NCBI GenBank assembly: GCA_963665295.1
Contig: OY762209.1
Span: 5,065,536-5,129,535 of the forward strand
Length of the DNA: 64,000 nucleotides
Direction of reading: 5' to 3'
Source of the DNA: Syntrophorhabdaceae bacterium
Lineage (GTDB): Bacteria > Desulfobacterota > Syntrophorhabdia > Syntrophorhabdales > Syntrophorhabdaceae
Positions within the stretch are counted from its first letter, which is position 1; every line of letters begins with the position of its first letter. Positions 1 through 64,000 of the stretch are shown piece after piece. The notes under the pieces are model-generated. The model made no database searches and was not told the origin of the DNA. It saw only the letters and a program-made list of their open reading frames with translations. The translations under genes were made by a program, and so were the position numbers.

Positions 1-94
1 GCCCGTGAAGGCGGGCGCAATCTCCTTCGTAGCCCCTCAAGGCGTGGGCAGCGGAAAAACTGGTTTCCGTGTAGATTTCATACAGACCGGGCAT
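1..94 (-). CDS. queD: 6-carboxytetrahydropterin synthase (QueD/PTPS family). Only the N-terminal 31 codons are present; the gene runs off the left edge.
   Basis: Minus-strand ATG at 94 follows a GGAAGGGAG SD-like tract. The translation MPGLYEIYTETSFSAAHALRGYEGDCARLHG matches the conserved QueD N-terminus (FSAAH...G.C..LHG). It is absent from the ORF track because the window edge truncates it. Confidence 0.55.
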   Translation of the reverse strand, partial: MPGLYEIYTETSFSAAHALRGYEGDCARLHG

Positions 95-346
95 AAGCTC
101 CCTTCCTTCCTTCGTCACCCTGGGGTGCCCCTATGGTGTACCATATTTTTGCTGCAATTTCTGAGATTTTGTGGTCACCGGGTTCGGGCGGGTCCGCATT
201 TCCGCCACGCAAATCCCCTTAAGCAAACCGCCCGGCCGGCCGACAACAGTATTGGTGCATGACCGGGTTCATGCGCCGGCGCAAGGGACGAAAGGGGCTC
301 CATGGCACCAGCCCGGGAAGGTAACAAAAATAACAGGGAGGGTTTT

Positions 347-1960
347 ATGACTTTGCAGAACGTGCGCATCGGGAAAAGGCTCGTGGGAGGATATCTCATA
401 TTCATCGTGATTATGCTGGTCCTTTGCATCATAAGCTTCAAGAACGCGAGTGACGTCAACAACAAAGCGAATGAAATCACCAACATCACCTTTGAAAAGG
501 CGATGCTCGCAAATACCACCCTTATAAACCTGCAAACTATCGACAAAGAAATGATGAAGGCCGTATACACAAAAGACAAAGCACCCCTGCAGGTGGTGGC
601 GGAAAGCAGAAAACAATATCGGGCTTCCCTCGAAAAGATCGAACAGATGGAAACGACTCAGCAAGGCAAGGAGATCATCGCCAAACTCAAGACCGCCGTT
701 GCGGAGGGCAGAGAGTCGAACATGAAGCTCGCCAAAATGCTGGACGAAAACAACTGGACCGAAGCAGTTCCCTTCTACCACGCGAATGTCGAGCCCCCGA
801 TCAAGAAATTCCTCCAGATCGTGGGCGAGCTCGCAAGATACCAGGGACAGGGCGTCCAGCAGAAGTACACGGAGATCCTGCAGGGTAACCAGCGCGTCCG
901 GATATTGCTCGTTACCGTGGGGGTGATCTCTCTCATCCTCTGCGTGGTGGTCAGCTTCGTGCTCACCCGTAGTATCGTGGTGCCCATCCAGAAGAACATC
1001 GAGGTAGCGAAGACCCTCGCCGAAGGCAACCTGTCCGTGGACATTATCACGGACCGCAAGGATGAATTCGGCGATGAGATGCGGGCATTCAAACTCATGG
1101 TGGAAAAATGGAAGGTCCTCATTACCGAGGTCAAGGGCTCCGCCGCGAGCGTTGCCTCCGCGAGCCACGAACTGAGCGCGAGCGCAGAGCAGTTGGCCGG
1201 CGGTGCGTCGGCCCAGGTAGAGCGGACCATCCAGGTATCCACCGCCTCTGAACAGATGTCCCAAGCTTCTCTCGATATTGCCAAGAATGCGAACAATATA
1301 TCCGATTCGGCAAAAGACATGGTCAGCACGGCGCAGAACGGTAACGGGATTGTGGCGAAATCGGTGGAAGAAGTGAAGGAGATCGCGAGGACGGTCCACA
1401 AATCGGCGGACTTCGTAAAAGAACTCGGGGATCAGTCGGGAAAGATAGGCGAGATAGTCCTCGTCATCAATGAAATCGCCGACCAGACAAACCTCCTCGC
1501 CCTGAACGCGGCCATTGAGGCGGCTCGGGCGGGTGAAGCAGGCAGGGGCTTTGCAGTGGTGGCCGATGAAGTAAAGAAGCTTGCCGAGAGGACGAGCAAG
1601 TCGACCCAGGAGATCGGCGGCATGATCAATGCCATAAAGTCGGGCGTGGACCGGGCAGTGGAATCCATGGGAGAGGCCTCGGAAAAGGTGAAGACCGGCG
1701 TACAGCTTTCCAGCGAGGCAGGCATGGCCCTGAGCGAGATCGTAAGCAGTTCCTCCAACCTTCAATCCATGGTGCAGCAGATTGCCACGGCCATAGAAGA
1801 AATGAACTCCACCACGGATGAAATAGCGAAAGACATAGAACAGGTTGCCGCCGTGACAAGGGACTCTTCGAGCGCGGCGGAACAGGTGACCCATGCGGCC
1901 CTCGATCTCTCCACCCTGTCCGTCACCCTGGAAAACTCCGTAAGCGGGTTCAAGGTGTAA
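347..1960 (+). CDS. methyl-accepting chemotaxis protein (TM, periplasmic region, TM, HAMP, MCP signalling domain)
   Basis: ATG 347 has a GGGAGGG SD 5 nt upstream (the track ORF starts at 302). It carries the conserved MCP hairpin [41 protein letters not shown] and two hydrophobic segments. Confidence 0.9.
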
Positions 1961-1990
1961 AAGACCGGGAACACCCGGGTTGTGATGTTC

Positions 1991-2026
1991 CAGGAGGGCC
2001 TCAGCGCAGTTGCGGAGGCCCTCCTG
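1991..2026 (+). terminator. GC-rich hairpin 30 nt after the MCP stop codon
   Basis: Perfect 12-bp arms CAGGAGGGCCTC / GAGGCCCTCCTG, with an inner CGCA/TGCG extension. There is no clear U-tract, so intrinsic-terminator status is uncertain. Confidence 0.4.
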
Positions 2027-2081
2027 TCCGTTCCCGTCCGCGGTATTCTCCAGCAGCCCGGAGGACATCCGCCAGAATAAC

Positions 2082-2110
2082 TTGCATTTTTTTTTGCTTT
2101 GTGCGATACT
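2082..2110 (+). promoter_or_regulatory. sigma70-like promoter for the cold-shock gene, giving a long 5' UTR
   Basis: TTGCAT (2082-2087), 17-nt T-rich spacer, GATACT (2105-2110). This would give a ~115-nt leader, as is typical for csp genes. Confidence 0.35.
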
Positions 2111-2229
2111 ATATCACGAAGTCGTACCGGAACTGGTTGTTAGTAGTAACCGCAGAAATGAACGTTTTTGTCGTCTCTTCGTAACTCAACTCCGTATGCT
2201 TCAAATTCTAAATAAAGAGGTATGTCTAC

Positions 2230-2430
2230 ATGGCAAAAGGTACAGTGAAGTGGTTCAACGATGCAAAGGGTTTCGGCTTTATCACGAAAGATGACGGATC
2301 GGATGTATTTGTCCATTATTCCGCGATCAAGACTGACGGCTTCAAATCCCTCACCGAGGGCGACGAAGTGAATTTTGACGTAGTGAGCGGCCCCAAAGGC
2401 CCCGCTGCTGCGAACGTAGTAAGAGGCTAG
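2230..2430 (+). CDS. cold-shock protein, CspA family (66 aa)
   Basis: [18 protein letters not shown]...DVFVHYSAI contains the RNP-1 (KGFGFI) and RNP-2 (VFVHY) motifs. AAAGAGG SD upstream. Confidence 0.95.
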
Positions 2431-2443
2431 ACTTAGTCCTCTG

Positions 2444-2480
2444 GAGCAGGTCTGGACCCGTTCAGACCTGCTCTTTTTTT
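2444..2480 (+). terminator. rho-independent terminator of the csp gene
   Basis: GAGCAGGTCTG - 8-nt loop - CAGACCTGCTC, followed by TTTTTTT. Confidence 0.8.
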
Positions 2481-2816
2481 ATCTACCCGCCGAACATCTT
2501 GAATTCCACCTTCATCCCTATCTTCTCTCCGCACAGGACGGACCCGAAACGCCGTCGGTCGCATGGAAAAAACACCCGAGCAGGAAAATACGCGAACACC
2601 CCACCCTCCGCTGTGGCATAGTCTCCCACTGGCGCTGACTTAAACAGAGGGCGACCGGTAGAAGACGGCCGGGGAGGACCGCCAATCCGGACAAAGGGCG
2701 CCCGCGCCGGAACAGGCACGGGCAGTTCTTCGTAGCTCGGAATTTTGGAATTGCGCGTGTTTCGGCTTCGTGTTATCCTGTCTTTAAAGCAAATAAACCA
2801 GTCCAGGGGGACAAGA

Positions 2817-5267
2817 ATGAGTGAGAGGACATGCGGATGTCTTTCAAATTCCAGATCAACAGGAAGATGGGCGGGGGCATGGTCGATCATCCTCTTCCTG
2901 TTTCTCGGCATGGCCGCCGGTTCCTTCCCGTTGCCGGCCTGTGCCGGGACACAGGGCCCTTCCGGTACGGACGCCCTGATCCGGGTGGAAGTAAAAGGAC
3001 CGGTTGAGACCCTTGGTGTGCCCGTTTATGCCAACCTCCTCGACGGGGCGGGTAATGAATATATCCTGACCATGGCTCCCCCGGAGTATGTTGCCCGTGC
3101 GGGTCTTGCTCATCAGGTCATCGATACCGCCGTTTCCCCCGGCGCTTATTTTCTGGCCCTCGAACGACGGAAGGGCGCGCGTGCGGCGGCCCAGGGGAAG
3201 TTTACCATAATGTTCGACGACGGACTCCGTATCCTGGTGAAGGGCGGAACCGGGACGGCCGATAGACTGGCGTCGTTAGGCTTCGATATCAAGGCACTGC
3301 CCACTGAACCGATCGTCCTGAAGGCACCGCGCCTTGCCGTGGAGCCGAAACTCGCCCTCGCCTATGACCAGCGCGTGGCCGACATGATCAGCCAGGTTGA
3401 AGAAGGGGCGCTTTACGAAGAGGTGGGCAACCTTTCGGGCGAGAACTTCGTCATGGTCGGAGGCAGTCCGTATACCTTCGAGACACGGCACACCGAATCA
3501 GGCATACCTATCAGGAAGGCGACGCAGTATGTGAACGAGCGCCTGACGGCGATGGGGCTCAAGGTCTCCTACAATGACTGGTCGTTGGGAGGGCTCTCGG
3601 GGCGAAACGTTGTCGGCGAAAAGACGGGCAAGGCGAAACCTACGGAGATATTCCTCATCACCTGTCATCTTGACGACATGCCCGATTCCGGTCGGGCTCC
3701 CGGCGCCGACGACAATGGCTCGGGCTGTGCGGCCCTCCTCACGGCAGCGAGGATCATGAGTTCGTCCACCTTCGATCGCACGGTGCGGTTTGTCTTCTTT
3801 ACCGGCGAAGAGCAGGGGCTGTTCGGAAGCGCCATTTACGCAACAGCGGCCCACTCGGCCAATGAAGATATTGTGGCGGTCTACAACATGGACATGATCA
3901 GTTGGGACGCCGAAAACGGGCCTACCCTGAGGCTCCACACCCGCACTTCGGGCAATCCCGGCTATAGTGCGGACCTCGCCATCGCCAATACCTTTTCCGA
4001 TGTGGTCTCAACCTACGGCCTTTCAGAGAACCTTACGCCCATCATCACGTCCGACGGAGAGGAGGCGTCCGACCATTCCAGTTTCTGGGACAAGGGGTAC
4101 GCCGCAATACTTGCCATCGAAGACGACTATGATGATTTCACTCCCTATTACCACACCCCCAACGACACCCTGCAGAGTCTCAATATGGCCTACTTCACCA
4201 ATTATGCCGGGGCATCCGTAGGCGCCGCCGCCCATCTCGCGATCTTGTCCGAAAGTTCGGAGACTGCGTTGCACGTCATCAGGGCAGGCACCGGTTCAGG
4301 TACGGTGACCAGCGCTCCCGCGGGCATCCGTTGCGGGTCCGCATGCTCGGCTTCCTTTACCCCGGGCACTTCCGTAACCCTTACCGCCGCGCCTTCCAGA
4401 GGATCGGCCTTTGCCGGCTGGTCGGGAGGATGTGCCGGTTCGTCCGCCTCGTGCACGGTTGTCGTGAACGGCGAGATAGGGGTGACCGCTACCTTCGAAA
4501 AGGAGTACAAATTCACCGCCGCAAAGAAGAAGGTGAACGCCGGTGATGGAACGATCACCTCCGCCGACGGCGAGATCAATTGCGGGACCACGTGCAGTAC
4601 CCTGTACCATGCCAATACTCTTGTCACCCTCTTCGCGGTTCCTGTGGACTATTCCACTTTCGCGGGATGGAGCAGTCCCTGCTCGGGAACGGATCCGTGC
4701 AATGTGACTATAGACAAGGCAATGACGGTGCGCGCGACCTTTGTGGGACCGCAAACATTGACAGTGCGGAAACAAAAGGTAAGTAACGGCACCGGAGCAA
4801 TCACCAGCGATCCGCCCGGCATAAGCTGCGGCACGGATTGCTCATCCGCCTCCTGGAAACAGTTTCTCTTTCAGCAGCAGGTGACCCTCACCGCCGTCGC
4901 AGATGAGGGTTCCGTCTTCTCCGGATGGTCCCCCTCCTCCATATGTTCGGGCACAGGGACGTGCGCGGTCACCATGGACAAGGCAAAAACCGTTACCGCA
5001 AAGTTTGTGGGACCCCAGATGCTCACAGTGAGGAAGGTATCAGCGAGTAAGGGAACGGGAACGGTGACAGGGCCCGGCGGCATCGACTGCGGGGAGACCT
5101 GCAAGGCGGGCTTCACCTATGACAGCGAGGTGACCCTCACCGCCGTCGCAGATGAGGGTTCCGCCTTCTCCGGATGGTCCCCTTCCTCCATATGTTCGGG
5201 CACAGGGACGTGCACGGTCACCATGGACAAAGCAAGGACCGTAACCGCAAAGTTTACCGGGGAATAG
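2817..5267 (+). CDS. secreted M28-family metallo-aminopeptidase with four C-terminal Cys-containing B-repeat modules
   Basis: ATG 2817 is followed by a hydrophobic signal segment (WSIILFLFLGMAAGSF..ACAG). M28 zinc-ligand context is present: LITCHLDD, GADDNGSG, FFTGEEQGLFGS, YHTPNDT. Four ~80-aa repeats follow, with the pattern G.G.V.S.P.GI.CG..C...VTLTA.....F.GWS..C.G...C.V.M....V.A.F. As I recall, this resembles the divergent InlB B-repeat (Pfam Flg_new_2). Confidence 0.85.
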   Translation: MSERTCGCLSNSRSTGRWAGAWSIILFLFLGMAAGSFPLPACAGTQGPSGTDALIRVEVKGPVETLGVPVYANLLDGAGNEYILTMAPPEYVARAGLAHQVIDTAVSPGAYFLALERRKGARAAAQGKFTIMFDDGLRILVKGGTGTADRLASLGFDIKALPTEPIVLKAPRLAVEPKLALAYDQRVADMISQVEEGALYEEVGNLSGENFVMVGGSPYTFETRHTESGIPIRKATQYVNERLTAMGLKVSYNDWSLGGLSGRNVVGEKTGKAKPTEIFLITCHLDDMPDSGRAPGADDNGSGCAALLTAARIMSSSTFDRTVRFVFFTGEEQGLFGSAIYATAAHSANEDIVAVYNMDMISWDAENGPTLRLHTRTSGNPGYSADLAIANTFSDVVSTYGLSENLTPIITSDGEEASDHSSFWDKGYAAILAIEDDYDDFTPYYHTPNDTLQSLNMAYFTNYAGASVGAAAHLAILSESSETALHVIRAGTGSGTVTSAPAGIRCGSACSASFTPGTSVTLTAAPSRGSAFAGWSGGCAGSSASCTVVVNGEIGVTATFEKEYKFTAAKKKVNAGDGTITSADGEINCGTTCSTLYHANTLVTLFAVPVDYSTFAGWSSPCSGTDPCNVTIDKAMTVRATFVGPQTLTVRKQKVSNGTGAITSDPPGISCGTDCSSASWKQFLFQQQVTLTAVADEGSVFSGWSPSSICSGTGTCAVTMDKAKTVTAKFVGPQMLTVRKVSASKGTGTVTGPGGIDCGETCKAGFTYDSEVTLTAVADEGSAFSGWSPSSICSGTGTCTVTMDKARTVTAKFTGE
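4881..5255 (+). repeat. intragenic tandem duplication in the M28 peptidase gene (249-bp period)
   Basis: 4881-5006 and 5130-5255 differ at about 7 of 126 nt (~94% identity). The other B-repeat modules of the same protein are far more diverged. Confidence 0.85.
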
Positions 5268-5311
5268 AGAATGGGAGGCATATCATAGGCAGGGAGAACG
5301 CCGGAAAGAAG

Positions 5312-5461
5312 ATCGAGAGTCTGTGGTCGGTCTGGCGGCAAGATGACAATGGTAATGTATTCCCGGTGAGAAGCGACCTCACGGAGCAGGATGCATTGAA
5401 GCTTGTACGGGAATTCGAAGAAGAAGGCCACAAACAGACATACTGGGTGAAGCCGGCCTGA
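5312..5461 (+). CDS. small conserved hypothetical protein (...SLWSVWRQDDNGNVFPV...EEEGHKQTYWVKPA); start codon unresolved
   Basis: The WRQDDNGN...HKQTYW pattern matches a widespread ~50-aa bacterial protein, from memory. There is no ATG/GTG/TTG in frame between the upstream stop (5267) and the conserved part. Candidate starts are ATC 5312, CTG 5321, or ATG 5174 with a 94-nt overlap of the peptidase gene. Confidence 0.4.
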   Translation: MESLWSVWRQDDNGNVFPVRSDLTEQDALKLVREFEEEGHKQTYWVKPA

Positions 5462-5560
5462 TATCCAGGGAGGCTTCGCCGCCGGACTGTACGGGCCTAT
5501 GGCCGGTCCGAAGATCTCTCCGTCCGGAGGTCGAAGCGCGGTCCGCCTTCAAACGCGGGA

Positions 5561-6322
5561 TCAAAACACGAACAGGTCAAGACCGCCCATCATGTTCATA
5601 ATAGCGCCGGTCATGTACGCGGCTTTGTCCGATACCACCCAGGCTACGGCGTCTGCTACCTCCTGAGGAGCCGCGGGTCTGCGGAAGGCCGTCCTTCTTT
5701 CAATAGCCTGACGTGCCGGCTCGGGGAGCCGGTCATGGCAGTCTGTCGCGCTTATTCCTATAAGAACGCTGTTCGCCGTGATATTGAACTTCGCTCCTTC
5801 CAGGGCCGCCGACTTCGCGAGGGCAATGAGACCCGCCTTGGAAGCTGCGTAACTCGACTGTCCGGCCCCGCCCATGACGCCCGCGACGGACGTCATATTG
5901 ACGATACGGCCATAGTTGCCGGCGCGCATGTCGGCCCACGCCTCCTTGATGCAATAAAAGGCGGAGCTGAGACAGAGTTTTACCTCATAGTCCCACTCTT
6001 CGACGGTGGTCTTCGCTATGCTCACGTTGTGGCCCATGAGGGCCGCATTGTTTACGAGAATGTTCACAGAACCCATTTCCGCTTTGATGGCGGCAAATCC
6101 CCTTGCCACGTCCGCCGCATCGCTCGCATCCATTTGGATGGCCAACGATTTCCGCCCCATGGCCCTGATCTCTCCGGCGAGGATCTCCGCCCCCTCCATG
6201 TGGTGAAAACCCGTTACCACCACGTCCGCCCCCTCCTTCGCAAGAGTGAGCGCGACAGACCTCCCGATGCCTTTCGGCATCGAAGCGCCCGTAACCAGTG
6301 CAAGTTTTCCTTCTAACGGCAT
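5561..6322 (-). CDS. SDR-family oxidoreductase (FabG-like 3-oxoacyl reductase)
   Basis: N-terminal KLALVTGAS..GIGRS Rossmann motif, NNAA, and the catalytic S...YAASKAG motif. Confidence 0.9.
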   Translation of the reverse strand: MPLEGKLALVTGASMPKGIGRSVALTLAKEGADVVVTGFHHMEGAEILAGEIRAMGRKSLAIQMDASDAADVARGFAAIKAEMGSVNILVNNAALMGHNVSIAKTTVEEWDYEVKLCLSSAFYCIKEAWADMRAGNYGRIVNMTSVAGVMGGAGQSSYAASKAGLIALAKSAALEGAKFNITANSVLIGISATDCHDRLPEPARQAIERRTAFRRPAAPQEVADAVAWVVSDKAAYMTGAIMNMMGGLDLFVF

Positions 6323-6453
6323 GGCGACCTCCTGTACAATGAATTTGTGATAGGTTCTACCTAGCGAACTTAAGTTCTTTAGAACGTATCATGACGTGCA
6401 GGAAGTGTCAAGGAGAATTGACTATCCGGGGAAAGGGGGGGATCGGAAAGATT

Positions 6454-6477
6454 CCGGGAGGGAAGGCTCCCTCCCGG
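6454..6477 (-). terminator. hairpin just downstream of the multicopper oxidase stop codon
   Basis: Perfect 10-bp stem CCGGGAGGGA / TCCCTCCCGG with a 4-nt loop, 22 nt beyond the stop at 6499. The U-tract on the minus strand is weak. Confidence 0.45.
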
Positions 6478-6498
6478 ATATGTGCGAGTTGACGTGGT

Positions 6499-9400
6499 TT
6501 ACGGCAGCGTGGTGCCGGCGACTACGTTGCTATACGCGCTGGAACCGTCGGCATTGTACGCGACAACCCGGAACCAGTAGGTCTTGTTTTTCGATAACCC
6601 GGTGCTTGTGTAGGTGAATGTATTGGCTTTCGTTGTTCCCACCTGAGCGAATCCCGAGGTAGCGGAGGAACTGCTTCTCTGGATCTTGAAGCCCGTCTGA
6701 TTGGTGGCGTTGTTGGTCCAGGAGATCGTAATGGAGTTGGACGTGGAGCTGACCCAGGTCAGGTTCGACGGGGCTATGGGCAGCTGACCCACGGTGGTGG
6801 CCGACGCGGTGCCGGACCATGCGGAATTCCCTATCCCGTTAAAGGCAAGCACCCTGTAATAGTATTTGGTTTTGAGGACGACCGTGCTGTCCGTGTATGT
6901 CGTTACCCCTGCTCCCACGGTGAAAGTGGTGATACCTGCGGTGAAGCTGCTGTTCGTCGCCCTCTGAATGAGGAACCCTGTCTCGTTGGTGGAGTTGTCT
7001 TTCCAGGTCAGGACCATCGAAGGCGGGTTCACGCTTACCGCCGACGACTTGGCTGTCAGGCTCGACGGGGCTGTCGGAGCGCCTGTTATCGGTCCCGGCA
7101 CCGTCACGACCGCGGTGTTTGAAGCCGCTGAATTGCCTGCGGCGTTGTAACCGATGATGCGGTACGTAAATTTGCTGGATGGTACGACCGTGGTGTCCAC
7201 ATAAGTCGTCACATTAGCACCGACCGTCCCTATGACCGCAAAGGCCTGACTTCCGGTGGACCGCTCTATCCTGAAGCCTATCTCGTTGCCGGCATTGCCC
7301 ATGGAAGTAGCCGGAGGCGTGGGATCGGTCCAGGCGAGGCTGACCTGAGACCCTGACAACGACGCGGTGAGGCCCGTGGGCGCGGGAGGAATCGTTGCCG
7401 TATACTGCATCACAAGGGGACGCATCATATCATTTTCTTCATGACCCAGCAGGTGGCAATGCCACACATATTCCCAACCGAAGTTCGTGATCACGTTCGC
7501 CACAACGATGGGGAGATTGTTCGGGTCTACATTGGTAAAGGGACACGCCGTGGAGCCCACGGGGCATGTCACGTCAAGAGGACGGGAGCTTTCGGGAATC
7601 CCGAAGGGAAGAGCAGGCGACGCGGCCTTGGCAGCCACTACGATGTCTTCCAGAGGGTTCATCCTGACCGTCTCCTTCCAGCCTAGTTCATTCGCGTCCG
7701 GAGGTCTTATCCCTCCATCCCAACCGACCCGGTTGATTACCTGTACGTTGACCAGGTGAAAATGGACGGAATGGGTGTCAACACCGTTATGGGTGATCTT
7801 CCAGATCTGGGTTTCACCGTCCGCTACCATCTCGGTGGTAGGATCAATGTATCCGTATGGGATCGTGGTCTGGATCACCGCGGTGGTAAAGGGCAGTTCC
7901 ACACCCAGGGTTGAATTCATCCTCCCGTACTCAACTTCGAAAAGCTCCTGTATGGCCTTGCTCTTCATCACCATGGTTACCGGTGTAGTCGAGCCGTAGG
8001 GGGTGAACGTCAGGGAGGTGTCCTGGATACGGGCATACGTGTCGGTTGGGGCGCTGTATGGCGCCGGATATGTCGTTTGAGGTATGACAGGCGGTGGCTG
8101 GGACGCCACATAGGCGGTCGTCAAAGCGGCGCTGTCAAGGGTGAATGGAGCGGGGGTGCCTGCTGCGACCCGGAACTGCATAACGGTCCGCGTATTCGGC
8201 CCATAACCCGCTGCCGTCGGCGGGGTGCCTCCCATCCAGGTGTTATCCGGACCACCCGTGTAATAGTCGAACCGCGGGTCAAAGGCCGGGACCGGCGCAG
8301 GTGCATCATTATAAAGAATGACCGTTTGCCCTGCAAAAGCCGAGAAATCTATGATTACGTCCGCCCGCTCGGCGGGACCCATGAAAAGGGTCTTGTTCGA
8401 AACGTTAAGAACTACGACGCTCCTCCGATTATACTCATAGTTTACCGGTTGGTTGGGAAGGATTGCCGGTTTAGACAGAAGGCCTCCTTCGCTGCCGATC
8501 TGGATCATCTGAGGGCCTGCTGTTGCAGGATCGGGCACGCCCCCGGCCCTCCCGTCCGTGGGCCACGTCGAAGGGAAACATCCCGTGGGCGAGAATGAGG
8601 TGGTGCAGACGCAGTTCGTAACGACCGTCGCGGAACAGTTGGCCCGAGGGACCGCCTCCACCATCTTTATTTCCGAAGGATACCCGGAGGGTCCCACGGG
8701 GACTGTGGTGTCGGCGACATACAACTGCACATTGGGGTTACGGTCGTTGGACCCGTTCAGTATCCTGAACCGGTACGCCTGGGACTGCACATTGAGATAG
8801 GGGTACGCGGTACCGTTCACCACCATGGTGTCCATAAAACCTTCGGGTACGCCTGAAGGCTGCGGCAGCACGGGGTTGTTCACAGGGAACACGGGCCAGA
8901 ACCAGGGGCCGTAATCCCATCTGCCGAAGTTATTGGAGCCGCTCAAATCCGGGTTGGAGGGCCACTGGTTCGTCTCGTACACATGGGGCAACCAGAGTTC
9001 ACCGTACGACCCCCAGGTCCAAAGGGAATCCTGGACCCCCACATCCTTGGGCACGAAGGACTTGTCCTGGATTATCAGAGGAATACCATAGCGGTACACG
9101 GCAGGCATGGAGGCGCCCGGGATCTTTCCGCTGCTGATCAATGCCTCCTCCTGAGGGTCCGTGAGCAGGTACCCTGCCACCTCGCCGGCATAGACGTTGA
9201 GGCGGGTCATGCCATAGGTATGGTCGTGGTACCACATGAGCCTGCTGCTCTGCTGGTTGGGAAGGTAAAGAGTGGCCTATACCGTCGGTCGAGGTGGGCT
9301 TCGGGATCAATGTCCCCGTGCCCGCCATGTCGGGCACATTCTGGAAACTCAGGCCCTTCGGATAATGCTGTTTATCCCCCACAGGGGTAATCCACTGGTG

Positions 9401-10036
9401 GGGTGTGCCGTCGCTGATCCACGGGTTGAACCCCCCATGGAGATGGATGTTGGCCCGGTTCTGTGAGTAAAGACCTCCTGTGGCCCCGTCCGGCCCCATT
9501 CCTGCCCCCATATAGGTGGTATCCACAGGAAGAAAAAGGTTGCCCGCAAAGCCCAAGCCAAGACGGTTCTCGAATCTTATACGCACCGGTTTTCCGTTTC
9601 CCGCCACGCCCGCGGGCTTGGTGGGATCATATCGTTTCGCTACTATAAGAGGTCCGAGGTACTGGGATGTATGATCCGTTCCATTGATCTGGTAGTAACC
9701 CCTGAGCTTGGTGCCGGTTCCGAAGCCGTCGGCGGTTAAAGGCAGGTCGGAATGCATGCGCGCCCTGTAATCCTTGAGCCCGATTACATAGTAATCCGCG
9801 TCCGGATAGGTCGTGGTATCGGGAACCGCGACGGGGATATATTGACCCAGATTGTTTGCGTTGGTAGCCCCAAGTCCCGCAAGGCTGTCCACAAATTTTC
9901 TCATAGCCGTGCCGGAATCGCTTGTGGCGCCGCACACCCCTGCGGCGTTGCAGCATCTCCACACGCCCGCGGGGCTGTTGGCAAAAAATGTGCCGCCGCT
10001 CGGCGTCGCCGCCGCCTCCGGGGCCGGGTTGCCCAC
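6499..10036 (-). pseudogene. OmpB-like multicopper oxidase with three C-terminal fibronectin type III domains, interrupted by a +1 frameshift near 9274-9279
   Basis: The N-terminal frame (10036 down to ~9277) carries NIHLHGG. The C-terminal frame (9276-6499) carries LMWYHDH, HSVHFHLVN and HCHLLGHEENDMM. The C-terminal frame is closed by TAG (9277-9279) immediately upstream of ATLYLPNQQSSRLMWYHDH. Removing one G/C from the GGCC at 9274-9277 would restore ...TSTDGIATLYLPNQQ.... There are three FN3 repeats (GF.IERS/IQRA/IQRS ... Y.YR/FRV..N..G.S). No signal peptide follows the first available start (GTG 10036). Confidence 0.75.
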
Positions 10037-10184
10037 CCGCGGACCTCCCCAATTTACAGGAAAGCAAGGTGAGTTTTCGCCGGCCGGGGGGTTCTCGCCG
10101 ATGTATACATCCTTTCCGTCAAAGCGGAACCGGGAGGCGCGGACAGGACTTCTCCGGGGGCGGTTGCCCCTTTCCCCACAAAAA

Positions 10185-10193
10185 TGGTATACT
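10185..10193 (+). promoter_or_regulatory. extended -10 element (TGGTATACT) directly upstream of the uvrA start
   Basis: TGnTATACT ends 7 nt before the only plausible uvrA start (GTG 10201), and no SD is visible. Confidence 0.3.
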
Positions 10194-10200
10194 CCTTGCA

Positions 10201-13005
10201 GTGAACAGGATTTTCGTCAAGGGCGCACGACAGCACAACCTCAAAAACATCGACGTTGAGCTTCCCAGGAATAAGATGGTGGTGATCACCGGACCGAGCG
10301 GTTCCGGCAAGTCCACTCTCGCCTTCGATACGATCTACGCGGAGGGACAGCGCCGTTACGTGGAATCCCTCTCTTCCTATGCGAGGCAGTTCCTCGAACT
10401 TATGGACAAGCCCGATATGGATTATATCGAGGGTCTTTCCCCTGCCATCGCCATCGAACAGAAGACGATCAGCAAGAACCCCCGGAGCACGGTAGGAACG
10501 GTAACCGAGATCTATGATTATCTGAGGCTCCTCTTTGCGAGGATCGGCCATGTCTTCTGCTACGGGTGCGGCAAGGAGATAAAGAGCCAGCATGCCCCCC
10601 AGATCGTGGACCGCATATCAGCCCTCCCCCAGGGGACCATGCTCACGATCCTCGCGCCCATCGTGCGGGGAAGAAAGGGCGAATACCGGAAGGAGATAGA
10701 CGATCTAAGAAAACACGGCTTTTCCCGGATAAAGGTGGATGGGTCGGTCGCCGATCTTTCGGAAGAGATTGTTCTCGATAAGAACAAGAAACACGAGATC
10801 GATGTGATCGTAGACAGGGTGACCCTGAGGGAAGGGGTCGACAGACGGCTTTTCGAAGCAGTTGAGCTTGCCTTGCACAGGGCGGACGGCATCGTCAAGA
10901 TCGAAACCCCGGAAGAGACCCTTGTGTTCAGCGAGAAGTTCGCCTGCCCCGATTGCTCCATCAGCTACCCGGAGATCGCCCCCCGTATCTTCTCCTTCAA
11001 CAACCCTTACGGCGCGTGCCCCACCTGTCTCGGCCTCGGGGTAAAGGAATATTTCGATCCCGCCCTTATTGTCCCCAACCAGGACCTCTCCCTGAGAGAG
11101 GGAGCAGTGGTTCCATGGGGAGAAAAAAGCGCCGTCCATTTCATGCCCCTCCTGGAAGCCCTTGTGGGCAGGTACAAAATTGACATCAGACAACCTTTCA
11201 AGGACCTCCCCCAGGAAGTGCGGGACGTGATCCTTTACGGTTCCACGGAAGAACTCGAATTCTTCGCGGACAAGGGAGGAAGGAGACAGTTCGTCAAGAA
11301 AACCTTCGAAGGGGTAATAAAGGAGCTTCAAAAGGATTGGGAACGGGCCGACTTTTTCGAAAAGGCGAGGCTCGAACGGTTCATAAACCTTATCCCCTGC
11401 CCTTCCTGCAACGGCGCAAGACTGAAGAAGGAGATACTCTGGGTAAAGGTCAACGACCTCAACATTGACGAAATATCGCGCATGACCATAGCGCGCTGCC
11501 TCGATTTCTTCACCGCCCTTCCCCTCACGGAAAAGGAGAGGGAAATCGCAAAGGCGATCCTCAAAGAGATTGTCTCCCGCCTCAAATTCCTCATGGACGT
11601 GGGACTGGACTACATTTCCCTGGGTCGGAACTCAGCCACCCTCTCTTCAGGGGAATCTCAGCGGATACGTCTCGCCACGCAGATCGGCTCGGGCCTGACC
11701 GGAGTCCTCTACGTCCTCGACGAACCGAGCATAGGGCTTCACCAGAGGGACAACGAGAGGCTCCTCGGCACCCTATTCAAGTTGCGGGACCTGGATAACA
11801 CGGTCATTGTGGTGGAGCACGACCACGACGCCATCGTCTCCTCCGACTACGTCATCGACCTGGGACCGGGGGCCGGGGAAAACGGAGGCTACCTCGTGTT
11901 CCAGGGCACCCCTGAGGACCTTGCCCGCCATGAGACCTCCATCACGGGGATGTATATCTCCAGGAGACGAGAAATCAAGGTGCCTGACACCCGGAGGACG
12001 CCGACAGGATGCATCAGCATAAAGGGGGCGCGGTCCCACAACCTGAAGAATATCGATGTGGATATCCCCCTCGGGGTTTTCACCTGCATTACAGGCGTTT
12101 CCGGTTCGGGGAAGAGCACCCTTGTGGTGGATACCCTTTTTCCCCTTCTTAAACAGAAACTTTACAAGTCGAAGGAAAGGGCCGGGGACACAGACGGGAT
12201 CGAAGGTTACCAGTGCATCGACCGCGTGATCGATATAGACCAGTCACCCATAGGCAGGACCCCCCGCTCCAACCCTGCTACCTATACGGGCATCTTCACC
12301 CCCATAAGGGAACTCTTCACGAGGCTCCCGGAGTCCCGTATGAGGGGATATAAGGAAGGGAGGTTCTCTTTCAACGTCAAGGGGGGGCGATGCGAGACGT
12401 GCGCCGGGGAAGGGTTCGTAAAGATAGAGATGCAGTTCCTCCCTGACGTTTACATCGTGTGCGACGCCTGCAAGGGGAAGAGGTACAACAGGGATACCCT
12501 GGAGGTCACGTTCAAGGGAAAGAGCATTGCCGATGTGCTGGAGATGACCGTGACCCAGGCCATGGACTTCTTCGACCCCATACCCGCGGTAAAAACGAAA
12601 CTCCGGGTCCTGAATGAAGTGGGACTGGGTTACATCAAACTCGGTCAGGCGGCGACCACCCTTTCCGGCGGCGAAGCCCAGAGAATAAAACTCTCGAGGG
12701 AGCTTTCCAAAAAGGATACGGGTTCCACCCTCTATATACTCGATGAGCCCACCACGGGCCTCCACTTCGCTGACATAGAGAAACTCCTCCATGTGCTCAT
12801 GGAGCTCACGGACAGGGGGAATACGGTGGTGGTAATAGAACACAACCTCGATGTGATAAAATGTGCCGACCACCTCATTGATCTCGGCCCTGAAGGGGGA
12901 GACAAGGGTGGGACCGTACTCGTGACGGGGACACCGGAAACCGTCATGGCCATGGCAGAAAGTTATACGGGTCTATTCCTGAAACGATATATAGGAGGCG
13001 CATGA
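10201..13005 (+). CDS. uvrA: excinuclease ABC subunit A
   Basis: GTG 10201 gives MNRIFVKGARQHNLKNIDVELPRNKMVVITGPSGSGKSTLAFDTIYAEGQRRYVESLSSYARQF. Two ABC ATPase modules and zinc-finger Cys pairs are present. The track ORF start at 9922 has no homology and overlaps the divergent gene. Confidence 0.95.
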   Translation: MNRIFVKGARQHNLKNIDVELPRNKMVVITGPSGSGKSTLAFDTIYAEGQRRYVESLSSYARQFLELMDKPDMDYIEGLSPAIAIEQKTISKNPRSTVGTVTEIYDYLRLLFARIGHVFCYGCGKEIKSQHAPQIVDRISALPQGTMLTILAPIVRGRKGEYRKEIDDLRKHGFSRIKVDGSVADLSEEIVLDKNKKHEIDVIVDRVTLREGVDRRLFEAVELALHRADGIVKIETPEETLVFSEKFACPDCSISYPEIAPRIFSFNNPYGACPTCLGLGVKEYFDPALIVPNQDLSLREGAVVPWGEKSAVHFMPLLEALVGRYKIDIRQPFKDLPQEVRDVILYGSTEELEFFADKGGRRQFVKKTFEGVIKELQKDWERADFFEKARLERFINLIPCPSCNGARLKKEILWVKVNDLNIDEISRMTIARCLDFFTALPLTEKEREIAKAILKEIVSRLKFLMDVGLDYISLGRNSATLSSGESQRIRLATQIGSGLTGVLYVLDEPSIGLHQRDNERLLGTLFKLRDLDNTVIVVEHDHDAIVSSDYVIDLGPGAGENGGYLVFQGTPEDLARHETSITGMYISRRREIKVPDTRRTPTGCISIKGARSHNLKNIDVDIPLGVFTCITGVSGSGKSTLVVDTLFPLLKQKLYKSKERAGDTDGIEGYQCIDRVIDIDQSPIGRTPRSNPATYTGIFTPIRELFTRLPESRMRGYKEGRFSFNVKGGRCETCAGEGFVKIEMQFLPDVYIVCDACKGKRYNRDTLEVTFKGKSIADVLEMTVTQAMDFFDPIPAVKTKLRVLNEVGLGYIKLGQAATTLSGGEAQRIKLSRELSKKDTGSTLYILDEPTTGLHFADIEKLLHVLMELTDRGNTVVVIEHNLDVIKCADHLIDLGPEGGDKGGTVLVTGTPETVMAMAESYTGLFLKRYIGGA

Positions 13006-13730
13006 AAAAACTGGTCGTGATCCCTGCCCGCTTCGGTTCGACCCGGCTCCCGGGCAAACCTTTGAGACATATCCTCGATAAACCCCTCATCCAGTGGGTA
13101 TACGAGAAGGCTGTCTCGTCTTCCGCGGACAAGGTAATTATCGCCACCGACGATGCGAGAATAGAAGATACGTGCCTTTCCTTCGGCGCCACGGTGGTCA
13201 TGACCAGCCCGGACCTCCGGTCCGGCACGGACCGCGTTCATGAGGCCCTCACGGGGCTGGAAGGCGATTTCATCGTCAACCTCCAGGGGGACGAACCCTT
13301 CATCGAACCCCCCATGATCGACGCCCTTTTTACGCTTCTCGAAAAAGAGCGCCTCGACATGGCGACCTTGTGCACACCCATATCCACGGACGAGTACGAG
13401 AACCCCAATATGGTAAAGGTGGTCCTCGACAAGGCCGGGTTCGCCCTTTATTTTTCCCGTTCACCCATACCCTTTCTCCGGGGGAAAAAGGTCCCCCTCT
13501 ACGGTCACATAGGGATATACGGGTTTTCGAGGTCTTTCCTCGCCCGGTTTGTCGCCATGGGAAAGGGGGTCCTCGAAGAGGCGGAATCCCTGGAGCAGCT
13601 CCGTGTCCTCGAACACGGTCACAGGATCAGGGTGATCCCCGTTGACTATCACGGATTCGGTATAGATACTGAAGAAGACCTCCAAAAGGCCGGGCGGGAG
13701 GTTCTGAAGATAAACGGGCCAAGCTATTGA
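13002..13730 (+). CDS. kdsB: 3-deoxy-manno-octulosonate cytidylyltransferase (CMP-KDO synthetase)
   Basis: MKKLVVIPARFGSTRLPGKPL...NLQGDEP motifs. ATGA overlap with the uvrA stop. Confidence 0.9.
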   Translation: MKKLVVIPARFGSTRLPGKPLRHILDKPLIQWVYEKAVSSSADKVIIATDDARIEDTCLSFGATVVMTSPDLRSGTDRVHEALTGLEGDFIVNLQGDEPFIEPPMIDALFTLLEKERLDMATLCTPISTDEYENPNMVKVVLDKAGFALYFSRSPIPFLRGKKVPLYGHIGIYGFSRSFLARFVAMGKGVLEEAESLEQLRVLEHGHRIRVIPVDYHGFGIDTEEDLQKAGREVLKINGPSY

Positions 13731-13794
13731 CAGGAAAGCAAAAATATAGTTTATTATTACCCTTTTGATACACACTTTAGGAGGTGATGTCGTT

Positions 13795-14079
13795 ATGATA
13801 TGCGTAACATTGAAACCAGGAACCGAGTGCTTGTTTATGAAGAAGAGCGGGTGTTCCTACAGTGGCGGGAAGTGCTTCACAATCGTGGAAAGCTGCGAAG
13901 GCTGCACGAGGATAGTCGAATTCGAAACCGGAAAGTATTGCACAAGTTTTCCTTATCCGGCACAGAAATGGCAGAAGGGCAACTGCACCATGTCGTCTCA
14001 TGTGAAGAAGACCAAAACAGTCGAAGAGCAGAAGATCAATCCGTTGAAAGCTTCGAAAAGAGCCGCCGGGAAGAAGTAG
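13795..14079 (+). CDS. small cysteine-rich protein (PxxKW-type, recalled family name) with a Lys-rich tail
   Basis: AGGAGG lies 9 nt upstream of ATG 13795. The sequence MICVTLKPGTECLFMKKSGCSYSGGKCFTIVESCEGCTRIV...CTSFPYPAQKWQKGNC has 9 Cys and a P..KW motif. Confidence 0.65.
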   Translation: MICVTLKPGTECLFMKKSGCSYSGGKCFTIVESCEGCTRIVEFETGKYCTSFPYPAQKWQKGNCTMSSHVKKTKTVEEQKINPLKASKRAAGKK

Positions 14080-14297
14080 TTCATCTCCTCCCCGGGAGAG
14101 TGGTTATCTCTGAAAGGGCCTATCGTTCGACAATACCGACGTATGGGATTGAACAGAATTTGGTTGCGGCATAAATAGCCGCCTCCTGTCTCTCGGTTCA
14201 CGTCCTAGGCCCTTCATCTCTTTTCAACGCTATTTTATGTTTGACTTTTGGTTGGAATCAATGGTAAATAAAGGACAAATTATCTGGAGGGTTGATT

Positions 14298-14570
14298 TTG
14301 AGGAAAAATAAATCGGCAGTAAAGAGAGCACGGCAGTCCGAAGAGAGAAGACTGAGAAATTCGCATGTGAAGTCTACCATGAAAACATACATGAAGAAGA
14401 TCGCGACGGTCATGGAGAACAAGGACAAGGAACATGTGGATGAGGCTTTCAAAACAGCCGTGTCCTTTATCAACCGGGCAGCTTCCAAGGGCGTTATCCA
14501 CGCAAACAACGCATCAAGGAAAGTATCAAGACTCTCGAAAAAGGTTCATGCTTTTTTGAGCAAGGCCTAG
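14298..14570 (+). CDS. rpsT: 30S ribosomal protein S20
   Basis: RKNKSAVKRARQSEERRLRN...AASKGVIHANNASRKVSRL is typical of S20. TTG 14298 lies 7 nt after GGAGG; the track start TTG 14292 is too close to the SD. Confidence 0.88.
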   Translation: MRKNKSAVKRARQSEERRLRNSHVKSTMKTYMKKIATVMENKDKEHVDEAFKTAVSFINRAASKGVIHANNASRKVSRLSKKVHAFLSKA

Positions 14571-14718
14571 TCGGCCCGCTTCCCAATCTTTAGACCCGGA
14601 GTTACCCTACAACAATAAAAGCATGTCTGTTTTTGCCCTCAATCCCCCACTTAAACGGGGGAATGAGACCGGCAGCGGCTTGTGCGGTCCGGACAGTGAA
14701 CTACGCTGCCGGGCCTGC

Positions 14719-15237
14719 TCAGTAATCGATAAGCACGACGGCGGCAAATTTCCTCGCCATCCTCCCCGAGATGGTCTGAAAAGCAATCCTCTTGTTGTAA
14801 TCTTCGGCCTGCACGTCATCGACCCTGTACGGCTCCGTATCGGTAAACATCCACCTTCTGATAAATTCACCGTTTTTCTTGTATAGAGTGATGTCTACGT
14901 TTATGGTGGCCTGCTTTTCGATGACGACTCCCTGGGCATTCATGGACGAGGGGACAACGAGTATGCGTTGGATCGTGCCCTCAAGGTAGGCGTCAGCGCC
15001 CGGCTTGTTCAGCTGAAAAAGTCCGGTCGATATGAGTTCCTGCGAGAAGGCGTTGGTTACATAGAGAGATGCGTGGGGCTCGTAGGTGACGTTCTTGAAT
15101 GCGCCGAGGGAGACGGACGAAATATCCCCGCCGAATATACCCTTCTCGGTGACCAGTTGATACCCGCAGGATGCCGTTATGGCGGCAACGACCATGGCCG
15201 CCATGAGGTGCACAATCCATCCGTTCTTTTTTGCCAT
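14719..15237 (-). CDS. lptE: LPS-assembly lipoprotein LptE-like
   Basis: Lipobox ITASC-GY after a hydrophobic signal. It lies immediately downstream of leuS (the conserved leuS-lptE arrangement), and its ~170-aa size fits. Confidence 0.65.
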   Translation of the reverse strand: MAKKNGWIVHLMAAMVVAAITASCGYQLVTEKGIFGGDISSVSLGAFKNVTYEPHASLYVTNAFSQELISTGLFQLNKPGADAYLEGTIQRILVVPSSMNAQGVVIEKQATINVDITLYKKNGEFIRRWMFTDTEPYRVDDVQAEDYNKRIAFQTISGRMARKFAAVVLIDY

Positions 15238-15250
15238 ATCCCGACGCTCC

Positions 15251-17737
15251 CTATCCTGAGACCACTATGTTGACGAGCTTGTTAGGCACCACAATCGTCT
15301 TTCTTACCGTTTTGCCTTCAATGAGGCGCTTCACTTTTTCAAGACCTCCCACGATCTCCTTGAGTTGCTCCTCTCCTATGTCGCGTTCCACTTCACACCC
15401 GTCCCGGAGCTTGCCGTTGATCTGGACCACAATCATCACCTTGTCCTCTTTTATGTAACTCTCGTTATACCCGGGCCATGAGGTCCCAAGGGCGCGGTCT
15501 TTTATGCCGATCATCTCCCAGAGTTCCTCCGTGATATGGGGGACAAAAGGGAAAAGCATGACAATGATCGTTTCAATAACACCTTTCAAGAGAGGCCTTG
15601 CCTCCTGCTGGGTCCTCTCCGCCTCCAGAAACTTGTAGGTTGCGTTGACAAGCTCCATAATGCTCGCAATTGCGGTATTGAGGTGAAACCTTTCGATATT
15701 CTCCGTCACCTTCTTGATGGTTTGATGAAGTTTGTAAGTCAACTGGGCAAAGTCGGATTCAGAGGCCGACGCCTTCGGTACATAGATCGCATCGACGGCC
15801 TTCAATTCCTCCGTCCTCTCTTCCACGAGCCGCCAGACCCTCTGAAGGAACCTGAAAGAACCTTCCACCCCTTTGTCGCTCCAGTCCAGGTCTTTCTCCG
15901 GAGGAGAGGCGAAAAGACAGAAAAGCCTCGCCGTATCGGCTCCGTATTTCTCGATGAGATAATCCGGGTCGACCACGTTGCCCTTCGATTTGCTCATCTT
16001 CGATCCATCCTTGATTACCATGCCCTGGGTAAGAAGGTTCTTGAAAGGCTCCCTCTCTCCCACCAGGTCGAGATCGTTCAGGACCCGGTTAAAAAACCTC
16101 GAATAGAGGAGGTGGAGCACCGCGTGCTCGACCCCGCCGATGTATTGGTCTACAGGCATCCAGTAATCGACGCGCTTCCGGTCGAGGGGGCCCTTGTCGT
16201 AATCAGGGCAGGAGTACCGGTTAAAGTACCATGACGATTCGACGAAGGTGTCCATGGTGTCCGTTTCCCTACGCCCCGGTTTGCCGCACCTGGGGCAGGT
16301 GGTCTCGTAAAAAGCCGCGTATTCGGCAAGAGGAGACCTGCCGACCACCTTTACTTCCAGGTCAAGGGGCAGGACCACGGGGAGGTCCTCGTAAGGCACG
16401 GGCACTATGCCGCAGTCTTCGCAGTATATGATGGGGATAGGAGCGCCCCAGTATCTCTGCCTCGATATACCCCAGTCTCTGAGCCGAAAGTTCACTTTCC
16501 CCCTGCCCATCCCCTTCTCTTCAAGATAGGCGATGATCCTGGGGATGGCTTCCCTGTTCTTCGTGCCGTCAAAGGGGCCCGAATTCGCGAGCACTCCTTC
16601 GTCCACGTATGCCTCGACCATATTCTTCGGATCGAGGGTCTTTCCGGGAGGCATGATGGTGGCGATAACGGGTAGATCATACTCTCTGGCAAATTCATAA
16701 TCTCTTTGGTCATGGGCGGGGACCGCCATGATGGCGCCTGTCCCGTACTCCATAAGCACGAAATTCCCTATATATATGGGGACCTTTGTCCCTGTCAGGG
16801 GATTGGTCACGTATCTTCCCGTAAAAACACCCTCTTTCTTCATCTCGGCTTCCGCCCTGAAACCTCTGTCCCGGGCCTTTGCCTTTTCCACGAAGGCACG
16901 GACCTCTTCCTCGTGGGGCGTGCCCTTCGCAAGGGCATAGGCAAGGGGGTGTTCGGGCGCAAGGACCATGAACGTCACCCCGTAGAGCGTATCGGGTCTC
17001 GTGGTGAAGATGGTAAGGGCGCTTCCATCCTCCATGGGAAAATCGACTTCCACGCCGTAGCTCTTCCCGATCCAGTTCTTCTGCATGCTGAGGACCTTCT
17101 CGGGCCAACCCGGCATGTGGTCACAGTTCTCATAAAGCTCATCGGCGTATTTCGTGATGGCGAAGAACCACTGGGTAAGCTCCTTCTGCACAACCTCCTC
17201 ACCGCACCTCCAACAGGCGCCGCTTTCCACCTGCTCGTTTGCAAGGACGGTCTGACACTTCACGCAGTAATTGACAGGTGAGCTTTTTCTGTACACAAGG
17301 CCGAGCTCGTACATCTTCAGGAATACCCATTGTTCCCACCGGTAATATTCCACATCGCACGTCGCGAACTCCCTTGTCCAGTCGTAGCTGAACCCGAGCC
17401 TCTTCAATTGCCTTCTCATGTAGTCTATATTGTCGCGGGTCCACGTTCCGGGGGCGATACCACGCTCTATGGCCGCATTCTCCGCGGGCATTCCAAAGGC
17501 ATCCCATCCCATGGGGTGAAGGACGTTAAATCCCTGCATCCTCTTGTATCGGGCAATGACATCCCCTATGGAATAGTTCCTCACGTGACCCATATGTATT
17601 CTTCCCGAAGGATACGGAAACATTTCGAGGAGATAGTATTTTTCTTTTGATGTGTCCTCGGAAACATTGAACGACCCGTTCCGCTCCCAGGCAGATTGTC
17701 TCAGTTCCTCAATTGCATGTGGTTCATAAGGCTTCAT
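15251..17737 (-). CDS. leuS: leucine--tRNA ligase
   Basis: HMGHVRNY (HIGH) and KMSKSKGN (KMSKS) motifs; 828 aa; strong overall class Ia LeuRS pattern. Confidence 0.97.
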
Positions 17738-17764
17738 GGTAATTAACCCCTTTTGAAACTAGTT

Positions 17765-17860
17765 TAATGGCAGTCGAAGGGCAGCCTCTGAAAGGCAGTT
17801 CAAAAACAGTTCGGAAGCAGTCTGAAGGCAGATAGAATCGGCAGCCCTCATGGACAGTCG
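17765..17860 (-). repeat. array of short GGCAG (CTGCC on the leuS sense strand) repeats in the leuS leader/promoter region
   Basis: GGCAG/GGGCAG/GAAGCAG/GGACAG occur at 17769, 17779, 17794, 17814, 17827, 17840 and 17852, mostly 11-14 bp apart. A 12-nt direct repeat AGTTCAAAAACA occurs at 17798 and 17864. Confidence 0.6.
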
Positions 17861-17900
17861 TTAGTTCAAAAACACCTGTTCGTCTGCAAAAGCATACACC

Positions 17901-17940
17901 GAAAGGCAGTAGCGAGTCCATAGCCTCGCCGCTGCCTTTC
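17901..17940 (-). terminator. probable argG terminator
   Basis: GAAAGGCAG..GCGAG - loop - CTCGC..CTGCCTTTC (9 + 5 bp stem with a 2x2 internal loop). On the minus strand it is followed by GGTGTATGCTTTTGC, and it lies ~77 nt after the argG stop. Confidence 0.5.
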
Positions 17941-18016
17941 GCTTCCCGCTACATGTTACCTGAAGGGCTGCCCCAGCATGTCTCCAGGCTACCTTCAGGC
18001 TAGCCCTCTACCTGTC

Positions 18017-19216
18017 TTATTTGTTCACCATCGCCCGTACGCGCAGCCGGAGGGCATTCAGCTTTATGAAGCCTCCCGCGTCTCTCTGGTCGTATACCGC
18101 GTCCTTGTCAAAGGTGGCAAAATCTTTCATATAGTACGACTTATCGGACTTTCTGCCTACTACCGTGCAGTTGCCCTTGTAAAGTTTCACCCTCACCGTG
18201 CCTGTCACGCCCTTCTGCGACTCGTTGACAAAGGCCTTGATGGCCTCCATCTCCGGGGTATACCAGAACCCATAATAGATGAGGTCCGCTATCTTCGGGA
18301 TCAGGCTGTCCCTGAGATGCATTACTTCCCTGTCCATGGTGATGGTTTCCATGCCCCTGTGGGCGGCCATCAGGACCGTGCATCCCGGTGTTTCATACAC
18401 GCCTCTCGATTTCATACCCACGAACCGGTTCTCCACGATATCGACCCGGCCTATGCCGTTTGCGCCGGCAAGCTTATTGAGATGGATAATGAGGTTGGCG
18501 GCGGACATCTCTTTCCCGTCCACTTTTACAGCCTCGCCGTCTACAAACTCGATTTCTATGTAGGTAGGTTTATCCGGCGCCTTTTCGGCGGAGACAGTGG
18601 TGAGGAACATGTCTTCAAGCGGCTCGTTCCACGGGTCTTCAAGCACGCCCCCCTCGTAGCTGATATGCATGAGGTTCCTGTCCATGCTATAGGGTTTCGC
18701 CTTGCTCACGGGCACGTCGATGCCGTGTTTCTTTGCATAGTCTATGAGTTCGTCCCTCGAGGTAAAGTCCCATTCTCTCCAGGGGGCTATGATCTTTATG
18801 TTCGGCTCCATGGCGTAGAAGGTCAGCTCGAACCTTACCTGGTCGTTGCCTTTTCCCGTTGAGCCGTGGCATACGGCATCCGCCTTTTCCGCCCTCGCGA
18901 TCTCTATGTGCCTTTTCGCGATAAGGGGTCTTGCAAGGGATGTGCCCATAAGATACGTACCCTCGTAGACTGCGTTTGCCTTTACGGCGAAAAAGATGAA
19001 GTCTTTTGCGAATTCTTCTTTCAGATCCTCTATATAGCACTTGGAAGCGCCCGTCTTGATGGCTTTTTCCTCAAGTCCGGTCAGTTCCTCTTCCTGGCCC
19101 ACATCCGCCGCATAGGCGATAACCTCGCAATCGTACACGTCCTTCAGCCATTTGACGATTATCGACGTATCGAGACCGCCCGAATATGCCAGCACTACCT
19201 TCTTCACTTCTCCCAT
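18017..19216 (-). CDS. argG: argininosuccinate synthase
   Basis: [13 protein letters not shown]-terminal ATP-PPase motif; 399 aa with a full-length ArgG pattern. Confidence 0.97.
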
Positions 19217-19348
19217 CTTAAACCTCCATCGTTTAAATCAGTGTAAAATCAGGAATGAACACCACATTACCGGCGCCTTTCGCGCGCCCTTCCGCCTTTC
19301 ATTCCCCGTCACTCTTCATTTTCCGTCCACGGGTCCGTGGCTCAGGGT

Positions 19349-20266
19349 TCACTGTCCCGTTATGAGCCATTCCAGGAGGGCCTTCTGTGTGTGCAGCCGG
19401 TTTTCGGCCTGGGCGAAGATCACGTCCTGATTCGTCTCGAATACCTTGTCCGAGATCTCCTTATTCCTGTGGGCCGGAAGGCAGTGCATCACCACCGCGT
19501 CTTTGCCGGCCACGTCCAGGAGCTTCTCGTCGACCTTGAAGGAGGCGAACTTCATCGTCTTCTCCGTCTGCTGGTTCTCCTGACCCATACTTACCCATAC
19601 ATCCGTATAAACTACATCGGCGCCCTTCACCGCCTCGAAGGGGTCGTTCGTAAACTCGAACCGGGGGTTCTCCTTTGCCCTGTCAAGCAATGTCCTTATG
19701 GGCTCATATTTCTCCGGCGTCGCCATGGAGAACTGGAGTCCGAAAAGTATCGACGCCTCCAGCAGCGAATTCGCCACATTGTTGCCGTCCCCGACATAGG
19801 CGATCTTGACGTCCTCAAAACTCCCTTTGAACTCCTCTATGGTAAAAAGATCGGCAAGTATCTGGCACGGATGGTAAAGGTCGGATAGGCCGTTAATGAG
19901 GGGCACCCTCGACCATTGGGCGAACTCATCCACCAGGGCCTGTCCGTAGGTCCTTATCATTATGGCATCCACGTAACGGCCCAGCACGCGCGCCGTATCT
20001 TTAACGGGCTCGCCCCTCCCCACCTGGGTGTCCGTGGAGCTTAAGAACATGGCGTATCCGCCCAGTTCCCACATTCCGATCTCGAAGGAAACCCTCGTTC
20101 TCGTGGACGACTTTTCGAATATCATGGCAAGGGTCTTGTCCTTGAGGGGCTTATACTCCTTCCCCTCCTTCCTCATATCTTTCAGGAACCGGGCCCTGTC
20201 CAGGAGGTACCGGCATTCCTCCTTGCTCACATCGAGGAACTTCGTAAAATCTCGTTTTGGACTCAT
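19349..20266 (-). CDS. argF: ornithine carbamoyltransferase
   Basis: STRTR carbamoyl-phosphate motif and the HCLP/HPCQ motifs; 305 aa. Confidence 0.95.
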   Translation of the reverse strand: MSPKRDFTKFLDVSKEECRYLLDRARFLKDMRKEGKEYKPLKDKTLAMIFEKSSTRTRVSFEIGMWELGGYAMFLSSTDTQVGRGEPVKDTARVLGRYVDAIMIRTYGQALVDEFAQWSRVPLINGLSDLYHPCQILADLFTIEEFKGSFEDVKIAYVGDGNNVANSLLEASILFGLQFSMATPEKYEPIRTLLDRAKENPRFEFTNDPFEAVKGADVVYTDVWVSMGQENQQTEKTMKFASFKVDEKLLDVAGKDAVVMHCLPAHRNKEISDKVFETNQDVIFAQAENRLHTQKALLEWLITGQ

Positions 20267-20275
20267 AGCTCTTCC

Positions 20276-21481
20276 TCACACCTTATTGCCCACGGGCTGT
20301 CTTGAAAAGATGCCGTCCGCTGTTTCGAGAAACAGGTCGATCTCTTCTTTTTTTACAATCAAAGGAGGCACCAACCGCAGTATTTTCCCCTTGGTGCAAT
20401 TCAGGATAATACCCTCCTTCATGAACTCCCGTTGCACGGCGTCCCCGTCGATATCAAGCTCCGCTCCGAGGATAAGTCCCATGCCCCGTACATCCTTTAT
20501 GAAAGAATACTTCTTCTGCAGCGACAGGAGACCTTCGTAGAGGTACTTCCCCACCACTTCACAGTTCTTTATCACCCCTTCATCGATAAGGGTGTTGATC
20601 GTGGCGATCACAGCCGCCGACGCAAGGGGGTTCCCGCCGAAGGTCGATGCGTGGGTCCCCGGCTCGAAGGCCTGCATCACCTCGTCCTTGGCCACGATGG
20701 CGCCCACGGGAAAACCGTTTCCCAGGGCCTTGGCGAGGCTCATGATATCGGGCTCGATGCCATAGTGCTCGTACCCGAAGAACGTGCCCGTCCTCCCCAT
20801 GCCCGTCTGAACCTCATCGAGGATGAGGAGTATGTCCTTTTCCCTGGTAAATGTCCTCAGGGCCTGGAGGTATTCCTTCTTTGCGGGATATATGCCTCCC
20901 TCCGCCTGTATGGGTTCGAGCATTACCGCGCAGGTCTTGTCGGTTACGGCCTTCTCCACTGCCTCCATATCATTGAAGGGCACATAGGTAAACCCGGGCA
21001 GAAGGGGCGCGAACCCTTCATGAAATTTGAACTGCCCCGTGGCGGACAAGGTGCACATGGTTCTGCCGTGGAAAGAGTTTTCCATGACCACTATTTCATA
21101 CCGGCCCTCTCCGTACTTCTTCCATGAATATCTCCGGGCAAGCTTTATGGCGGCCTCATTGGCTTCCGCGCCGCTGTTGCAGAAAAAGACCTTGTCTCCG
21201 AATGAATTCTCCACGAGAAGCCTCGCGGCTTTTATTTGAGGCTCCATATAAAAGAGATTCGAGGTATGAAAAAGCTTCGCTGCCTGGGCGCTCAACCCCT
21301 CGGCCACTTCTTTCCTCGCATGACCCAGGTTACACACCGCGATGCCCGCAAGAAAGTCGAGGTACCTCCTGCCGTCCATATCCCACAGCCAGCACCCCTC
21401 GCCTTTCGTGGCCACTATGGGATACCGGGTATAGGTGTTCGCAATATACCGGCCGGCCCTTTCCATCAGTTCCTCATGCAT
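20276..21481 (-). CDS. argD: acetylornithine aminotransferase (class III PLP aminotransferase)
   Basis: FCNSGAEANE, LILDEVQTGMGRTG and SLAKALGNGFP (PLP Lys) motifs; arg-cluster context. Confidence 0.93.
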   Translation of the reverse strand: MHEELMERAGRYIANTYTRYPIVATKGEGCWLWDMDGRRYLDFLAGIAVCNLGHARKEVAEGLSAQAAKLFHTSNLFYMEPQIKAARLLVENSFGDKVFFCNSGAEANEAAIKLARRYSWKKYGEGRYEIVVMENSFHGRTMCTLSATGQFKFHEGFAPLLPGFTYVPFNDMEAVEKAVTDKTCAVMLEPIQAEGGIYPAKKEYLQALRTFTREKDILLILDEVQTGMGRTGTFFGYEHYGIEPDIMSLAKALGNGFPVGAIVAKDEVMQAFEPGTHASTFGGNPLASAAVIATINTLIDEGVIKNCEVVGKYLYEGLLSLQKKYSFIKDVRGMGLILGAELDIDGDAVQREFMKEGIILNCTKGKILRLVPPLIVKKEEIDLFLETADGIFSRQPVGNKV

Positions 21482-21484
21482 CTG

Positions 21485-22324
21485 TCAGCCTCCTATGATC
21501 TCGGTGCCGACACCGGAATCAGTAAATATTTCAAGTAAAATAGCGTGGGGAACCCTTCCGTCGACCACGTGGGTCTCTTTCACCCCGGCCCTCACCGCGT
21601 CAATGCAACACGTCACTTTTGGAATCATCCCGCCGGACACGGTCTTGTTTTCCACAAGCTTCATCACTTCACTTTCCTTCAAGGTGGAGAAAAGCTTTCC
21701 TTCCCTGTCGAGCACGCCTTCCACATCAGTGAGGAGGATAAGCTTCTCCGCCGACATGGCCTTCGCGATACTCCCTGCGGCCGTATCGGCGTTGACATTG
21801 TAGGAATGCCCGTCCACGCCGTCCGCGATAGGGGCCACAACCGGGATATATCCGTGTCTGCTTATATCCTTCAGGATATCGACGTTCACGTTCACGACCT
21901 CGCCTACAAAGCCAATTTCCTTATTCTTTACCTGCTCGGCGACAAGAAGTCTTCCGTCTTTTCCCGAAAGACCTATGGCCTTCCCCCCCATGTCGTTGAT
22001 GTTCTTCACGATCTCTTTGTTCACGTGGCCGGAGAGGACCATTTCCGCGATCTCCAGGGTCTTCTGGTCCGTAACCCTGAGGCCGTCGATAAAGGCGGAA
22101 GGTATCTTGAGTTCCTTTAAGAGCCTGCCTATTTCCGGACCACCTCCGTGGACGACGATGGGGTTTATCCCTACGTATTTGAGGAGGACCACGTCCTTGG
22201 CGAACTCTTTTTTCAGGCTCTCTTCCTCCATGGCCGCCCCGCCGTATTTGATTACGAAGGTGGCGCCTGCGAAGGCCTTTATATAAGGAAGGGCCTCAAG
22301 TAAGGTTTCAATTTTTTCTCTCAT
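21485..22324 (-). CDS. argB: acetylglutamate kinase
   Basis: [10 protein letters not shown] ... VVHGGGP ... NVNADTAA motifs. Confidence 0.95.
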
Positions 22325-23652
22325 AATATGTACCTGCTCAGATCGTCTTTTTCGAGAAACTCTCCGAGTTTCTCCCTTACATACTCTTTTGTCACGGTAA
22401 TCTTCTCTTCCTTTGTATCCGGCGCGGAAAAGGATATGTCTTCAAGGAGTTTCTCCATCACCGTGTAGAGCCTTCTGGCTCCTATGTTCTCGGTCATCTC
22501 ATTGACCTTCTGGGCAATATCCGTAATCTCCCTGATGGCGCTCTCCTCGAACTCCAGGTCGATGCTCTCTGTTTTCAGGAGCGCTTTGTACTGCTTGAGG
22601 AGGGCATTATCAGGCTCGGTGATGATTCTGTAAAAATCATCCCTGGTCAGGGCATCGAGTTCAACCCGGATCGGAAACCGCCCCTGCAGCTCCGGGATAA
22701 GGTCGGAAGGTTTCGACATATGAAAAGCACCCGCCGCGATAAAGAGCACGTGGTCCGTCTTCACCATGCCGTACTTCGTGGTAACCGTCGTGCCCTCGAC
22801 TATGGGCAGGATATCCCTCTGGACACCTTCCCGCGAAACATCGGGTCCATGGGTGTGGTCGCGGCTCGCGATCTTGTCAAGCTCGTCAAGGAATATGATG
22901 CCCGACTGCTCGACCCGTTCTATGGCGTCCTGAACCACCCTGTCCATGTCGATCAGCTTCTTCGCTTCATCCTGTATGAGCAGTTCGTATGCTTCCTTTA
23001 CCTTGATCTTCCTCTTCTTCGTCTTCTTGGGCATCATGTTGCCGAACATGTCCCTTATCTGCATATCCATCTCCTCGAGCCCTGAGGCGGAGAAGATCTC
23101 TATAATAGGGAGGGCCTTGTCCGGCACTTCTATTTCCACGGACTTCTCGTCGAATTTGCCCGCCCTGAGCTGGTTTCTTATCTTGAGTCTCGACAGCTCC
23201 GCCGGGTCTTCTTCACGGGCCGCGCGGCTGAGCTTCTTCTGGGGCAAAAGCAGGTCAAGGACCCGCTCCTCTGCCAACTCCCTGGCCTTCTGCAAAACTC
23301 TCTCGTGCTCTTCCTTTTTCACCATATTAATGGAAAGCTCGGTGAGGTCCCGTATCATGGACTCCACGTCACGCCCCACGTATCCTACTTCCGTAAACTT
23401 GGTGGCCTCGATCTTGAGAAAGGGTGCGCTCGCGAGTTTCGCAAGACGCCGGGCAATCTCCGTCTTCCCGACCCCGGTAGGCCCTATCATGATGATATTC
23501 TTCGGGGCTACCTCATCCCTCAGTTCCTTGGGTATCATCTGCCGTCTCCACCGGTTTCTCAAGGCTATGGAGACCGCCTTCTTCGCCTTGTTCTGCCCTA
23601 TGATAAACCGGTCCAGCTCCTCCATGATCTCTTTAGGCGTCAGTATCTTCAT
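22321..23652 (-). CDS. hslU: ATP-dependent protease ATPase subunit HslU
   Basis: [33 protein letters not shown]...[17 protein letters not shown] is typical of HslU. Confidence 0.97.
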
Positions 23653-24176
23653 TACAACTCCTCTATTACGATATTATCATTGGTGTAGATGCAGATCCCG
23701 GACGCAATGTGCATCGATTCCTCCACGATCTCCCTGGCCGACAGGTTCGCGTGCTTCACGAGCGCCCTTGCCGCCGACTGGGCATAGGCGCCGCCGGACC
23801 CGATGGCGGCCACGCCGTCATCCGGCTCGATCACGTCACCTGTCCCGGAGAGCATGAGAGTATGTTCCTCATCCGCCACTATAAGCAGGGCCTCGAGCCT
23901 CCGGAGCATCCTGTCCGTTCTCCAGTCCTTTGCAAGCTCCACGGCGGCCCTGGAGATATTCCCGTTATACTGCTCCAGTTTCTTTTCGAACCTCTCGAAA
24001 AGGGTAAAGGCATCCGCGGTGGCCCCTGCGAAACCGGCGAGACATTTTTCGTGATAGAGTTTCCGTACTTTCTTTGCCGTATGTTTCATGACAATATCAC
24101 CCATCGTGACCTGTCCGTCGCCTCCAATGGCAACTTTCCCCTCGTGTCTTACACATATGACTGTCGTCGCTTCCAT
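23652..24176 (-). CDS. hslV: ATP-dependent protease subunit HslV
   Basis: [22 protein letters not shown]-terminal Thr nucleophile context; 174 aa; overlaps the hslU start. Confidence 0.97.
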
Positions 24177-24178
24177 TT

Positions 24179-25066
24179 TTACCTTCTTGGGTGAGATTTG
24201 TCGTATATCTCCATCAGCTTTTCCATGGAGACATGGGTGTATTTCTGGGTGGTAGATAATTTTGAATGCCCGAGCAGTTCCTGAATACTCCGGAGGTCCG
24301 CGCCGCTGTCGAGCATATGCGTCGCAAAAGAATGACGCACGCCGTGGAGGGCGAGGTTCTTGAACAGGTGAGCATGCAGTTGATGCTTCTTCATAATTTT
24401 CAGAAGACCCCCGTAAGAGAGCCGGTATCCCCTCGCGTTCACGAACAGGGGACCTCTGACCGCACTTTTCCGGGCCTCCTTCAAGGCCGTCCGGTACTCC
24501 TCAACGGCAAGTTTCGCCTTGTCTCCGAAAGGGATTATCCTTTCCTTGCCGCCCTTGCCTTTTGCCTTCACCCACATTCCATCCATGTGTACGTCTTCCA
24601 CATCCATATTAAGCGTTTCCTGAGCTCGCATGCCCGTCGAATACATGAGCTCGAAAATGGCCCGGTTCCTTAAATTAAGCCATCCGTCCTTCGGCAGAAA
24701 ATCAAGGAAATGGAACATCTCGTCTATGGTGTAGAACTTGGGAAGATGCTTCTCTATCCTCGGGTTCTTGATCACCAGCGCCGTGTTTTCCTCAATATAT
24801 CCCTTCTTCTTCATAAATCTGAAGAAGACCTTTATGGACGAAACCTTCCTCGACAGGGAAGACTTCTTGAGTCCTTTGTAAATACTTACGATGTACGCCC
24901 TTATTGCGCGATGGTCCACTACATCGTAAGAACTCTTCTCTATAAAGGCGACAAAGTCGTCGATATCCCCCTTGTACGCCCTCTCCGTATTAAAGGCCAC
25001 GCCTTTTTCACTCTTCAGATACTTGTAAAACTCCCTGGACAACACCCTCATCGTATGTTTATCCAT
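24179..25066 (-). CDS. xerC: site-specific tyrosine recombinase XerC (XerC/XerD type)
   Basis: R...[23 protein letters not shown]......YTH catalytic motifs. It heads the hslVU operon, as in many proteobacteria. Confidence 0.85.
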
Positions 25067-25375
25067 AAGAGTATTATTTTATTACATTTCAGCAAATAAT
25101 CAAGTAAATTCCCGGGACAAAACCGAAGCCGTCCAGAGGACGGGGTCCCCCGTTACACAGGAAAGGCCCCTTCCTCCTCCCCATTTAAGTGTTCGCGACA
25201 ATAGGCGACAACCACCATATGCAGGAAAATACTGTGCAAGACCACCCCGGCTTAACAGTCCTCTTCCCACTCCGGATGCACGGCTCGAAAGAGACGGTCA
25301 CCGCTATAAGAGCAGAGAGAACAGGGGTCCGATGGTCGGACCACGGACATTGACGAAGTAAAGGAGGAAATCATC

Positions 25376-27811
25376 ATGCCCCAAAAGAATTTTCCACCAG
25401 ATCCGCTAAACCAGGTCCGTAAGAAAGGCTCCATCATGCGAAAAGCGGTGACGCCGCTCATCCTGTTCATATTGTTCATTGCAGCCCTGCCCTTCCAGGG
25501 ATATCCGGCACAGCCCACCTATCCGATCTCGACGCCCGTTCAGACTACACGGGAGCGCACGGTGAGCCCTGATCCGATACCCGACGCACCCCAGATTGCC
25601 ATAGGGGAGGTGGACCAGTACCAGGCGTACGGATACAGTAGTTGGAGCGTCGGGGCCGGTGTCGATTACGGGATACTTTCGCCGGAAGGACCCTATGTGG
25701 ACTCCTACAACGCGGTGGAGACCCTTCTCACGTATTTCACCATGAGCGATATCCATATCACCGACAAAGAATCCACTGCCCAGGCCCTCTATATGTCATA
25801 CGGGCTCGGAACGTGGGGAAACTCCAACACCTCGGCATACTCTCCGATTATCCTGTCCACCACGCACGTGCACGACGCGGCGGTGCAGACGATCAACGCC
25901 CTCCACAAGGAGGCGCCCTTTGATTTCGGCCTCTCCCTGGGCGACGAGACGAACAGCACCCAGTATAATGAGGTCAGGTGGTTTATCGACGTCATGGACG
26001 GAAAAAAGATCACCCCAAGTTCGGGGGCGCACAAGGGAGCGGGCTCCATCGATTACCAGAAGCCCTACCAGTCGGCCGGGCTCGACAAGTCGATTCCCTG
26101 GTATGTGGTCATCGGCAACCATGACCAGTTCTGGTGCGGCTCCCTCTACCCCAACGACTATGTCCGGAGAGTCATGGTCGGCAATACGGTCCTCGATATG
26201 GGCAACGACGCAACAGGGGCGCTCTCGCTGGAAACTCGCGGTAACTACATGGGTGTGGTTGACGGGACGACACCGTACGGAACCGTCATAGACTATGGAC
26301 CCGCTTTCAGCGCCATGCCCACGCCCATCGTGGCCGCCGACTCGAACCGCCGGAGCCTCAGCACCTCGACATCCACAACCTTGAACTGGATGAAAGAGTT
26401 TTTCAAGACCACGTCGCAACCGAAGGGCCACGGGTTCACCCAGGTAAACCTCGATAATGACTTCGCGTCCTACACCTTTGAGCCCAAATCAAGCGTGCCG
26501 GTGAAGGTCATTGTCCTCGACGACACCTGCAAGGAGAATCCTCTCAGCAGCCTGAGCCATTCATACGCAAGAGGCTGCCTGGACCAGCAACGGTACGACT
26601 GGCTCGTCAGTGAGCTTAACCGGGGTCAGGCCGAGGGTAAGCTCATGATTGTGGCCGCCCACGTCCCGGTGGGACCTCAGCTCAATGTCCCCGACTACCC
26701 GGTGCCTCCGGGCTATCCCGCAAACTCGACGCCCGTGGCCGTCTTCCTCTCCACCTGCAACGCCCCCGGCTCAACTGTCGGCGTGCCTTGTAATAAGAGC
26801 ATCGGGATCGCCAACAATAGCCCCGTTCTCCCTTACTCGGTCGTCACCGACGAGTCGCTCCTTACAACGCTCCACAATTACTCGAACCTGATTCTGTGGC
26901 TCTCGGGGCACCGCCACCTCAATACCGTCAGCCCCAAGCCCGCGCCGAACGCGGAGACTCCCGAATTCGGTTTCTGGGAGGTGGAGACCGCATCCCTCCG
27001 GGACCACCCCCAGACCTTCCGCACCTTTAAGATCGTCCGGAACGACAACAATACGGTCTCCATATTCGTCACCAACGTGGACCCCTCCGTTGCCGGCACA
27101 GGCTCTCCCGCGGATAAATCCCGCGGCTATGCGATCGGCGCACAAAGGATCTCCATGGGCACCACCTACGGGGGCCTCACCGATACCTACCCTCACGTCT
27201 ATAACGCGGAGCTTATCAAACAGCTGGCCGCCCCCTATACCATCACGGTCAACGTGACCGGGCCGGGCTCCGTGCAGATGGGCCCCTATCAGGCCGCCAC
27301 ATGCTCCTCAAGCAGCCCTTGCTCAGCGTCCTATCTTCCGGGCACGGCGGTAAATCTCGCCGCCACTCCCGCCTCCGGGGCCGTCTTTGCCGGGTGGTCA
27401 ACCTGCGCGGGGACATCAACATGCAACGTTACCATGACCGACAATCTCACAGTAACCGCAGCCTTCACTCAGGCCCCCACCGCAATCACGACTCCGGCCT
27501 ACAAGAACCTCGGGGCGGTAAAGAGGGGCAAAAAAGCGACCGCTACTTTCACGGTGAGAAATGCCACGACCAAAGGCGTCGCCGATCTCACTCTCGGAAC
27601 CGCTTCAATTACCGGAGCGGACGCGGGGCAGTTTCAACTTGTAGCGGGCAAAGACCGCTGCTCCGGCCAGACCATCAAACCGGGCAAGAGCTGCACCTTC
27701 CAGGTTTCTTTCGCACCCACTGCGACAAACACAAGGATGGGAACGGTTACCGTACCCTCCAACGACTCCGGTTCACCGGCGACCGCACAGGTCGCGGGTA
27801 CAGGAAAATAG
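25376..27811 (+). CDS. secreted metallophosphoesterase paralogue A (TIGR03768-like, recalled), with one B-repeat module and one choice-of-anchor-D-like domain
   Basis: AAGGAGG lies 8 nt before ATG 25376, and a hydrophobic signal segment follows (LILFILFIAALPF). Calcineurin-like motifs are present: SDIHITD, GLSLGDE, GNHDQFW, AAHVP, GHRHLN. The C-terminus has ...CSSSSPCSASYLPGTAVNLAATPASGAVFAGWSTCAGTSTCNVTM and then TFTVRNAT..LTLGTASITGADAGQF...C.G..I.PGKSCTF.V.F.P. Confidence 0.85.
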   Translation: MPQKNFPPDPLNQVRKKGSIMRKAVTPLILFILFIAALPFQGYPAQPTYPISTPVQTTRERTVSPDPIPDAPQIAIGEVDQYQAYGYSSWSVGAGVDYGILSPEGPYVDSYNAVETLLTYFTMSDIHITDKESTAQALYMSYGLGTWGNSNTSAYSPIILSTTHVHDAAVQTINALHKEAPFDFGLSLGDETNSTQYNEVRWFIDVMDGKKITPSSGAHKGAGSIDYQKPYQSAGLDKSIPWYVVIGNHDQFWCGSLYPNDYVRRVMVGNTVLDMGNDATGALSLETRGNYMGVVDGTTPYGTVIDYGPAFSAMPTPIVAADSNRRSLSTSTSTTLNWMKEFFKTTSQPKGHGFTQVNLDNDFASYTFEPKSSVPVKVIVLDDTCKENPLSSLSHSYARGCLDQQRYDWLVSELNRGQAEGKLMIVAAHVPVGPQLNVPDYPVPPGYPANSTPVAVFLSTCNAPGSTVGVPCNKSIGIANNSPVLPYSVVTDESLLTTLHNYSNLILWLSGHRHLNTVSPKPAPNAETPEFGFWEVETASLRDHPQTFRTFKIVRNDNNTVSIFVTNVDPSVAGTGSPADKSRGYAIGAQRISMGTTYGGLTDTYPHVYNAELIKQLAAPYTITVNVTGPGSVQMGPYQAATCSSSSPCSASYLPGTAVNLAATPASGAVFAGWSTCAGTSTCNVTMTDNLTVTAAFTQAPTAITTPAYKNLGAVKRGKKATATFTVRNATTKGVADLTLGTASITGADAGQFQLVAGKDRCSGQTIKPGKSCTFQVSFAPTATNTRMGTVTVPSNDSGSPATAQVAGTGK

Positions 27812-27845
27812 CGCGATACCCGACACCTGAATTCAACCAAGCATA

Positions 27846-27874
27846 CGCATCCCCGGCGCAAAGCCGGGGATGCG
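27846..27874 (+). terminator. terminator hairpin after phosphoesterase A
   Basis: CGCATCCCCGGC - GCAAA - GCCGGGGATGCG (12-bp perfect stem), 35 nt after the stop; weak U-tract. Confidence 0.55.
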
Positions 27875-27917
27875 TCCTATATGCTGATAAAGATGCCCGG
27901 CAATTCCACACTTTCTC

Positions 27918-27946
27918 TTGTAATCCTATCCGGGTGGGCCTATGAT
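27918..27946 (+). promoter_or_regulatory. sigma70-like promoter upstream of the Lys-rich small ORF
   Basis: TTGTAA - 17 nt - TATGAT. Confidence 0.35.
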
Positions 27947-28050
27947 ACTGTAAGATGCTTCCGTGGACTTATGCGCAGGCAGGTCTGACCGTTCGCCGCC
28001 CGCCCGCACAGGGAGGAATGCGACCGACCACAACAATGAGGAGGTGCACG

Positions 28051-28167
28051 ATGGGAGACAAGGGTGGGAAAAAAGGCAGGGACAAGGACCAGAAACAGAA
28101 GGCAGCGAAGCAGGAGCAAGCCCTGAAGGAAAAGAAGGACAAGGAAGTGAAACGGACGGCCAAATAA
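28051..28167 (+). CDS. 38-aa lysine-rich small protein (MGDKGGKKGRDKDQKQKAAKQEQALKEKKDKEVKRTAK)
   Basis: GAGGAGG SD ~8 nt before ATG 28051, with a candidate promoter upstream. Low-complexity composition makes homology uninformative. Confidence 0.4.
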   Translation: MGDKGGKKGRDKDQKQKAAKQEQALKEKKDKEVKRTAK

Positions 28168-28334
28168 GGGAAACGAACGACCCCTCGGCACGGCACGGAG
28201 TATCGAAGGCGAGCATAACACCCTTAAGACCATTTCGAGCCGAGCTTCGGGGTATGGACCCGCGGGACGATGAGGGTATTTCGGGCCGGACGTCTTTCGA
28301 CCCGGCCCGCCTTTATCTGTCTCCCGGCTTTTGA

Positions 28335-28826
28335 CTATTTGTTCATCATCCTTTTGTGGCTGCTCATCTTCATGAACATCACGGACCTCATCTTCTTGAA
28401 CTGTTCCTCCGTCAGAATAGACCGCATCTGTTTCATGGCCCTCAGCATTTCCAGGTGTTGGGCTGTCCGCATATCTCCAAGTTTCTTGACCGCAGCGCTC
28501 GCCTTATCCAGGTCAAAGTCCTTCACATCCATGATTTCCATCAGATCGATCCGCGCGATCTTCTGATCGGCTTTGAACCTGGCTTGTTTCTTCATCATTT
28601 CCCTGTGCAAGGACTTCATCTTCGTGATCTGATCATCGGTAAGACCCATACCGACCGCATTCTCCACGCATATCCCCATCATAGAGCCCATCATATCCAT
28701 ATCGTGCATACCCGTCATTTGTCCATGTTCCCCCCTGCGGTCGTTCATGGACATGCCCGTCATCTGTGAGAAAGCGGGCGCTACCAGCAAAACCGTCATC
28801 AACAATGCAAATACCAGCTTCTTCAT
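28335..28826 (-). CDS. periplasmic Spy/CpxP/ZraP-family protein with a Met/His-rich N-terminal region
   Basis: Signal peptide MKKLVFALLMTVLLVAPAFS. Met-rich tract QMTGMSMNDRRGEHGQMTGMHDMDMMGSMMG. Two LTxxQ motifs (LTDDQITKM, LTEEQFKKM). Confidence 0.75.
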   Translation of the reverse strand: MKKLVFALLMTVLLVAPAFSQMTGMSMNDRRGEHGQMTGMHDMDMMGSMMGICVENAVGMGLTDDQITKMKSLHREMMKKQARFKADQKIARIDLMEIMDVKDFDLDKASAAVKKLGDMRTAQHLEMLRAMKQMRSILTEEQFKKMRSVMFMKMSSHKRMMNK

Positions 28827-29187
28827 AATTTCCTCCTGTTTATGTGAGAAATGGAAACGTCATTAATCCTTTTGATACCTTTGGTCCGACCCGCCGCGGG
28901 TCTTATCGCGCCCGACCGCCGGCTCCGCCCTGCAAGGCAGCGGTTCTTGCGTGCCTCCATTTCTGAACCGCGGGCATCTCCCTGAGAATCTGCACGCACG
29001 GGTTACCCCGCCGGCTATTCGGCCTTACCAGGAAGATAAGGATTGAGAAATCGGTTTGCAAGGACCGGAGGCAGACGACGTACAGGAATACACGGGCGAT
29101 CAAAGGGCGTTCCCGTGCTCCCCCCTTCGTTATTGTCTGCATACGAGATGGACCGTCACAAAGATGACAGCCCTTCCAACAAGTGAT

Positions 29188-29216
29188 TTCACTTTAAACC
29201 CGGTGCAGTGTATAAT
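29188..29216 (+). promoter_or_regulatory. sigma70-like promoter upstream of phosphoesterase B
   Basis: TTCACT - 17 nt - TATAAT (perfect -10, preceded by TG), ~77 nt upstream of the GTG start. Confidence 0.4.
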
Positions 29217-29233
29217 TTCATATTGTGAACCCG

Positions 29234-29249
29234 TGGCAGGTTCTTTGCA
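29234..29249 (+). promoter_or_regulatory. sigma54-type -24/-12 element upstream of phosphoesterase B
   Basis: TGGCAG-GTTCT-TTGCA fits TGGCAC-N5-TTGCW, 44 nt upstream of GTG 29293. No equivalent element was seen upstream of paralogue A. Confidence 0.4.
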
Positions 29250-29292
29250 GAAAATGGATTTCAGACATTACAGAGACAAGGGAGGAAAGTCT

Positions 29293-31713
29293 GTGATACA
29301 CAAAAATGTTACCGAAAACCGGAACAGCCTGCTTTCTCAAAAAAGCTGCATAATCCGAAACGTGACCGCACTGTCATTCCTGGTCTTCCTGTTTATTATG
29401 ACCCTGCCGTTCCACGGATACCCGGCAGGACCCACGTACCCCATCTCCACTGATGTCCAGACCACAAGGCAGAGGACAGTACGTCCCTCCCCTATACCCG
29501 AAGCGCCGGAGATCCCGATATGGCAGGTCGAGAATTATGCCGGATACGGGTACAGTAACTGGACATTCGGAGACCCTGTCGACTACGGCAGACTCTTGCC
29601 GGACGGCTCCGAACCTGATGTATCCAACCCGGTCGAAACGCTACTAAATTACTTTTCCATAAGCGATACTCACATCACCGACAAGGAATCGCCGGCCCAA
29701 TCGCTCTACTTCGGGGTGCAGGGAGGTTTTGGAAGCGCCAACCTGCCGATGTACTCACCCGTTATGCTGTCCACCACCCACGTTCTTGACGCGGTGGTCC
29801 AGACCATCAACGCCCTCAACACGGGGACGCACTTCGATTTCGGCATAGGGCTTGGCGATCCGGCGAACAGCAACCTGTACAACGGGCTCAGGTGGCATAT
29901 CGACATTCTCGACGGAAAGTGGATCACTCCGAGCTCGGGTGCGCACAAAGGAGCGAAGACTATCGACTACCAGAAACCCTACCAATCGGCGGGGCTCGAC
30001 AAGTCGATTTCATGGTACCAGGTCATCGGCAACCATGACCAGTATTGGTCCGGCGCCTTCTATCCCAACGATTACCTTCGAAGCACCCTCGTGGGAAACA
30101 CCGTTCTCAACATGGGCCTCGTGGGAGGGAACCCTTCCCTTGAGGCGCGCGGCATCTATATGGGCGTAATTGACGGGACTACCCCCTACGGGACCGTCGA
30201 GGACGACGGCGCAGCCTCGACCATGGAGCCGCCGAAGGTAGCCGCCGACAGTCGCCGCCGCGCACTCACGACCCCCACGTCGTCGTCCCTGAACTGGATG
30301 AAGGAGTTTTTCAACACCACTTCGAAACCGAAGGGCCACGGGTTCACCCAGGCCAATCTCGATCAGGACTTTGTCTCCTACACCTTCGAGCCCAAATCGA
30401 GCGTGCCGGTAAAGGTCATAGTCCTCGACGACACGTGCAAGGAAAACCCGTACTACGGTTCGTATTCCCACGGCTGCCTGGATCAGACACGGTATGACTG
30501 GCTTGTCAACGAACTTGACCAGGGTCAGGCCGAGGGCAAGCTCATGATCGTCGCCGCCCATGTCCCGGTAGGACCTCAGACAAATGTCCCCGACGCCCCG
30601 ATTCCGCCGAACCCGCAGGCCCCCGCCGTTCCCAACGATACGGTCATCCCCATGTTCTTCTCCACGTGCAACACTAACCCGACTTCCATAGGGGTCACTT
30701 GTGCCGCCGGTGTCGATATATCAAACAATGACCCGGTCTTCCCTTATACCGTCGTCACCGACTGGACGCTCCTTCAGACTCTTCATAACTACTCGAACCT
30801 CATCCTCTGGATGGCGGGGCACCGTCACATGAATACCGTCACCCCGCAACCCGCACCCGTAGACAAGGGCCCGGAGTTCGGCTTCTGGGAGGTGGAAACC
30901 CCATCGACCAGGGACTTCCCTCAGGGGTTTCGCACATTTCAGATCGTTCGTAACGACAACAATACGGTTTCCATATTCGTCACCAACGTGGACCCCGCGG
31001 TCCAGAACGGTTCTCCCGCGGACAAGTCCCGTGGGTATGCGATCGGCGCATACAGGATAGCAACCGGCACGCCCGGTCTCACTGATACCACCTCTCATGT
31101 ATATAACGCGGAGCTTATCAAGCCCCTTGCCGATCCTTATACCATTACGGTCAACGTGACCGGGCCCGGTACGGTAGACATGGGCCCCTACCAGGCTGCC
31201 ACATGCTCCGTGAGCAGCCCTTGTTCGGCGGATTATCTCCCGGGCACGCAGGTGGTCCTTGCCCCCATTCCCTCCACCGGGGCTGCCTTTACCGGGTGGT
31301 CGGTCTGTCCGGGGACATCAACGTGCAACATCATCATGACCGGTGATACCACGGTGACGGCAAGATTCATCCAGTCTCCGACCGCGACCGCCGCCCCGAC
31401 CTACAAAAACTTCCCTGTTACAAAGACCGGGAAGAAGGCCGTCTCCACCTTTACGGTCAGCAATACCCGGGCGAAAGGCATCGTTGATCTTGCAATCGGT
31501 ACCATTTCGATAGGCGGGCTAAACGCAGACCAGTTCCAGGTCGTGGAAGGCAAGGACCGTTGTTCCGGACAGATTGTCAAGCCGGGCAAGAACTGCACCT
31601 TTCAGGTTTCTTTCAATCCCACTTTGACGAATACCCGGGTGGCAACGGTTACGATACCCTCGAACGACTCCGCTTCACCTACGACCATACCGATCACCGG
31701 AGCGGGAAAATAG
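29293..31713 (+). CDS. secreted metallophosphoesterase paralogue B (same architecture as 25376-27811)
   Basis: AGGGAGGA SD ~7 nt before GTG 29293, and the N-terminus aligns with paralogue A (..LVFLFIMTLPFHGYPAGPTYPIS). It has the same SDTHITD, GLGDP, GNHDQYW, AAHVP and GHRHMN motifs, and the same B-repeat plus choice-of-anchor-D-like tail. By eye it is roughly two-thirds identical to A. Confidence 0.85.
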   Translation: MIHKNVTENRNSLLSQKSCIIRNVTALSFLVFLFIMTLPFHGYPAGPTYPISTDVQTTRQRTVRPSPIPEAPEIPIWQVENYAGYGYSNWTFGDPVDYGRLLPDGSEPDVSNPVETLLNYFSISDTHITDKESPAQSLYFGVQGGFGSANLPMYSPVMLSTTHVLDAVVQTINALNTGTHFDFGIGLGDPANSNLYNGLRWHIDILDGKWITPSSGAHKGAKTIDYQKPYQSAGLDKSISWYQVIGNHDQYWSGAFYPNDYLRSTLVGNTVLNMGLVGGNPSLEARGIYMGVIDGTTPYGTVEDDGAASTMEPPKVAADSRRRALTTPTSSSLNWMKEFFNTTSKPKGHGFTQANLDQDFVSYTFEPKSSVPVKVIVLDDTCKENPYYGSYSHGCLDQTRYDWLVNELDQGQAEGKLMIVAAHVPVGPQTNVPDAPIPPNPQAPAVPNDTVIPMFFSTCNTNPTSIGVTCAAGVDISNNDPVFPYTVVTDWTLLQTLHNYSNLILWMAGHRHMNTVTPQPAPVDKGPEFGFWEVETPSTRDFPQGFRTFQIVRNDNNTVSIFVTNVDPAVQNGSPADKSRGYAIGAYRIATGTPGLTDTTSHVYNAELIKPLADPYTITVNVTGPGTVDMGPYQAATCSVSSPCSADYLPGTQVVLAPIPSTGAAFTGWSVCPGTSTCNIIMTGDTTVTARFIQSPTATAAPTYKNFPVTKTGKKAVSTFTVSNTRAKGIVDLAIGTISIGGLNADQFQVVEGKDRCSGQIVKPGKNCTFQVSFNPTLTNTRVATVTIPSNDSASPTTIPITGAGK

Positions 31714-31865
31714 CCGATTCCCGGTACAAACATGGTCAAATCCCTGGTGGGTCCCCCGGCGCGGAAACCGGGGACTCACCAGGGATATCGAGTGTCCACC
31801 CGCCCGGCCTTTCCTCAGGGAATTCCCGGATTCATTTGTGGGGAGTGTCGGCCATTTTCACCTGT

Positions 31866-33374
31866 TCAGGGCGCCCGGCAGAGCCATTTTCTCCTCTCTT
31901 CTTCGTATTTCTCCTCTGCAATCGCCAATCGGGAAGGGTCCACAAGCCACCGCCAGGGAGCATCCATATGCCACTGCCGGTGGACGTATTGCCCTATGCA
32001 CTTGTCGTCAACAAACACTTTCATGGCTCCCCCCGGTACTTTGCCGAATAGAACGAATCTGAGCCTCAATCTGCCTTGCCCGAAAAAACGCAACATAGAC
32101 TTGATGTGAAGATATCCGTCGAGCCTTCTCAAAACAATATTCCTGGTATTTCTCAATATTCTTGAGATGCGGGCATAGGCATAGACGCACATGCCCGCTA
32201 AGCCCCCGGCAACCGGGCGATGCCTCCCTTGCCCGTGCACGGCCGTGACACGGCCTTCCACCGCACTCATGGGGACCGGGAAGGGGTCGTTTTCAGAGTT
32301 GTTGTCGCCGCGGGTCAGGAGACCGTCGGCGTGTACGGCCATGATCCGGTGGACCACCCTGATGCCCTTTACAGGATCGTGAAAACAGGCGACGTCGCCG
32401 CGGCGGGGATTCTTACCGTTGTAGGGTTCAACATCCAGAAAATCGGGCGCTTTCAACGTGGGATACATGCTGTTTCCAGAGAGCGTCACACCCCAAGGCA
32501 TGACCGGAACCCTCACGGAACTGCCGCCGGCAGATGGGTGCGCCACAGGGTATCCGCTCAGAAGGGGCTCTTTTTTTAACGACTCTTCGACCAGCTTCCA
32601 GAATTCTCCGGTCAGACCCAGATGAAGGATGTACGCATGCAGCGCCGCCGTCAGTGCACAGACGATCGAGAATTGCCTCAAGCGGTTTTCCCGCACCTCG
32701 GGAAGGGATAATTGCCGGTCGAAAACACCGTTTACCTGTCCTACCGAGTCGATAAGCATGGCTGCAGCCTGGGTCGGATTGATTTCTTCTAAAGTATCTT
32801 CCGGGGAGCGACGGAGAAAGTAGAGAGCAGCGAGCGGTACGGCAGCGCCGGTATCCCAGGCGCCGCCCGGGCCGTCGTCATAAAAGCGGCTCCAAGTCGG
32901 CCAGGGATGTGCCAGATACTTTCCCTCCGGATCCCGTACGATAAGGACCGTATCGTCACAGAGCGAATGCCAGGGAAAAGGGAGCCTTAAAGATGCCGTG
33001 GTTTTTCCGGTACCTCCCGGCGCCGCAAAAAGAACCCCTTTCCCTTCGTACTCTGCGAGCGCGCCATGCACAAGTACGCCGCCGTGGGTTTGGACTTCAT
33101 GGGCAATGACCAGGCTAACCTTCATAGCCCTGGATACAAGGTCGAACCTATTTTGGGGTCGGGAGAAGCGGTAGACAATCATATCATCGTCTACGGAAAA
33201 GGCTTCCTCTTGCTCTTCCCGGGCGGTCATAACGCAAAGAGAACGACTCGCGACGCCGGTCTTGAGCATCATGGCGTTCGCCAGGAGTTCCACGACGGGC
33301 TCCATTTCCTTTGTTCCCGCGTGGATTTGTCTTCGGGAGCCGTCAGTCAGAGACAGCAGGTATGATTTCCCCAT
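31866..33374 (-). CDS. RiPP-cassette protein: N-terminal P-loop domain (HprK-like / ScmC-like) fused to an S26 signal-peptidase-like domain and a ~120-aa C-terminal tail
   Basis: HGALAEYEGKGVLFAAPGGTGKTTASLRL is a Walker-A motif in an HPr-kinase-C-like context. GNSMYPTL, RGDVACF, VVHRI and TRGDNN..D are archaeal/ER-type S26 motifs. It is the last gene of the cassette operon. Confidence 0.75.
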   Translation of the reverse strand: MGKSYLLSLTDGSRRQIHAGTKEMEPVVELLANAMMLKTGVASRSLCVMTAREEQEEAFSVDDDMIVYRFSRPQNRFDLVSRAMKVSLVIAHEVQTHGGVLVHGALAEYEGKGVLFAAPGGTGKTTASLRLPFPWHSLCDDTVLIVRDPEGKYLAHPWPTWSRFYDDGPGGAWDTGAAVPLAALYFLRRSPEDTLEEINPTQAAAMLIDSVGQVNGVFDRQLSLPEVRENRLRQFSIVCALTAALHAYILHLGLTGEFWKLVEESLKKEPLLSGYPVAHPSAGGSSVRVPVMPWGVTLSGNSMYPTLKAPDFLDVEPYNGKNPRRGDVACFHDPVKGIRVVHRIMAVHADGLLTRGDNNSENDPFPVPMSAVEGRVTAVHGQGRHRPVAGGLAGMCVYAYARISRILRNTRNIVLRRLDGYLHIKSMLRFFGQGRLRLRFVLFGKVPGGAMKVFVDDKCIGQYVHRQWHMDAPWRWLVDPSRLAIAEEKYEEERRKWLCRAP

Positions 33375-33415
33375 GGTCTGTCAACCCTCTCATTCAACAT
33401 TGCCGGAGAGGGTCT

Positions 33416-34609
33416 TCAACGGACCGTATCCGGCATGAGGCGTGTTGTCCCTTGCGTGCTCCGGCCTTTCCTGCGGCGACTTGCCGGGAAAAGCCCTTGC
33501 CTGTCGGCCTCCCGGCATCGCGTGCCCGCCCATACCATACCTCCCCCTTTCCGGTAGTTTGCGGCAACGCAGCCGGTGCGGCACACGCGCGAGAGGATGC
33601 AATCCCCGCATATTCCCGGATACCCGAGATAATCTTCAAGCTCCCGCCGGAGACTTTGCAGTTTCGGGTGATGGAACCATATCTCCCGCACGCTGTCGCC
33701 CAGACGTCCATAGACAAGGGAGGGGACCGTCTGCCCAATGCCGCACATAGCGATCTCGCCCGTGCCCAGGATACCCAGAATACCGATGACGCCGCAATCC
33801 CCCGTGCGGCCCCCGGTTTCCATGAGCGTCCTGAAAGACCGGACGGCCGGCGGCAAATTGAGGATGAAACCCTTGATGGACGTCTTTTCCTTCAGTTCGC
33901 CATACACATATTTCTCAAGGGCCCGCAGTTCCGTGATGCCGAGGGTTTCCCTGCGCGCCGTCATCTGCTTGCCCCGCCCGCTGTCGGTGACAGGATTGAA
34001 TTTTACCGAGGCCACGCCATGCTTTGCCGCCAGGGATGCAACGCCGTCTATTTGAGAAACGTTTCCTCTATGGAGGCTCATGATGACCTGCGTGTTGTCG
34101 TATCCCGCTTCTTTGAGGCAGTCAAGTCCGCTCAAGGCGGCGGCAAAAGCGCCTCGGGCGCCTCTGAAGGCGTCGTGCGCCTCCTCGTCGGGATCGTCGA
34201 GGCTCACGGAAATGGAGCCTACTTTTGTGTTGTTCTTGAGCCAGTGCGCCAGCTCCCGCGTCATCAGGGTGCCGTTGGTCTCCATGTTCATGGTGAGGCC
34301 CATGTCGGAGAGCCCCGCCGCAATCTCCTTGAAGCGTGGATGAAGAAGGGGCTCGCCGCCCGTGAGTTTTGCCCTTGTCAATCCCAGGTTTTTGGCCTCT
34401 TTCACCGCGGCAAAAAGCGGTTCCGGGTCGATGCATTCCCGCGGGTCGGGCCTGCCGTCGATAAAACGCGGCGTGACCCAGCAGTGGCGGCACATGAGGT
34501 TGCAGCCGGAGGTGAGATAGAGGTAAAAGGAGCGGAGCGGCGGCACACCTTGCGGCAGCTCCGGGAAAGATGACGATTCAACGGGAATTTCCGGATCGCA
34601 AAGGGACAT
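33416..34609 (-). CDS. radical SAM/SPASM peptide maturase (PqqE-like), second of two
   Basis: ATG 34609 has an AAGAGGA SD (the track start at 34651 is TTG). LYLTSGCNLMCRHCW is the Cx3Cx2C cluster. The C-terminal Cys-rich SPASM region reads CGVIGILG..GEIAMCG...CGDCILSRVCRTGC. Confidence 0.85.
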   Translation of the reverse strand: MSLCDPEIPVESSSFPELPQGVPPLRSFYLYLTSGCNLMCRHCWVTPRFIDGRPDPRECIDPEPLFAAVKEAKNLGLTRAKLTGGEPLLHPRFKEIAAGLSDMGLTMNMETNGTLMTRELAHWLKNNTKVGSISVSLDDPDEEAHDAFRGARGAFAAALSGLDCLKEAGYDNTQVIMSLHRGNVSQIDGVASLAAKHGVASVKFNPVTDSGRGKQMTARRETLGITELRALEKYVYGELKEKTSIKGFILNLPPAVRSFRTLMETGGRTGDCGVIGILGILGTGEIAMCGIGQTVPSLVYGRLGDSVREIWFHHPKLQSLRRELEDYLGYPGICGDCILSRVCRTGCVAANYRKGGGMVWAGTRCREADRQGLFPASRRRKGRSTQGTTRLMPDTVR

Positions 34610-35723
34610 TCTTATCCTCTTTATATTTCTTGTAGCAGTTCCTTGGGTCAACGGCGTTTAACGTGCCGCATTGGGCGAAAACGACCGCCGGGCAGCCTCC
34701 TGTGCAAAATCCGGCATAGCTGCAGTCCCCGCATCCGGCGACCGTGGTGATCGGGGTTTCATAACGTGTGCGCAGGATATTGATTTCCCGTCCTGAAAGC
34801 CACGCCTCGCGAAGCGGCGTAGAGCCGATCTTCCCCATGACCATAGTAGGCAGCATAGTGCAAGGGACGATAGCGCCGTCGTGGCGAATCGCCATCTTAT
34901 TGAAAACTCCGCCACAGGCGGCAAGTTTTCCCCTGCCCGGCAGGCCGGTCTTGCCTTCGGCGAGGGCTCCTTCGATCTGAGCGACGTTTCTGGTGAAGGC
35001 CAGGGGTCCCGCTGCGGCTTTAATGCGTCCCGGGTAGCGCAGGGCAAGCTCTTCCATGGTTTTGACGGCCACGTCCCACTCTTCGTTGGAGAGGATCACG
35101 TCCTGACCGGAGCAGCGGGCGGAGCCGAAGGGGTTGGCGCCGTCGGTGCTGAAGGATTTCAGCCCTGCGTCTTCGAGGAGCAGGACGGCGACGTTTTCCA
35201 GATCACGCACATTGTAGCGATTGACCGTGACCCGGACGGTAACAGGAAAATCATGTTTCTTGAGCAGGCGCAACCCGCGCAAAGCCCGCTCGAAGCTCGC
35301 AGGCGAACGAGTTGAGTCGTGGATCTCAGGCGTGGCTCCGTCGATGGATACCTGAATGGAATCGAGGCGCAGCCGGCGCTTGCCTTCACGGAAGGCGTCG
35401 ATGACCTTGTCGTCGATGAGGGTGCCGTTGGAGAGAACGCTGTAGCGCATGCGGTTTTCGATCACGCTGTCAACCAGTGTGAAAAAATCAGGACGAGTAA
35501 AGACCTCGCCGCCGCTTAAGGTGAGGCGCTCGACGCCTATTGCACCCGCCTCAACAAAAAACTCACGCCACCGATCCGTAGGAAGATCGTCAAGGGCGGT
35601 CATTTCATCGGCGTAGAAGCAATAGCGGCACCGGAGGTTGCATTTACCCGTCAGACTGACCTGAAGGTTCGCGGGTGCGCCGCGTACACCGAAAGGATTG
35701 TTTTCACGTCTCCGAGGTTTCAT
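34578..35723 (-). CDS. radical SAM/SPASM peptide maturase (PqqE-like), first of two
   Basis: VSLTGKCNLRCRYCFY cluster motif. SPASM region CGGVFNKMAIRHDGAIVPC...CGDCSYAGFCTGGCPA. It overlaps the upstream PqqD-like gene by 20 nt. Confidence 0.87.
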   Translation of the reverse strand: MKPRRRENNPFGVRGAPANLQVSLTGKCNLRCRYCFYADEMTALDDLPTDRWREFFVEAGAIGVERLTLSGGEVFTRPDFFTLVDSVIENRMRYSVLSNGTLIDDKVIDAFREGKRRLRLDSIQVSIDGATPEIHDSTRSPASFERALRGLRLLKKHDFPVTVRVTVNRYNVRDLENVAVLLLEDAGLKSFSTDGANPFGSARCSGQDVILSNEEWDVAVKTMEELALRYPGRIKAAAGPLAFTRNVAQIEGALAEGKTGLPGRGKLAACGGVFNKMAIRHDGAIVPCTMLPTMVMGKIGSTPLREAWLSGREINILRTRYETPITTVAGCGDCSYAGFCTGGCPAVVFAQCGTLNAVDPRNCYKKYKEDKNVPLRSGNSR

Positions 35724-35979
35724 CGTGGACGATTACAAAATCGGGCAGCAGGGATTCAATAAACCTCTCGACATCCTCCTGCACATGCGTGGCGCCTTCG
35801 GTGTTTGCCGCCAGATATGCCGAGATTTCCGCGGAGGTCCGGGGCCGGGCGATTCTGTCCCATATGAGCCGTCCCGTTTCGTTGATCAGCACCACTTCGT
35901 CCGTATCGGGGTTGAAAAGCAGCGCCCCTTCGTCCTCGTCCCTTAGAGACACTACAGGATTTACTGCGTAACGCTTCAT
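35704..35979 (-). CDS. PqqD-family protein (RiPP recognition element), copy 2
   Basis: 91 aa. ...EGALLFNPDTDEVVLINETGRLIWDRI..PRTSAEISAYLA......V..DVERFIESLL is the typical PqqD pattern. ATGA overlap with copy 1. Confidence 0.75.
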   Translation of the reverse strand: MKRYAVNPVVSLRDEDEGALLFNPDTDEVVLINETGRLIWDRIARPRTSAEISAYLAANTEGATHVQEDVERFIESLLPDFVIVHDETSET

Positions 35980-36272
35980 AGATTGACCTCATACCCGATT
36001 AATCCCGTATCCAGGAGAATATCCAGAATGGCCCGCACATCGTCCTCCAGCGTCGGTGGCGCATCAATAAAACATTTTGCCGTTTCCTCGATGATGTCCC
36101 CCACGGTGCGGACGCCGTTCACGAGCCGCCAGATCAAAAGTCCGGTTGAGTTGAGCGCAAGACCGGTCGGAACGTCCAGATTGACGATAACCGCCCAGCC
36201 GCCTGCGTCTTCCTGCAGGGCATACGCCGGATTGCCGACAGGCAGCGAATCTAAACCGATTTCCCCGATCAT
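35976..36272 (-). CDS. PqqD-family protein (RiPP recognition element), copy 1
   Basis: 98 aa. ...AVIVNLDVPTGLALNSTGLLIWRLVNGVRTVGDIIEETAKCF.....LEDDVRAILDILLDTGLI is PqqD-like. It is the first gene of the operon, next to the AT-rich divergent promoter region. Confidence 0.7.
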   Translation of the reverse strand: MIGEIGLDSLPVGNPAYALQEDAGGWAVIVNLDVPTGLALNSTGLLIWRLVNGVRTVGDIIEETAKCFIDAPPTLEDDVRAILDILLDTGLIGYEVNL

Positions 36273-36428
36273 TCAGATTTCCATTCAATGTCGTTAAGTT
36301 CTATTTATAGCGTATAAATCACTAATTGGCAATCACAATAATATATTGGCGGAATAATTTGTTGAAGTTGCAATCGTAAATGTGGTATTCAAATGATAAA
36401 TCACAGATCAAAAGGAGGTTCGGTCAAC

Positions 36429-36629
36429 ATGAAGAAAACATCCTCCCCCACATCGACACCGGTCATGGACAGCCCGGAGACTAAAGCGGCCAAGCGGTAC
36501 GTCCCACCCACTGCGCTTCGGTTCGAATACTCTGTGGCGCACGCAGCCTGCAGCTATGGATCCGACGCCCCCACCGGGTGCAGTACCGGCGCCGTCGCCT
36601 TCGGCTGCACCAATGGGACCAACGAATAA
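36429..36629 (+). CDS. candidate RiPP precursor peptide (66 aa)
   Basis: AGGAGG lies ~10 nt before ATG 36429. Sequence: MKKTSSPTSTPVMDSPETKAAKRYVPPTALRFEYSVAHAACSYGSDAPTGCSTGAVAFGCTNGTNE. The C-terminal 27 aa contain three C-[ST]-x-G motifs 9-10 residues apart, preceded by an A-H-A (AxA) site. It is divergent from the maturase operon. Confidence 0.55.
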   Translation: MKKTSSPTSTPVMDSPETKAAKRYVPPTALRFEYSVAHAACSYGSDAPTGCSTGAVAFGCTNGTNE

Positions 36630-36759
36630 GCAGATAAAGAATGGGGTTTCTTAAGATACCCTGACTGCCCCTCTCGCTGCCCGTCCTTACAGCCCGAGGG
36701 ACTCTCCTACTATCAGGACTATCAACTCCGTGCGGAAGGGCTCTTTGGCTGGGACCGTG

Positions 36760-36895
36760 TACGGTCAACAATACCCGGACGAAAGGCATGGTTGATCTTG
36801 TAATCGGCACCATTTCCATAGGCGGGTTGAACGCGGACCGGTTCCAGGTCGTGGAAGTGTCCGCCCGTACCCTGTCTCTTCCCGGCCTTTCCTCA
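36760..36895 (+). pseudogene. remnant of a third phosphoesterase paralogue (choice-of-anchor-D-like segment plus downstream sequence)
   Basis: 36760-36858 is ~89% identical to 31452-31549 of paralogue B, and the frame is preserved (TVNNTRTKGMVDLVIGTISIGGLNADRFQVVE). 36857-36895 resembles 31792-31817, downstream of B. There is no start and no upstream body. Confidence 0.65.
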
Positions 36896-36997
36896 CTGTT
36901 AAAGGCGGATTCGCCTTGAAATCAACGAGTGCAGGTGGTAGTAAATAGACAAACCCCGGTCTGACCCCGGGCATTGCGTGCTTTTCGCGGAGAAACA

Positions 36998-37462
36998 ATG
37001 CAGAACTCCACCGATAATGAAGAGTTGTTTTCCGTCATCAACGAGATGTTCAACGAGATCCCCTTCAACAGAGTGCTGGGCCTTAGAGTCGAATCACTGG
37101 GTCATGACCGGGTCGAGGCTTCATTCGAGATGCGGGATGACCTGCTCGGACACTATTCCCGTCGCATGCTCCATGGAGGCGTCATTTCGGCTGTTATCGA
37201 CGTTACGGGTGGCCTCGCGGCATTCATGGGTGTTGAAGAAAGGATGAGCGGTGAGAGCCTGGAAGCCAAACTCAAAAAGTTCGGTAAGGTAAGCACCCTT
37301 GATCTGCGCGTCGATTTCCTGCGCCCCGGTCTCGGCAACCGGTTTGTCGTAAGGGCCCACACCTTGAAGACGGGGAGCAAGGTTGCGGTTACAAGAATCG
37401 AGTTGAGAAACGATGAGGATGATCTCATTGCCGCGGGCACGGGATCATATATAGTGGCATAA
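36998..37462 (+). CDS. PaaI/YigI-type hotdog-fold thioesterase
   Basis: GGAGAA SD before ATG 36998. ...FNRVLGLRV......V.A.F......L.......LHGGVISAVIDVTGG...T.DLRVDFLRP is a typical PaaI-family pattern. Confidence 0.8.
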   Translation: MQNSTDNEELFSVINEMFNEIPFNRVLGLRVESLGHDRVEASFEMRDDLLGHYSRRMLHGGVISAVIDVTGGLAAFMGVEERMSGESLEAKLKKFGKVSTLDLRVDFLRPGLGNRFVVRAHTLKTGSKVAVTRIELRNDEDDLIAAGTGSYIVA

Positions 37463-37474
37463 AGGAGGCACACC

Positions 37475-37924
37475 ATGTTCGTCCCACCGAAGGTTATTCT
37501 CGTTCCCACGGATTTTTCCGGTTTTTCAGACAATGCGCTGCAGTACGCTTTGGATATCGCGGTCCAGCACGGGGCAACGGTTTATGTACTCAATGTGCGC
37601 GAAAGAAAGGTATATTCGGACCACACCGTTACCATGGAGCTTATAGAAAGTATGGAAAAACGAAGGATCGAGTCTGCACAGCATGAACTTCTCGAAGAAC
37701 TGAACAAGTTTCCCCTGAGCAAGAACGTGCCTGTTTTGCCCATAGTGCGGATCGGTCTCGACTATGAGGAAATACTCAACCTGGAGGACGAACTCGGGGT
37801 GAACCTGATCGTGATCGGGTCACACGGAAGGACAGGGGCAATGGCCCTTCTTATGGGAAGCGTGGCGGAAAAAGTGGCAAGAAACGCAAAGTGCCCCGTA
37901 TTGGTGGTGAGGACAGCGGGCTGA
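37475..37924 (+). CDS. universal stress protein (UspA family)
   Basis: KVILVPTDFS..S..AL.YA ... LIVIGSHGRTG...LLMGSVAEKV.R.A.CPVLVV. Confidence 0.87.
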   Translation: MFVPPKVILVPTDFSGFSDNALQYALDIAVQHGATVYVLNVRERKVYSDHTVTMELIESMEKRRIESAQHELLEELNKFPLSKNVPVLPIVRIGLDYEEILNLEDELGVNLIVIGSHGRTGAMALLMGSVAEKVARNAKCPVLVVRTAG

Positions 37925-38025
37925 CGCTTTCCGGCTCCCGGGTTGGAAATGCAATGACACAGGCAATCGAATCCGTTGTCGGAATCACCGGTATCGGTTG
38001 CCGCAAAGATTGAGAGGGACAAGGA

Positions 38026-39825
38026 ATGAAGAACATTTTGCGGATTCTCGGAGTATTGCTCATTGGCGCGGTCTGTCTTTTTGCAACGGATTGCCTTGCC
38101 CAAGGTAAACCTCCATTGAAGGTTGCCCTCATATTCGACATAGGCGGGAGAGGGGACGGCGGGTTCAATGATTCCGCATACCATGGTCTTCAAAAAGCGG
38201 CCCGCGACTTCAACATAAAGACGGACCTTGTCGAACCCCGGAGAAGTCTGGACAGGGAACAGGCCTTAAACGCCCTTGCGGTTTCCGATGCGGACATGGT
38301 TATTGGAGTGGGGTTCGCCTTTACTGAAAACATGAATGCCCTTGCCGCCCGGTATCCCCAAAAGAAGTTCGTATGTGTCGATTACGGCGTCAAGCACGAC
38401 CACAAAGGGGCCGTCATACCCCCTGCGGCAAACCTGGCAGGCCTGCTTTTCAAGGAAGAGGAAGGCTCTTACCTGGTAGGAGTCATGGCAGCCTTAAGGA
38501 GCGGGACAGGCAAGATCGGATTTATGGGCGGCATGGATTGCCCCATCATTCGTAAATTCGAAGCCGGCTACATGGCGGGCGCCAAGGCGGCGAGGCCCGA
38601 TATCATCGTGCTGTCACGGTTTGCGGGGATTACGGGAAAGTCGTTCAACGACCCTGAAAAAGGAGAAGCCATGGCAACCGCCATGTACCGGGATGGGGCG
38701 GACGTTATCTTTCACGCCGCCGGACCTACTGGGGAGGGTCTCTTCAAGGCCGCAAAGAAGTTCAACAGGTTCGCCATAGGCGTTGACAGCGACCAGTACA
38801 TGCAGGCGCCCGGTCTAGTCCTCACGAGCATGACCAAGAATGTGGACGTGGCGGTTTTTGAAAGCATCAAGTCCCTGGCGGACGGAAACTTCTCCGGGGG
38901 CCTCAAGGTTTTCGGCCTGAAAGAGAACGGCGTGGGATTTGTCTATGACGATCACAACAAGGGCCTCATCCCCCCGGACGCGTACAAAAAGGTCCTCGAG
39001 GCGCGGGAAAGGATTATAAAAGGAGAAACCGTCGTCCCCACCTCTACCCAAAACAAGCGGTTATTTGCAAGATCGGACCTGCGCGAACTCCTTTCCCGGT
39101 TGCAGAGCGAGACCCTTGCCGTACTGGCCGGACTGGAGGGGGATCTCACACGAAGCGCCCGGGCCCTCTCGGGAAAGACGCTCAAGGGCAACCACGCCCG
39201 GAAGGTGCTCAAGAAACTCTACGCCTCGAACCCTTATATCATCGATTGTGAAACAGTGAGCAACAAAGGGATCATGCTCGTGGTGGAGCCGTCCCGGTTC
39301 AGTTCATCCGAAGGAGCCGATATAAGCAAGCAGGCACACATGGTGACCCTTTTCCGGACAAAGAAACCCGTGTTAAGCGGGGCCTTCCGTTCCGTTGAGG
39401 GCCCGGAGGCGGTGGCGTTCCATTATCCTGTCTTCTCTTCCCCGGGCAAGACATTTTCAGGGTCCGTGTCAACCCTTTTCGCTCCCGAATACCTTTTGTC
39501 CCGCATAATAGGCCCCGTCGCATCTCTCCAGCCCGTGGATATATCGCTCATGCAGACGGACGGCAGGATGATCTACGACATAGACACAAAACAGATAGGC
39601 TTGAATGCCTTCACCGACCCCCTGTATCAGCCGTTCCCCGAGGTCCTTGCCCTCGTCAAGAAGGTAGCCGCGGAAAAGGAAGGCACCGCCACCTACCGTT
39701 TCTACCGTCAGGGATCACAGACACCCGTAGTAAAAGAAGCCCACTGGAAGACCATAGCCTTCCACGGTGCCGAGTGGAGGCTCATAGTAGCCTGTTCAAA
39801 GGATGACATGGAACCGGACAAATAG
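38026..39825 (+). CDS. BMP-family (Med/PnrA-like) periplasmic binding lipoprotein fused to a C-terminal Cache-like sensor domain
   Basis: Signal/lipobox-like LLIGAVCLFATDC. BMP pattern KVALIFDIGGRGDGGFNDSAYHGL...VGFAF....., FIGGMD.P.I..F..G. The C-terminal ~250 aa (YASNPYIIDCETVSNKGIMLV...ISLMQTDGRMIYD....GLN) look like a PDC/Cache fold. No output domain is present. Confidence 0.75.
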   Translation: MKNILRILGVLLIGAVCLFATDCLAQGKPPLKVALIFDIGGRGDGGFNDSAYHGLQKAARDFNIKTDLVEPRRSLDREQALNALAVSDADMVIGVGFAFTENMNALAARYPQKKFVCVDYGVKHDHKGAVIPPAANLAGLLFKEEEGSYLVGVMAALRSGTGKIGFMGGMDCPIIRKFEAGYMAGAKAARPDIIVLSRFAGITGKSFNDPEKGEAMATAMYRDGADVIFHAAGPTGEGLFKAAKKFNRFAIGVDSDQYMQAPGLVLTSMTKNVDVAVFESIKSLADGNFSGGLKVFGLKENGVGFVYDDHNKGLIPPDAYKKVLEARERIIKGETVVPTSTQNKRLFARSDLRELLSRLQSETLAVLAGLEGDLTRSARALSGKTLKGNHARKVLKKLYASNPYIIDCETVSNKGIMLVVEPSRFSSSEGADISKQAHMVTLFRTKKPVLSGAFRSVEGPEAVAFHYPVFSSPGKTFSGSVSTLFAPEYLLSRIIGPVASLQPVDISLMQTDGRMIYDIDTKQIGLNAFTDPLYQPFPEVLALVKKVAAEKEGTATYRFYRQGSQTPVVKEAHWKTIAFHGAEWRLIVACSKDDMEPDK

Positions 39826-40037
39826 GATAGGGGCCGGGGGGAGACAGGCGTCTCAAGGGCTTGTGGATGTCCCCGGCGCTACCCCCGTCAGGGGCCGACG
39901 GAGGGTTCTCCCCGGTTGCGTCTCCCGTTATTTTGCGTATTATCTGAGGAACAAGCCCTTCGCTGAAACCGGCCACAAAGGACCGGAACATCAGCTTGGC
40001 GAACTCGCAACCGGATTGGGGGGGCCGAGCGCCGTAA

Positions 40038-40232
40038 TCACTTTTCAACCGTTTGCGAAATCAGTACCTTCTCAAGATCCTTTATGGGTAGGGTGAACAC
40101 GTTCCTGCCGAAGGGATACGCCTCTTCCCCTGGATAGAAGGCAAGGCCCGCCCTGCAACCAAGGCCCTCGAAGGCGTTCCGGAGCCCCTTCGTTATCGAC
40201 GGACTCAAGGAATACTTCACCTCGACCGCGAC
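40038..40232 (-). pseudogene. C-terminal fragment of an AAA-ATPase with DUF4143 domain
   Basis: VAVEVKYSLSPSITKGLRNAFEGLGCRAGLAFYPGEEAYPFGRNVFTLPIKDL matches the characteristic C-terminal end of DUF4143 ATPases (AIEVK.S.....KGL..F....... .Y.G.E......I.V.P). The upstream ~350 aa are missing. Confidence 0.45.
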
Positions 40233-40330
40233 AGAGTGCGAACAAGGCCGGAGTCCCGGACAAGGAGGTAGTGATGTAGTTTAAGATGTCCCTGATGGCT
40301 CTCCTGATCGTAAACAGATTCAGTCATCGA

Positions 40331-42379
40331 TCATTCGAGGGTGCCCTTCCCCGTCCCGGGTTTCAGGAAGACCGCAGTAACCGCACGGGCTTTATCCATG
40401 GTAACTATACAAGGCTCCGTGCCCGGACAATTCAGGGAAGCAGGTTTCCATCCCGTGAAAAGGGAATCATTGTTTGCGGTTGCCGTGAGGGTTACCGCGT
40501 CATGGAAGGGATAGTATGCGGAGCAGGTGGAGCCGCAGGTGATACCGGAAGGCACGCTTGTCACGACGCCATTGCCCTTTCCCATCTTGCGCTTTGAAAC
40601 GGTCAGCTTCTGAGTTCCCGCAAACGTGGCGACCACTGTTTTTGCCTTATCCATGGTGACCGAACAGGCTCCGGTCCCCGAACAGGCTCCGGTCCATCCC
40701 GTGAAGGTGGAGTTCGCTTCCGGGGAAGCAGAAAGGACCACCGCGTCATGGAAGGGATAGTATGCGGAGCAGGTGGAGCCGCAGGTGATACCGGAAGGCA
40801 CGCTTGTCACGACGCCATTACCACCCTTTCCCGTCTTGCGCTTTGAAACGGTCAGCTTCTGAGGTCCCGCAAACGTGGCGACCACTGTCTTTGCCTTATC
40901 CATGGTGACCGAACAGGCTCCGGTCCCCGAACAGGCTCCGGTCCATCCCGTGAAGGTGGAGTTCGCTTCCGGGGAAGCAGAAAGGACCACAAGAGTGTTC
41001 GGATAGTAGCGAGTTCTGCAATGGGTGCCGCAATCGATCATGCCGTCCGTGCTCGTAATGGCTCCATTCCCTGAATTCATCCTTCTCCTGATTGCTGCAA
41101 GCTCAACCTTCTTCGTCTCTGCCGGCTCAAACACAGCGGTCACATTCATATCGCTGCTCATGACTACGGTGCATGTGGGTGATGCCCCGATACACGCTCC
41201 TGTCCAGTAAGCAAAGACAGACCCGGAAGCGGCTGCTGCAGTGAGCGTTACAGTGGTGTCGGGGATAAAACGGGCGGCACAGGTTACGCCACAATCAATT
41301 TCGGCAGAAGAAGAACCAATGCTGCCGGAGCCGTTGCCGCATCTCGTGACAGCGAGGATGGGGATGGCCGGCGACAGGAAGGCATAGGGCCCGCCGGATG
41401 TAGTATAGAAATACCCCACCACATCTCCTGCGTTATTTATGGCGGTGGCATAGGCCGTTGTTCCTCCCGGCGGAGTTCCGAGGTCCATCATGGCCCCATT
41501 GCTGTAAAGAAAAGCGCGGATATCGCTATCGTCATTATAAGAAATTCCCACCACCTGCCCTGCGTCGTTGATGCCATAGGCATAACTATTGGTTCCTCCC
41601 GGCAGGGTTCCGAGGTCCGTCATGGTCCCATCACTGTAAAGAAAAGCACGGACCAGATGATCCGCAGTATTGGCATAACCCACCACCTGTCCTGCGTTAT
41701 TGATACCAAAGGCGTGACTATAGGTTCCTCCCGGCAGGGTTCCGAGGTCCGTCATGGTCCCATCACTGTAAAGAAAAGCATGGTTGCTGCCGGAGGCAGC
41801 CCCTACTACCTGTCCGGCGTCGTTGATGCCATAGGCATCAACAGAGTACCCGAGTTTGATCAGCCGACGACTATTAACATTAAAAAGAAAAGACCAGGAG
41901 GTAACAATGCTCATTGGTCCTATTTCGTTGTAATACCCCACCGCGTCTCCGGCATTATTGACGCCACGGGCAATGGTGTATGATAGCCTTTTTGGCGGAT
42001 ATCCGAAATGGATCACCGTTCCATTGGTGTAATAAAAGTTGCCCAAAGAGGACAACCCTACCACATCCCCCGCGTCGTTAATACCGGTTCCGTGGCTATA
42101 CTCCTCTCCTATCAGGACTCCGATATCCGTCATGGTCCCATCGCTAAAAAGAAAGGCGTGATACTGACCGGATGAAGTAACGGCTGTTCCCACTACCTGT
42201 CCGGCGTTGTTGATGTCCTTGGCCTGGCTCCAGGCTCCTCCCAAGGTTCCGAGGTTGATCATGTTTTCGGCTGCAAATGATCCGGGGGGATAGGACAAGA
42301 AAACCAGAAGGGTGTACAAAAATAGAGTTCCCGGAATACCCACCACAGATTTCGTTCGTCGCTGAGAACTTTTCTCCAT
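40331..42379 (-). CDS. secreted HAF-family repeat protein with four C-terminal B-repeat modules
   Basis: ATG 42379 has a GAAGGGGGG SD, followed by a signal segment (LFLYTLLVFLSYPPGSFA). There are ~8 repeats of GINDAGQVVG....HAFLYSDGTMTDLGTLPGG..S.A (HAF extracellular repeat, TIGR02913 as recalled), then Cys-containing B-repeats. Confidence 0.85.
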   Translation of the reverse strand: MEKSSQRRTKSVVGIPGTLFLYTLLVFLSYPPGSFAAENMINLGTLGGAWSQAKDINNAGQVVGTAVTSSGQYHAFLFSDGTMTDIGVLIGEEYSHGTGINDAGDVVGLSSLGNFYYTNGTVIHFGYPPKRLSYTIARGVNNAGDAVGYYNEIGPMSIVTSWSFLFNVNSRRLIKLGYSVDAYGINDAGQVVGAASGSNHAFLYSDGTMTDLGTLPGGTYSHAFGINNAGQVVGYANTADHLVRAFLYSDGTMTDLGTLPGGTNSYAYGINDAGQVVGISYNDDSDIRAFLYSNGAMMDLGTPPGGTTAYATAINNAGDVVGYFYTTSGGPYAFLSPAIPILAVTRCGNGSGSIGSSSAEIDCGVTCAARFIPDTTVTLTAAAASGSVFAYWTGACIGASPTCTVVMSSDMNVTAVFEPAETKKVELAAIRRRMNSGNGAITSTDGMIDCGTHCRTRYYPNTLVVLSASPEANSTFTGWTGACSGTGACSVTMDKAKTVVATFAGPQKLTVSKRKTGKGGNGVVTSVPSGITCGSTCSAYYPFHDAVVLSASPEANSTFTGWTGACSGTGACSVTMDKAKTVVATFAGTQKLTVSKRKMGKGNGVVTSVPSGITCGSTCSAYYPFHDAVTLTATANNDSLFTGWKPASLNCPGTEPCIVTMDKARAVTAVFLKPGTGKGTLE
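40494..40988 (-). repeat. near-identical tandem duplication (246 + 249 bp) inside the HAF-repeat gene
   Basis: 40494-40739 and 40740-40988 differ only by a 3-nt indel and a handful of substitutions (~98% identity). Each unit encodes one B-repeat module (SASPEANSTFTGWTGACSGTGACSVTMDKAKTVVATFAG.QKLTVSKRK.GKG). Confidence 0.9.
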
Positions 42380-42542
42380 GACGATCCCCCCTTCCGCCCA
42401 CACACCGGTGAACCGGTTATGGGCCCCTTCATTCAACCTGTGCTACTCTATGCAGGTATTGTCAATACCATAAATCCGCCTCTGCCGACCAAAAATCAAA
42501 ACTGCATAATTCAAAGATGACTGAAGAATTAAAAGGAGCAGT

Positions 42543-42559
42543 AAAGGGACCGGCCCTTT
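42543..42559 (-). terminator. small hairpin downstream of the propeller-protein gene
   Basis: AAAGGG-ACCGG-CCCTTT, 10 nt beyond the stop at 42569. The sequence downstream on the minus strand is T-rich. Confidence 0.35.
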
Positions 42560-42568
42560 TACGCCCGT

Positions 42569-45500
42569 TTATTCTTCGTCGCCCCCACCTTCTTCCCTTG
42601 CAGCGGCCCCGTCGTTACCCGCAAGACCCACAGTGACTACGGGGGCATCGGGATCATTGGAAGGTATGCTGAGGGTCGCCGTTGCAGGAGAGGTTGAGAC
42701 AGGAGCGAACATCACCGATACGTGACACGTCTGGTTGGCGGAGAGGCTTTTCCCGAAGCACGTGTTTCTCGTAATATGGAATGAAATATCATCGCTCAGG
42801 GAGGCCGTACCCACGGTCAAAGCTTCCTTCCCTTCATTCTTGATCGTGAAGGAGGCAGTCTTGTGTGCCGGAGGCTTTACCATTCCGTAGTTCTTGTTTA
42901 AGGGACTCACGACAATGTCGGCTTCATCCTTGAACATCGCAGTCGCATTGATTGCGCCGTTCATAGTCACCCTGCAGGTATGTACCCCCGAACAATCCCC
43001 CGACCATCCCTTGAAGATCGAACCTTTGGCTGCTCTCGCGGTAAGGGTGACCTTTGTGGCCTCCCGGAAGTCGTATGCGCAGGTGTCCCCGCAATCGATC
43101 CCCTGAGGGGAGCTGGTTATGACGCCTGTGCCGGAACCTGCCTGGGAAACGGCCAAGGTGTAGATCGGAGCGAAAGTCACCACTACCGTATGTTCTTTGG
43201 TCACATTGGTAATCACATAGGGGTTCGCGATAGCCACCGACCTTCCGTTGTCGGTAATTTTCGTTATCCGGCAACCCGCGTCGGGAGTCATTGCAATAGA
43301 TGCGCTATCCCCCTGTCTCACCTCCAGAGTGGCAGGGCTCACCGATCCGTGGCCGCTCAGGACCCAGGCACCGACTGTGTACGCTTTTGCCTCAAAATTG
43401 GCGGTCACGGAGGTATACTCGGTCATAGTAAGGGAGCATGTGGTCTTTGTCCCCGAACAGCCTCCCGACCATCCCGTAAACGTCGCATCCCTGGCAGGTT
43501 TTGCGGTAAGAGTGACCTTCTTGCCGTCGGTAAACCCGTAGGTACAGGTATCCCCGCAATTGATCCCTCGGGGATTGCTCGTAACCGTACCCGTGCCGGA
43601 GCCGGTCTTCACGACCTCAAGGGTTGCGATGGTGGAAAAAGTGACGGTCACATTGTGATCAGCGGTAACGTTGGACAGCAGGTAAGGGTTGGCAACGGCC
43701 ACCGGCTGTCCGTTATCGATGATGCCGGCGATATTATAGCCGCTGTCGGGGGTGATGGTGATAGAGGCCGAGGCCCCATAGTTTACCTTCTGCGTCGCAG
43801 GGCTTACAGATCCATGGCTGCCGGAGACAACGGCGTTTACCGTGAAGGCATTGAGGGTGAATGTGGCCGTCACGGATTTGTTGGCCGTCATGGTAACGGT
43901 GCACACAGCGCCCGAGGATGAATCGCATCCGCTCCAGCTTGTGAAGGCGGAGCCTGTGCCGGGTATGGCGGTGATGTTTACCACGGAACCCGTACTATAG
44001 GCTCCCGTACAGGTGGAACCGTTGCAGGTAAGGCCCGTTGCACTGAACGTGCCCGTACCGCTGCCTGTCTTCGAGACGGTGAGTACGTTCAAATCGGTTT
44101 GGAAGGTTACCACCACGGTGTGATCGGAAGTGACGTTGCTTATTACGTAAGGATTAGGGATCGCGGCTTTTCCGGATGCCCTCATTTTCGCAGCCGCCAC
44201 ACGGCCCTTCACGGTGGAGCGTTGATTGGCGGAACCCGTGACCGGCTGACCGTTATCGGTAATGGCGGCGACATAATAGTTCGTCTCGGGGGTCATGGTA
44301 ATGGAAGCCGAGGCCCCATGGGAGACCTTCTGGGTTTCAGGAGAGACTGTCCCGTGCCCCTCCGGCGCGGAGGCGCCGACAGTATGAATGGCTGCCGCGA
44401 AGGTCGCGGTAACGGTGATGTCTCCGGTCATGGTTACCGTGCAGGTTCCTGTCCCCGAGCATCCCCCTCCCGACCATCCGGTGAAGGCGGAACCCGTATC
44501 AGGGACGGCTTGAAGCGTGACCTCAGTGTCTTTGACGAATGGCGCAGAGCAGGCATGGCCGAAAGGACCGCATGAGATGCCGGCGGGCGAAGAGCCGACC
44601 GCGCCTACACCGGCGCCCGCCCTTTCTACCGTGAGGATAGGGTTACCCAACGAATCCGACTGTGCGATACCAAAACTACCTACCCCCACAAAGGTATCGT
44701 TGCCGTAGATTATGCCTTTTAAAGGGGCAGACAAGCCGGCGGAATGATCAGTCCACGTAATGCCATCGGGAGATCCAAGGAGAACCGGGGTAGTCGAATC
44801 ACAACTCCCCACTGCCGCAAAGGTCCCGCCGCCATAGGCGATACCGTTCAGTCCACATTTTGTTCCCGATGATTGTTCAGCCCACGTGACGCCGTTCGAA
44901 GAGGTAAGGACAACTCCACCCGCCCCCACCGCCACGAAGGTGTTGTTGCCGTAGGCGACCCCATTAAGGCCGGTACCGCTTCCCACACTCCCTACGGACC
45001 ACTCGACGCCATCGGGCGACGTAGCAAATACCCCCGTATACGTACCCGAATTGACTCTCTGCCCCACTGCCACGAAGGTGTTGTTGCCGTAACTTATGGC
45101 CTTCAGAGAATCCGTTGTTCCCGATGATTGTTCAGTCCACGTAACGCCGTTCGGAGAGGTAAGGACAGCTCCACCCGCCCCTACCGCCACGAAGGTGTCA
45201 TAGCCGTAACAGATACCCCATAGATCATGCGTCGTCCCTGATGATTGCTTAGTCCATGTATTTCCGTCCGGAGAAAGGCAAACGTTGGCGGAGCCGCCTG
45301 CGACCGGGCTTCCCACGGCTGCGAAGGTATTATTGCCGTAAGCCACGCTCCTGAGCGAGGAAGTTACACCAAAAACCGGCGGTCCCGCGTTAAACACCTC
45401 CGCCCATGTGGTGCCCCCGGAAGAGCTGAAAATGGTCCAAACCGGCCAACTTCCCGCGCCTCCCACAGCTGCAAAGGTACCGTTGTCATAGGCAACGCCC

Positions 45501-45835
45501 GCAAATTGATAATACATGGAAACACTTACATATCTTGTGTGCCAGTTGTCAAGGGGGTTATACGCCGTACTGGAGGAGGTAACCGCCCGGCCTTCAGCGC
45601 CGGGACAGGCAACTTTGTTACCCGCACTGCCATAGCACCCTGTCTGTCCCGTTCGCGCCGGAGCACCGACAGTTTCCGCGTAACCGGGCAAGACCCCACA
45701 GAACAGAATAATCAACGCGAGAACAAATGATCGTTTCGTGATACCCCCCTTCTTTTCAACGAAACGTGGTGAACGCTTCCGAACACTGATGGAATGCAGC
45801 CATTGCGTGATGTCCACCAGGCCGGCCGACGGCAT
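42569..45835 (-). CDS. large secreted protein: Asp-box (BNR-like) beta-propeller repeats, ~8 B-repeat modules, and a C-terminal choice-of-anchor-D-like domain
   Basis: Signal segment FVLALIILFCGVLPGYA. The start is ATG 45835 or 45892; there is no start codon nearer the signal. There are ~6 repeats of NTFVAVG.GG.VLTSPNGVTWTEQSSGTT..L.GI.YG containing S-x-[DN]-G-x-[TE]-W. Cys-containing and Cys-less ~85-aa repeats then alternate. The C-terminus is FTIKNEGKEALTVGTASLSDD..F.....C.G.SL...Q.C.V.V.F.P. Confidence 0.8.
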   Translation of the reverse strand: MPSAGLVDITQWLHSISVRKRSPRFVEKKGGITKRSFVLALIILFCGVLPGYAETVGAPARTGQTGCYGSAGNKVACPGAEGRAVTSSSTAYNPLDNWHTRYVSVSMYYQFAGVAYDNGTFAAVGGAGSWPVWTIFSSSGGTTWAEVFNAGPPVFGVTSSLRSVAYGNNTFAAVGSPVAGGSANVCLSPDGNTWTKQSSGTTHDLWGICYGYDTFVAVGAGGAVLTSPNGVTWTEQSSGTTDSLKAISYGNNTFVAVGQRVNSGTYTGVFATSPDGVEWSVGSVGSGTGLNGVAYGNNTFVAVGAGGVVLTSSNGVTWAEQSSGTKCGLNGIAYGGGTFAAVGSCDSTTPVLLGSPDGITWTDHSAGLSAPLKGIIYGNDTFVGVGSFGIAQSDSLGNPILTVERAGAGVGAVGSSPAGISCGPFGHACSAPFVKDTEVTLQAVPDTGSAFTGWSGGGCSGTGTCTVTMTGDITVTATFAAAIHTVGASAPEGHGTVSPETQKVSHGASASITMTPETNYYVAAITDNGQPVTGSANQRSTVKGRVAAAKMRASGKAAIPNPYVISNVTSDHTVVVTFQTDLNVLTVSKTGSGTGTFSATGLTCNGSTCTGAYSTGSVVNITAIPGTGSAFTSWSGCDSSSGAVCTVTMTANKSVTATFTLNAFTVNAVVSGSHGSVSPATQKVNYGASASITITPDSGYNIAGIIDNGQPVAVANPYLLSNVTADHNVTVTFSTIATLEVVKTGSGTGTVTSNPRGINCGDTCTYGFTDGKKVTLTAKPARDATFTGWSGGCSGTKTTCSLTMTEYTSVTANFEAKAYTVGAWVLSGHGSVSPATLEVRQGDSASIAMTPDAGCRITKITDNGRSVAIANPYVITNVTKEHTVVVTFAPIYTLAVSQAGSGTGVITSSPQGIDCGDTCAYDFREATKVTLTARAAKGSIFKGWSGDCSGVHTCRVTMNGAINATAMFKDEADIVVSPLNKNYGMVKPPAHKTASFTIKNEGKEALTVGTASLSDDISFHITRNTCFGKSLSANQTCHVSVMFAPVSTSPATATLSIPSNDPDAPVVTVGLAGNDGAAAREEGGGDEE

Positions 45836-45978
45836 CCATGAGATGTCGCATGAACCGGTTGAACCTGGATCGCACAAATGATGGACAGGCATCCTTGCAA
45901 CACCCCGTCCGGCACAAATGCCGTGTATACTTGAATATTACTCCACTGAGAAAATAAGTCAAGAAATATCGTGGAAAA

Positions 45979-46011
45979 GGCACTATAGTCCTAGTTTCGG
46001 ACTATAGTGCC
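45979..46011. promoter_or_regulatory. perfect 13-bp inverted repeat, GGCACTATAGTCC-N7-GGACTATAGTGCC
   Basis: Read directly from the sequence. Each arm contains the self-complementary octamer ACTATAGT. It lies ~90-145 bp upstream of the propeller-protein gene start, so it is a candidate operator or a hairpin. Confidence 0.5.
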
Positions 46012-46510
46012 GCTCCCGACGCTCGAATCCGTGATGGTGGCAAGGTTTCCCCACAGTCACGGTATCGCTGTGACACATTGAAGGCCGTCGGCCTCGGCCA
46101 AGAGGGTTCGGCCGCTCCGGAGGCGATTCGGTGGGGCGTAAATGAGGAAACAACGCATACGAAGTCAAACACTTTCTTCCTATGCGTCATCCACAGCCGC
46201 AGAGGTGGTAATGAACTACTGCTTTGCGGATACAACAACCAAAAATTATGCGACTTCTCGATCGAATACCGCCTGAAAGCACGGGCCCCCGTCCCGGGTC
46301 TGTGGGAGACGTGTTGACTGGCGTGACAAAGTTTCCGATTCTGCCTCGTTAAGGGTTCTACAAGTCGATCCTTCTTAATTATGCCGTCCAGATGTCTATT
46401 GTCGCTCTATTTCACGCCCCATTTCCAAGCGGAAGAGTTCTGCAAACACTGTCAGACACCAGAAAGAGGTCATTTTGTCAATTCTGGTGCGCTTGCCCTG
46501 ATTTCAATCT

Positions 46511-46730
46511 GCGCTTTACTTTTCCGGCGTCAATCGTTTGATAAATTCAATAGCGCCGGGTGGTGTAGGCGGGTGCATGGGGTGGAAGCTCAAGATGTGT
46601 CCGGCTGTGAGGCCTTGTAGGCCGTCGGCGTACTTGCCGTACGCCAGAGGACCAAGGCGTCGCAGAGGGGCGCATATTGAGTTTTCACCCCATGCACCCG
46701 CCTATCCACAAATAACTTAACCAACTTGCT
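46511..46730 (+). repeat. structured ~210-bp repeat, copy A (left of the histidine kinase gene)
   Basis: ~90% identical to 50201-50420. It contains a long imperfect hairpin (46566-46704) with arms TAGGCGGGTGCATGGGGTGGAAGCTCAA / TTGAGTTTTCACCCCATGCACCCGCCTA and an inner hairpin CGGCGTAC-TTGCC-GTACGCC. Confidence 0.85.
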
Positions 46731-46734
46731 CAAT

Positions 46735-46754
46735 CAAACAAACAAACAAACAAA
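46735..46754. repeat. (CAAA)5 tetranucleotide microsatellite
   Basis: CAAACAAACAAACAAACAAA lies immediately after repeat copy A. It is absent at the equivalent position of copy B. Confidence 0.9.
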
Positions 46755-46910
46755 CATCAGTACCCACTAAACTCCGACGGCCTCCGGCGCCATGACCCGA
46801 AACCGCCACTTACCCCAAGGGGCATTCTGGAAGACCGCAAAGAGGTGTCCTGGTTGAACAGGCTGCCCGACGATTCCTTGGATTATGGTCTATCTTTCCG
46901 CGCCAAGCGG

Positions 46911-46919
46911 TGCTATACT
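46911..46919 (+). promoter_or_regulatory. extended -10 element (TGCTATACT) upstream of the histidine kinase gene
   Basis: TGnTATACT lies 24 nt upstream of ATG 46943. It is the same 9-mer type as the one upstream of uvrA. Confidence 0.3.
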
Positions 46920-46942
46920 CCGAAATAATAAGGCGGAATTAA

Positions 46943-49900
46943 ATGGTTAACCGACGTTCCAAGACAAAACGCGAACCTCTTCGCCCGCGCCGGCAAAATG
47001 TTCCGAACCAAGGCCGGAGCTTTCTACCCGGCGACGGGGAGATGAGAGCGCTGATTAACTCGAAGGACTGGTCGGCCACGCCGATAGGGCCGAGACAAGA
47101 CTGGCCCGAAAGCTTGCATGCCGTCACCAATCTGGTCCTGGCCTGTAGTTTCCCTATGGCCATACTCTGGGGAGCCGACCTCATTCTCATCTATAATGAC
47201 GCCTACCGGATTATCGCCGCGGATAAGCATCCGGATGCATTGGGGCGGTCCACCAAAGATGTGTGGCCGGAAGTCTGGGAATTCAACAAACCGGTCTTCG
47301 AAAGGGTAATGATGCAAGGGGAAACCGTTCATTTCGAGGATCAGCTTTTCAGCATCTTCCGGAACAGCCGCATGGAAGATGCCTATTTCACCCTTTCCTA
47401 CAGCCCCATACGTTCCGAAGACGGCCACGTCGCGGCCACACTGGTGGTACTCGTTGAAACCACCCAACGGATACGTGCCGAAAATGAGCTTAAGACCTCC
47501 CACAGAGATCTGGAGAAGCGGATCAAAGAGCGGACCGCCGAATTGCAGGCCGAGATCACCGAACGCAGGCGGATGGAGAGGGAAACCCGGAAACTTTTAG
47601 CCGCTGTTCAAGAGGAAAAGGACAGGTTATCGGCTTTGGTAAGCAGCATCGAAGACGAGGTCTGGTTTGCGGACATGGACCATAACTTCACTCTCGCGAA
47701 CCCGTCGGCCCTTCGGGAATTCGGCTTCGGAGTCGTCGATGGTATTGATGTAACGAAACTGGCAGCCGATCTGCAGGTTTGTCGCCCTGACGGCAGCCCC
47801 CGTCCCGCTGAAGAGAACCCTGCGTTGCGTGCCCTCAAGGGAGAGGTAGTCAGTAATCACGAAGAGATCGTCTGGAGTCCGGCAAGAGGCGAGTTACGCT
47901 ACCGCGAAGCCAGCTCGGCGCCGGTGAGAGATGCAGGGGGCAGTATCGTCGGCTCGGTGTCGGTCGTTCGTGACATCACCGACCGAAAGCGGATGGAGGA
48001 AGCGCTTCGCGACAGTGAGCGCCTTTACCATGCCATAGGCGAGTCCATAGACTACGGCGTCTGGGTTTGTGCACCCGATGGCCGTAACATCTACGCAAGT
48101 GAGTCCTTTCTTAAAATGGTGGGCATGACTCAGGAACAGTGCTCCAACTTCGGCTGGGGCGACGTGCTCCATCCCGATGATGCAGAGCGGACCTTAGAGG
48201 CATGGAGGGAATGCGTAAGAACGGGAGGCACCTGGGACATCGAGCATCGTTTCCGTGGCGTGGACGGCAGATGGCACCCGGTCCTGGCTCGGGGGCTCCC
48301 GGTGAAAAATGAGCATGGCGATATCATTTATTGGGCAGGCATAAATCTCGACATCAGCCGCATCAAGGATGCCGAACAAAAGCTGATGGTGAGTGAAGCC
48401 ACCATGGAGGCTTTCTTTGACGCTTCACCCGGTATTCTCAATATTGAGGATGAAGCGTTCACGTACATAAAGACGGACCGCGTGACCCCGACATACTTCG
48501 GACTCGATCGCCGGAGTATAATCGGAAAGTCGGTAAAGGACCTGGCGCCTGAATTCTTCGAGGAAAATGGCGCGATGATGACTCGCGTGATCGAATCAGG
48601 CCGGGCCGAGGTGAATGTCGAGGTGAAAAGCCCGGTATCGAGCAGGCCGGGAGAGATAGCTTATTGGCAGGCGTCCTATTTCCCGGTTCCTTTTCCCAAC
48701 GGAAAACGGGGTATAGGGATAGTCGGTGTCGAAATAACTGAGATCAAAAAGGCCAGGGAGGCCCTCAAGCGCGCCCACGACGAACTGGAAGTCCGGGTAA
48801 AGGATCGCACTCTTCAATTGAGTCAAGCCTACGAAACCCTCCAACATGAAGTGAAGGAACGCAAGAAAACCGAAGACCAACTCCGTCAGTCCCAAAAGAT
48901 GGAAGCCATTGGCACCCTCGCGGGAGGCATCGCACATGACTTCAACAACATCCTCGCGGCAATCCTCGGCTTCACGGAAATGGCCATCGATGATGTTCAG
49001 GACCGGCCGCTGGTGGAACAAAATCTTCATAATGTCCTCAAGTCTGCAATGAGGGCGAGAGACCTGGTGAAGCAGATCCTTGCTTTCAGCAGGAAAACCA
49101 ATTACGAGAAAAAGCCTTTAGCTCTCACCCCGCTCATCGAAGAGACCATCCAACTCCTGAGAGCCTCCATCCCGACAACAGTGAAGATCAGGTCTTCTTG
49201 CACCGCCGGCACCGATACAATTCTCGCGTCCCCCGTGGAAGTGCAACAGGTTCTCATGAACCTCGCGACCAATGCCTCTCTCGCCATGCAGGAGGGCGGC
49301 GGGACCCTGGATATCAGTCTTAGCGATATAGATTTCACATCGGGCTTGTCGGTATCGGGCGTGGATGTAGCGGCGGGAGAGTACCTGCAGCTGATGGTCA
49401 AGGACACCGGCGTCGGTATGAGTCCCGAGGTGATGAAGCGTGTCTTTGAGCCCTTCTTTACCACGCGGGAGGTGGGGAAAGGCACCGGCATGGGCCTTGC
49501 GGTAGTATATGGGATCGTGAAGGATTTGCAGGGCACGGTCTCCGTTGAAAGTAGACCCGGCATGGGATCCACTTTCCGGGTGATTCTCCCCAAGACAAAG
49601 GACGGGCTTAAAGAAGAGCGGCGACAGGCTGCTCAAACCCTTGGCGGCAACGAGACGGTCCTCTTTATCGATGACGAACCCATGCTCGTGGAATGGGGCC
49701 GGACCGTCCTTGAACGGCTTGGCTACAGAGTGATTGCCGTAACCGATAGCGCTGAGGCATTAAGAACCTTCTCTTGCGATCCCTCCCCATTCGATCTTGT
49801 CGTTACCGATCACACCATGTCGGGATTGACGGGACTCCAACTCGCCGAAGAGCTGCTCATGATACGACCCGATATCCCGATTATCCTCTGTACCGGCCAT

Positions 49901-50032
49901 AGCGAGACGGTCTCCCCTGACATAGCAAAAGAGGTCGGCATAGAAGAATACCTCATGAAGCCTCTTTCCAAGCAGCAACTGGCTACCGCGGTTCGCCGTG
50001 TACTGGATACATGCATGGAGAAGAAATGGTAG
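46943..50032 (+). CDS. hybrid sensor histidine kinase/response regulator with multiple PAS domains
   Basis: N-terminal W.ATPIGP...WP.SL PAS-type segment, followed by three further PAS/PAC-like segments and coiled-coil linkers. HisKA H-box GGIAHDFNNILAAILGF. HATPase N/G boxes (NLATNA, DTGVGM, GKGTGMGLAVV). C-terminal receiver (VLFIDDEP...VVTDHTMSGLTG...KP). Confidence 0.9.
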   Translation: MVNRRSKTKREPLRPRRQNVPNQGRSFLPGDGEMRALINSKDWSATPIGPRQDWPESLHAVTNLVLACSFPMAILWGADLILIYNDAYRIIAADKHPDALGRSTKDVWPEVWEFNKPVFERVMMQGETVHFEDQLFSIFRNSRMEDAYFTLSYSPIRSEDGHVAATLVVLVETTQRIRAENELKTSHRDLEKRIKERTAELQAEITERRRMERETRKLLAAVQEEKDRLSALVSSIEDEVWFADMDHNFTLANPSALREFGFGVVDGIDVTKLAADLQVCRPDGSPRPAEENPALRALKGEVVSNHEEIVWSPARGELRYREASSAPVRDAGGSIVGSVSVVRDITDRKRMEEALRDSERLYHAIGESIDYGVWVCAPDGRNIYASESFLKMVGMTQEQCSNFGWGDVLHPDDAERTLEAWRECVRTGGTWDIEHRFRGVDGRWHPVLARGLPVKNEHGDIIYWAGINLDISRIKDAEQKLMVSEATMEAFFDASPGILNIEDEAFTYIKTDRVTPTYFGLDRRSIIGKSVKDLAPEFFEENGAMMTRVIESGRAEVNVEVKSPVSSRPGEIAYWQASYFPVPFPNGKRGIGIVGVEITEIKKAREALKRAHDELEVRVKDRTLQLSQAYETLQHEVKERKKTEDQLRQSQKMEAIGTLAGGIAHDFNNILAAILGFTEMAIDDVQDRPLVEQNLHNVLKSAMRARDLVKQILAFSRKTNYEKKPLALTPLIEETIQLLRASIPTTVKIRSSCTAGTDTILASPVEVQQVLMNLATNASLAMQEGGGTLDISLSDIDFTSGLSVSGVDVAAGEYLQLMVKDTGVGMSPEVMKRVFEPFFTTREVGKGTGMGLAVVYGIVKDLQGTVSVESRPGMGSTFRVILPKTKDGLKEERRQAAQTLGGNETVLFIDDEPMLVEWGRTVLERLGYRVIAVTDSAEALRTFSCDPSPFDLVVTDHTMSGLTGLQLAEELLMIRPDIPIILCTGHSETVSPDIAKEVGIEEYLMKPLSKQQLATAVRRVLDTCMEKKW

Positions 50033-50200
50033 GCAGACCGATTCCGTTCGTTACCGTACCCACCATGATCAACTGAAGCCTTTCTACGCGTATTCCACAG
50101 TCGCAGAGGCGGTAACCGCCCGGCCTTCGGCGATGGGATGCCGCCGGGATATCCGCAAAGGTCTCCCCTGTCATTGCGGCCACACATGCCCTGATTCAAA

Positions 50201-50420
50201 CTGCTCTTTATTTTCCGGCGTCAATTCTTTAATAAATTCAACAGCGCCGGGTGGTGTAGGCAGGTGCATGGGGCGGAAGCTTCAGACATGTCCGGCTGTG
50301 ACGCCTTGTAGGCCGTCGGCGTACTTGCCGTACGCCAGAGGACCAAGGCTTCGCAGAGGGGCGTGTATGGAGTTTTCGCCCCATGCACCCGCCTATCCAC
50401 AAAATAACTTACCCAACCGG
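50201..50420 (+). repeat. structured ~210-bp repeat, copy B (right of the histidine kinase gene)
   Basis: Direct repeat of 46511-46730. It forms the same hairpin, with compensatory changes relative to copy A (see findings). Confidence 0.85.
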
Positions 50421-50559
50421 TCAAACCAGCACACATCATGAAACCATCGATGGGATTCCGACATAGTCCGATCCCTCCTTCGCGTTGATTTGCCTTCAAT
50501 TGATTTCATGATTTCATTGCCCCCGTCGATGCCTGCGCCTTGGCCGGGGGCGGCGCGTC

Positions 50560-52257
50560 TCACCCGTCCAGGGGCACAAACTCTTTTATATTGAGGTGGA
50601 TAAACCTTTCCCCCATATCCTCCTTGACCATAGGGGACGCCACGATACTCATCTTCGCAGCCTCAAGAAGGGGCGCCTGTCCGTAAAAGGTGCCGTACCA
50701 CGTGCGGTTCTCTTCGTCGGTGATCTTAGCAAACCTGTTCGTCAACCTCACATGGGACGGGGTAAAAAGCAGGTTCGGCCTCGGGTTGCCCATGCCGAAG
50801 GGCGAGGCCCGGTCTATGAATTCCACCAGGGCGGGGTTCAGTTCCTCAAAGGCGGCCCGGGTGTCCACCCTGGTCTTCCGCTCCCGGTCCCTGATCGCTC
50901 CCTGCACGGCATCATCGAAAGCGTCCCTGAAGGGGACGAGGTTCTCCGCGCTGAGGGAGATCCCGCACGCAAACTTGTGGCCCCCGAACTTCAGCACGAG
51001 ATGGGCCACGGATTCGATGGTCTCGTGGAGGTCTATGCCGTCCCCTCCCCTGCCGGAGCCTTTCCATACCCCATCCACCTCGGTGATGACGATGGAGGGT
51101 TTCTTGTACATCTCCGTCAGCTTCTGGGCGACAATGCCGATAACGCCCACGTGCCAGCCCTCCTTGAAGAGAACGATGGAATTCCTGCCGGTCATCGCCT
51201 CCGCACTGATCGCCTCCACGGCCTCCTTCACTGTTTCCTGTTCGATCCTCTGCCTCCGCCTGTTTACATCGTTCAGCTCCGTGAGCATGCTCCTCGACGC
51301 GGACTCGTCCTCGGAGATAAGGAAGTTGAGGGCCGTGGTGGGGCTCGACACCCTTCCCGAGGCGTTGATGCGGGGGATGATGATAAACCCGAGGGTAAAT
51401 TCATCAATGGCGTTCCTGGGGACTATGCCGCTCCTGAAGAACGACTTCAGCCATGTCCGGGGTCGTTTCCTCATGACCTCCATGCCGAATTTCACGATCA
51501 CCCGGTTATCTCCTGTGAGGGGCACCATGTCGGCCACGGTCCCCAGGGTCACGAGGTCAAGTTCCCTCTTGAGGTTGATGGTCGTTTTCAAAAGGCCCTT
51601 TCCCGCCATTATCCTCCTCAGTCCCAGGAGGAAGAAGAAGGTAACCCCACATGCCGCGAGTTCCCTCGTGGGAAACCGGGCGTCCCTTCGCTTCGGGTTT
51701 ATGACCGCAAGGGCAGGGGGCAGTTCTTCTCCGGGTTCGTGGTGGTCGATCACGATGGTTTCCATGCCGAGCTCGTCAGCGGCCCTGATCTCAGCCACGT
51801 TGGTCGACCCGCAGTCAAGGCATATGAGGAGCTTCACCCCCATTTCCTTCATCTTTCGGACCGCGCCCACGTTGAGGCCATACCCTTCCCGCCTTTCAGG
51901 CAGGTACGTAACGGGCTCTGCCCCGAGGTGCCGGAGAAAATTGATCATGAGCGCAACGGAGGTGATCCCGTCGGCGTCGTAGTCACCATAAAGGCCGATC
52001 TTCTCTTTTGCGGTCACCGCCTTTATGACCCTTGACACGGCAATCTCCGCATCAGGGAGAAGAAAGGGGTCCGAAAGGTCTTCGATCCTGGGATGGAGAA
52101 AGGTTTCCGCAAGGACGGGGTCCGTAAAACCTCTGGAAACAAGGATTCTCGCGCACAGATGGCTCAAATCAAGGTCCCTCTGGAGCGCTCCTATTATGGC
52201 ATCAGTTTCATCCATTATAGATGTGCCGGCCTCTTCTTTCTTTGAATGGGCGCCCAC
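50560..52257 (-). CDS. recJ: single-stranded-DNA-specific exonuclease RecJ
   Basis: DHH-family motifs (YGDYDADGITS, DCGS, VIDHH) and the DHHA1 region GGHKFACG. The start could alternatively be ATG 52215. Confidence 0.92.
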   Translation of the reverse strand: MGAHSKKEEAGTSIMDETDAIIGALQRDLDLSHLCARILVSRGFTDPVLAETFLHPRIEDLSDPFLLPDAEIAVSRVIKAVTAKEKIGLYGDYDADGITSVALMINFLRHLGAEPVTYLPERREGYGLNVGAVRKMKEMGVKLLICLDCGSTNVAEIRAADELGMETIVIDHHEPGEELPPALAVINPKRRDARFPTRELAACGVTFFFLLGLRRIMAGKGLLKTTINLKRELDLVTLGTVADMVPLTGDNRVIVKFGMEVMRKRPRTWLKSFFRSGIVPRNAIDEFTLGFIIIPRINASGRVSSPTTALNFLISEDESASRSMLTELNDVNRRRQRIEQETVKEAVEAISAEAMTGRNSIVLFKEGWHVGVIGIVAQKLTEMYKKPSIVITEVDGVWKGSGRGGDGIDLHETIESVAHLVLKFGGHKFACGISLSAENLVPFRDAFDDAVQGAIRDRERKTRVDTRAAFEELNPALVEFIDRASPFGMGNPRPNLLFTPSHVRLTNRFAKITDEENRTWYGTFYGQAPLLEAAKMSIVASPMVKEDMGERFIHLNIKEFVPLDG

Positions 52258-52272
52258 CGGTCGGCGGACCAG

Positions 52273-53190
52273 CTACCGGGCGTTCTCTTCATGATGGGTG
52301 CATCCGATAATCCCATCCAGGTCCGGGTAGTTCTCCCGGGTGAGATAGCTGTCTATTCCTTCTATGATCTTGGGTATTGTGTAGGGGTCCACGAAGGTGG
52401 CAGTCCCGACCTGGACCGCTTTTGCCCCTGCCATGAGGAAACAAAGGGCGTCCGCGCAATCCATTATCCCTCCTGAACCTATGATGGGCAAAGGGACCGC
52501 CTTCGAGACTTCGAATACCGCTTTCAGGGCAATGGGGCGAAGCACGGGGCCCGAAAGCCCTCCCCGGAGCGGCACGCTTCTTCGCGCAGTGTCGACTACC
52601 GCCGCAGGAAAGGTATTGAGGAGGGTAAACCCGTCAACGCCTGCTTCGTATGCCGCTTGGGCGATCTCCACTATATTCTTGACCTCGGGGGTGAGTTTGG
52701 CGATCACGGGGATCGGGGTAACCGACTTCACCCGCTTTATGATCCCTCCCACCATATCGGGGTCTTTCCCGAAGCTGATGCCTCCCCGCTTCACGTTGGG
52801 ACATGAGAGGTTCATCTCGAGAGCCACGATCAGGGCGTCGGGTTTTATGCTCTCCGCACACGCCACATATTCGTCCTCCTCGAACCCGAAAAAGTTGACG
52901 ATTATAGGAGTCTGCCGTTCCCGGAACAAGGGGAAATAGTCGCGGAAGAATCGTTCGACACCCACATTCTGAAGGCCGATGCTGTTTATAATCCCGTAAC
53001 GCTCTTCCCACACTCTGGGAAGGGGGTTTCCGTGATGGGGTTTCAAGGAGAGCCCTTTGGTCACATAAGCGCCGAGGGTCTGAACCGGCCAGAGAGGTTC
53101 GATCTCTCTCCCGTACCCCAGCGTGCCCGAGGCATTCATGACCGGGTTCTTAAGGATCTTTCCGAAAAGTTCTAGAGACGTATCTGCCAT
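52273..53190 (-). CDS. pyrD: dihydroorotate dehydrogenase (class 1B) catalytic subunit
   Basis: NPVMNASGTLGYG, NLSCPNV and GGI.. motifs. It is paired with pyrK upstream. Confidence 0.93.
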   Translation of the reverse strand: MADTSLELFGKILKNPVMNASGTLGYGREIEPLWPVQTLGAYVTKGLSLKPHHGNPLPRVWEERYGIINSIGLQNVGVERFFRDYFPLFRERQTPIIVNFFGFEEDEYVACAESIKPDALIVALEMNLSCPNVKRGGISFGKDPDMVGGIIKRVKSVTPIPVIAKLTPEVKNIVEIAQAAYEAGVDGFTLLNTFPAAVVDTARRSVPLRGGLSGPVLRPIALKAVFEVSKAVPLPIIGSGGIMDCADALCFLMAGAKAVQVGTATFVDPYTIPKIIEGIDSYLTRENYPDLDGIIGCTHHEENAR

Positions 53191-53930
53191 AAATCGAATA
53201 CCGGCCCTTCCTTACATACCCTTTTATAGGGTTCCGTTTCATCGTTCGTTTCGATCACGCAGCCGAAGCACAAGCCCAGGCCACATGCCATCCGTTCCTC
53301 CACAAGGGCCTGACACGGCTGCCTTTCCTTATCGAGGAGGCCCTTGAGGCTTTTGAGCATGTTCACGGGACCGCAGGCAAAAATCTCGATATTTTCGCCC
53401 TTCATCTCCGCAAGGCTTCTGCCGAGAAGGGAGACCACGTCGCCTTTGAAACCCTCCGACCCATCCATGGTGGCCACCGCGGGATTGAGGTGTCGGAGGT
53501 CTTCGATGATGGCTGTTTCCTCCTTGCGCGAGCAACCGAAAAGAAGGGTTGTCTTTCCCTTCAAGGTCCCGATAAGGGTGCGGACCCCCGCAATACCGAT
53601 GCCGCCTGCCACCACGAGATAGCGGTCTCTCTTTCCTACATGGAAACCCTTACCCAGGGGGCCGAGGACGAAGACGGTTTCATTCTTCACCGCCTTGCTC
53701 AGACGTTCCGTCCCTTTACCCACAACCCTGTACATGAGGGTAAGGACCTGCCTCGCATAGCGATAGATACCGAAAGGCCGCCTCAGAAACACCTCGCTGC
53801 CCGGTATGCGGAGCATCACGAACTGGCCCGGGCTGCCTGGGTCCATGGGCTTTGAAAGCCTTATAGTGAGCATGTGATAGCCCGGAATGAGCATCCTGTT
53901 CGAGGTAATTCTTCCTTCTATATCATCCAC
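53172..53930 (-). CDS. pyrK: dihydroorotate dehydrogenase electron-transfer subunit
   Basis: FAD/NAD-binding RPFGIY and GGIGIA motifs, and the C-terminal 2Fe-2S Cys cluster MACGLGLCFGC. It overlaps pyrD by 19 nt. Confidence 0.9.
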   Translation of the reverse strand: MDDIEGRITSNRMLIPGYHMLTIRLSKPMDPGSPGQFVMLRIPGSEVFLRRPFGIYRYARQVLTLMYRVVGKGTERLSKAVKNETVFVLGPLGKGFHVGKRDRYLVVAGGIGIAGVRTLIGTLKGKTTLLFGCSRKEETAIIEDLRHLNPAVATMDGSEGFKGDVVSLLGRSLAEMKGENIEIFACGPVNMLKSLKGLLDKERQPCQALVEERMACGLGLCFGCVIETNDETEPYKRVCKEGPVFDLWQIRL

Positions 53931-53932
53931 AA

Positions 53933-54982
53933 TTACTCATCCCTTACGGCAAGGAGCATGACAAGGGCATCCTCGTTCGTATCCGTATAATACTTCTTGC
54001 GCTTGCCTATCGCCTTGAAACCGAATTTGTCATAGAGGCGGAGCGCCTCCTTGTTGCCTTCTCTCACTTCAAGGTAGAACTGGGTGATCCCCTTTTCCTT
54101 CAGCCCCTCTATCACGCCGGCCATCAATGCCGACGCGTACCCCATGTTCCTCTTTCCGGGATGAACCGCGATATTGAGAATATGGGCCTCGTCCTCTACC
54201 GTGTAGAAGCAAAGGTAACCTGTGACTTCCGTCTCCGTGGTGATGACGAAATTTTCGGCAATGGGAGAGAAAAGGGCCTCTTCAAAAAGCCTCTTCGTCC
54301 AGGGAGAGGTAAAGGACCCCTTCTCTATGACGAGAACCTGGGGGAGGTCATTTTCCGTCATGGTCCTGATCTCGACGTCGCGGCCTTTATCGAATCTTGT
54401 GGCGGCCAAAAGGTCCTCCTCCGTATTGACATTGGTGAATACCGCCCGTCCCCTTTGCAGGAAGACGGGGTGCTCTCCCAGTTCCTTCACGACGAGATAG
54501 GGGAACACGTCGGTAATCTTGAATTTTCCCTTCGTGATGGCGGTGATAAACTCTGAAAGGCACGACCTGTTGTATATGGCATGAAGGGCCTCGTATCCGT
54601 AGCGGGTACGGGGAATTATCACATCCTCTCCGCGCGCCCGGGCCATCATGTATCTCAAGGCCTTCTCGCTCAGGTTGGGCATATCGCAGGCGACGACAAA
54701 CACGTATCGCGAGGACACATGCATCAGGGCCGACGCGATGCCCACCATGGACCCCCGCATGGGCATGACATCGGGCAGTACGGGCGCATCTATCCCCGCA
54801 AACTCGCGGTGATAGCTCGACACGATGATGATGTCTTCGAACACGCCCCGGACCGTCTCGTATACGCGGTTGATCATCGGGCGGTCCCCCAGCATGAGGG
54901 TGGCCTTGTCTCTCCCCATCCTCCTGTTCCGGCCTCCGGCGATTATGGCGCAGGAAATATCCATTCCTTCAGTTTTTACCAT
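53933..54982 (-). CDS. fusion of a MobA-like molybdenum cofactor guanylyltransferase and a RimI-like GNAT N-acetyltransferase
   Basis: The N-terminal half has CAIIAGGRNRRMGRDKA...VVACDMP (MobA/NTP_transf_3). The C-terminal half has IRTMTENDLPQVLVIEKGSFTSPW...ILNIAVHPGKRNMGYASALM (RimI). There is one continuous frame with no intervening stop. The start is uncertain (ATG 54994, 54982 or 54964). Confidence 0.75.
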   Translation of the reverse strand: MVKTEGMDISCAIIAGGRNRRMGRDKATLMLGDRPMINRVYETVRGVFEDIIIVSSYHREFAGIDAPVLPDVMPMRGSMVGIASALMHVSSRYVFVVACDMPNLSEKALRYMMARARGEDVIIPRTRYGYEALHAIYNRSCLSEFITAITKGKFKITDVFPYLVVKELGEHPVFLQRGRAVFTNVNTEEDLLAATRFDKGRDVEIRTMTENDLPQVLVIEKGSFTSPWTKRLFEEALFSPIAENFVITTETEVTGYLCFYTVEDEAHILNIAVHPGKRNMGYASALMAGVIEGLKEKGITQFYLEVREGNKEALRLYDKFGFKAIGKRKKYYTDTNEDALVMLLAVRDE

Positions 54983-55158
54983 CTTTTGCCCCATGAGTAA
55001 AGAAACATCTCGAAATATCCTGCTCTTCCGAGACATCGCCCAAAACCGGCAGATGCCGGTTCGTCCCGCCTTCCACGAAATACTATTGACCTTGTGCGGA
55101 CATAGTGCCAGAATAATAGAGGGGACATGGTCAAGACACAAATTGAAGAAGGCCGGGT

Positions 55159-55485
55159 ATGAAAAACGCATTTCTTGTGAGCCTGTCGGCGATGATATTC
55201 ATGTGCGCCTTCTCGGGGCTTTGCTTCGCCACCACCCATGACACCTTCCAGTGCCCCAACGGCGCCATCATTTCGGTAAACGACAAGCTGGTCACCGTGG
55301 CCATGAGATGCGATCCTCCCACCATATCAACGGTGAGAATGGTTACCGGAGGGTACTGGGATTATCCGAGGATGGTAGAGGTGGAAGAGTGGGTCTATAA
55401 CCGGGGACCCGGTTCTTTCGTATATTACCTTACCTTTGAAAACGGGGTGCTGAGGAGGATTGAGAGCGGCGCTTACGGCAACTGA
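55159..55485 (+). CDS. small secreted DUF2845-like protein
   Basis: Signal peptide MKNAFLVSLSAMIFMCAFSGLCFA. A conserved Cys pair (C.NG.IISVNDKLVTVAMRC) and the W.Y......F...L.F.NG.L..I ending fit DUF2845 as recalled. Confidence 0.65.
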   Translation: MKNAFLVSLSAMIFMCAFSGLCFATTHDTFQCPNGAIISVNDKLVTVAMRCDPPTISTVRMVTGGYWDYPRMVEVEEWVYNRGPGSFVYYLTFENGVLRRIESGAYGN

Positions 55486-55507
55486 CAACGCCCGTCTCCG
55501 GGTGTTT

Positions 55508-56668
55508 TCACAGGTCAAGCTTTCTTTCTTTCAATATCTGCCGGTGTAATGCCTTGAAGTCCCTGGGGGGAAGGGCATCCGACTTTCTTACCAGCTTCAC
55601 CGCCGATGCGGGACAGGGCACGGCGCACACCCCGCAGCCGATGCACCACTCGCGGTCCACAACAGGGAAGTCATCCTCCATGGTGATCACATTCACCGGG
55701 CATATTTCGACACACAAGCCGCAGCCCGTGCATCTTTCCCTGTCCGTATCCCTGAGAAAATAGGTGGCCATGAGCACGTCCCTCGGAATCCTCTTCCTTC
55801 GGATCGTCCCCACGGACCAGCAGCAGCAACCGCAGCAGTTGCAGGTATGTTTGATCCCTTCCCGCGCGTTATCCACAAGGTGGACCAGACCCGCTTCCTC
55901 GGCCTTTCCGATCACGTCGAGGGTCTCACGTTTCGTAATCTCCCTCCCGATCCCCTTCTCGATCAGGTACTCCGCCAGTTCGTCATACTTGATGCAACTT
56001 TCAAGGACATGACTGCATTTCCTTTTCCCGAGCAATTCCGCCGTGACACGGCAGGGACAGTGGACAAGGGCGACCGTGTGGACCTTCTCCACAAGCTGTT
56101 CCATCATCTCGAAAGGAAAAACCGCGTGTTCATCGGGGTCGATGGAGAGCGCGGCGGGCACATAACGGAGCGACTTGGTGGGAGTCTTTCCGTAAGCCTC
56201 GCGGATCTGATCGAGCTTCGAATATCCGGCTATCAGCTCCGCCATCTTCCGTGAATCGGGACTCGTCAGTCCTCCCCAGAAAAAGGTCTGGGGGAAGCCA
56301 TATCCGAACTGGTGAAGGGCGTACCCTGTTTCCCCGTTTTCCATCCTTCTCGAAAAAAGGAGCCCCCGGTGGGAAAGGTTGGACAGGATCTGCTCCAATT
56401 CCGGCCGGGGAAGGTCGACGCGGGAGGCAATCTCTTCCGCAGGACAGAGTTCGAAAGGGATCACCTTTGTGGGAATCGCCAGGGCGACCTCCGCTTCGAG
56501 GGAAGTGAAGTTCTCGCGGAGGATGTCCAGGAGTTCCTCCTTCTCCGGATAACCCATGCCTAACGAGGACAGGTGCTTCGCCAGTTTCCCGTAAACATCT
56601 CCCGCCTTCCGATCCATCGCGCCTGTCCTCCCGGATATCGATTTACCCACCCATTCTATCATACACAA
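55508..56668 (-). CDS. 4Fe-4S dicluster domain protein with an N-terminal winged-helix-like region
   Basis: CTGCGLCVEICP and CIGCGVCAVPCP ferredoxin motifs, plus CNCCGCCCW and HCPC Cys clusters. A likelier start is ATG 56617 (MDRKAGDVYGKLAKHL). Confidence 0.75.
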   Translation of the reverse strand: MCMIEWVGKSISGRTGAMDRKAGDVYGKLAKHLSSLGMGYPEKEELLDILRENFTSLEAEVALAIPTKVIPFELCPAEEIASRVDLPRPELEQILSNLSHRGLLFSRRMENGETGYALHQFGYGFPQTFFWGGLTSPDSRKMAELIAGYSKLDQIREAYGKTPTKSLRYVPAALSIDPDEHAVFPFEMMEQLVEKVHTVALVHCPCRVTAELLGKRKCSHVLESCIKYDELAEYLIEKGIGREITKRETLDVIGKAEEAGLVHLVDNAREGIKHTCNCCGCCCWSVGTIRRKRIPRDVLMATYFLRDTDRERCTGCGLCVEICPVNVITMEDDFPVVDREWCIGCGVCAVPCPASAVKLVRKSDALPPRDFKALHRQILKERKLDL

Positions 56669-56808
56669 GGCAGGAAAATCATCCGGTCCCTCCCGGACGG
56701 ACGGTTACGGGTTAAAGGAACCCTGCCCCGTGCCGATAAATATAGTGAAAATGAGCCCCGTAAGAGGTAGGATAAGGATAGAACGACGCTTCGGGAGGAT
56801 GGGGAACA

Positions 56809-58839
56809 ATGAGTAAGAGGACCGCGCTTTTTTTGATCATAATCGTTTGTCTCTTCGCCACGGCCGCACCGGCGGAGACCGTTTCTCTTCCAAGGACGGG
56901 CATTGCCGCCTGCTACGACGCGTTCGGCGAAGAGATCCCGTGCGCCGCCACGGGACAGGACGGGGCGATCCAGGCGGGCCTTGCGTGGCCCGCAACCCGG
57001 TTTACCGTCACGGGCGACTGCATTCTCGACAACCTTACAGGTCTCACGTGGGCGAAGAACCTCTCCACGGAAAGAAGGGCCTGGGAAGATACCTTCGGCT
57101 ACATCGACTCCTTAAACAGCGCCCAACTCTGCAACCGGATCGACTGGCGTCTCCCCAACATAAACGAACTTGAAAGTCTGAGCAACGCGGGCGAGGTAAA
57201 CTCGGTCGCGTGGCTCACCGGCCTGGGGTTCACGAATGTGGGATATAACTGGTACTGGTCTTCCACTTCCGTTAAGTCATCCCTTGAGTGTCCGGCCTGC
57301 GTCTTCATTACCGATCTCAGCGCGCCCGGAGGGTATCAGGTCTCATGGGCGCCCACGTACCCTTCGTCGTCGTACCGGGAGTATGTGTGGCCCGTGGCCG
57401 GAGAAAGCACCGGCCCCGCCCGGGTCTGGCGAACCGGGCAAACCGCCGTGGTCCATACCGGAGATGACGGGAACCTGCGCGAGGGAACGGCCTGGCCTTC
57501 TCCGAGGTTCACTGTCGACGGCGATACGGCCACCGACAATCTTGCAGGCCTCATGTGGACGGTGAACGCCAATGTCCCCGGACCGGATGTCTGTTTACCC
57601 GGGGTCAAGAAGATGTGGCAGGAGGCCCTCGATTACGTAAAGTGCCTCAACGCCCAGGTCTACCTGGGTTACTCGGACTGGCGCCTGCCCAATACGAAGG
57701 AATTCATGAGCATCATCGACCGCTCCCAATACAGCCCTCCCCTGCCTGAGGGCCATCCTTTCCAGCAGGTCCAGACATCATCGGATTACTGGACATCCAC
57801 CTCCCGCCCCGGCGGAGGGTCTTCCTCGGCATACGCCTGGTTCGTCAACATGGGGCCGGGAATCCTGGACTACAAGGACAAGCGTATCAGTTATTATACC
57901 TTTGCATGGCCTGTCCGGGGCGGTATAATCGAATCCACCCCGAGGGTCCTCACCGTCACCCTGGGGGGCAACAAAAAGGGGACGGTCACTGCCGAGGGGC
58001 TTGCCTGCCCCAAGGGCAAGGCCTTCTGCACAGGGACCTACAACTCCGGCGCCACGGTAACCCTGACGCCCACGGCGAATACGGGCGCCGTGTTTGATGG
58101 ATGGAAGGACTGCGACGACGTGTCCGGCAATGTCTGCCATGTGACTATGAATAGCGCGCGGACCGTGACGGCGACTTTCGACGCTCCCCCGGCCATCTCC
58201 GCGTCACCCATGTCCATCAACTTCGGGTCGGTCAAAATGGGCGCATTCTCCTCCAAAACGGTCACAGTCAAGAACACGGGCGGGGCCCACCTTGTGGTGA
58301 ACTCCATGAATATCAGCGGTACCACGGAGTTCTCCGCCGTGCCCACCGGCTGTGGAGAGCCCCTCGCAAAGGGGAAGTCCTGCACCGTCGCCCTTACCCT
58401 GACCCCCGCGCCCGGCTCCTACGGCCCGAAAACCGGCCAGTTCGTCATCACATCCACGGATCCGAAAAAGGCGAGTATTTCCGTAAAACTCACGGGTAGC
58501 GGCGCAGCCCCCAAGATATCCGTTTCCCCCGCGTCTCTCAACTTCGGAACGATCCTGGTCCAGACCACGTCCGACCCCAGGAAGATAACCATAAAGAATA
58601 CGGGGCCATCGGACCTCTCGTCCATCGGTATCTCCCTGGCCGAAGGTCCCTTCGCCGTCTCCGGGAACGACTGCGCAGGGAAGACCCTCGTCACCAACGG
58701 GTCGTGCGCCGTCTACGTCACCTTCGCCGCATCGAGTTTGAACAAGGTGGTCATGCCTCTTACGGTCACATCCAACGACCCCGACCCGGCAAGAAAGAGC
58801 ATAAAAGTGAACTTGAGCGGAAAGGGGAAAGCCAAGTAG
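56809..58839 (+). CDS. secreted protein with two DUF1566 (Lcl C-terminal-like) domains, one B-repeat module and three choice-of-anchor-D-like domains
   Basis: Signal LFLIIIVCLFATAAPA. The pattern DNLTGLTWAKN...W..A..Y...LN......DWRLPNINELESL and its repeat DNLAGLMWTVN...YSDWRLPNTKEFMSI fit DUF1566. The B-repeat CPKGKAFCTGTY..GATVTLTP....AVFDGW.DC......CHVTM follows. Then three L.FG.V......K.VTVKNTG...L....I.G...F......C....L..G.SC.V domains. Confidence 0.85.
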   Translation: MSKRTALFLIIIVCLFATAAPAETVSLPRTGIAACYDAFGEEIPCAATGQDGAIQAGLAWPATRFTVTGDCILDNLTGLTWAKNLSTERRAWEDTFGYIDSLNSAQLCNRIDWRLPNINELESLSNAGEVNSVAWLTGLGFTNVGYNWYWSSTSVKSSLECPACVFITDLSAPGGYQVSWAPTYPSSSYREYVWPVAGESTGPARVWRTGQTAVVHTGDDGNLREGTAWPSPRFTVDGDTATDNLAGLMWTVNANVPGPDVCLPGVKKMWQEALDYVKCLNAQVYLGYSDWRLPNTKEFMSIIDRSQYSPPLPEGHPFQQVQTSSDYWTSTSRPGGGSSSAYAWFVNMGPGILDYKDKRISYYTFAWPVRGGIIESTPRVLTVTLGGNKKGTVTAEGLACPKGKAFCTGTYNSGATVTLTPTANTGAVFDGWKDCDDVSGNVCHVTMNSARTVTATFDAPPAISASPMSINFGSVKMGAFSSKTVTVKNTGGAHLVVNSMNISGTTEFSAVPTGCGEPLAKGKSCTVALTLTPAPGSYGPKTGQFVITSTDPKKASISVKLTGSGAAPKISVSPASLNFGTILVQTTSDPRKITIKNTGPSDLSSIGISLAEGPFAVSGNDCAGKTLVTNGSCAVYVTFAASSLNKVVMPLTVTSNDPDPARKSIKVNLSGKGKAK

Positions 58840-58945
58840 ATTCCTCTGAAAACCATCACCCTATTTATGATACACCTCGCGTCAAAAGTGTGATATATTT
58901 AGTAAATTTTTAACAGCACTGCGACTTAATCATTCAACGGGGTGT

Positions 58946-60247
58946 ATGAAAGGAATCCTCACCATAGCTGGTTATGACCCCTCGTCAGGGGCGGGCATAA
59001 CGAGAGACCTCGATGTCTTTTTTTCTCTCGGACTCCATGGCCTGTCTGTTCCCACCGCCATTGTGGTGCAGGGTCCCCAGGGTGTAAAAGCGGTATATCC
59101 CACGCCCATGGACCAGTTTTCTTCCATGCTCGACCTCCTGTCCGGGGGGACGGGAATCGACGGGGTGAAAATAGGCGTTGTCTGGGATGAACCGTATTGC
59201 ACCGGGATCGCCTCCTTCCTCAAGGAAAGAGAGGGTATACCCGTGATCGTCGATCCCGTCGCCCAGGCAAAAAACGACACGCCCCTTGTCACGGAAAAGG
59301 GCCTCCGGCGGCTTACGGACACGGTTTTCCCCCTCGCGTCGGTGGTGACCCCCAACCTTGACGAGGCTTCGATACTCACGGGAAAGGTCATCAACGACAT
59401 GGAAGGCATGAAAGAGGCAGCCCGCGCGATCCGGCGGATGGGTCCCGGGGCGGTGATAGTGAAGGGCGGCCACCTCGAAGGGGAGCCTATCGACCTTCTC
59501 TTCGACGGCACGGAGTTTACCTTTTCCCGGAAACGGCGCGTGGCAAGACAGGTCCACGGCACGGGGTGCATGTTCTCCTCCGCGCTCTGCTCGTTCCTTG
59601 TCCACGGCTACCCGGTGAAAGAGGCTTTTCTCGCTGCCGGGGAATTCATGAGGGAGATGCTGAACGAGAGCTACAGGATAGACAGGGATGGATATTTTTA
59701 CGCTTCGCCGGGGCTCACAAACAGCGTGCGGGCAGACCGTTACCACGTGCTCGCCTTGCTCGGACAAGCCGGTGAGCGACTGACCGCACTCAATATGGCG
59801 GAATTCATCCCCGAGGCCCAACTCAATATGGGATACGCCATCCAGGGCGCAAGGGGGATCGAAGACGTGGCCGCATTCCCCGGCCGGATAGGCCGTTTCG
59901 GAGACCGGGTGGTCTTTAAGGGGGATCCCCGTTTCGGCGCGTCGTCCCGCACGGCACGAATGATCCTCGCGTTTATGAAACATTACCCCTTCGTGAGGTC
60001 CTGCGCAAACGTGCGGTTAAGCGACGCCTCATTGAAAAAGGCCTATGAATCGGGTATGACTGTGCTCCCCATCGGCAGATCGGAGTATACGGGGCCCGAT
60101 TCCCTTGTAGGGACGGCTCTGCAAGGAACACACAAACCCCCGGACATCATCCATGACGGGGGAGATAAAGTGAGAGAACCTGTTACCGGGCTTTTTGCAG
60201 AAAATCCACGGGAACTTATTAAAAAGATGGAGACTATAAGAATATGA
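58946..60247 (+). CDS. thiD: bifunctional hydroxymethylpyrimidine/phosphomethylpyrimidine kinase fused to a ThiN-type thiamine-phosphate synthase domain (ThiDN)
   Basis: The N-terminus ILTIAGYDPSSGAGITRDL...GVKIG...VVDPV...IVKGGHL...HGTGCMFSSAL is ThiD. The C-terminal ~170 aa (EAQLNMGYAI.GA.G.EDVAAFPGRI......V.F......GASS...R.IL) fit the ThiN domain as recalled. Confidence 0.88.
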   Translation: MKGILTIAGYDPSSGAGITRDLDVFFSLGLHGLSVPTAIVVQGPQGVKAVYPTPMDQFSSMLDLLSGGTGIDGVKIGVVWDEPYCTGIASFLKEREGIPVIVDPVAQAKNDTPLVTEKGLRRLTDTVFPLASVVTPNLDEASILTGKVINDMEGMKEAARAIRRMGPGAVIVKGGHLEGEPIDLLFDGTEFTFSRKRRVARQVHGTGCMFSSALCSFLVHGYPVKEAFLAAGEFMREMLNESYRIDRDGYFYASPGLTNSVRADRYHVLALLGQAGERLTALNMAEFIPEAQLNMGYAIQGARGIEDVAAFPGRIGRFGDRVVFKGDPRFGASSRTARMILAFMKHYPFVRSCANVRLSDASLKKAYESGMTVLPIGRSEYTGPDSLVGTALQGTHKPPDIIHDGGDKVREPVTGLFAENPRELIKKMETIRI

Positions 60248-61527
60248 AGAATCAATTGGTATTGGCGAGAGAAGGAAAGATCACGGAAGAGATGGAGCGC
60301 GTAGCCCGCGACGAGGGTATCGACAAAGAGGCGCTCAGGCTGTCCATCGCAGAAGGAAAAGCGACGATACTTGCAAACAACAGGCACCGGGATTTCATCC
60401 CCAAGGGCGTGGGCAAGGGAATGAGCGTAAAGGTGAATGCAAATATCGGGACCTCTTCCGAAAGGGTCGATATCGACGCGGAACTCAAGAAGCTCGACAT
60501 GGCGGTAAAGGCAGGGGCGGATGCGGTAATGGACCTCTCCACCGGCGGTGACCTCGACGAGATCAGAAAGATAATTATCGCCCGCGCGGGGATCCCCCTC
60601 GGCACGGTGCCCATATACCAGGCTGCCGTGGAGGCGGTGAAGAATAGAAAAGGGATTACCAACCTGGAGCCCGATGAACTCTTCGACGTGATCGAGAAGC
60701 ACGGGCAGGACGGCGTCGATTTTGTTACCGTTCACTGCGGCATCACGCAAAGGGCCCTCGAGCGCATCAAGAAGCAGGGCCGCGTCACCGATATCGTAAG
60801 CAGGGGCGGCGCGTTCCTCACGGAGTGGATGATCGTCAACGGGAAGGAAAACCCCCTTTATGAACAGTATGACCGGCTCCTCGCCATTGCAAAAAAATAT
60901 GACATGACCATCAGCCTCGGGGACGGGCTCAGACCGGGGTCTATCGCGGACGCCACGGACAGGGGCCAGATCGAGGAATTGATCACCCTCGGGGAATTAA
61001 GTCAGGAAGCGATCAGGAATGACGTGCAGGTAATGATCGAAGGGCCGGGACATGTGCCTCTCAACCTCATAGAAACGAACATCCTCCTTCAGAAGGCCCT
61101 CTGCAACGAGGCTCCTTTTTACGTTCTCGGTCCCATCGTCACCGACATCGCACCGGGCTACGACCATATCACGTCGGCCATCGGAGGCGCACTCGCGGGA
61201 TTTTACGGCGCGGATTTCCTTTGTTACGTGACACCCGCCGAGCACCTGGGCCTGCCATACCCCCAGGACGTGTGGGACGGGGTCATGGTGTGCAAGATCG
61301 CGGCCCATGCCGCCGATGTAGCGCGGGGTAACAAGTTGGCCCTTGCCCGCGACAGGGACATGTCCGTATTCCGCAAGGCCCTCGACTGGGAAGGTCAGAC
61401 GTCATGCGCCATCGACCCGGACAAGATACGGACCTTCAGGAAGGAGCGGAACCTCGAAAGCAATGTGTGCAGCATGTGCGGTGAATTCTGCGCCATGAAG
61501 ATAGTGAAGGATTATTTCAAGAAATAG
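60244..61527 (+). CDS. thiC: phosphomethylpyrimidine synthase (short-form ThiC)
   Basis: VNANIGTS, DLSTGG, GTVPIYQA, VTVHCG, GPGHVP and the C-terminal CSMCGEFCA cluster. ATGA overlap with thiDN. Confidence 0.96.
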   Translation: MKNQLVLAREGKITEEMERVARDEGIDKEALRLSIAEGKATILANNRHRDFIPKGVGKGMSVKVNANIGTSSERVDIDAELKKLDMAVKAGADAVMDLSTGGDLDEIRKIIIARAGIPLGTVPIYQAAVEAVKNRKGITNLEPDELFDVIEKHGQDGVDFVTVHCGITQRALERIKKQGRVTDIVSRGGAFLTEWMIVNGKENPLYEQYDRLLAIAKKYDMTISLGDGLRPGSIADATDRGQIEELITLGELSQEAIRNDVQVMIEGPGHVPLNLIETNILLQKALCNEAPFYVLGPIVTDIAPGYDHITSAIGGALAGFYGADFLCYVTPAEHLGLPYPQDVWDGVMVCKIAAHAADVARGNKLALARDRDMSVFRKALDWEGQTSCAIDPDKIRTFRKERNLESNVCSMCGEFCAMKIVKDYFKK

Positions 61528-61533
61528 ACCCAT

Positions 61534-62754
61534 ATGGGATACGCACCCTCACAATGGCAGATCCACATATACACCGTGGCGGAGCTCTCCTCCCGGATAC
61601 GGCAGTCCATCAACAGCCAGTTCCGGGACGTGTTCGTGGAAGGAGAGATCTCCAACGCCAAGCTCTACCCTTCCGGCCACCTCTACTTCACCCTGAAGGA
61701 CGATTCGGCCACAATAAAGGCCGTAGTTTTCAACTTCGCCGGCAAATATCCGGAGGGGACCCTCAAGGACGGCACGGCGGTCATATGCAAGGGCCGGGTG
61801 GATGTGTACGAAAAACGGGGAGAATACAGACTCCTTGTCGATATAGTGGAGATAAAGGGCATCGGCCTCATGCAGTTGAAGTTCCAGATGCTCAAGGAAA
61901 GATTGCAACACGAGGGCATTTTCGCCCCTGAACGGAAAAAGCCCCTTCCCTTCCTGCCGGAGAGGATAGGAATAGTCACTTCTCCCGCGGGGGCCGCGGT
62001 AAGGGATATGCTCAAGGTCATTTACGGCAAGTTCGCCAACATGAGCGTTCTCATATACCCGGTGAAGGTCCAGGGCGACGCCGCAGGCGGTGAGATAGTG
62101 GAAGGGATCGAATACTTCAACAGGACCGGGGAAGTGGACGTAATTATCCTGGGCAGGGGAGGAGGCTCCATCGAGGACCTCGCCCCATTCAATGAGGAGG
62201 TGGTGGCGCGGGCCATCTTTTCCTCTGAGATACCCATAGTCTCCGCAGTCGGTCACGAGATCGATTTCACCATTGCGGACTTCTCCGCCGATGTAAGGGC
62301 GCCTACCCCTACGGCGGCCGCGGACCTCGTGGTAAAGGATAAAAGAGAGCTGGTCAGCCTCCTCGACGACACGAACACGAGACTGAAGCACGGTATGAGA
62401 AAGCTCCTCGAACGGTCAAGGCTCGGCCTCCTCAAAAGCGTCGTGAACCTCGAAGCCAGGAAAGATTTCATAGTGAACTACAGGATGTATGTGGATGAGA
62501 TCACCAACAACCTGGTCCACAGTTTTTCTTCCTATTTTAAAGAGAGGAAGGCCGAAACAGAATCCCTCGCCCAGCGGCTGCGGGATTTAAACCCCGACAA
62601 CATCCTCAAGCGGGGATACAGCATTACGGTGAAGAAGTCAACGAACGAAGTGGTGACGGACCCCAACCGGGTCGCCCTCGACGAGTTGCTCCTCATAAAA
62701 CTCCATGAAGGCGAACTGGAGGTTTCTGTACGAAAAAAACAGTCCGCCCCGTAA
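61534..62754 (+). CDS. xseA: exodeoxyribonuclease VII large subunit
   Basis: YTVAELSSRIRQSI...V.VEGEISN.K...SGHLYFTLKD OB-fold N-terminus, and RGGGS.EDL..FN.E.VARAI......P.VSAVGHE.D. Confidence 0.93.
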   Translation: MGYAPSQWQIHIYTVAELSSRIRQSINSQFRDVFVEGEISNAKLYPSGHLYFTLKDDSATIKAVVFNFAGKYPEGTLKDGTAVICKGRVDVYEKRGEYRLLVDIVEIKGIGLMQLKFQMLKERLQHEGIFAPERKKPLPFLPERIGIVTSPAGAAVRDMLKVIYGKFANMSVLIYPVKVQGDAAGGEIVEGIEYFNRTGEVDVIILGRGGGSIEDLAPFNEEVVARAIFSSEIPIVSAVGHEIDFTIADFSADVRAPTPTAAADLVVKDKRELVSLLDDTNTRLKHGMRKLLERSRLGLLKSVVNLEARKDFIVNYRMYVDEITNNLVHSFSSYFKERKAETESLAQRLRDLNPDNILKRGYSITVKKSTNEVVTDPNRVALDELLLIKLHEGELEVSVRKKQSAP

Positions 62755-62783
62755 CCTGATCCCTTTCGCCTTCTTTTTAAAAC

Positions 62784-63125
62784 CTATATCCCCATATTCG
62801 ACAACATAACCGAGATGCGGTTGACGATGTCCACAAGTTTGGGGTGGGAGCTTTCAATGCCTTCCACGGAGGACGCGAGCCCTCTTACTGAGAGCTTCAG
62901 AAGCTCAGGGTTCTGTTCGCTCCGGGTCGCTTCATGGGCCGATACTTTCGCGAATCCTGCGATACTCTCCGCACGCTCGGCATGGGTTTTCGAAAGCTCG
63001 GCAACCTCGCCCTTAAGGGTTTCGAGAAGCTGCACCAGCTCTTCCATACCCTCGTCCTTCTCGTTGCCCCGCTTCTTCGACTCCTCGATTCTCGTCTCGA
63101 TCTTGCGGATAGTCTCTTCTATCAT
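62784..63125 (-). CDS. DUF4404-like protein
   Basis: MIEETIRKIETRIEE...LKGEVAEL.......AESIAGFA..SAHEATR....PELLKLSVRGLASSVEGIESSHPKLVDIVNRISVMLSNMGI. The F/IE.SHP.L......I...L...GI ending is typical of the family as recalled. The track ORF start at 63245 has no support. Confidence 0.6.
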   Translation of the reverse strand: MIEETIRKIETRIEESKKRGNEKDEGMEELVQLLETLKGEVAELSKTHAERAESIAGFAKVSAHEATRSEQNPELLKLSVRGLASSVEGIESSHPKLVDIVNRISVMLSNMGI

Positions 63126-63227
63126 GCCTCCCCCCGTTCTTTTGTCCCCTTTTGGGGGATGGATGGTATTCCTTCCTATATTATCAGGAGAGTTCCACCG
63201 AAAAGTCAACACCTGTGGGGCCGTGTC

Positions 63228-63599
63228 ATGACAATTTTTAAACACAACGCACTATGGATGATGATGGTACTATCGATGGTCTCTTTTTCCTTCCAGATGC
63301 TCTTCCCGGCGACGGTTACCGCCGCAGGCGCGGACCAGGGGAAGGTCCTGTACGAAAACAAGTGTTCCTACTGCCACGGGTCAAACGGCAAGGGTGACGG
63401 GGCTTCTTCCAAAAAGCTGGGGGTCAGTCCCAGTGATCTCATCTCTTGGGAACTCTGGAAGGACAAAGCGCCCGGGAAGATCCGGTCCGCCATAGAGGAT
63501 GGTTACGGGGCCATGCCGGGCGTGGATGTGGCGCCCGGAGAAACGTCGGCGATTATCGAGTACATGTCAAAAACTTTCCGGCCTCAGGCGAAGAAGTAG
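63228..63599 (+). CDS. class I c-type cytochrome (monohaem, periplasmic)
   Basis: ATG 63228 is followed by a signal segment (LWMMMVLSMVSFSFQMLFPATVTA), a CSYCH haem-binding motif and the distal GAMPG Met ligand region. Confidence 0.8.
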   Translation: MTIFKHNALWMMMVLSMVSFSFQMLFPATVTAAGADQGKVLYENKCSYCHGSNGKGDGASSKKLGVSPSDLISWELWKDKAPGKIRSAIEDGYGAMPGVDVAPGETSAIIEYMSKTFRPQAKK

Positions 63600-64000
63600 G
63601 TATCCGAAAGAAGAACATCCCGCCTGGGCAGAAAGGAGGGGCATGCATCACGAGGCCGCGAAAGCAACGTGGACCCGATCCGCGTTGAGGGTGTCAGCCG
63701 TCTTTATCCTTATGTCTTCTCAACAGCGTGATCTTCTTTATAATTACGATGGCTTCGGCAGGGACGCATCGGACAATAATGTCTTTTACCTCCTTGCATG
63801 GGTCGCGTTTTGAAAGGAATGTTCCGGAAACGGCCCGTCAACACGGGGAGGGTCACCTATGGATTATCTGAGCAGATTCTATGAACTCTTTCAATATTTC
63901 GGATATTTCCACCCCATCCGACGGAACCCGGGGGAAGATGCCCTCCTTTACAGAGAAAAGGCTGCCTGATGCCGACGTGAAGATGCTCTATGATTATATA

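Follow-up and report, generated by a model that had tools for sequence, protein, structure and literature searches.

The locus described here, together with the pathway that we propose for it below, is probably a complete minimal RiPP cassette of the SynChlorMet type from a divergent sub-clade, whose traits are two PqqD genes and a fusion of ScmC with an S26 peptidase. Five minus-strand genes that overlap or are tightly packed face a small precursor gene, within the 64-kb stretch of DNA that was analysed (the window). The features of the locus are the following:

35976-36272, minus strand: ScmD-like PqqD-family protein 1, 98 aa (ORF list, PF05402, TIGR04248)
35704-35979, minus strand: ScmD-like PqqD-family protein 2, 91 aa (PF05402, TIGR04248, NF033530)
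34578-35723, minus strand: ScmE-like radical SAM/SPASM maturase, 381 aa (TIGR04250, PF04055, PF13186)
33416-34609, minus strand: ScmF-like radical SAM/SPASM maturase, 397 aa (TIGR04251, PF04055)
31866-33374, minus strand: ScmC/S26 fusion protein, 502 aa (ORF list)
32544-33374, minus strand: ScmC domain, about residues 1-277 of the 502-aa protein (TIGR04249, AF2, Foldseek)
32205-32498, minus strand: S26 (Sec11/archaeal-type) serine peptidase domain, about residues 293-390 (profile match, PF10502, TIGR02228)
31866-32204, minus strand: C-terminal extension of the peptidase, residues 391-502 (alignment, AF2 secondary structure)
36429-36629, plus strand: ScmA-like precursor gene, 66 aa (family profile match)
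36413-36418, plus strand: Shine-Dalgarno sequence AGGAGG, 10 nt before the precursor ATG (read from the sequence)
36273-36428, no strand: divergent intergenic region, 156 bp, 32% GC (base composition)

The ORF list returned the six ORFs at the coordinates given by the initial annotation, all of them intact, and the spacer that it had called AT-rich indeed has 32% GC, against 56% across the window. The strong Shine-Dalgarno sequence that it had placed before the 66-aa ORF is also there. The spacer presumably holds the promoters of the precursor and of the maturase operon; a promoter scan of it returned one sigma-70-like site (minus strand, 36365-36338), at chance level only. The two PqqD-like genes share a 4-nt ATGA overlap, and AGAGGA lies 6 nt upstream of the ATG of the ScmF-like gene, for which the public gene call gives the identical 397 aa. 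The arrangement of the cassette is non-random, since the same gene order is found in dozens of unrelated genomes and the small ORF is the sole match to the precursor profile among the 761 ORFs of the window.

In HMM searches, the Scm models were the best NCBIfam matches for all five proteins of the operon. The initial annotation had described the gene set as SynChlorMet-like; this likeness was upheld, but not strict membership, since only ScmC reached the curated cut-off, which makes the locus a divergent relative and not an equivalog. The domain assignments made earlier (PqqD-like, radical SAM, P-loop/S26) were supported by PF05402, PF04055, an S26/Sec11-type match and the P-loop GGTGKTT. The first PqqD-like protein scored 50.8 bits with PF05402 and had TIGR04248 as its top match (47 bits, cut-off 100), the second 42.9 and 34 bits with the same two models, and the latter protein also matched the lasso PqqD model NF033530 (E=3.9e-6). 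With 30% pairwise identity, the second protein is an old paralogue of the first. Protein 1, orthologues of which occupy the same position in loci L002-L022, is a predicted leader-binding RRE.

Both radical SAM proteins match PF04055 and keep the CX3CX2C and the full SPASM cysteine motifs, which read CNLRCRYC (residues 28-35) and CGDCSYAGFCTGGC in the ScmE-like protein, and CNLMCRHC and CGDCILSRVCRTGC in the ScmF-like protein. The former, which also matches PF13186 and has more than 1600 relatives, scored 365.4 bits with TIGR04250 (cut-off 400; next family 122 bits), and public pipelines give the name ScmE to proteins 73% identical to it. The latter scored 298.9 bits with TIGR04251 (cut-off 400), in an alignment that spans positions 2-352 of the 353 in the profile. 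Among solved structures, those nearest to the ScmE-like protein are SkfB, PqqE and CteB, and those nearest to the ScmF-like protein are SkfB and PqqE. After the Scm models, the next-best radical SAM models were mixed: WgkB (a Lys-Trp cross-link enzyme), AhbD, NirJ, MftC and PqqE.

The 502-aa protein is an HPr-kinase/PEPCK-fold P-loop domain joined to a Sec11-type Ser/His peptidase, with the catalytic residues of the latter intact. Its N-terminal half scored 148.7 bits with TIGR04249 (cut-off 125) and keeps every HPrK/P catalytic motif (His, P-loop and DD pair), the invariant residues being H103, G123-K124-T126 and D140-D141 by alignment column. From sequence alone the HPrK match is weak (E=0.88), while the AF2 model (pLDDT 88.7) and Foldseek support the fold, the Foldseek matches being PEPCK (E=5.6e-7) and HprK/P 1jb1 (E=2.4e-4, 22% identity). 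The S26/Sec11-type match covers residues 296-379, with S302 (in GNSMYP), H342-R343 and G356-D357-x-N359...D363 invariant; it scored 23.4 with PF10502 (cut-off 22.9) and 48.8 with TIGR02228 (cut-off 51.85), and a profile of the fused proteins matched human SEC11C (7p2q) with E=4.1e-14. Residues 391-502 comprise long Arg-rich helices and a small beta domain with W468, and the same extension is carried by stand-alone peptidases of distant cassettes. The S26 domain is predicted to be the leader peptidase.

Judged by its sequence, the 66-aa ORF does indeed encode a precursor, as the initial annotation had proposed, and it belongs to a Cys-repeat family that travels with Scm-like cassettes. Profiles were built from small ORFs of other Scm-like cassettes, the window being excluded; the seed peptides of the first profile were chosen by eye, a choice that we counted against our explanation, and later searches ran blind across all ORFs. 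Among the 761 ORFs of the window, the 66-aa ORF was the sole match to the first profile (E=2.9e-5) and the sole significant match to a later one (E=9.2e-7; runner-up 0.78). The public record calls the identical 66-aa product. Its predicted leader spans residues 1-40 (36429-36548) and contains Y24-V-P-P-T-A-L-R-F, with A-H-A directly before the core; the predicted core, residues 41-66 (36549-36626), consists of three C-x-x-G repeats (CSYGSDAPTG, CSTGAVAFG and CTNGTNE). In the family as a whole, the leader motif is Y-x-P-P-x-A-x-R-L and a small-x-small site directly precedes the first Cys (A-H-A/A-C in the window peptide, the slash marking the cut); [GAS]-x-[GAS] stands there in 19 of the 23 precursors of the fused clade. 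The cores are hypervariable, with 3-7 C-x-x-G repeats spaced 10-11 residues apart (175 of 253 Cys intervals) and Gly at +3 in 73% of the repeats. Cys is their one invariant, periodically repeated residue, and no invariant Ser or Thr was found in them. Across the 47 peptides of alignment A3, Y24, P27, G44, C51, G54, C60 and G63 are invariant. The window peptide departs from the consensus: its leader motif ends in R-F, not R-L, and position -2 relative to the first Cys is Ala, where Gly is usual.

Could the ORF have arisen by chance in the spacer, the true substrate being encoded elsewhere? BLAST and phmmer returned no relatives of it, no sequence-level relative was found among 1.84 billion representatives, and the ScmA model TIGR04252 does not match it. 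The same model matches none of the distinct peptides that were scanned. The gap between the profile E-values of the ORF and its runner-up, the presence of every family-invariant residue, the AGGAGG before the ORF and the 3-Cys precursors that the closest relatives likewise carry make a chance origin extremely improbable.

The order D1-D2-E-F-C::S26 was found in 12 genomes (among Smithella, Methanothrix, Methanoregula, WOR-3, Bacteriovoracaceae, Cytophagia and Desulfobulbus), and the precursor family in 56 of 80 Scm-like loci. Small Cys-containing ORFs accompany homologous cassettes: 52 of the 54 first-round matches lie within a cassette or at most 1.5 kb away. Some loci hold several precursor paralogues (five in L005). 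One related cassette (L081) adjoins lasso-like genes. The claim that the substrate peptide of the family had escaped identification and that this locus supplies it is not supported, as NCBIfam already contains TIGR04252 'SCM_precur_ScmA' and recognisable precursors are present in related cassettes, mostly located between ScmF and ScmC. The intact S26 domain is the obvious candidate for the dedicated leader peptidase also claimed, but it is not novel to this locus: of the 80 related loci, 42 have an S26-like ORF, which in 12 of them forms a fusion with ScmC. Some of the fused proteins are already named ScmC in public annotation, and Pfam has a ScmC family, PF27840. S26 peptidases, fused or separate, are a regular part of Scm-like cassettes, and the novelty claim was overstated, the databases already defining the SynChlorMet family including its precursor type. 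The statement that no product is known apparently still holds, in that the searchable literature yielded no paper dealing with the system or with what it makes, and none of the ScmC, ScmE and ScmF matches listed there concerned the system. We take the family to be known as database models alone.

The absence of an exporter, immunity gene and regulator, also noted earlier, holds for at least 10 kb in both directions from the cassette. The locus lacks the NTP_transf_5 gene found beside many related cassettes and the ABC exporter that adjoins 37 of the 80, and it is bracketed by a pseudogene fragment: 98 nt derived from the neighbouring gene, at 90% identity, lie on the far side of the cassette. 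A silent or decaying remnant of horizontal acquisition, without a product in this organism, is in our view an unlikely account of the locus. The fragment, the missing exporter and nucleotidyltransferase and the chance-level promoter scan would fit such a remnant, but the six ORFs are intact with all catalytic and cluster-binding motifs conserved, the gene overlaps resemble those of translationally coupled genes, the precursor has a strong Shine-Dalgarno sequence, and the GC content of the cassette (57%) matches that of the window.

In the pathway that we propose, ScmD1 and ScmD2 would bind the leader via Y-x-P-P-x-A-x-R-[LF], like the PqqD RREs of the PQQ, mycofactocin and lasso pathways, and would then offer the core to ScmE and ScmF. 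These would act on the three C-x-x-G repeats through radical chemistry, most likely giving Cys-derived thioether cross-links (sactionine or ranthionine-type), one per Cys and possibly closing small rings inside each repeat. The ScmC domain would use ATP and most likely phosphorylate the peptide on Ser or Thr, by analogy with the lasso HPr-kinase homologues; a precedent exists in HPr-kinase homologues that phosphorylate RiPP precursors, and in partner nucleotidyltransferases too (PMC8498205). As no core Ser or Thr is invariant, none stands out as the target of the kinase. The fused cytoplasmic S26 domain would cut the leader at A-H-A/A-C, and the product may stay in the cell, or a transporter whose gene lies outside the locus may carry it out. 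We infer the thioethers, the phosphorylation and the cleavage site alike.

A tentative alternative, possible but clearly less probable, keeps the cassette and precursor as described and gives the radical SAM enzymes another chemistry: they could join residues through C-C or C-O bonds, act as epimerases, or turn Cys into formylglycine or a different Cys-derived group, and ScmC might not be a kinase but serve the peptidase as an ATP-dependent scaffold or chaperone. The SPASM family performs many reactions, the next-best models are mixed, two different enzymes suggest two different reactions, and the cores have no invariant Ser or Thr. Against this, Cys is the invariant, periodic core residue, ScmC retains all HPrK/P catalytic motifs, and the thioether synthases SkfB and CteB are, with PqqE, the nearest solved structures, an observation that favours the thioether chemistry of our pathway. 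Also counted against our explanation were the sub-cut-off equivalog scores of ScmD, ScmE and ScmF, the peptide's off-consensus positions and lack of a TIGR04252 match or sequence-level relative, the weak sequence-only HPrK match, the lack of an invariant core Ser/Thr, and the missing ABC exporter and NTP_transf_5 gene with the bracketing pseudogene fragment.

How does the locus compare with known systems? The curated SynChlorMet set (ScmA TIGR04252, ScmC TIGR04249 and Pfam PF27840, ScmD TIGR04248, ScmE TIGR04250, ScmF TIGR04251) shares with it a Cys-repeat precursor, PqqD, two PqqE-like radical SAM/SPASM enzymes and an HPrK-like ScmC. Here, however, there are two PqqD genes and not one, ScmC is fused to an S26 peptidase, the precursor gene lies upstream in divergent orientation instead of inside the operon, and there is no exporter. 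The locus is a good minimal target for experiment.

The sactipeptide and ranthipeptide systems (SkfB/SkfA, AlbA/SboA, CteB/CteA (SCIFF), PapB/PapA (freyrasin)) likewise combine a radical SAM/SPASM or twitch enzyme and an RRE with a leader-bearing, Cys-containing precursor, and repeated short Cys motifs occur among them, as with C-x3-D in PapA. Their RRE is an N-terminal domain, whereas here the RRE is a discrete PqqD protein encoded twice; this locus has two distinct radical SAM enzymes, with low similarity to PapB and AlbA (66-75 bits), a C-x-x-G repeat spaced 10-11 residues and an S26-type leader peptidase. The lasso tailoring set comprises an HPr-kinase homologue (paeninodin, pseudomycoidin), an NTP_transf_5 nucleotidyltransferase, a PqqD-type B1 RRE and an ABC exporter. 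The locus resembles it in its HPrK-fold P-loop protein and PqqD RRE, ScmD2 matching the lasso PqqD model, and many Scm-like cassettes have NTP_transf_5 genes and ABC exporters beside them; the Tyr, Pro and Leu of the leader recall the lasso motif Y-x-x-P-x-L. By contrast, the locus has neither a lasso cyclase (Asn-synthase-like) nor a transglutaminase-like B2 protease, maturation is by radical SAM enzymes, and the window has no nucleotidyltransferase or exporter.

PQQ (PqqA/D/E) and mycofactocin (MftA/B/C) share with the locus a discrete PqqD-family chaperone, a SPASM radical SAM enzyme and a small peptide, and both model sets match proteins of the window, with scores far under the cut-offs (PqqE 86/381, MftC 96/265). 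The product might be an intracellular, peptide-derived redox cofactor and not a secreted cross-linked peptide, a reading consistent with the PqqD and PqqE-like components, with the MftC and PqqE matches of both radical SAM proteins and with the lack of a nearby exporter. We regard it as quite improbable, since hypervariable, multi-repeat, Cys-based cores, precursor paralogues and adjacent exporters are typical of secreted RiPPs and do not fit a cofactor. Finally, the peptidase of our proposed cassette shares with Sec11/archaeal/SipW-type signal peptidase I the Ser/His pair, the GDNN box and the SEC11C match (E=4e-14), and it matches TIGR02754 of SodX, a Ni-SOD maturation protease and soluble S26 relative (E=1.6e-7); likewise, a small-x-small site stands ahead of the core. 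It differs from signal peptidase I in having no membrane anchor on sequence inspection, a fused cytoplasmic kinase-fold domain and a C-terminal extension that is conserved and about 110 aa long, and its presumed substrate is a RiPP leader rather than a signal peptide.

The SynChlorMet (SCM) cassette is a RiPP family defined in databases and experimentally uncharacterised, and the locus described here is one of its variants, both divergent and minimal. Its six ORFs were found exactly where the initial annotation had placed them:

35976-36272, minus strand: first PqqD-like gene (ScmD1)
35704-35979, minus strand: second PqqD-like gene (ScmD2), with a 4-nt ATGA overlap with ScmD1
34578-35723, minus strand: ScmE-like radical SAM gene (CNLRCRYC)
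33416-34609, minus strand: ScmF-like radical SAM gene (CNLMCRHC)
31866-33374, minus strand: ScmC::S26 fusion gene, 502 aa
36429-36629, divergent, across a spacer from the operon: 66-aa precursor ORF

Genes of the C, D, E and F types are thus adjacent in one cassette, together with a small Cys-rich peptide gene. Consecutive minus-strand genes overlap by 4, 20 and 32 nt, and the remaining gap measures 41 nt. The spacer between the operon and the precursor is 156 bp long, with a GC content of 32% against a window mean of 56%, and an AGGAGG sequence lies 10 nt upstream of the precursor ATG. A promoter and terminator scan returned nothing above shuffled expectation, and scans of the window against Rfam and for tRNAs gave no match. 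Public gene calls of the source genome match the 66-, 98-, 397- and 502-aa products. The public call for ScmE (P0002, 34578-35723, minus strand) is 341 aa long, with an internal Met start past the CX3CX2C motif; since ScmE homologues of 75% identity measure 375-376 aa, the 381-aa start at 35723 is likely the true one.

The proposal of a SynChlorMet-like gene set is borne out by the NCBIfam search, in which each Scm enzyme model came first among the matches of its counterpart. ScmE aligned with TIGR04250 (ScmE) over profile positions 2-353 of 358 at 365.4 bits, below the cut-off of 400, and this was its best match by 243 bits, the runner-up family scoring 122. ScmF likewise fell below the cut-off of TIGR04251 (298.9 bits, cut-off 400; profile positions 2-352 of 353), yet this was its top match. 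The ScmD model TIGR04248 was the top match of both PqqD proteins with 47 and 34 bits, again below its cut-off (100). Because ScmC is the only one to pass the curated cut-off of its Scm model, the cassette is, by the curators' thresholds, a divergent relative and not an equivalog. In JGI and NCBI, proteins of 73% identity are named ScmE, and some fused proteins are named ScmC. The Pfam model PF05402 recognised ScmD1 and ScmD2 above its cut-off of 23.4 (50.8 and 42.9 bits), and ScmD2 also matches the lasso PqqD model. The two are 30% identical to each other, and related loci contain a separate orthologue of each, so the PqqD duplication is old. ScmE carries the CX3CX2C motif CNLRCRYC and a seven-Cys SPASM region (CX2CX5CX3C) CGDCSYAGFCTGGC, with Pfam matches to PF04055 (95.7 bits) and PF13186 (SPASM, 28.2 bits). 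ScmF combines CNLMCRHC with a SPASM region CGDCILSRVCRTGC and a PF04055 match of 82.5 bits; its SPASM region is supported by the motif and the TIGR04251 alignment, the Pfam SPASM match being on ScmE only. The closest solved structures to both radical SAM proteins are SkfB, PqqE and CteB. A heme-pathway identity (AhbD/NirJ) was rejected for these proteins, with scores of about 118 bits against cut-offs of at least 500.

The fifth enzyme combines two domains. Its ScmC part scored 148.7 bits against TIGR04249, above the cut-off of 125, in a partial match that joins profile positions 117-292 of 292 (the C-terminal 60%) to residues 91-266. The public record assigns PF27840, the ScmC family included in Pfam, to this exact 502-aa protein. 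We made two alignments of the protein, one with 9 fused orthologues and the other with 45 database relatives. Across 46 sequences, H103, the P-loop G123-K124-x-T126 and D140-D141 of the N-terminal half are invariant, the combination that marks the catalytic domain of HPr kinase/phosphorylase. A Foldseek search with the AlphaFold2 model (pLDDT 88.7) recovered PEPCK structures (E=5.6e-7) and HprK/P 1jb1 (E=2.4e-4, 22% identity over 102 columns), and the sequence-only HPrK match was weak (1ko7, E=0.88). Pfam places Peptidase_S26 on residues 296-350, with PF10502 at 23.4 against a cut-off of 22.9, and TIGR02228 scored 48.8 bits, slightly under its cut-off of 51.85. A profile of this second domain retrieved human SEC11C (E=4.1e-14), and S302 (GNSMYP), H342-R343 and a GDxN...D box with D357/D363 are invariant among 10 fused proteins; the domain is therefore, judging by these residues and this match, a Ser/His peptidase of the Sec11/archaeal/SipW type. 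Inspection of the 502-aa sequence found no hydrophobic segment, and so no membrane anchor that would place the active site outside the cytoplasm; the S26 domain follows a cytoplasmic-type kinase fold. Residues 391-432 form Arg-rich helices, and the S26 domain is followed by a conserved C-terminal extension of about 110 residues, which peptidases encoded separately in distant cassettes share.

A pattern scan of 185,579 species genomes yielded 80 loci with ScmE relatives of 44-71% identity, from syntrophic deltaproteobacteria, methanogens, Chloroflexi, Aminicenantes, Verrucomicrobia and other hosts; at E < 1e-30, ScmE has more than 1600 relatives. The closest loci, about 20 in number, share the order D1-D2-E-F-(C::S26). 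Their hosts are Smithella, an uncultured deltaproteobacterium, Methanothrix, Methanoregula, WOR-3, Bacteriovoracaceae, Cytophagia and Desulfobulbus. In more distant loci (Chloroflexi, Aminicenantes, Verrucomicrobia, Fermentibacteria and others) there is a single PqqD gene, and ScmC and the peptidase sit side by side as separate genes. Of the 80 loci, 42 contain an S26 ORF, in 12 cases fused to ScmC, and many of the other loci are truncated contigs. Since kinase-fold ScmC and the S26 peptidase are fused in one clade and adjacent in others, genome organisation provides good evidence that they act together. An ABC exporter accompanies 37 of the 80 relatives, and NTP_transf_5 genes were assigned to 30 loci by clustering and confirmed by Pfam on three examples. 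Within the window neither an exporter nor an NTP_transf_5 gene was found, UvrA being the only ABC-like match.

Several relatives are more elaborate. In the closest metagenomic one (L081, positions 1-15103; ScmE 75% identical) the cassette lies within a larger cluster containing two Asn-synthase-like genes, a Transglut_core3 protein, a PqqD-TylF methyltransferase fusion, a GT2 glycosyltransferase, a second ScmC-like gene, an ABC exporter and two NTP_transf_5 genes, so that lasso-like parts adjoin radical SAM parts. A Methanothrix locus (L005, 10279-13222) has, between ScmF and ScmC::S26, a further ScmF copy and a tandem array of five precursor paralogues. A second, divergent ScmC-like P-loop family of about 300 aa (...HSSGV...GGGKTT...SDD...) is represented in 17-27 distant cassettes (for example L042, 10653-11576; L043, 10828-11748 and 12655-13689), some loci having two copies, and had no match in our local copy of Pfam.

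The related loci also identified the precursor. In many of them, gaps of 0.3-1.6 kb between ScmF and ScmC hold small ORFs of a common pattern, and 15 of these, the window being excluded, were used to build a first profile. It recovered the window ORF at 36393-36629 with E=2.9e-5; the runner-up among 761 window ORFs scored 0.45. Applied to all 11,690 ORFs from the 80 loci, the profile matched 54 ORFs in 46 loci, and 52 of the 54 were inside a cassette or at most 1.5 kb from one, in line with the expectation that homologous cassettes have a small Cys-containing ORF beside them. A second profile of 46 peptides, again built without the window, returned the same ORF with E=9.2e-7 (next 0.78) and precursors in 56 of the 80 loci. 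The 66-aa ORF, which the initial annotation had put forward as the cassette's precursor, is thus the sole significant family match in the window. Detection depended on the family profile: NCBIfam and Pfam scans assigned no family to the peptide, BLASTP against all ORFs of the 80 related loci gave no match, and a word-indexed search of 5.8 billion proteins returned the peptide itself alone. An exhaustive phmmer search of 1.84 billion representatives added to the self-match three long repeat proteins and nothing else; these match through many short stretches and were rejected as spurious. Also rejected was a 62-aa divergent ORF upstream of PqqD in two loci (L082 and L083), which resembles the window in layout but has no Cys repeats and no profile match.

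The family has a leader of the form Y-x-[PAK]-P-x-[AV]-x-x-L, in which Tyr and Pro are invariant, followed by about 10 variable residues and then usually a Gly at -2 from the first Cys. The core consists of 3-7 C-x-x-G repeats. Successive Cys are spaced by 10-11 in 175 of 253 intervals, and 73% of repeats have Gly at +3 of Cys; no invariant Ser or Thr was found in the cores across the aligned family peptides. The window peptide fits this description residue by residue (...KRYVPPTALRFEYSVAHAA-CSYGSDAPTG-CSTGAVAFG-CTNGTNE), and exactly three Cys also occur in the closest relatives L002, L081 and L084. A [GAS]-x-[GAS] motif directly precedes the first Cys in 19 of 23 fused-clade precursors, with 12 of 23 in the -4/-2 register against about 11% expected from composition; the window peptide has a classical A-H-A|A-C at this point. 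The gene itself changes position: L002 and L081 carry it between F and C, L084 upstream and co-directional (6248-6436), L003 downstream and convergent, and the window upstream and divergent.

What does this add to what curators already hold? The initial annotation had stated that no substrate peptide was identified for the family and that the locus would supply the missing precursor. This part does not stand, since NCBIfam contains TIGR04252 ('SCM_precur_ScmA, SynChlorMet cassette protein ScmA'; 49 positions, cut-off 35 bits), and a precursor has therefore already been assigned. The model is narrow: it did not match the window peptide at E up to 10, and among the 47 aligned precursor-family peptides, window peptide included, it gave weak matches for 10 (E up to 10; best 0.0035), with none passing the cut-off. 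Further scans with this model were re-scans of members of the same alignment, not of new peptides, and agreed. Since none of the 47 passes it, pipelines will leave most such precursors unnamed or uncalled; the L084 precursor, for instance, is not called as a gene. The peptidase cannot be regarded as a missing piece either, given its recurrence in related loci. The initial interpretation was therefore right in the identity of the cassette and its precursor, and wrong in presenting precursor and peptidase as newly supplied parts. A literature search over 8 million full texts found no paper on the SynChlorMet system, its product, reaction or function; in the searched literature the family exists as database models without described chemistry.

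The surroundings bear on how the cassette came to its place. Two copies of a 98-nt direct repeat, 90% identical, flank it on either side (31452-31549 and 36760-36857). Of these, the left one falls within the 3' end of an intact gene for an 885-aa secreted protein (29056-31713), and the right copy belongs to an orphan fragment (about 36761-36868) of 36 aa, 78% identical to residues 800-835 of the same protein. The flanking repeat and gene fragment suggest recombination among paralogous genes of one family as the route by which the 5.3-kb cassette arrived or was rearranged. Another sign of the cassette moving as a unit is its type VI setting in L084 (1-15131), where the five genes stand amid type VI secretion genes (VgrG, DUF2169/pentapeptide, PAAR-like). 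The GC content of the cassette (57%) does not differ from that of the window (56%). An inverted repeat (32535-32564 and 36516-36545; 30 nt, 80% complementary) between the ScmC::S26 and precursor coding regions is probably due to chance. Four large paralogous InlB B-repeat (Flg_new_2) proteins are encoded at 25376-27811, 29056-31713, 40331-42436 and 42569-45892, three of them with HYDIN/Cep192-like Ig domains and the 701-aa protein (40331-42436) without. The 811-aa protein (25376-27811) has a weak metallophosphoesterase match, and a reading of the 885-aa protein suggests a similar domain. Elsewhere in the window are UvrA (9922-13005) and, at 22321-25066, a XerC-like recombinase beside an HslU-type AAA ATPase (443 aa, Pfam), next to which a 174-aa ORF is a candidate HslV. 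UvrA and XerC-HslVU mark the window as ordinary chromosome, and its tyrosine recombinase is a housekeeping enzyme rather than an island integrase.

A proposed pathway starts from what was observed: which parts are present, that their motifs are intact and that the genes co-occur. ScmD1 and ScmD2 would bind the leader through the Y-x-P-P...L motif, like the discrete RREs of the PQQ, mycofactocin and lasso pathways. ScmE and ScmF would then modify the Cys repeats, and we favour a single Cys-derived thioether in each, since no other core residue is periodically invariant and the two enzymes have thioether synthases as their nearest structural relatives. The Gly at +3 might be the acceptor or a conformational requirement. 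The ScmC domain would use ATP, most likely for peptide phosphorylation by analogy with the lasso pathway, where HPr-kinase homologues phosphorylate the precursors and the phosphate is then glycosylated by a partner nucleotidyltransferase (PMC8498205). Finally, the S26 domain may remove the leader at the predicted small-x-small site (A-H-A|A-C in the window). It is tempting to speculate that all this amounts to a chemically undescribed RiPP class, with a small ring in every C-x-x-G repeat, formed by ScmE and ScmF as a Cys-to-Gly (i, i+3) or neighbouring thioether, phosphorylation by ScmC and cytoplasmic leader removal by a fused Sec11-type S26 peptidase; taken jointly, we consider these features unlikely to hold. 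Were they true, the fused peptidase would rank as the first RiPP leader peptidase from the S26 family, and the three-Cys, six-gene locus the smallest system in which to demonstrate such chemistry.

Our findings indicate that SynChlorMet-type cassettes are widespread, and that the S26 peptidase, the HPrK-fold ScmC, the ABC exporter and the NTP_transf_5 gene recur in the system. Through its leader motif, its C-x-x-G repeat and a probable site of cleavage, the precursor family is now defined far more broadly than by TIGR04252. The locus is a natural minimal example, whose six genes and 26-residue, three-Cys core suit heterologous reconstitution. It has the prerequisites of a sactipeptide or ranthipeptide system (Cys repeats, SPASM radical SAM enzymes and an RRE). 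It overturns nothing and is no new kind of system; its value is that of a well-defined entry to an uncharacterised RiPP family.

Follow-up and report, generated by a model that had tools for sequence, protein, structure and literature searches.

SynChlorMet has, to our knowledge, remained an orphan: its radical SAM enzymes are named, no substrate is known, and the TIGRFAM description of the cassette gives the precursor as unidentified. The DNA stretch analyzed here (64 kb, called the window throughout) contains a cassette of this type on its minus strand and, divergently beside it, an open reading frame of 66 codons. Does this small reading frame encode the peptide on which the cassette acts? 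As set out below, 36429-36629 is probably a genuine precursor peptide of the adjacent SynChlorMet-type cassette.

The cassette and the adjacent open reading frame

The features of the locus are listed in the order of their coordinates.

31866-32174, minus strand: C-terminal extension of the ScmC-S26 fusion (residues 401-502), no Pfam match
32175-32519, minus strand: S26 (SipW/Sec11-type) serine peptidase domain of the fusion (residues 286-400), predicted leader peptidase
32520-33374, minus strand: ScmC domain, the first 285 residues of the 502-aa fusion, with the fold of an HprK-like P-loop kinase
33416-34651, minus strand: ScmF-like radical SAM enzyme, 411 aa (TIGR04251, PF04055)
34578-35723, minus strand: ScmE-like radical SAM/SPASM enzyme, 381 aa (TIGR04250, PF04055, PF13186)
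35704-35979, minus strand: RRE2, second PqqD-type chaperone, 91 aa (PF05402, 42.9 bits)
35976-36272, minus strand: RRE1, PqqD-type chaperone, ScmD-like, 98 aa (PF05402, 50.8 bits)
36273-36428, no strand: divergent intergenic region from RRE1 to the peptide gene, GC 0.321
36412-36418, plus strand: Shine-Dalgarno sequence AAGGAGG, 10 nt before the ATG of the 66-aa reading frame, read directly from the sequence
36429-36629, plus strand: probable precursor peptide gene (ScmA-like), 66 codons plus stop, based on translation, coding signal and motif matches
36498-36521, plus strand: leader recognition motif Y24-V-P-P-T-A-L-R31, predicted RRE/PqqD site, fitting a motif derived from the family alone
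36537-36545, plus strand: A37-H38-A39, predicted -3/-1 site with the cut before A40, based on the family alignment
36546-36626, plus strand: predicted core, residues 40-66, with three C-x-x-G units, fitting the family cores

The five minus-strand genes run contiguously or with overlaps from 36272 to 31866, divergent from the peptide gene. The start of RRE2 abuts the stop of RRE1, and its end overlaps the start of ScmE. The co-location of PqqD, two radical SAM/SPASM genes and ScmC in one operon, and their order, are shared with 160 related loci; at least 60 of 128 loci also have the pair of RRE paralogues. As in SynChlorMet, PqqD homologues and two PqqE-like radical SAM/SPASM proteins are followed by ScmC, and the best NCBIfam match of every cassette protein was the corresponding Scm model. 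However, only ScmC exceeded its curated cutoff (TIGR04249, cutoff 125), with 148.7 bits for the whole fusion and, when its N-terminal part was scored by itself, 150.9 bits. ScmE reached 365.4 bits with TIGR04250 (cutoff 400; next family 122 bits) and ScmF 298.9 bits with TIGR04251 (cutoff 400), while RRE1 and RRE2 scored 47 and 34 bits with TIGR04248 (cutoff 100); both passed the PqqD model of Pfam. Since ScmD, ScmE and ScmF stay under the NCBIfam cutoffs, the cassette represents a divergent SynChlorMet branch. Homologues of ScmE with 66-75% identity carry the ScmE label from JGI. The nearest solved structures were SkfB, PqqE and CteB for ScmE, with a full-length alignment to CteB, and SkfB and PqqE for ScmF.

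The ScmC domain was assigned with a profile of 22 ScmC sequences, which matched HPr kinase structures with E=0.004 across HG...GxGKS/T...DD. A single-sequence search of the fusion protein against the PDB retrieved HprK only at E about 0.5. Residues H103, G123, K124, T126, D140 and D141, the HprK catalytic signature, are invariant. The S26 domain scored 48.8 bits with TIGR02228 (cutoff 51.85) and 23.4 bits with PF10502 (cutoff 22.9) and aligned to SEC11 and SEC11C. Its catalytic Ser (S-M-x-P), His (V-H-R) and Asp (G-D-N) are all present, and S302, H342, D357 and D363 are each at least 90% conserved among 72 cassette domains. No membrane anchor was found ahead of this domain. The C-terminal extension is confined to 10 loci, among which are L006, L007 and L082 as the closest relatives. 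An NTP transferase is encoded in 47 related loci and an MsbA-like exporter in 55; no part of the window gave a match to either at E<=1e-5. A preliminary description of this locus had recognized an S26-like domain and two radical SAM enzymes. Both assignments hold, the former by profile matches and the SEC11 alignment and the latter as ScmE and ScmF by NCBIfam/Pfam profiles; what it had overlooked was RRE2, the second gene of the PqqD type, and the resemblance of ScmC to HprK kinases.

Cys-Gly repeat peptides in related Scm loci

Translation of 36429-36629 gave 66 aa identical to the sequence in the preliminary description. The three Cys residues named there (41, 51 and 60), in G/A-C-S/T-x-G contexts at a spacing of 9-10 residues, were found again on the translation: C41 in A-C-S-Y-G, C51 in G-C-S-T-G and C60 in G-C-T-N-G, separated by 10 and then 9 residues and followed by a tail of six residues after C60. 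The preliminary description had taken this for a leader-plus-core precursor of the ScmE/ScmF cassette and proposed to look for the Cys-Gly pattern near ScmE/F homologues. The comparison set of 160 related Scm loci supports this reading. Repeated Cys-Gly peptides occur in 105 of the 160 loci, with at least 114 distinct leader-plus-core sequences. Their common architecture is a leader with Y-x-[PA]-P-x-[AV]-x-R and a core with three to six C-x(2,3)-G units at intervals of 9-12 residues, i.e. 3-6 Cys with Gly at +3/+4, and a tail of 6-10 residues behind the last Cys. In the number and spacing of its Cys, in the position of Gly and in the length of the tail, the window peptide lies within the family range. 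In a MAFFT alignment with the family, Y24, P27, C41, G44, C51, G54, C60 and G63 were invariant.

The family is tied to the cassette. Its peptides accompany ScmE/ScmF in nearly all loci, often directly between ScmF and ScmC, and peptides found by profile alone, without the use of ScmE, sit in PqqD-PqqD-rSAM-rSAM-peptide-ScmC/S26 contexts. In the cassette nearest to that of the window (L082/L083; ScmE 72% identical), a three-Cys peptide that shares the CSYGS unit of the window peptide lies upstream of RRE1. An exhaustive search of 1.84 billion proteins yielded 794 family clusters, none of them named. Hosts of Scm loci are anaerobic Deltaproteobacteria-like bacteria, Chloroflexota, WOR-3 and methanogenic archaea. 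The family appears to be the unidentified substrate of SynChlorMet, a cassette spread over many anaerobes, both bacteria and methanogenic archaea, and as such it would fill the precursor gap.

Membership of the window peptide in this family is not established by HMM statistics alone. A leader HMM built without the window gave -2.8 bits with composition correction; with the correction off it gave 9.1 bits and rank 1 of 1,657 window segments (E=0.09). A score of 37 bits came from a family profile which itself included the window peptide and is therefore circular. Because the leader HMM without the window was not significant, membership rested on motif specificity and background counts. The leader motif Y.[PA]P.[AVI][VMIL][RK] was built from column counts of other genomes only, with the window excluded. 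It matched 68 times in 2.65 M aa (six-frame translation of the 160 related loci), and these matches comprised 66 peptide-like sequences, one truncated copy and one apparent chance match. The 108,648 aa of the six window frames contained a single match, which is YVPPTALR of the ScmA-like reading frame. Likewise, the core pattern C..G.{4,8}C..G.{4,8}C..G matched once in the six window frames, within the same reading frame.

No model of NCBIfam release 20 matched the window peptide or seven family peptides, and no database name was found for the window peptide. When 5.8 billion proteins were searched by word seeding with the 66-aa peptide, only the peptide itself came back, and hence no similar-sequence orthologue for a test of purifying selection. 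The literature within our coverage held nothing relevant on SynChlorMet, Scm proteins or the combination of rSAM, PqqD and HPr kinase. Since subscription journals lay outside this coverage, prior publication cannot be excluded.

The window peptide differs from its relatives in several respects. The segment FEYSVAHAA after its leader motif is without the L-[GSD]-D...G-x-G of the family, and has F-E-Y where L-[GSDA]-D would mark a member. The offset from Tyr to the first Cys is 17, which was seen in 0 of 114 family peptides (mostly 18-20). Moreover, the gene is inverted compared with the usual co-directional placement in relatives. These features, together with the missing exporter and NTP transferase and the missing close orthologue, would suit a decayed or orphaned precursor, that is, a peptide of family descent which is no competent substrate, with a cassette that is silent or acts on a peptide outside the window. 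However, the gene has retained a strong Shine-Dalgarno sequence and an intact frame; in the peptide, none of the residues of the RRE-contact type (Y, P, A/L, R) and none of the three C..G units has been lost. All five genes for the enzymes are intact, the catalytic motifs are present, and no other precursor-like reading frame was found in the 64 kb. Precursors on the opposite strand are also known from L001, L007, L022, L029, L041 and L065. We therefore regard decay as unlikely, while it remains the likeliest of the competing explanations.

Predicted maturation and comparison with known systems

The gene, its place in a peptide family tied to the cassette, the domain identities and the conservation of catalytic residues rest on the comparisons above. 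For a functional precursor the following pathway is proposed, whose individual steps are inferred and less certain than the central claim of a precursor for this cassette. One or both discrete PqqD-type RREs would bind Y24-V-P-P-T-A-L-R31 as a beta-strand. This stretch is a predicted RRE/PqqD binding site; binding is inferred because Tyr and Pro are invariant and because lasso and LPP (linear polyphosphorylated peptide) systems provide a precedent. RREs of these systems bind leader motifs of the [Y/W]xxPx[L/V/I/F/A] type (PMC13381572, PMC10368454). The preliminary description had pointed to a PP.AL.FEY segment in the leader. The conserved element is instead Y24-x-x-P27-x-A-L-R31; FEY is not conserved across the family.

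The RRE-bound peptide would be presented to ScmE and ScmF, which may modify the three C-x-x-G units. The likeliest modification would link the Cys sulfur to the carbon of a nearby residue in sactionine- or ranthionine-type thioethers. Thioether chemistry at the Cys sulfur is plausible for this core, and the closest solved enzymes are thioether synthases. Their similarity is weak only and no cross-link has been demonstrated; this step of ScmE and ScmF is an inference which we make tentatively. The idea of sacti- or ranthipeptide-type chemistry in two distinct modification steps likewise remains inference. The HprK-like ScmC might phosphorylate a core Ser near the junction, either S42, which would be core position 3 after a cut at AHA|A, or S45 in the family-conserved G-S of the first unit. 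Phosphorylation is inferred by analogy with LppK and is the more doubtful of these two assignments.

Finally, the fused SipW/Sec11-type S26 domain could remove the leader at or near A37-H38-A39|A40. This cleavage would take place in the cytoplasm on an RRE-presented substrate, without involvement of a Sec signal peptide. A-H-A, proposed as the junction in the preliminary description, aligns with the G-x-G-x-C of the family. A small-x-small pair at the same offset (Tyr+15 for the proposed window site) occurs in 45 of 114 family peptides compared with 17.7 expected, and this is the position of strongest small-x-small enrichment in the family. The rule is obeyed by only about 40% of the family members. 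Alignment, enrichment, the S26 domain as a conserved part of the cassette with intact Ser/His/Asp, and the LPP precedent lend the junction partial support; the exact point of cleavage is only predicted, and the chances that it lies precisely at AHA|A are nearly balanced, with a slight lean against.

A close parallel is LPP. Experiments of Popov et al. (Nat Commun 2026) showed for these peptides that YxxP leaders are recognized by an RRE, that the core receives phosphate from an HprK-like kinase and that a SipW-like peptidase cuts off the leader in an RRE-dependent manner (PMC13381572). Both systems combine a YxxPx[V/L/A] leader, a discrete PqqD-type RRE, an HprK-like kinase and an S26 peptidase of the archaeal/SipW type. 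The distance from Tyr to the cleavage site of LppA equals the Tyr+15 of the site proposed here, and many Scm loci, the window excepted, also contain genes for NTP_transf_5 and an MsbA-like exporter. In contrast, LPP clusters are reported from Bacillota and have one RRE, no radical SAM enzyme and cores without Cys repeats, and LppS cuts after F-E-T, where there is no small-x-small pair (PMC13381572). The window has two radical SAM/SPASM enzymes, two RREs, a kinase-peptidase fusion and a Cys-Gly repeat core. Phosphorylation is primary in LPP and the product linear, whereas two radical SAM/SPASM enzymes are integral to the Scm cassette.

This similarity raises the question of whether the peptide is a substrate of kinase and peptidase only. 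It would then become a linear, LPP-like phosphopeptide, and the radical SAM enzymes would have a different target, such as a cofactor or some other protein. In LPP the set of kinase, SpI peptidase and RRE is enough (PMC13381572), and ScmE and ScmF resemble non-peptide enzymes of the AhbD/NirJ type at a similar score level. Nevertheless, ScmE and ScmF stand beside the peptides in nearly all loci, with the peptide often between ScmF and ScmC. The two RREs match the two radical SAM enzymes in number. In addition, the invariant regular Cys-x-x-Gly units, which are absent from LPP cores, suit a repetitive cross-linking enzyme. We consider this restriction very unlikely, somewhat more so than decay, and continue with a precursor on which the radical SAM enzymes act as well.

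Sacti- and ranthipeptide systems (SkfB/AlbA, CteB/SCIFF, PapB/freyrasin) share with the locus a radical SAM/SPASM maturase adjoining a short Cys-containing precursor and several Cys in a Gly/Ala/Ser/Thr-rich core. The repeated Cys units of Scm peptides recall the repeated CxxxD units of freyrasin. The window enzymes, however, scored only 50-97 bits with the maturase families, compared with cutoffs of 340-850. Furthermore, Scm RREs are discrete and duplicated rather than fused, and there are always two radical SAM enzymes. We know of no kinase plus S26 peptidase module among sacti- and ranthipeptides, and of no described sacti or ranthi motif that corresponds to the C-x(2,3)-G unit. Lasso peptides have a comparable YxxPxL-type leader motif, which spans about -17 to -12 (PMC10368454), and RRE2 matched the lasso PqqD model NF033530 with 27 bits (cutoff 70). 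The window cassette is without a lasso cyclase or B2 cysteine protease. The NiSOD maturation protease (TIGR02754) is another S26-type domain that acts outside the Sec pathway; its task is the removal of a short N-terminal propeptide. With this model the window domain reached only 31.7 bits (cutoff 63), and it is nearer to archaeal/Sec11-type peptidases with a Ser/His/Asp arrangement.

Taken together, Scm might constitute an undescribed RiPP class in which an LPP-type leader-handling module is combined with two radical SAM/SPASM enzymes, each with an RRE paralogue, that cross-link C-x-x-G units. We advance this only as a possibility with the balance just short of even. In such a class the HprK-like kinase would gate the SipW-like leader peptidase, the product would be a multi-ring peptide, thioether-type or otherwise cross-linked, and the 66-aa reading frame with roughly 800 family clusters would be the precursor missing since the cassette was defined. 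With a known substrate family, SynChlorMet becomes directly testable by peptide co-expression. With its six genes and a core of three Cys, the window cassette is compact and hence convenient for reconstitution. Such work would give a new set of radical SAM/SPASM chemistries in which the scaffold is a simple repeat of C-x-x-G units; a second example of a signal-peptidase-like RiPP leader peptidase, distant in phylogeny from the first and fused to its presumed kinase partner; and a natural case of two RRE paralogues and two enzymes for one leader. The family would also be among the few RiPP families common to bacteria and methanogenic archaea.

Coding signal and N-terminal region of the peptide

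It remained to be considered whether 36429-36629 could be a chance intergenic reading frame and no gene. The frame is short, HMM significance is missing and, as described below, neither promoter nor terminator was found. Furthermore, an antisense reading frame of 112 aa (36481-36819) overlaps it. This antisense frame was rejected as a gene, with no family match and poorer codon scores. For the proposed frame, the GC content rises from 0.321 in the upstream intergenic region to 0.617, GC3 is highest (0.74), and the codon-usage log-likelihood is positive in this frame alone among the six compared. The Shine-Dalgarno sequence is strong, and two independent rare patterns occur in one reading frame, in the correct order and next to the cassette. 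A chance origin is thus highly improbable, and the reading frame is treated as a gene, whose expression has not been demonstrated. An in-frame ATG further upstream (36393) was rejected as the start; it is without a Shine-Dalgarno sequence, and the true Shine-Dalgarno sequence falls within that extension.

The peptide gene and the start of RRE1 lie 156 bp apart on opposite strands, and the region between them (36273-36428) presumably holds promoters for both directions. A promoter scan of this region gave one weak sigma-70-like site on the minus strand, no better than chance, and detected no plus-strand promoter for the peptide gene. A terminator scan and a fold of the 3' flank of the gene gave nothing above chance, and an Rfam scan of the whole window returned no families.

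That the peptide is an ordinary Sec-secreted small Cys-rich protein, cut at AxA by the housekeeping signal peptidase, is suggested by A-H-A ahead of the Cys-rich part and can hardly be maintained, since residues 1-39 are polar, rich in Ser/Thr/Pro and without a hydrophobic h-region, the highest 11-residue hydropathy (1.17) lies in the core rather than in the leader, and the leader of the family carries an RRE-type YxxP motif.

The candidate reading frame and the adjacent cassette

The candidate ORF is divergent from a tightly packed minus-strand operon, with the following features.

36412-36418 (+), Shine-Dalgarno sequence AAGGAGG, 10 nt before the ATG of the 66-aa ORF
36429-36629 (+), candidate precursor peptide ORF, translated into 66 residues
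36272-35976 (-), RRE1, a PqqD-type protein
35979-35704 (-), RRE2, a second PqqD-type protein of 91 aa between RRE1 and ScmE, absent from the gene list of the preliminary description
35723-34578 (-), ScmE-like radical SAM (rSAM)/SPASM protein
34651-33416 (-), ScmF-like rSAM protein
33374-31866 (-), 502-aa fusion of ScmC, an S26 peptidase domain and a C-terminal extension
31866-32174 (-), this C-terminal extension, approximately 100 aa, without a Pfam match

The 66-residue sequence quoted in the preliminary description is the exact translation of this frame, and its cysteines were located as described at residues 41, 51 and 60 (contexts A-C-S-Y-G, G-C-S-T-G and G-C-T-N-G). A longer in-frame ORF from 36393 would enclose the Shine-Dalgarno sequence. 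Therefore, the 66-aa start is preferred. The GC content is 0.62 in the ORF compared to 0.32 in the 156-bp intergenic region upstream. The proposed frame has the highest GC3, and the codon-usage log-likelihood, based on a model from the neighbouring genes, was positive in this frame only out of six. The overlapping antisense ORF (36481-36819) showed no family match.

RRE2 starts directly at the stop codon of RRE1 and ends in overlap with the start of ScmE; it weakly matches a lasso PqqD model. The best NCBIfam match of each cassette protein was the corresponding SynChlorMet model, and the curated cutoff was passed by ScmC only. Thus, judged by these model scores, the cassette is a divergent branch of SynChlorMet. 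The public ScmE gene call (P0002, 341 aa) has its start some 40 codons downstream of where homologues of 375-380 aa would place it, so the source record probably gives a wrong N-terminus for ScmE (34578-35723 (-)).

A family of related peptides

Among 5.8 billion proteins the peptide matched nothing except itself, and no NCBIfam or Pfam model matched it. Relatives were sought in genomes and metagenomes, in 160 loci that surround ScmE homologues; many of these loci are short contigs. There, tblastn gave recurrent weak matches, always with one alignment pattern, in which a Cys/Gly-rich tail comes after a Y-x-P-P-x-A-x-R segment. The leader motif Y.[PA]P.[AVI][VMIL][RK], derived from column counts of other genomes only, matched 68 times in the 2.65 M aa of the six-frame translated loci: 66 short ORFs with Cys-containing tails, one truncated copy and one apparent chance match. 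In the 108,648 aa of the window its single match was the candidate ORF, which was also the only match of the leader-independent core pattern C..G.{4,8}C..G.{4,8}C..G. No other precursor-like ORF was found in the window. A core scan of the loci revealed variant leaders (YVKPxxLDLG, YEKPxxRSLG, YEPPRARDLS) in most remaining cassettes, and under a relaxed leader definition the total came to 114 distinct peptides, distributed over 105 of the 160 loci. Hence the conservation in related genomes on which the precursor proposal depended holds for the leader motif and the Cys-Gly core, but not for the primary sequence.

With a leader HMM built without the window peptide the ORF was not significant (-2.8 bits with the HMMER composition correction); with this correction switched off it ranked first of 1,657 window segments (E=0.09). 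Since these statistics are not significant, family membership rests on motif specificity, architecture and context. A profile search of the 5.8 billion proteins retrieved family members that were all unnamed or "hypothetical protein" and had no Pfam domain. When 1.84 billion representatives were searched exhaustively with HMMER, 794 clusters reached E<=0.001, nearly all of 50-100 aa.

Anatomy of the family (114 peptides) and of the window peptide
Cys per core: family 3-6 (three in 31/114); window 3
Cys-Cys spacing: family 9-12 in 345/405 intervals; window 10 and 9
Gly after Cys: family +3 or +4; window +3 in all three units
Residues beyond last Cys: family 6-10; window 6
Residue following first-unit Gly: family Ser in 48/114; window S45
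Tyr-to-first-Cys offset: family 18-20 in 89/114, never 17; window 17
Segment after leader motif: family L-[GSD]-D-x3-G-x-G; window F-E-Y-S-V-A-H-A-A

The core of the window peptide is typical of the family, whereas its leader-proximal part is atypical. In a MAFFT alignment with 30 family members Y24, P27, C41, G44, C51, G54, C60 and G63 were invariant. The nearest cassettes by ScmE identity (L082/L083, 72%) encode a three-Cys peptide with the same CSYGS unit just upstream of RRE1 and co-directional with it; the window gene is inverted. One precursor copy is present in the window and two to three in several other loci. A Methanothrix locus (L009:10276-13219; L088 is the same) carries five tandem paralogues between ScmF and ScmC, with near-identical leaders and different cores.

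ScmF was present in 150 of the 160 loci, a PqqD in 135, S26 in 85 and ScmC in 71, and it is chiefly the ends of contigs that limit these counts. Of the 128 loci whose upstream sequence is long enough, at least 60 have the RRE1/RRE2 pair. An NTP_transf_5 nucleotidyltransferase (47/160) and an MsbA-like ABC exporter (55/160) recur as well; neither is found anywhere in the 64 kb of the window. For two peptides recovered with the peptide profile and nothing else, the gene context is PqqD-PqqD-rSAM/SPASM-rSAM-peptide-ScmC/S26, which in L161 continues with an NTP_transf_5 gene and an ABC exporter (L161:9140-12115). Upstream of that cassette, on the opposite strand, there is a third radical SAM gene with a weak score (L161:1492-2652 (-)).

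Accordingly, the precursor reading of the preliminary description is upheld by a leader motif and a core pattern unique in the window and by the recurrence of such peptides in Scm loci. We are largely confident that the peptide is a genuine precursor of the adjacent cassette.

Putative maturation and comparison with known systems

A profile of 22 ScmC domains retrieved three HPr kinase/phosphorylase structures as top PDB matches (E=0.004-0.01), and the alignment spans HG...G.GV...GxGKS/T...DD, residues which are invariant in ScmC. This makes ScmC an HprK-like P-loop enzyme whose active-site signature is intact. The S26-like domain reported earlier is indeed encoded by the cassette; it aligns to SEC11, scoring just below the archaeal signal peptidase cutoff. 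In 72 cassette S26 domains the conservation of S302, H342, D357 and D363 is 90% or higher, and the domain is not preceded by a membrane anchor. The C-terminal extension occurs in only about 10 loci, among them the closest relatives L006, L007 and L082. Among solved structures, the sactipeptide thioether synthase SkfB is closest to both ScmE and ScmF, with PqqE next; the CteB alignment covers the full length of ScmE. These matches are weak and non-diagnostic, although consistent with thioether chemistry.

The A-x-A of the peptide does not belong to a Sec signal peptide because the peptide has no hydrophobic h-region. Small-x-small with one residue before the first Cys was observed in 45 of the 114 peptides, where shuffled spacers predict 17.7; the window peptide has it at the same offset. 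The rule is broken by the subfamilies whose junctions are GEF|EC or GTF|SC, and is thus a tendency and not a law.

A related arrangement is the linear polyphosphorylated peptide (LPP) system (Popov et al., Nat Commun 2026, PMC13381572). Its precursors carry the leader YxxPxVLxHQxIxFET, a discrete RRE binds the [Y/W]xxP motif, Ser3 of the core is polyphosphorylated by an HprK-like kinase, and a SipW-like peptidase removes the leader only with the RRE present (PMC13381572). According to the authors, SpI-like peptidases had not been described before in RiPP pathways; radical SAM enzymes are not mentioned (PMC13381572). Lasso leaders, too, are recognised through a YxxPxL motif, located at about -17 to -12 (PMC10368454). 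The precursor LppA is cleaved after Tyr+15 (PMC13381572). In the window peptide Tyr+15 is A39, the AHA|A site proposed in the preliminary description, and cleavage there would make S42 core residue 3. That junction is thus partly supported, by the enriched offset and by the LppA position, but not by the GEF|EC and GTF|SC subfamilies.

By analogy, the Scm cassette appears to be the same leader-handling module as in LPP, extended, unlike LPP, by a pair of rSAM/SPASM enzymes and one more RRE. The NTP_transf_5 gene and MsbA-like exporter of many Scm cassettes are accessory genes reported for LPP clusters. Some cassettes adjoin Wzz/BY-kinase-like and glycosyltransferase genes of polysaccharide-type loci (L161:12634-14177, L163:1639-2778), which echoes the capsular-polysaccharide neighbourhood of LPP clusters.

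In the proposed pathway one or both RREs would bind Y24-R31 of the leader. ScmE and ScmF would modify the three C-x-x-G units, with thioether cross-links as the probable outcome, a step we propose only tentatively. Phosphorylation of a junction-proximal Ser by ScmC is more doubtful still; the chemistry of neither step has been shown. The fused S26 domain would cut off the leader near A39|A40, for which exact bond, likewise not shown, the chance falls just short of even. Most likely, the system is an RRE-dependent rSAM RiPP pathway in which the accessory module is new and the precursor family has no name, and it is a directly testable lead of solid interest.

We found no paper on SynChlorMet, ScmC/E/F or the TIGRFAM accessions; coverage was partial and prior publication is not excluded. 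As far as we are aware, the TIGRFAM text describes the SynChlorMet precursor as not identified.

Other genes of the window

The remaining neighbours (thioesterase, Usp, secreted repeat proteins, sensor kinase) are unrelated to the cassette. Two paralogous large secreted proteins (25376-27811 (+), 29056-31713 (+)) show a weak metallophosphoesterase signal together with divergent InlB B-repeat and Ig-like C-terminal domains. Two further large, repeat-rich proteins (40331-42436 and 42569-45892 (-)) are similar to them, and Pfam confirms the B-repeat for 40331-42436 only. A small Met-rich protein (28335-28826 (-); MTGMSM..., MHDMDMMGSMMG) has an LTXXQ (CpxP/Spy-like) domain and is possibly a metal or stress protein of the periplasm. 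Finally, the gene at 38026-39825 (+) unusually joins a Bmp/PnrA-type ABC substrate-binding domain to a sensor domain of the histidine-kinase/chemotaxis type.
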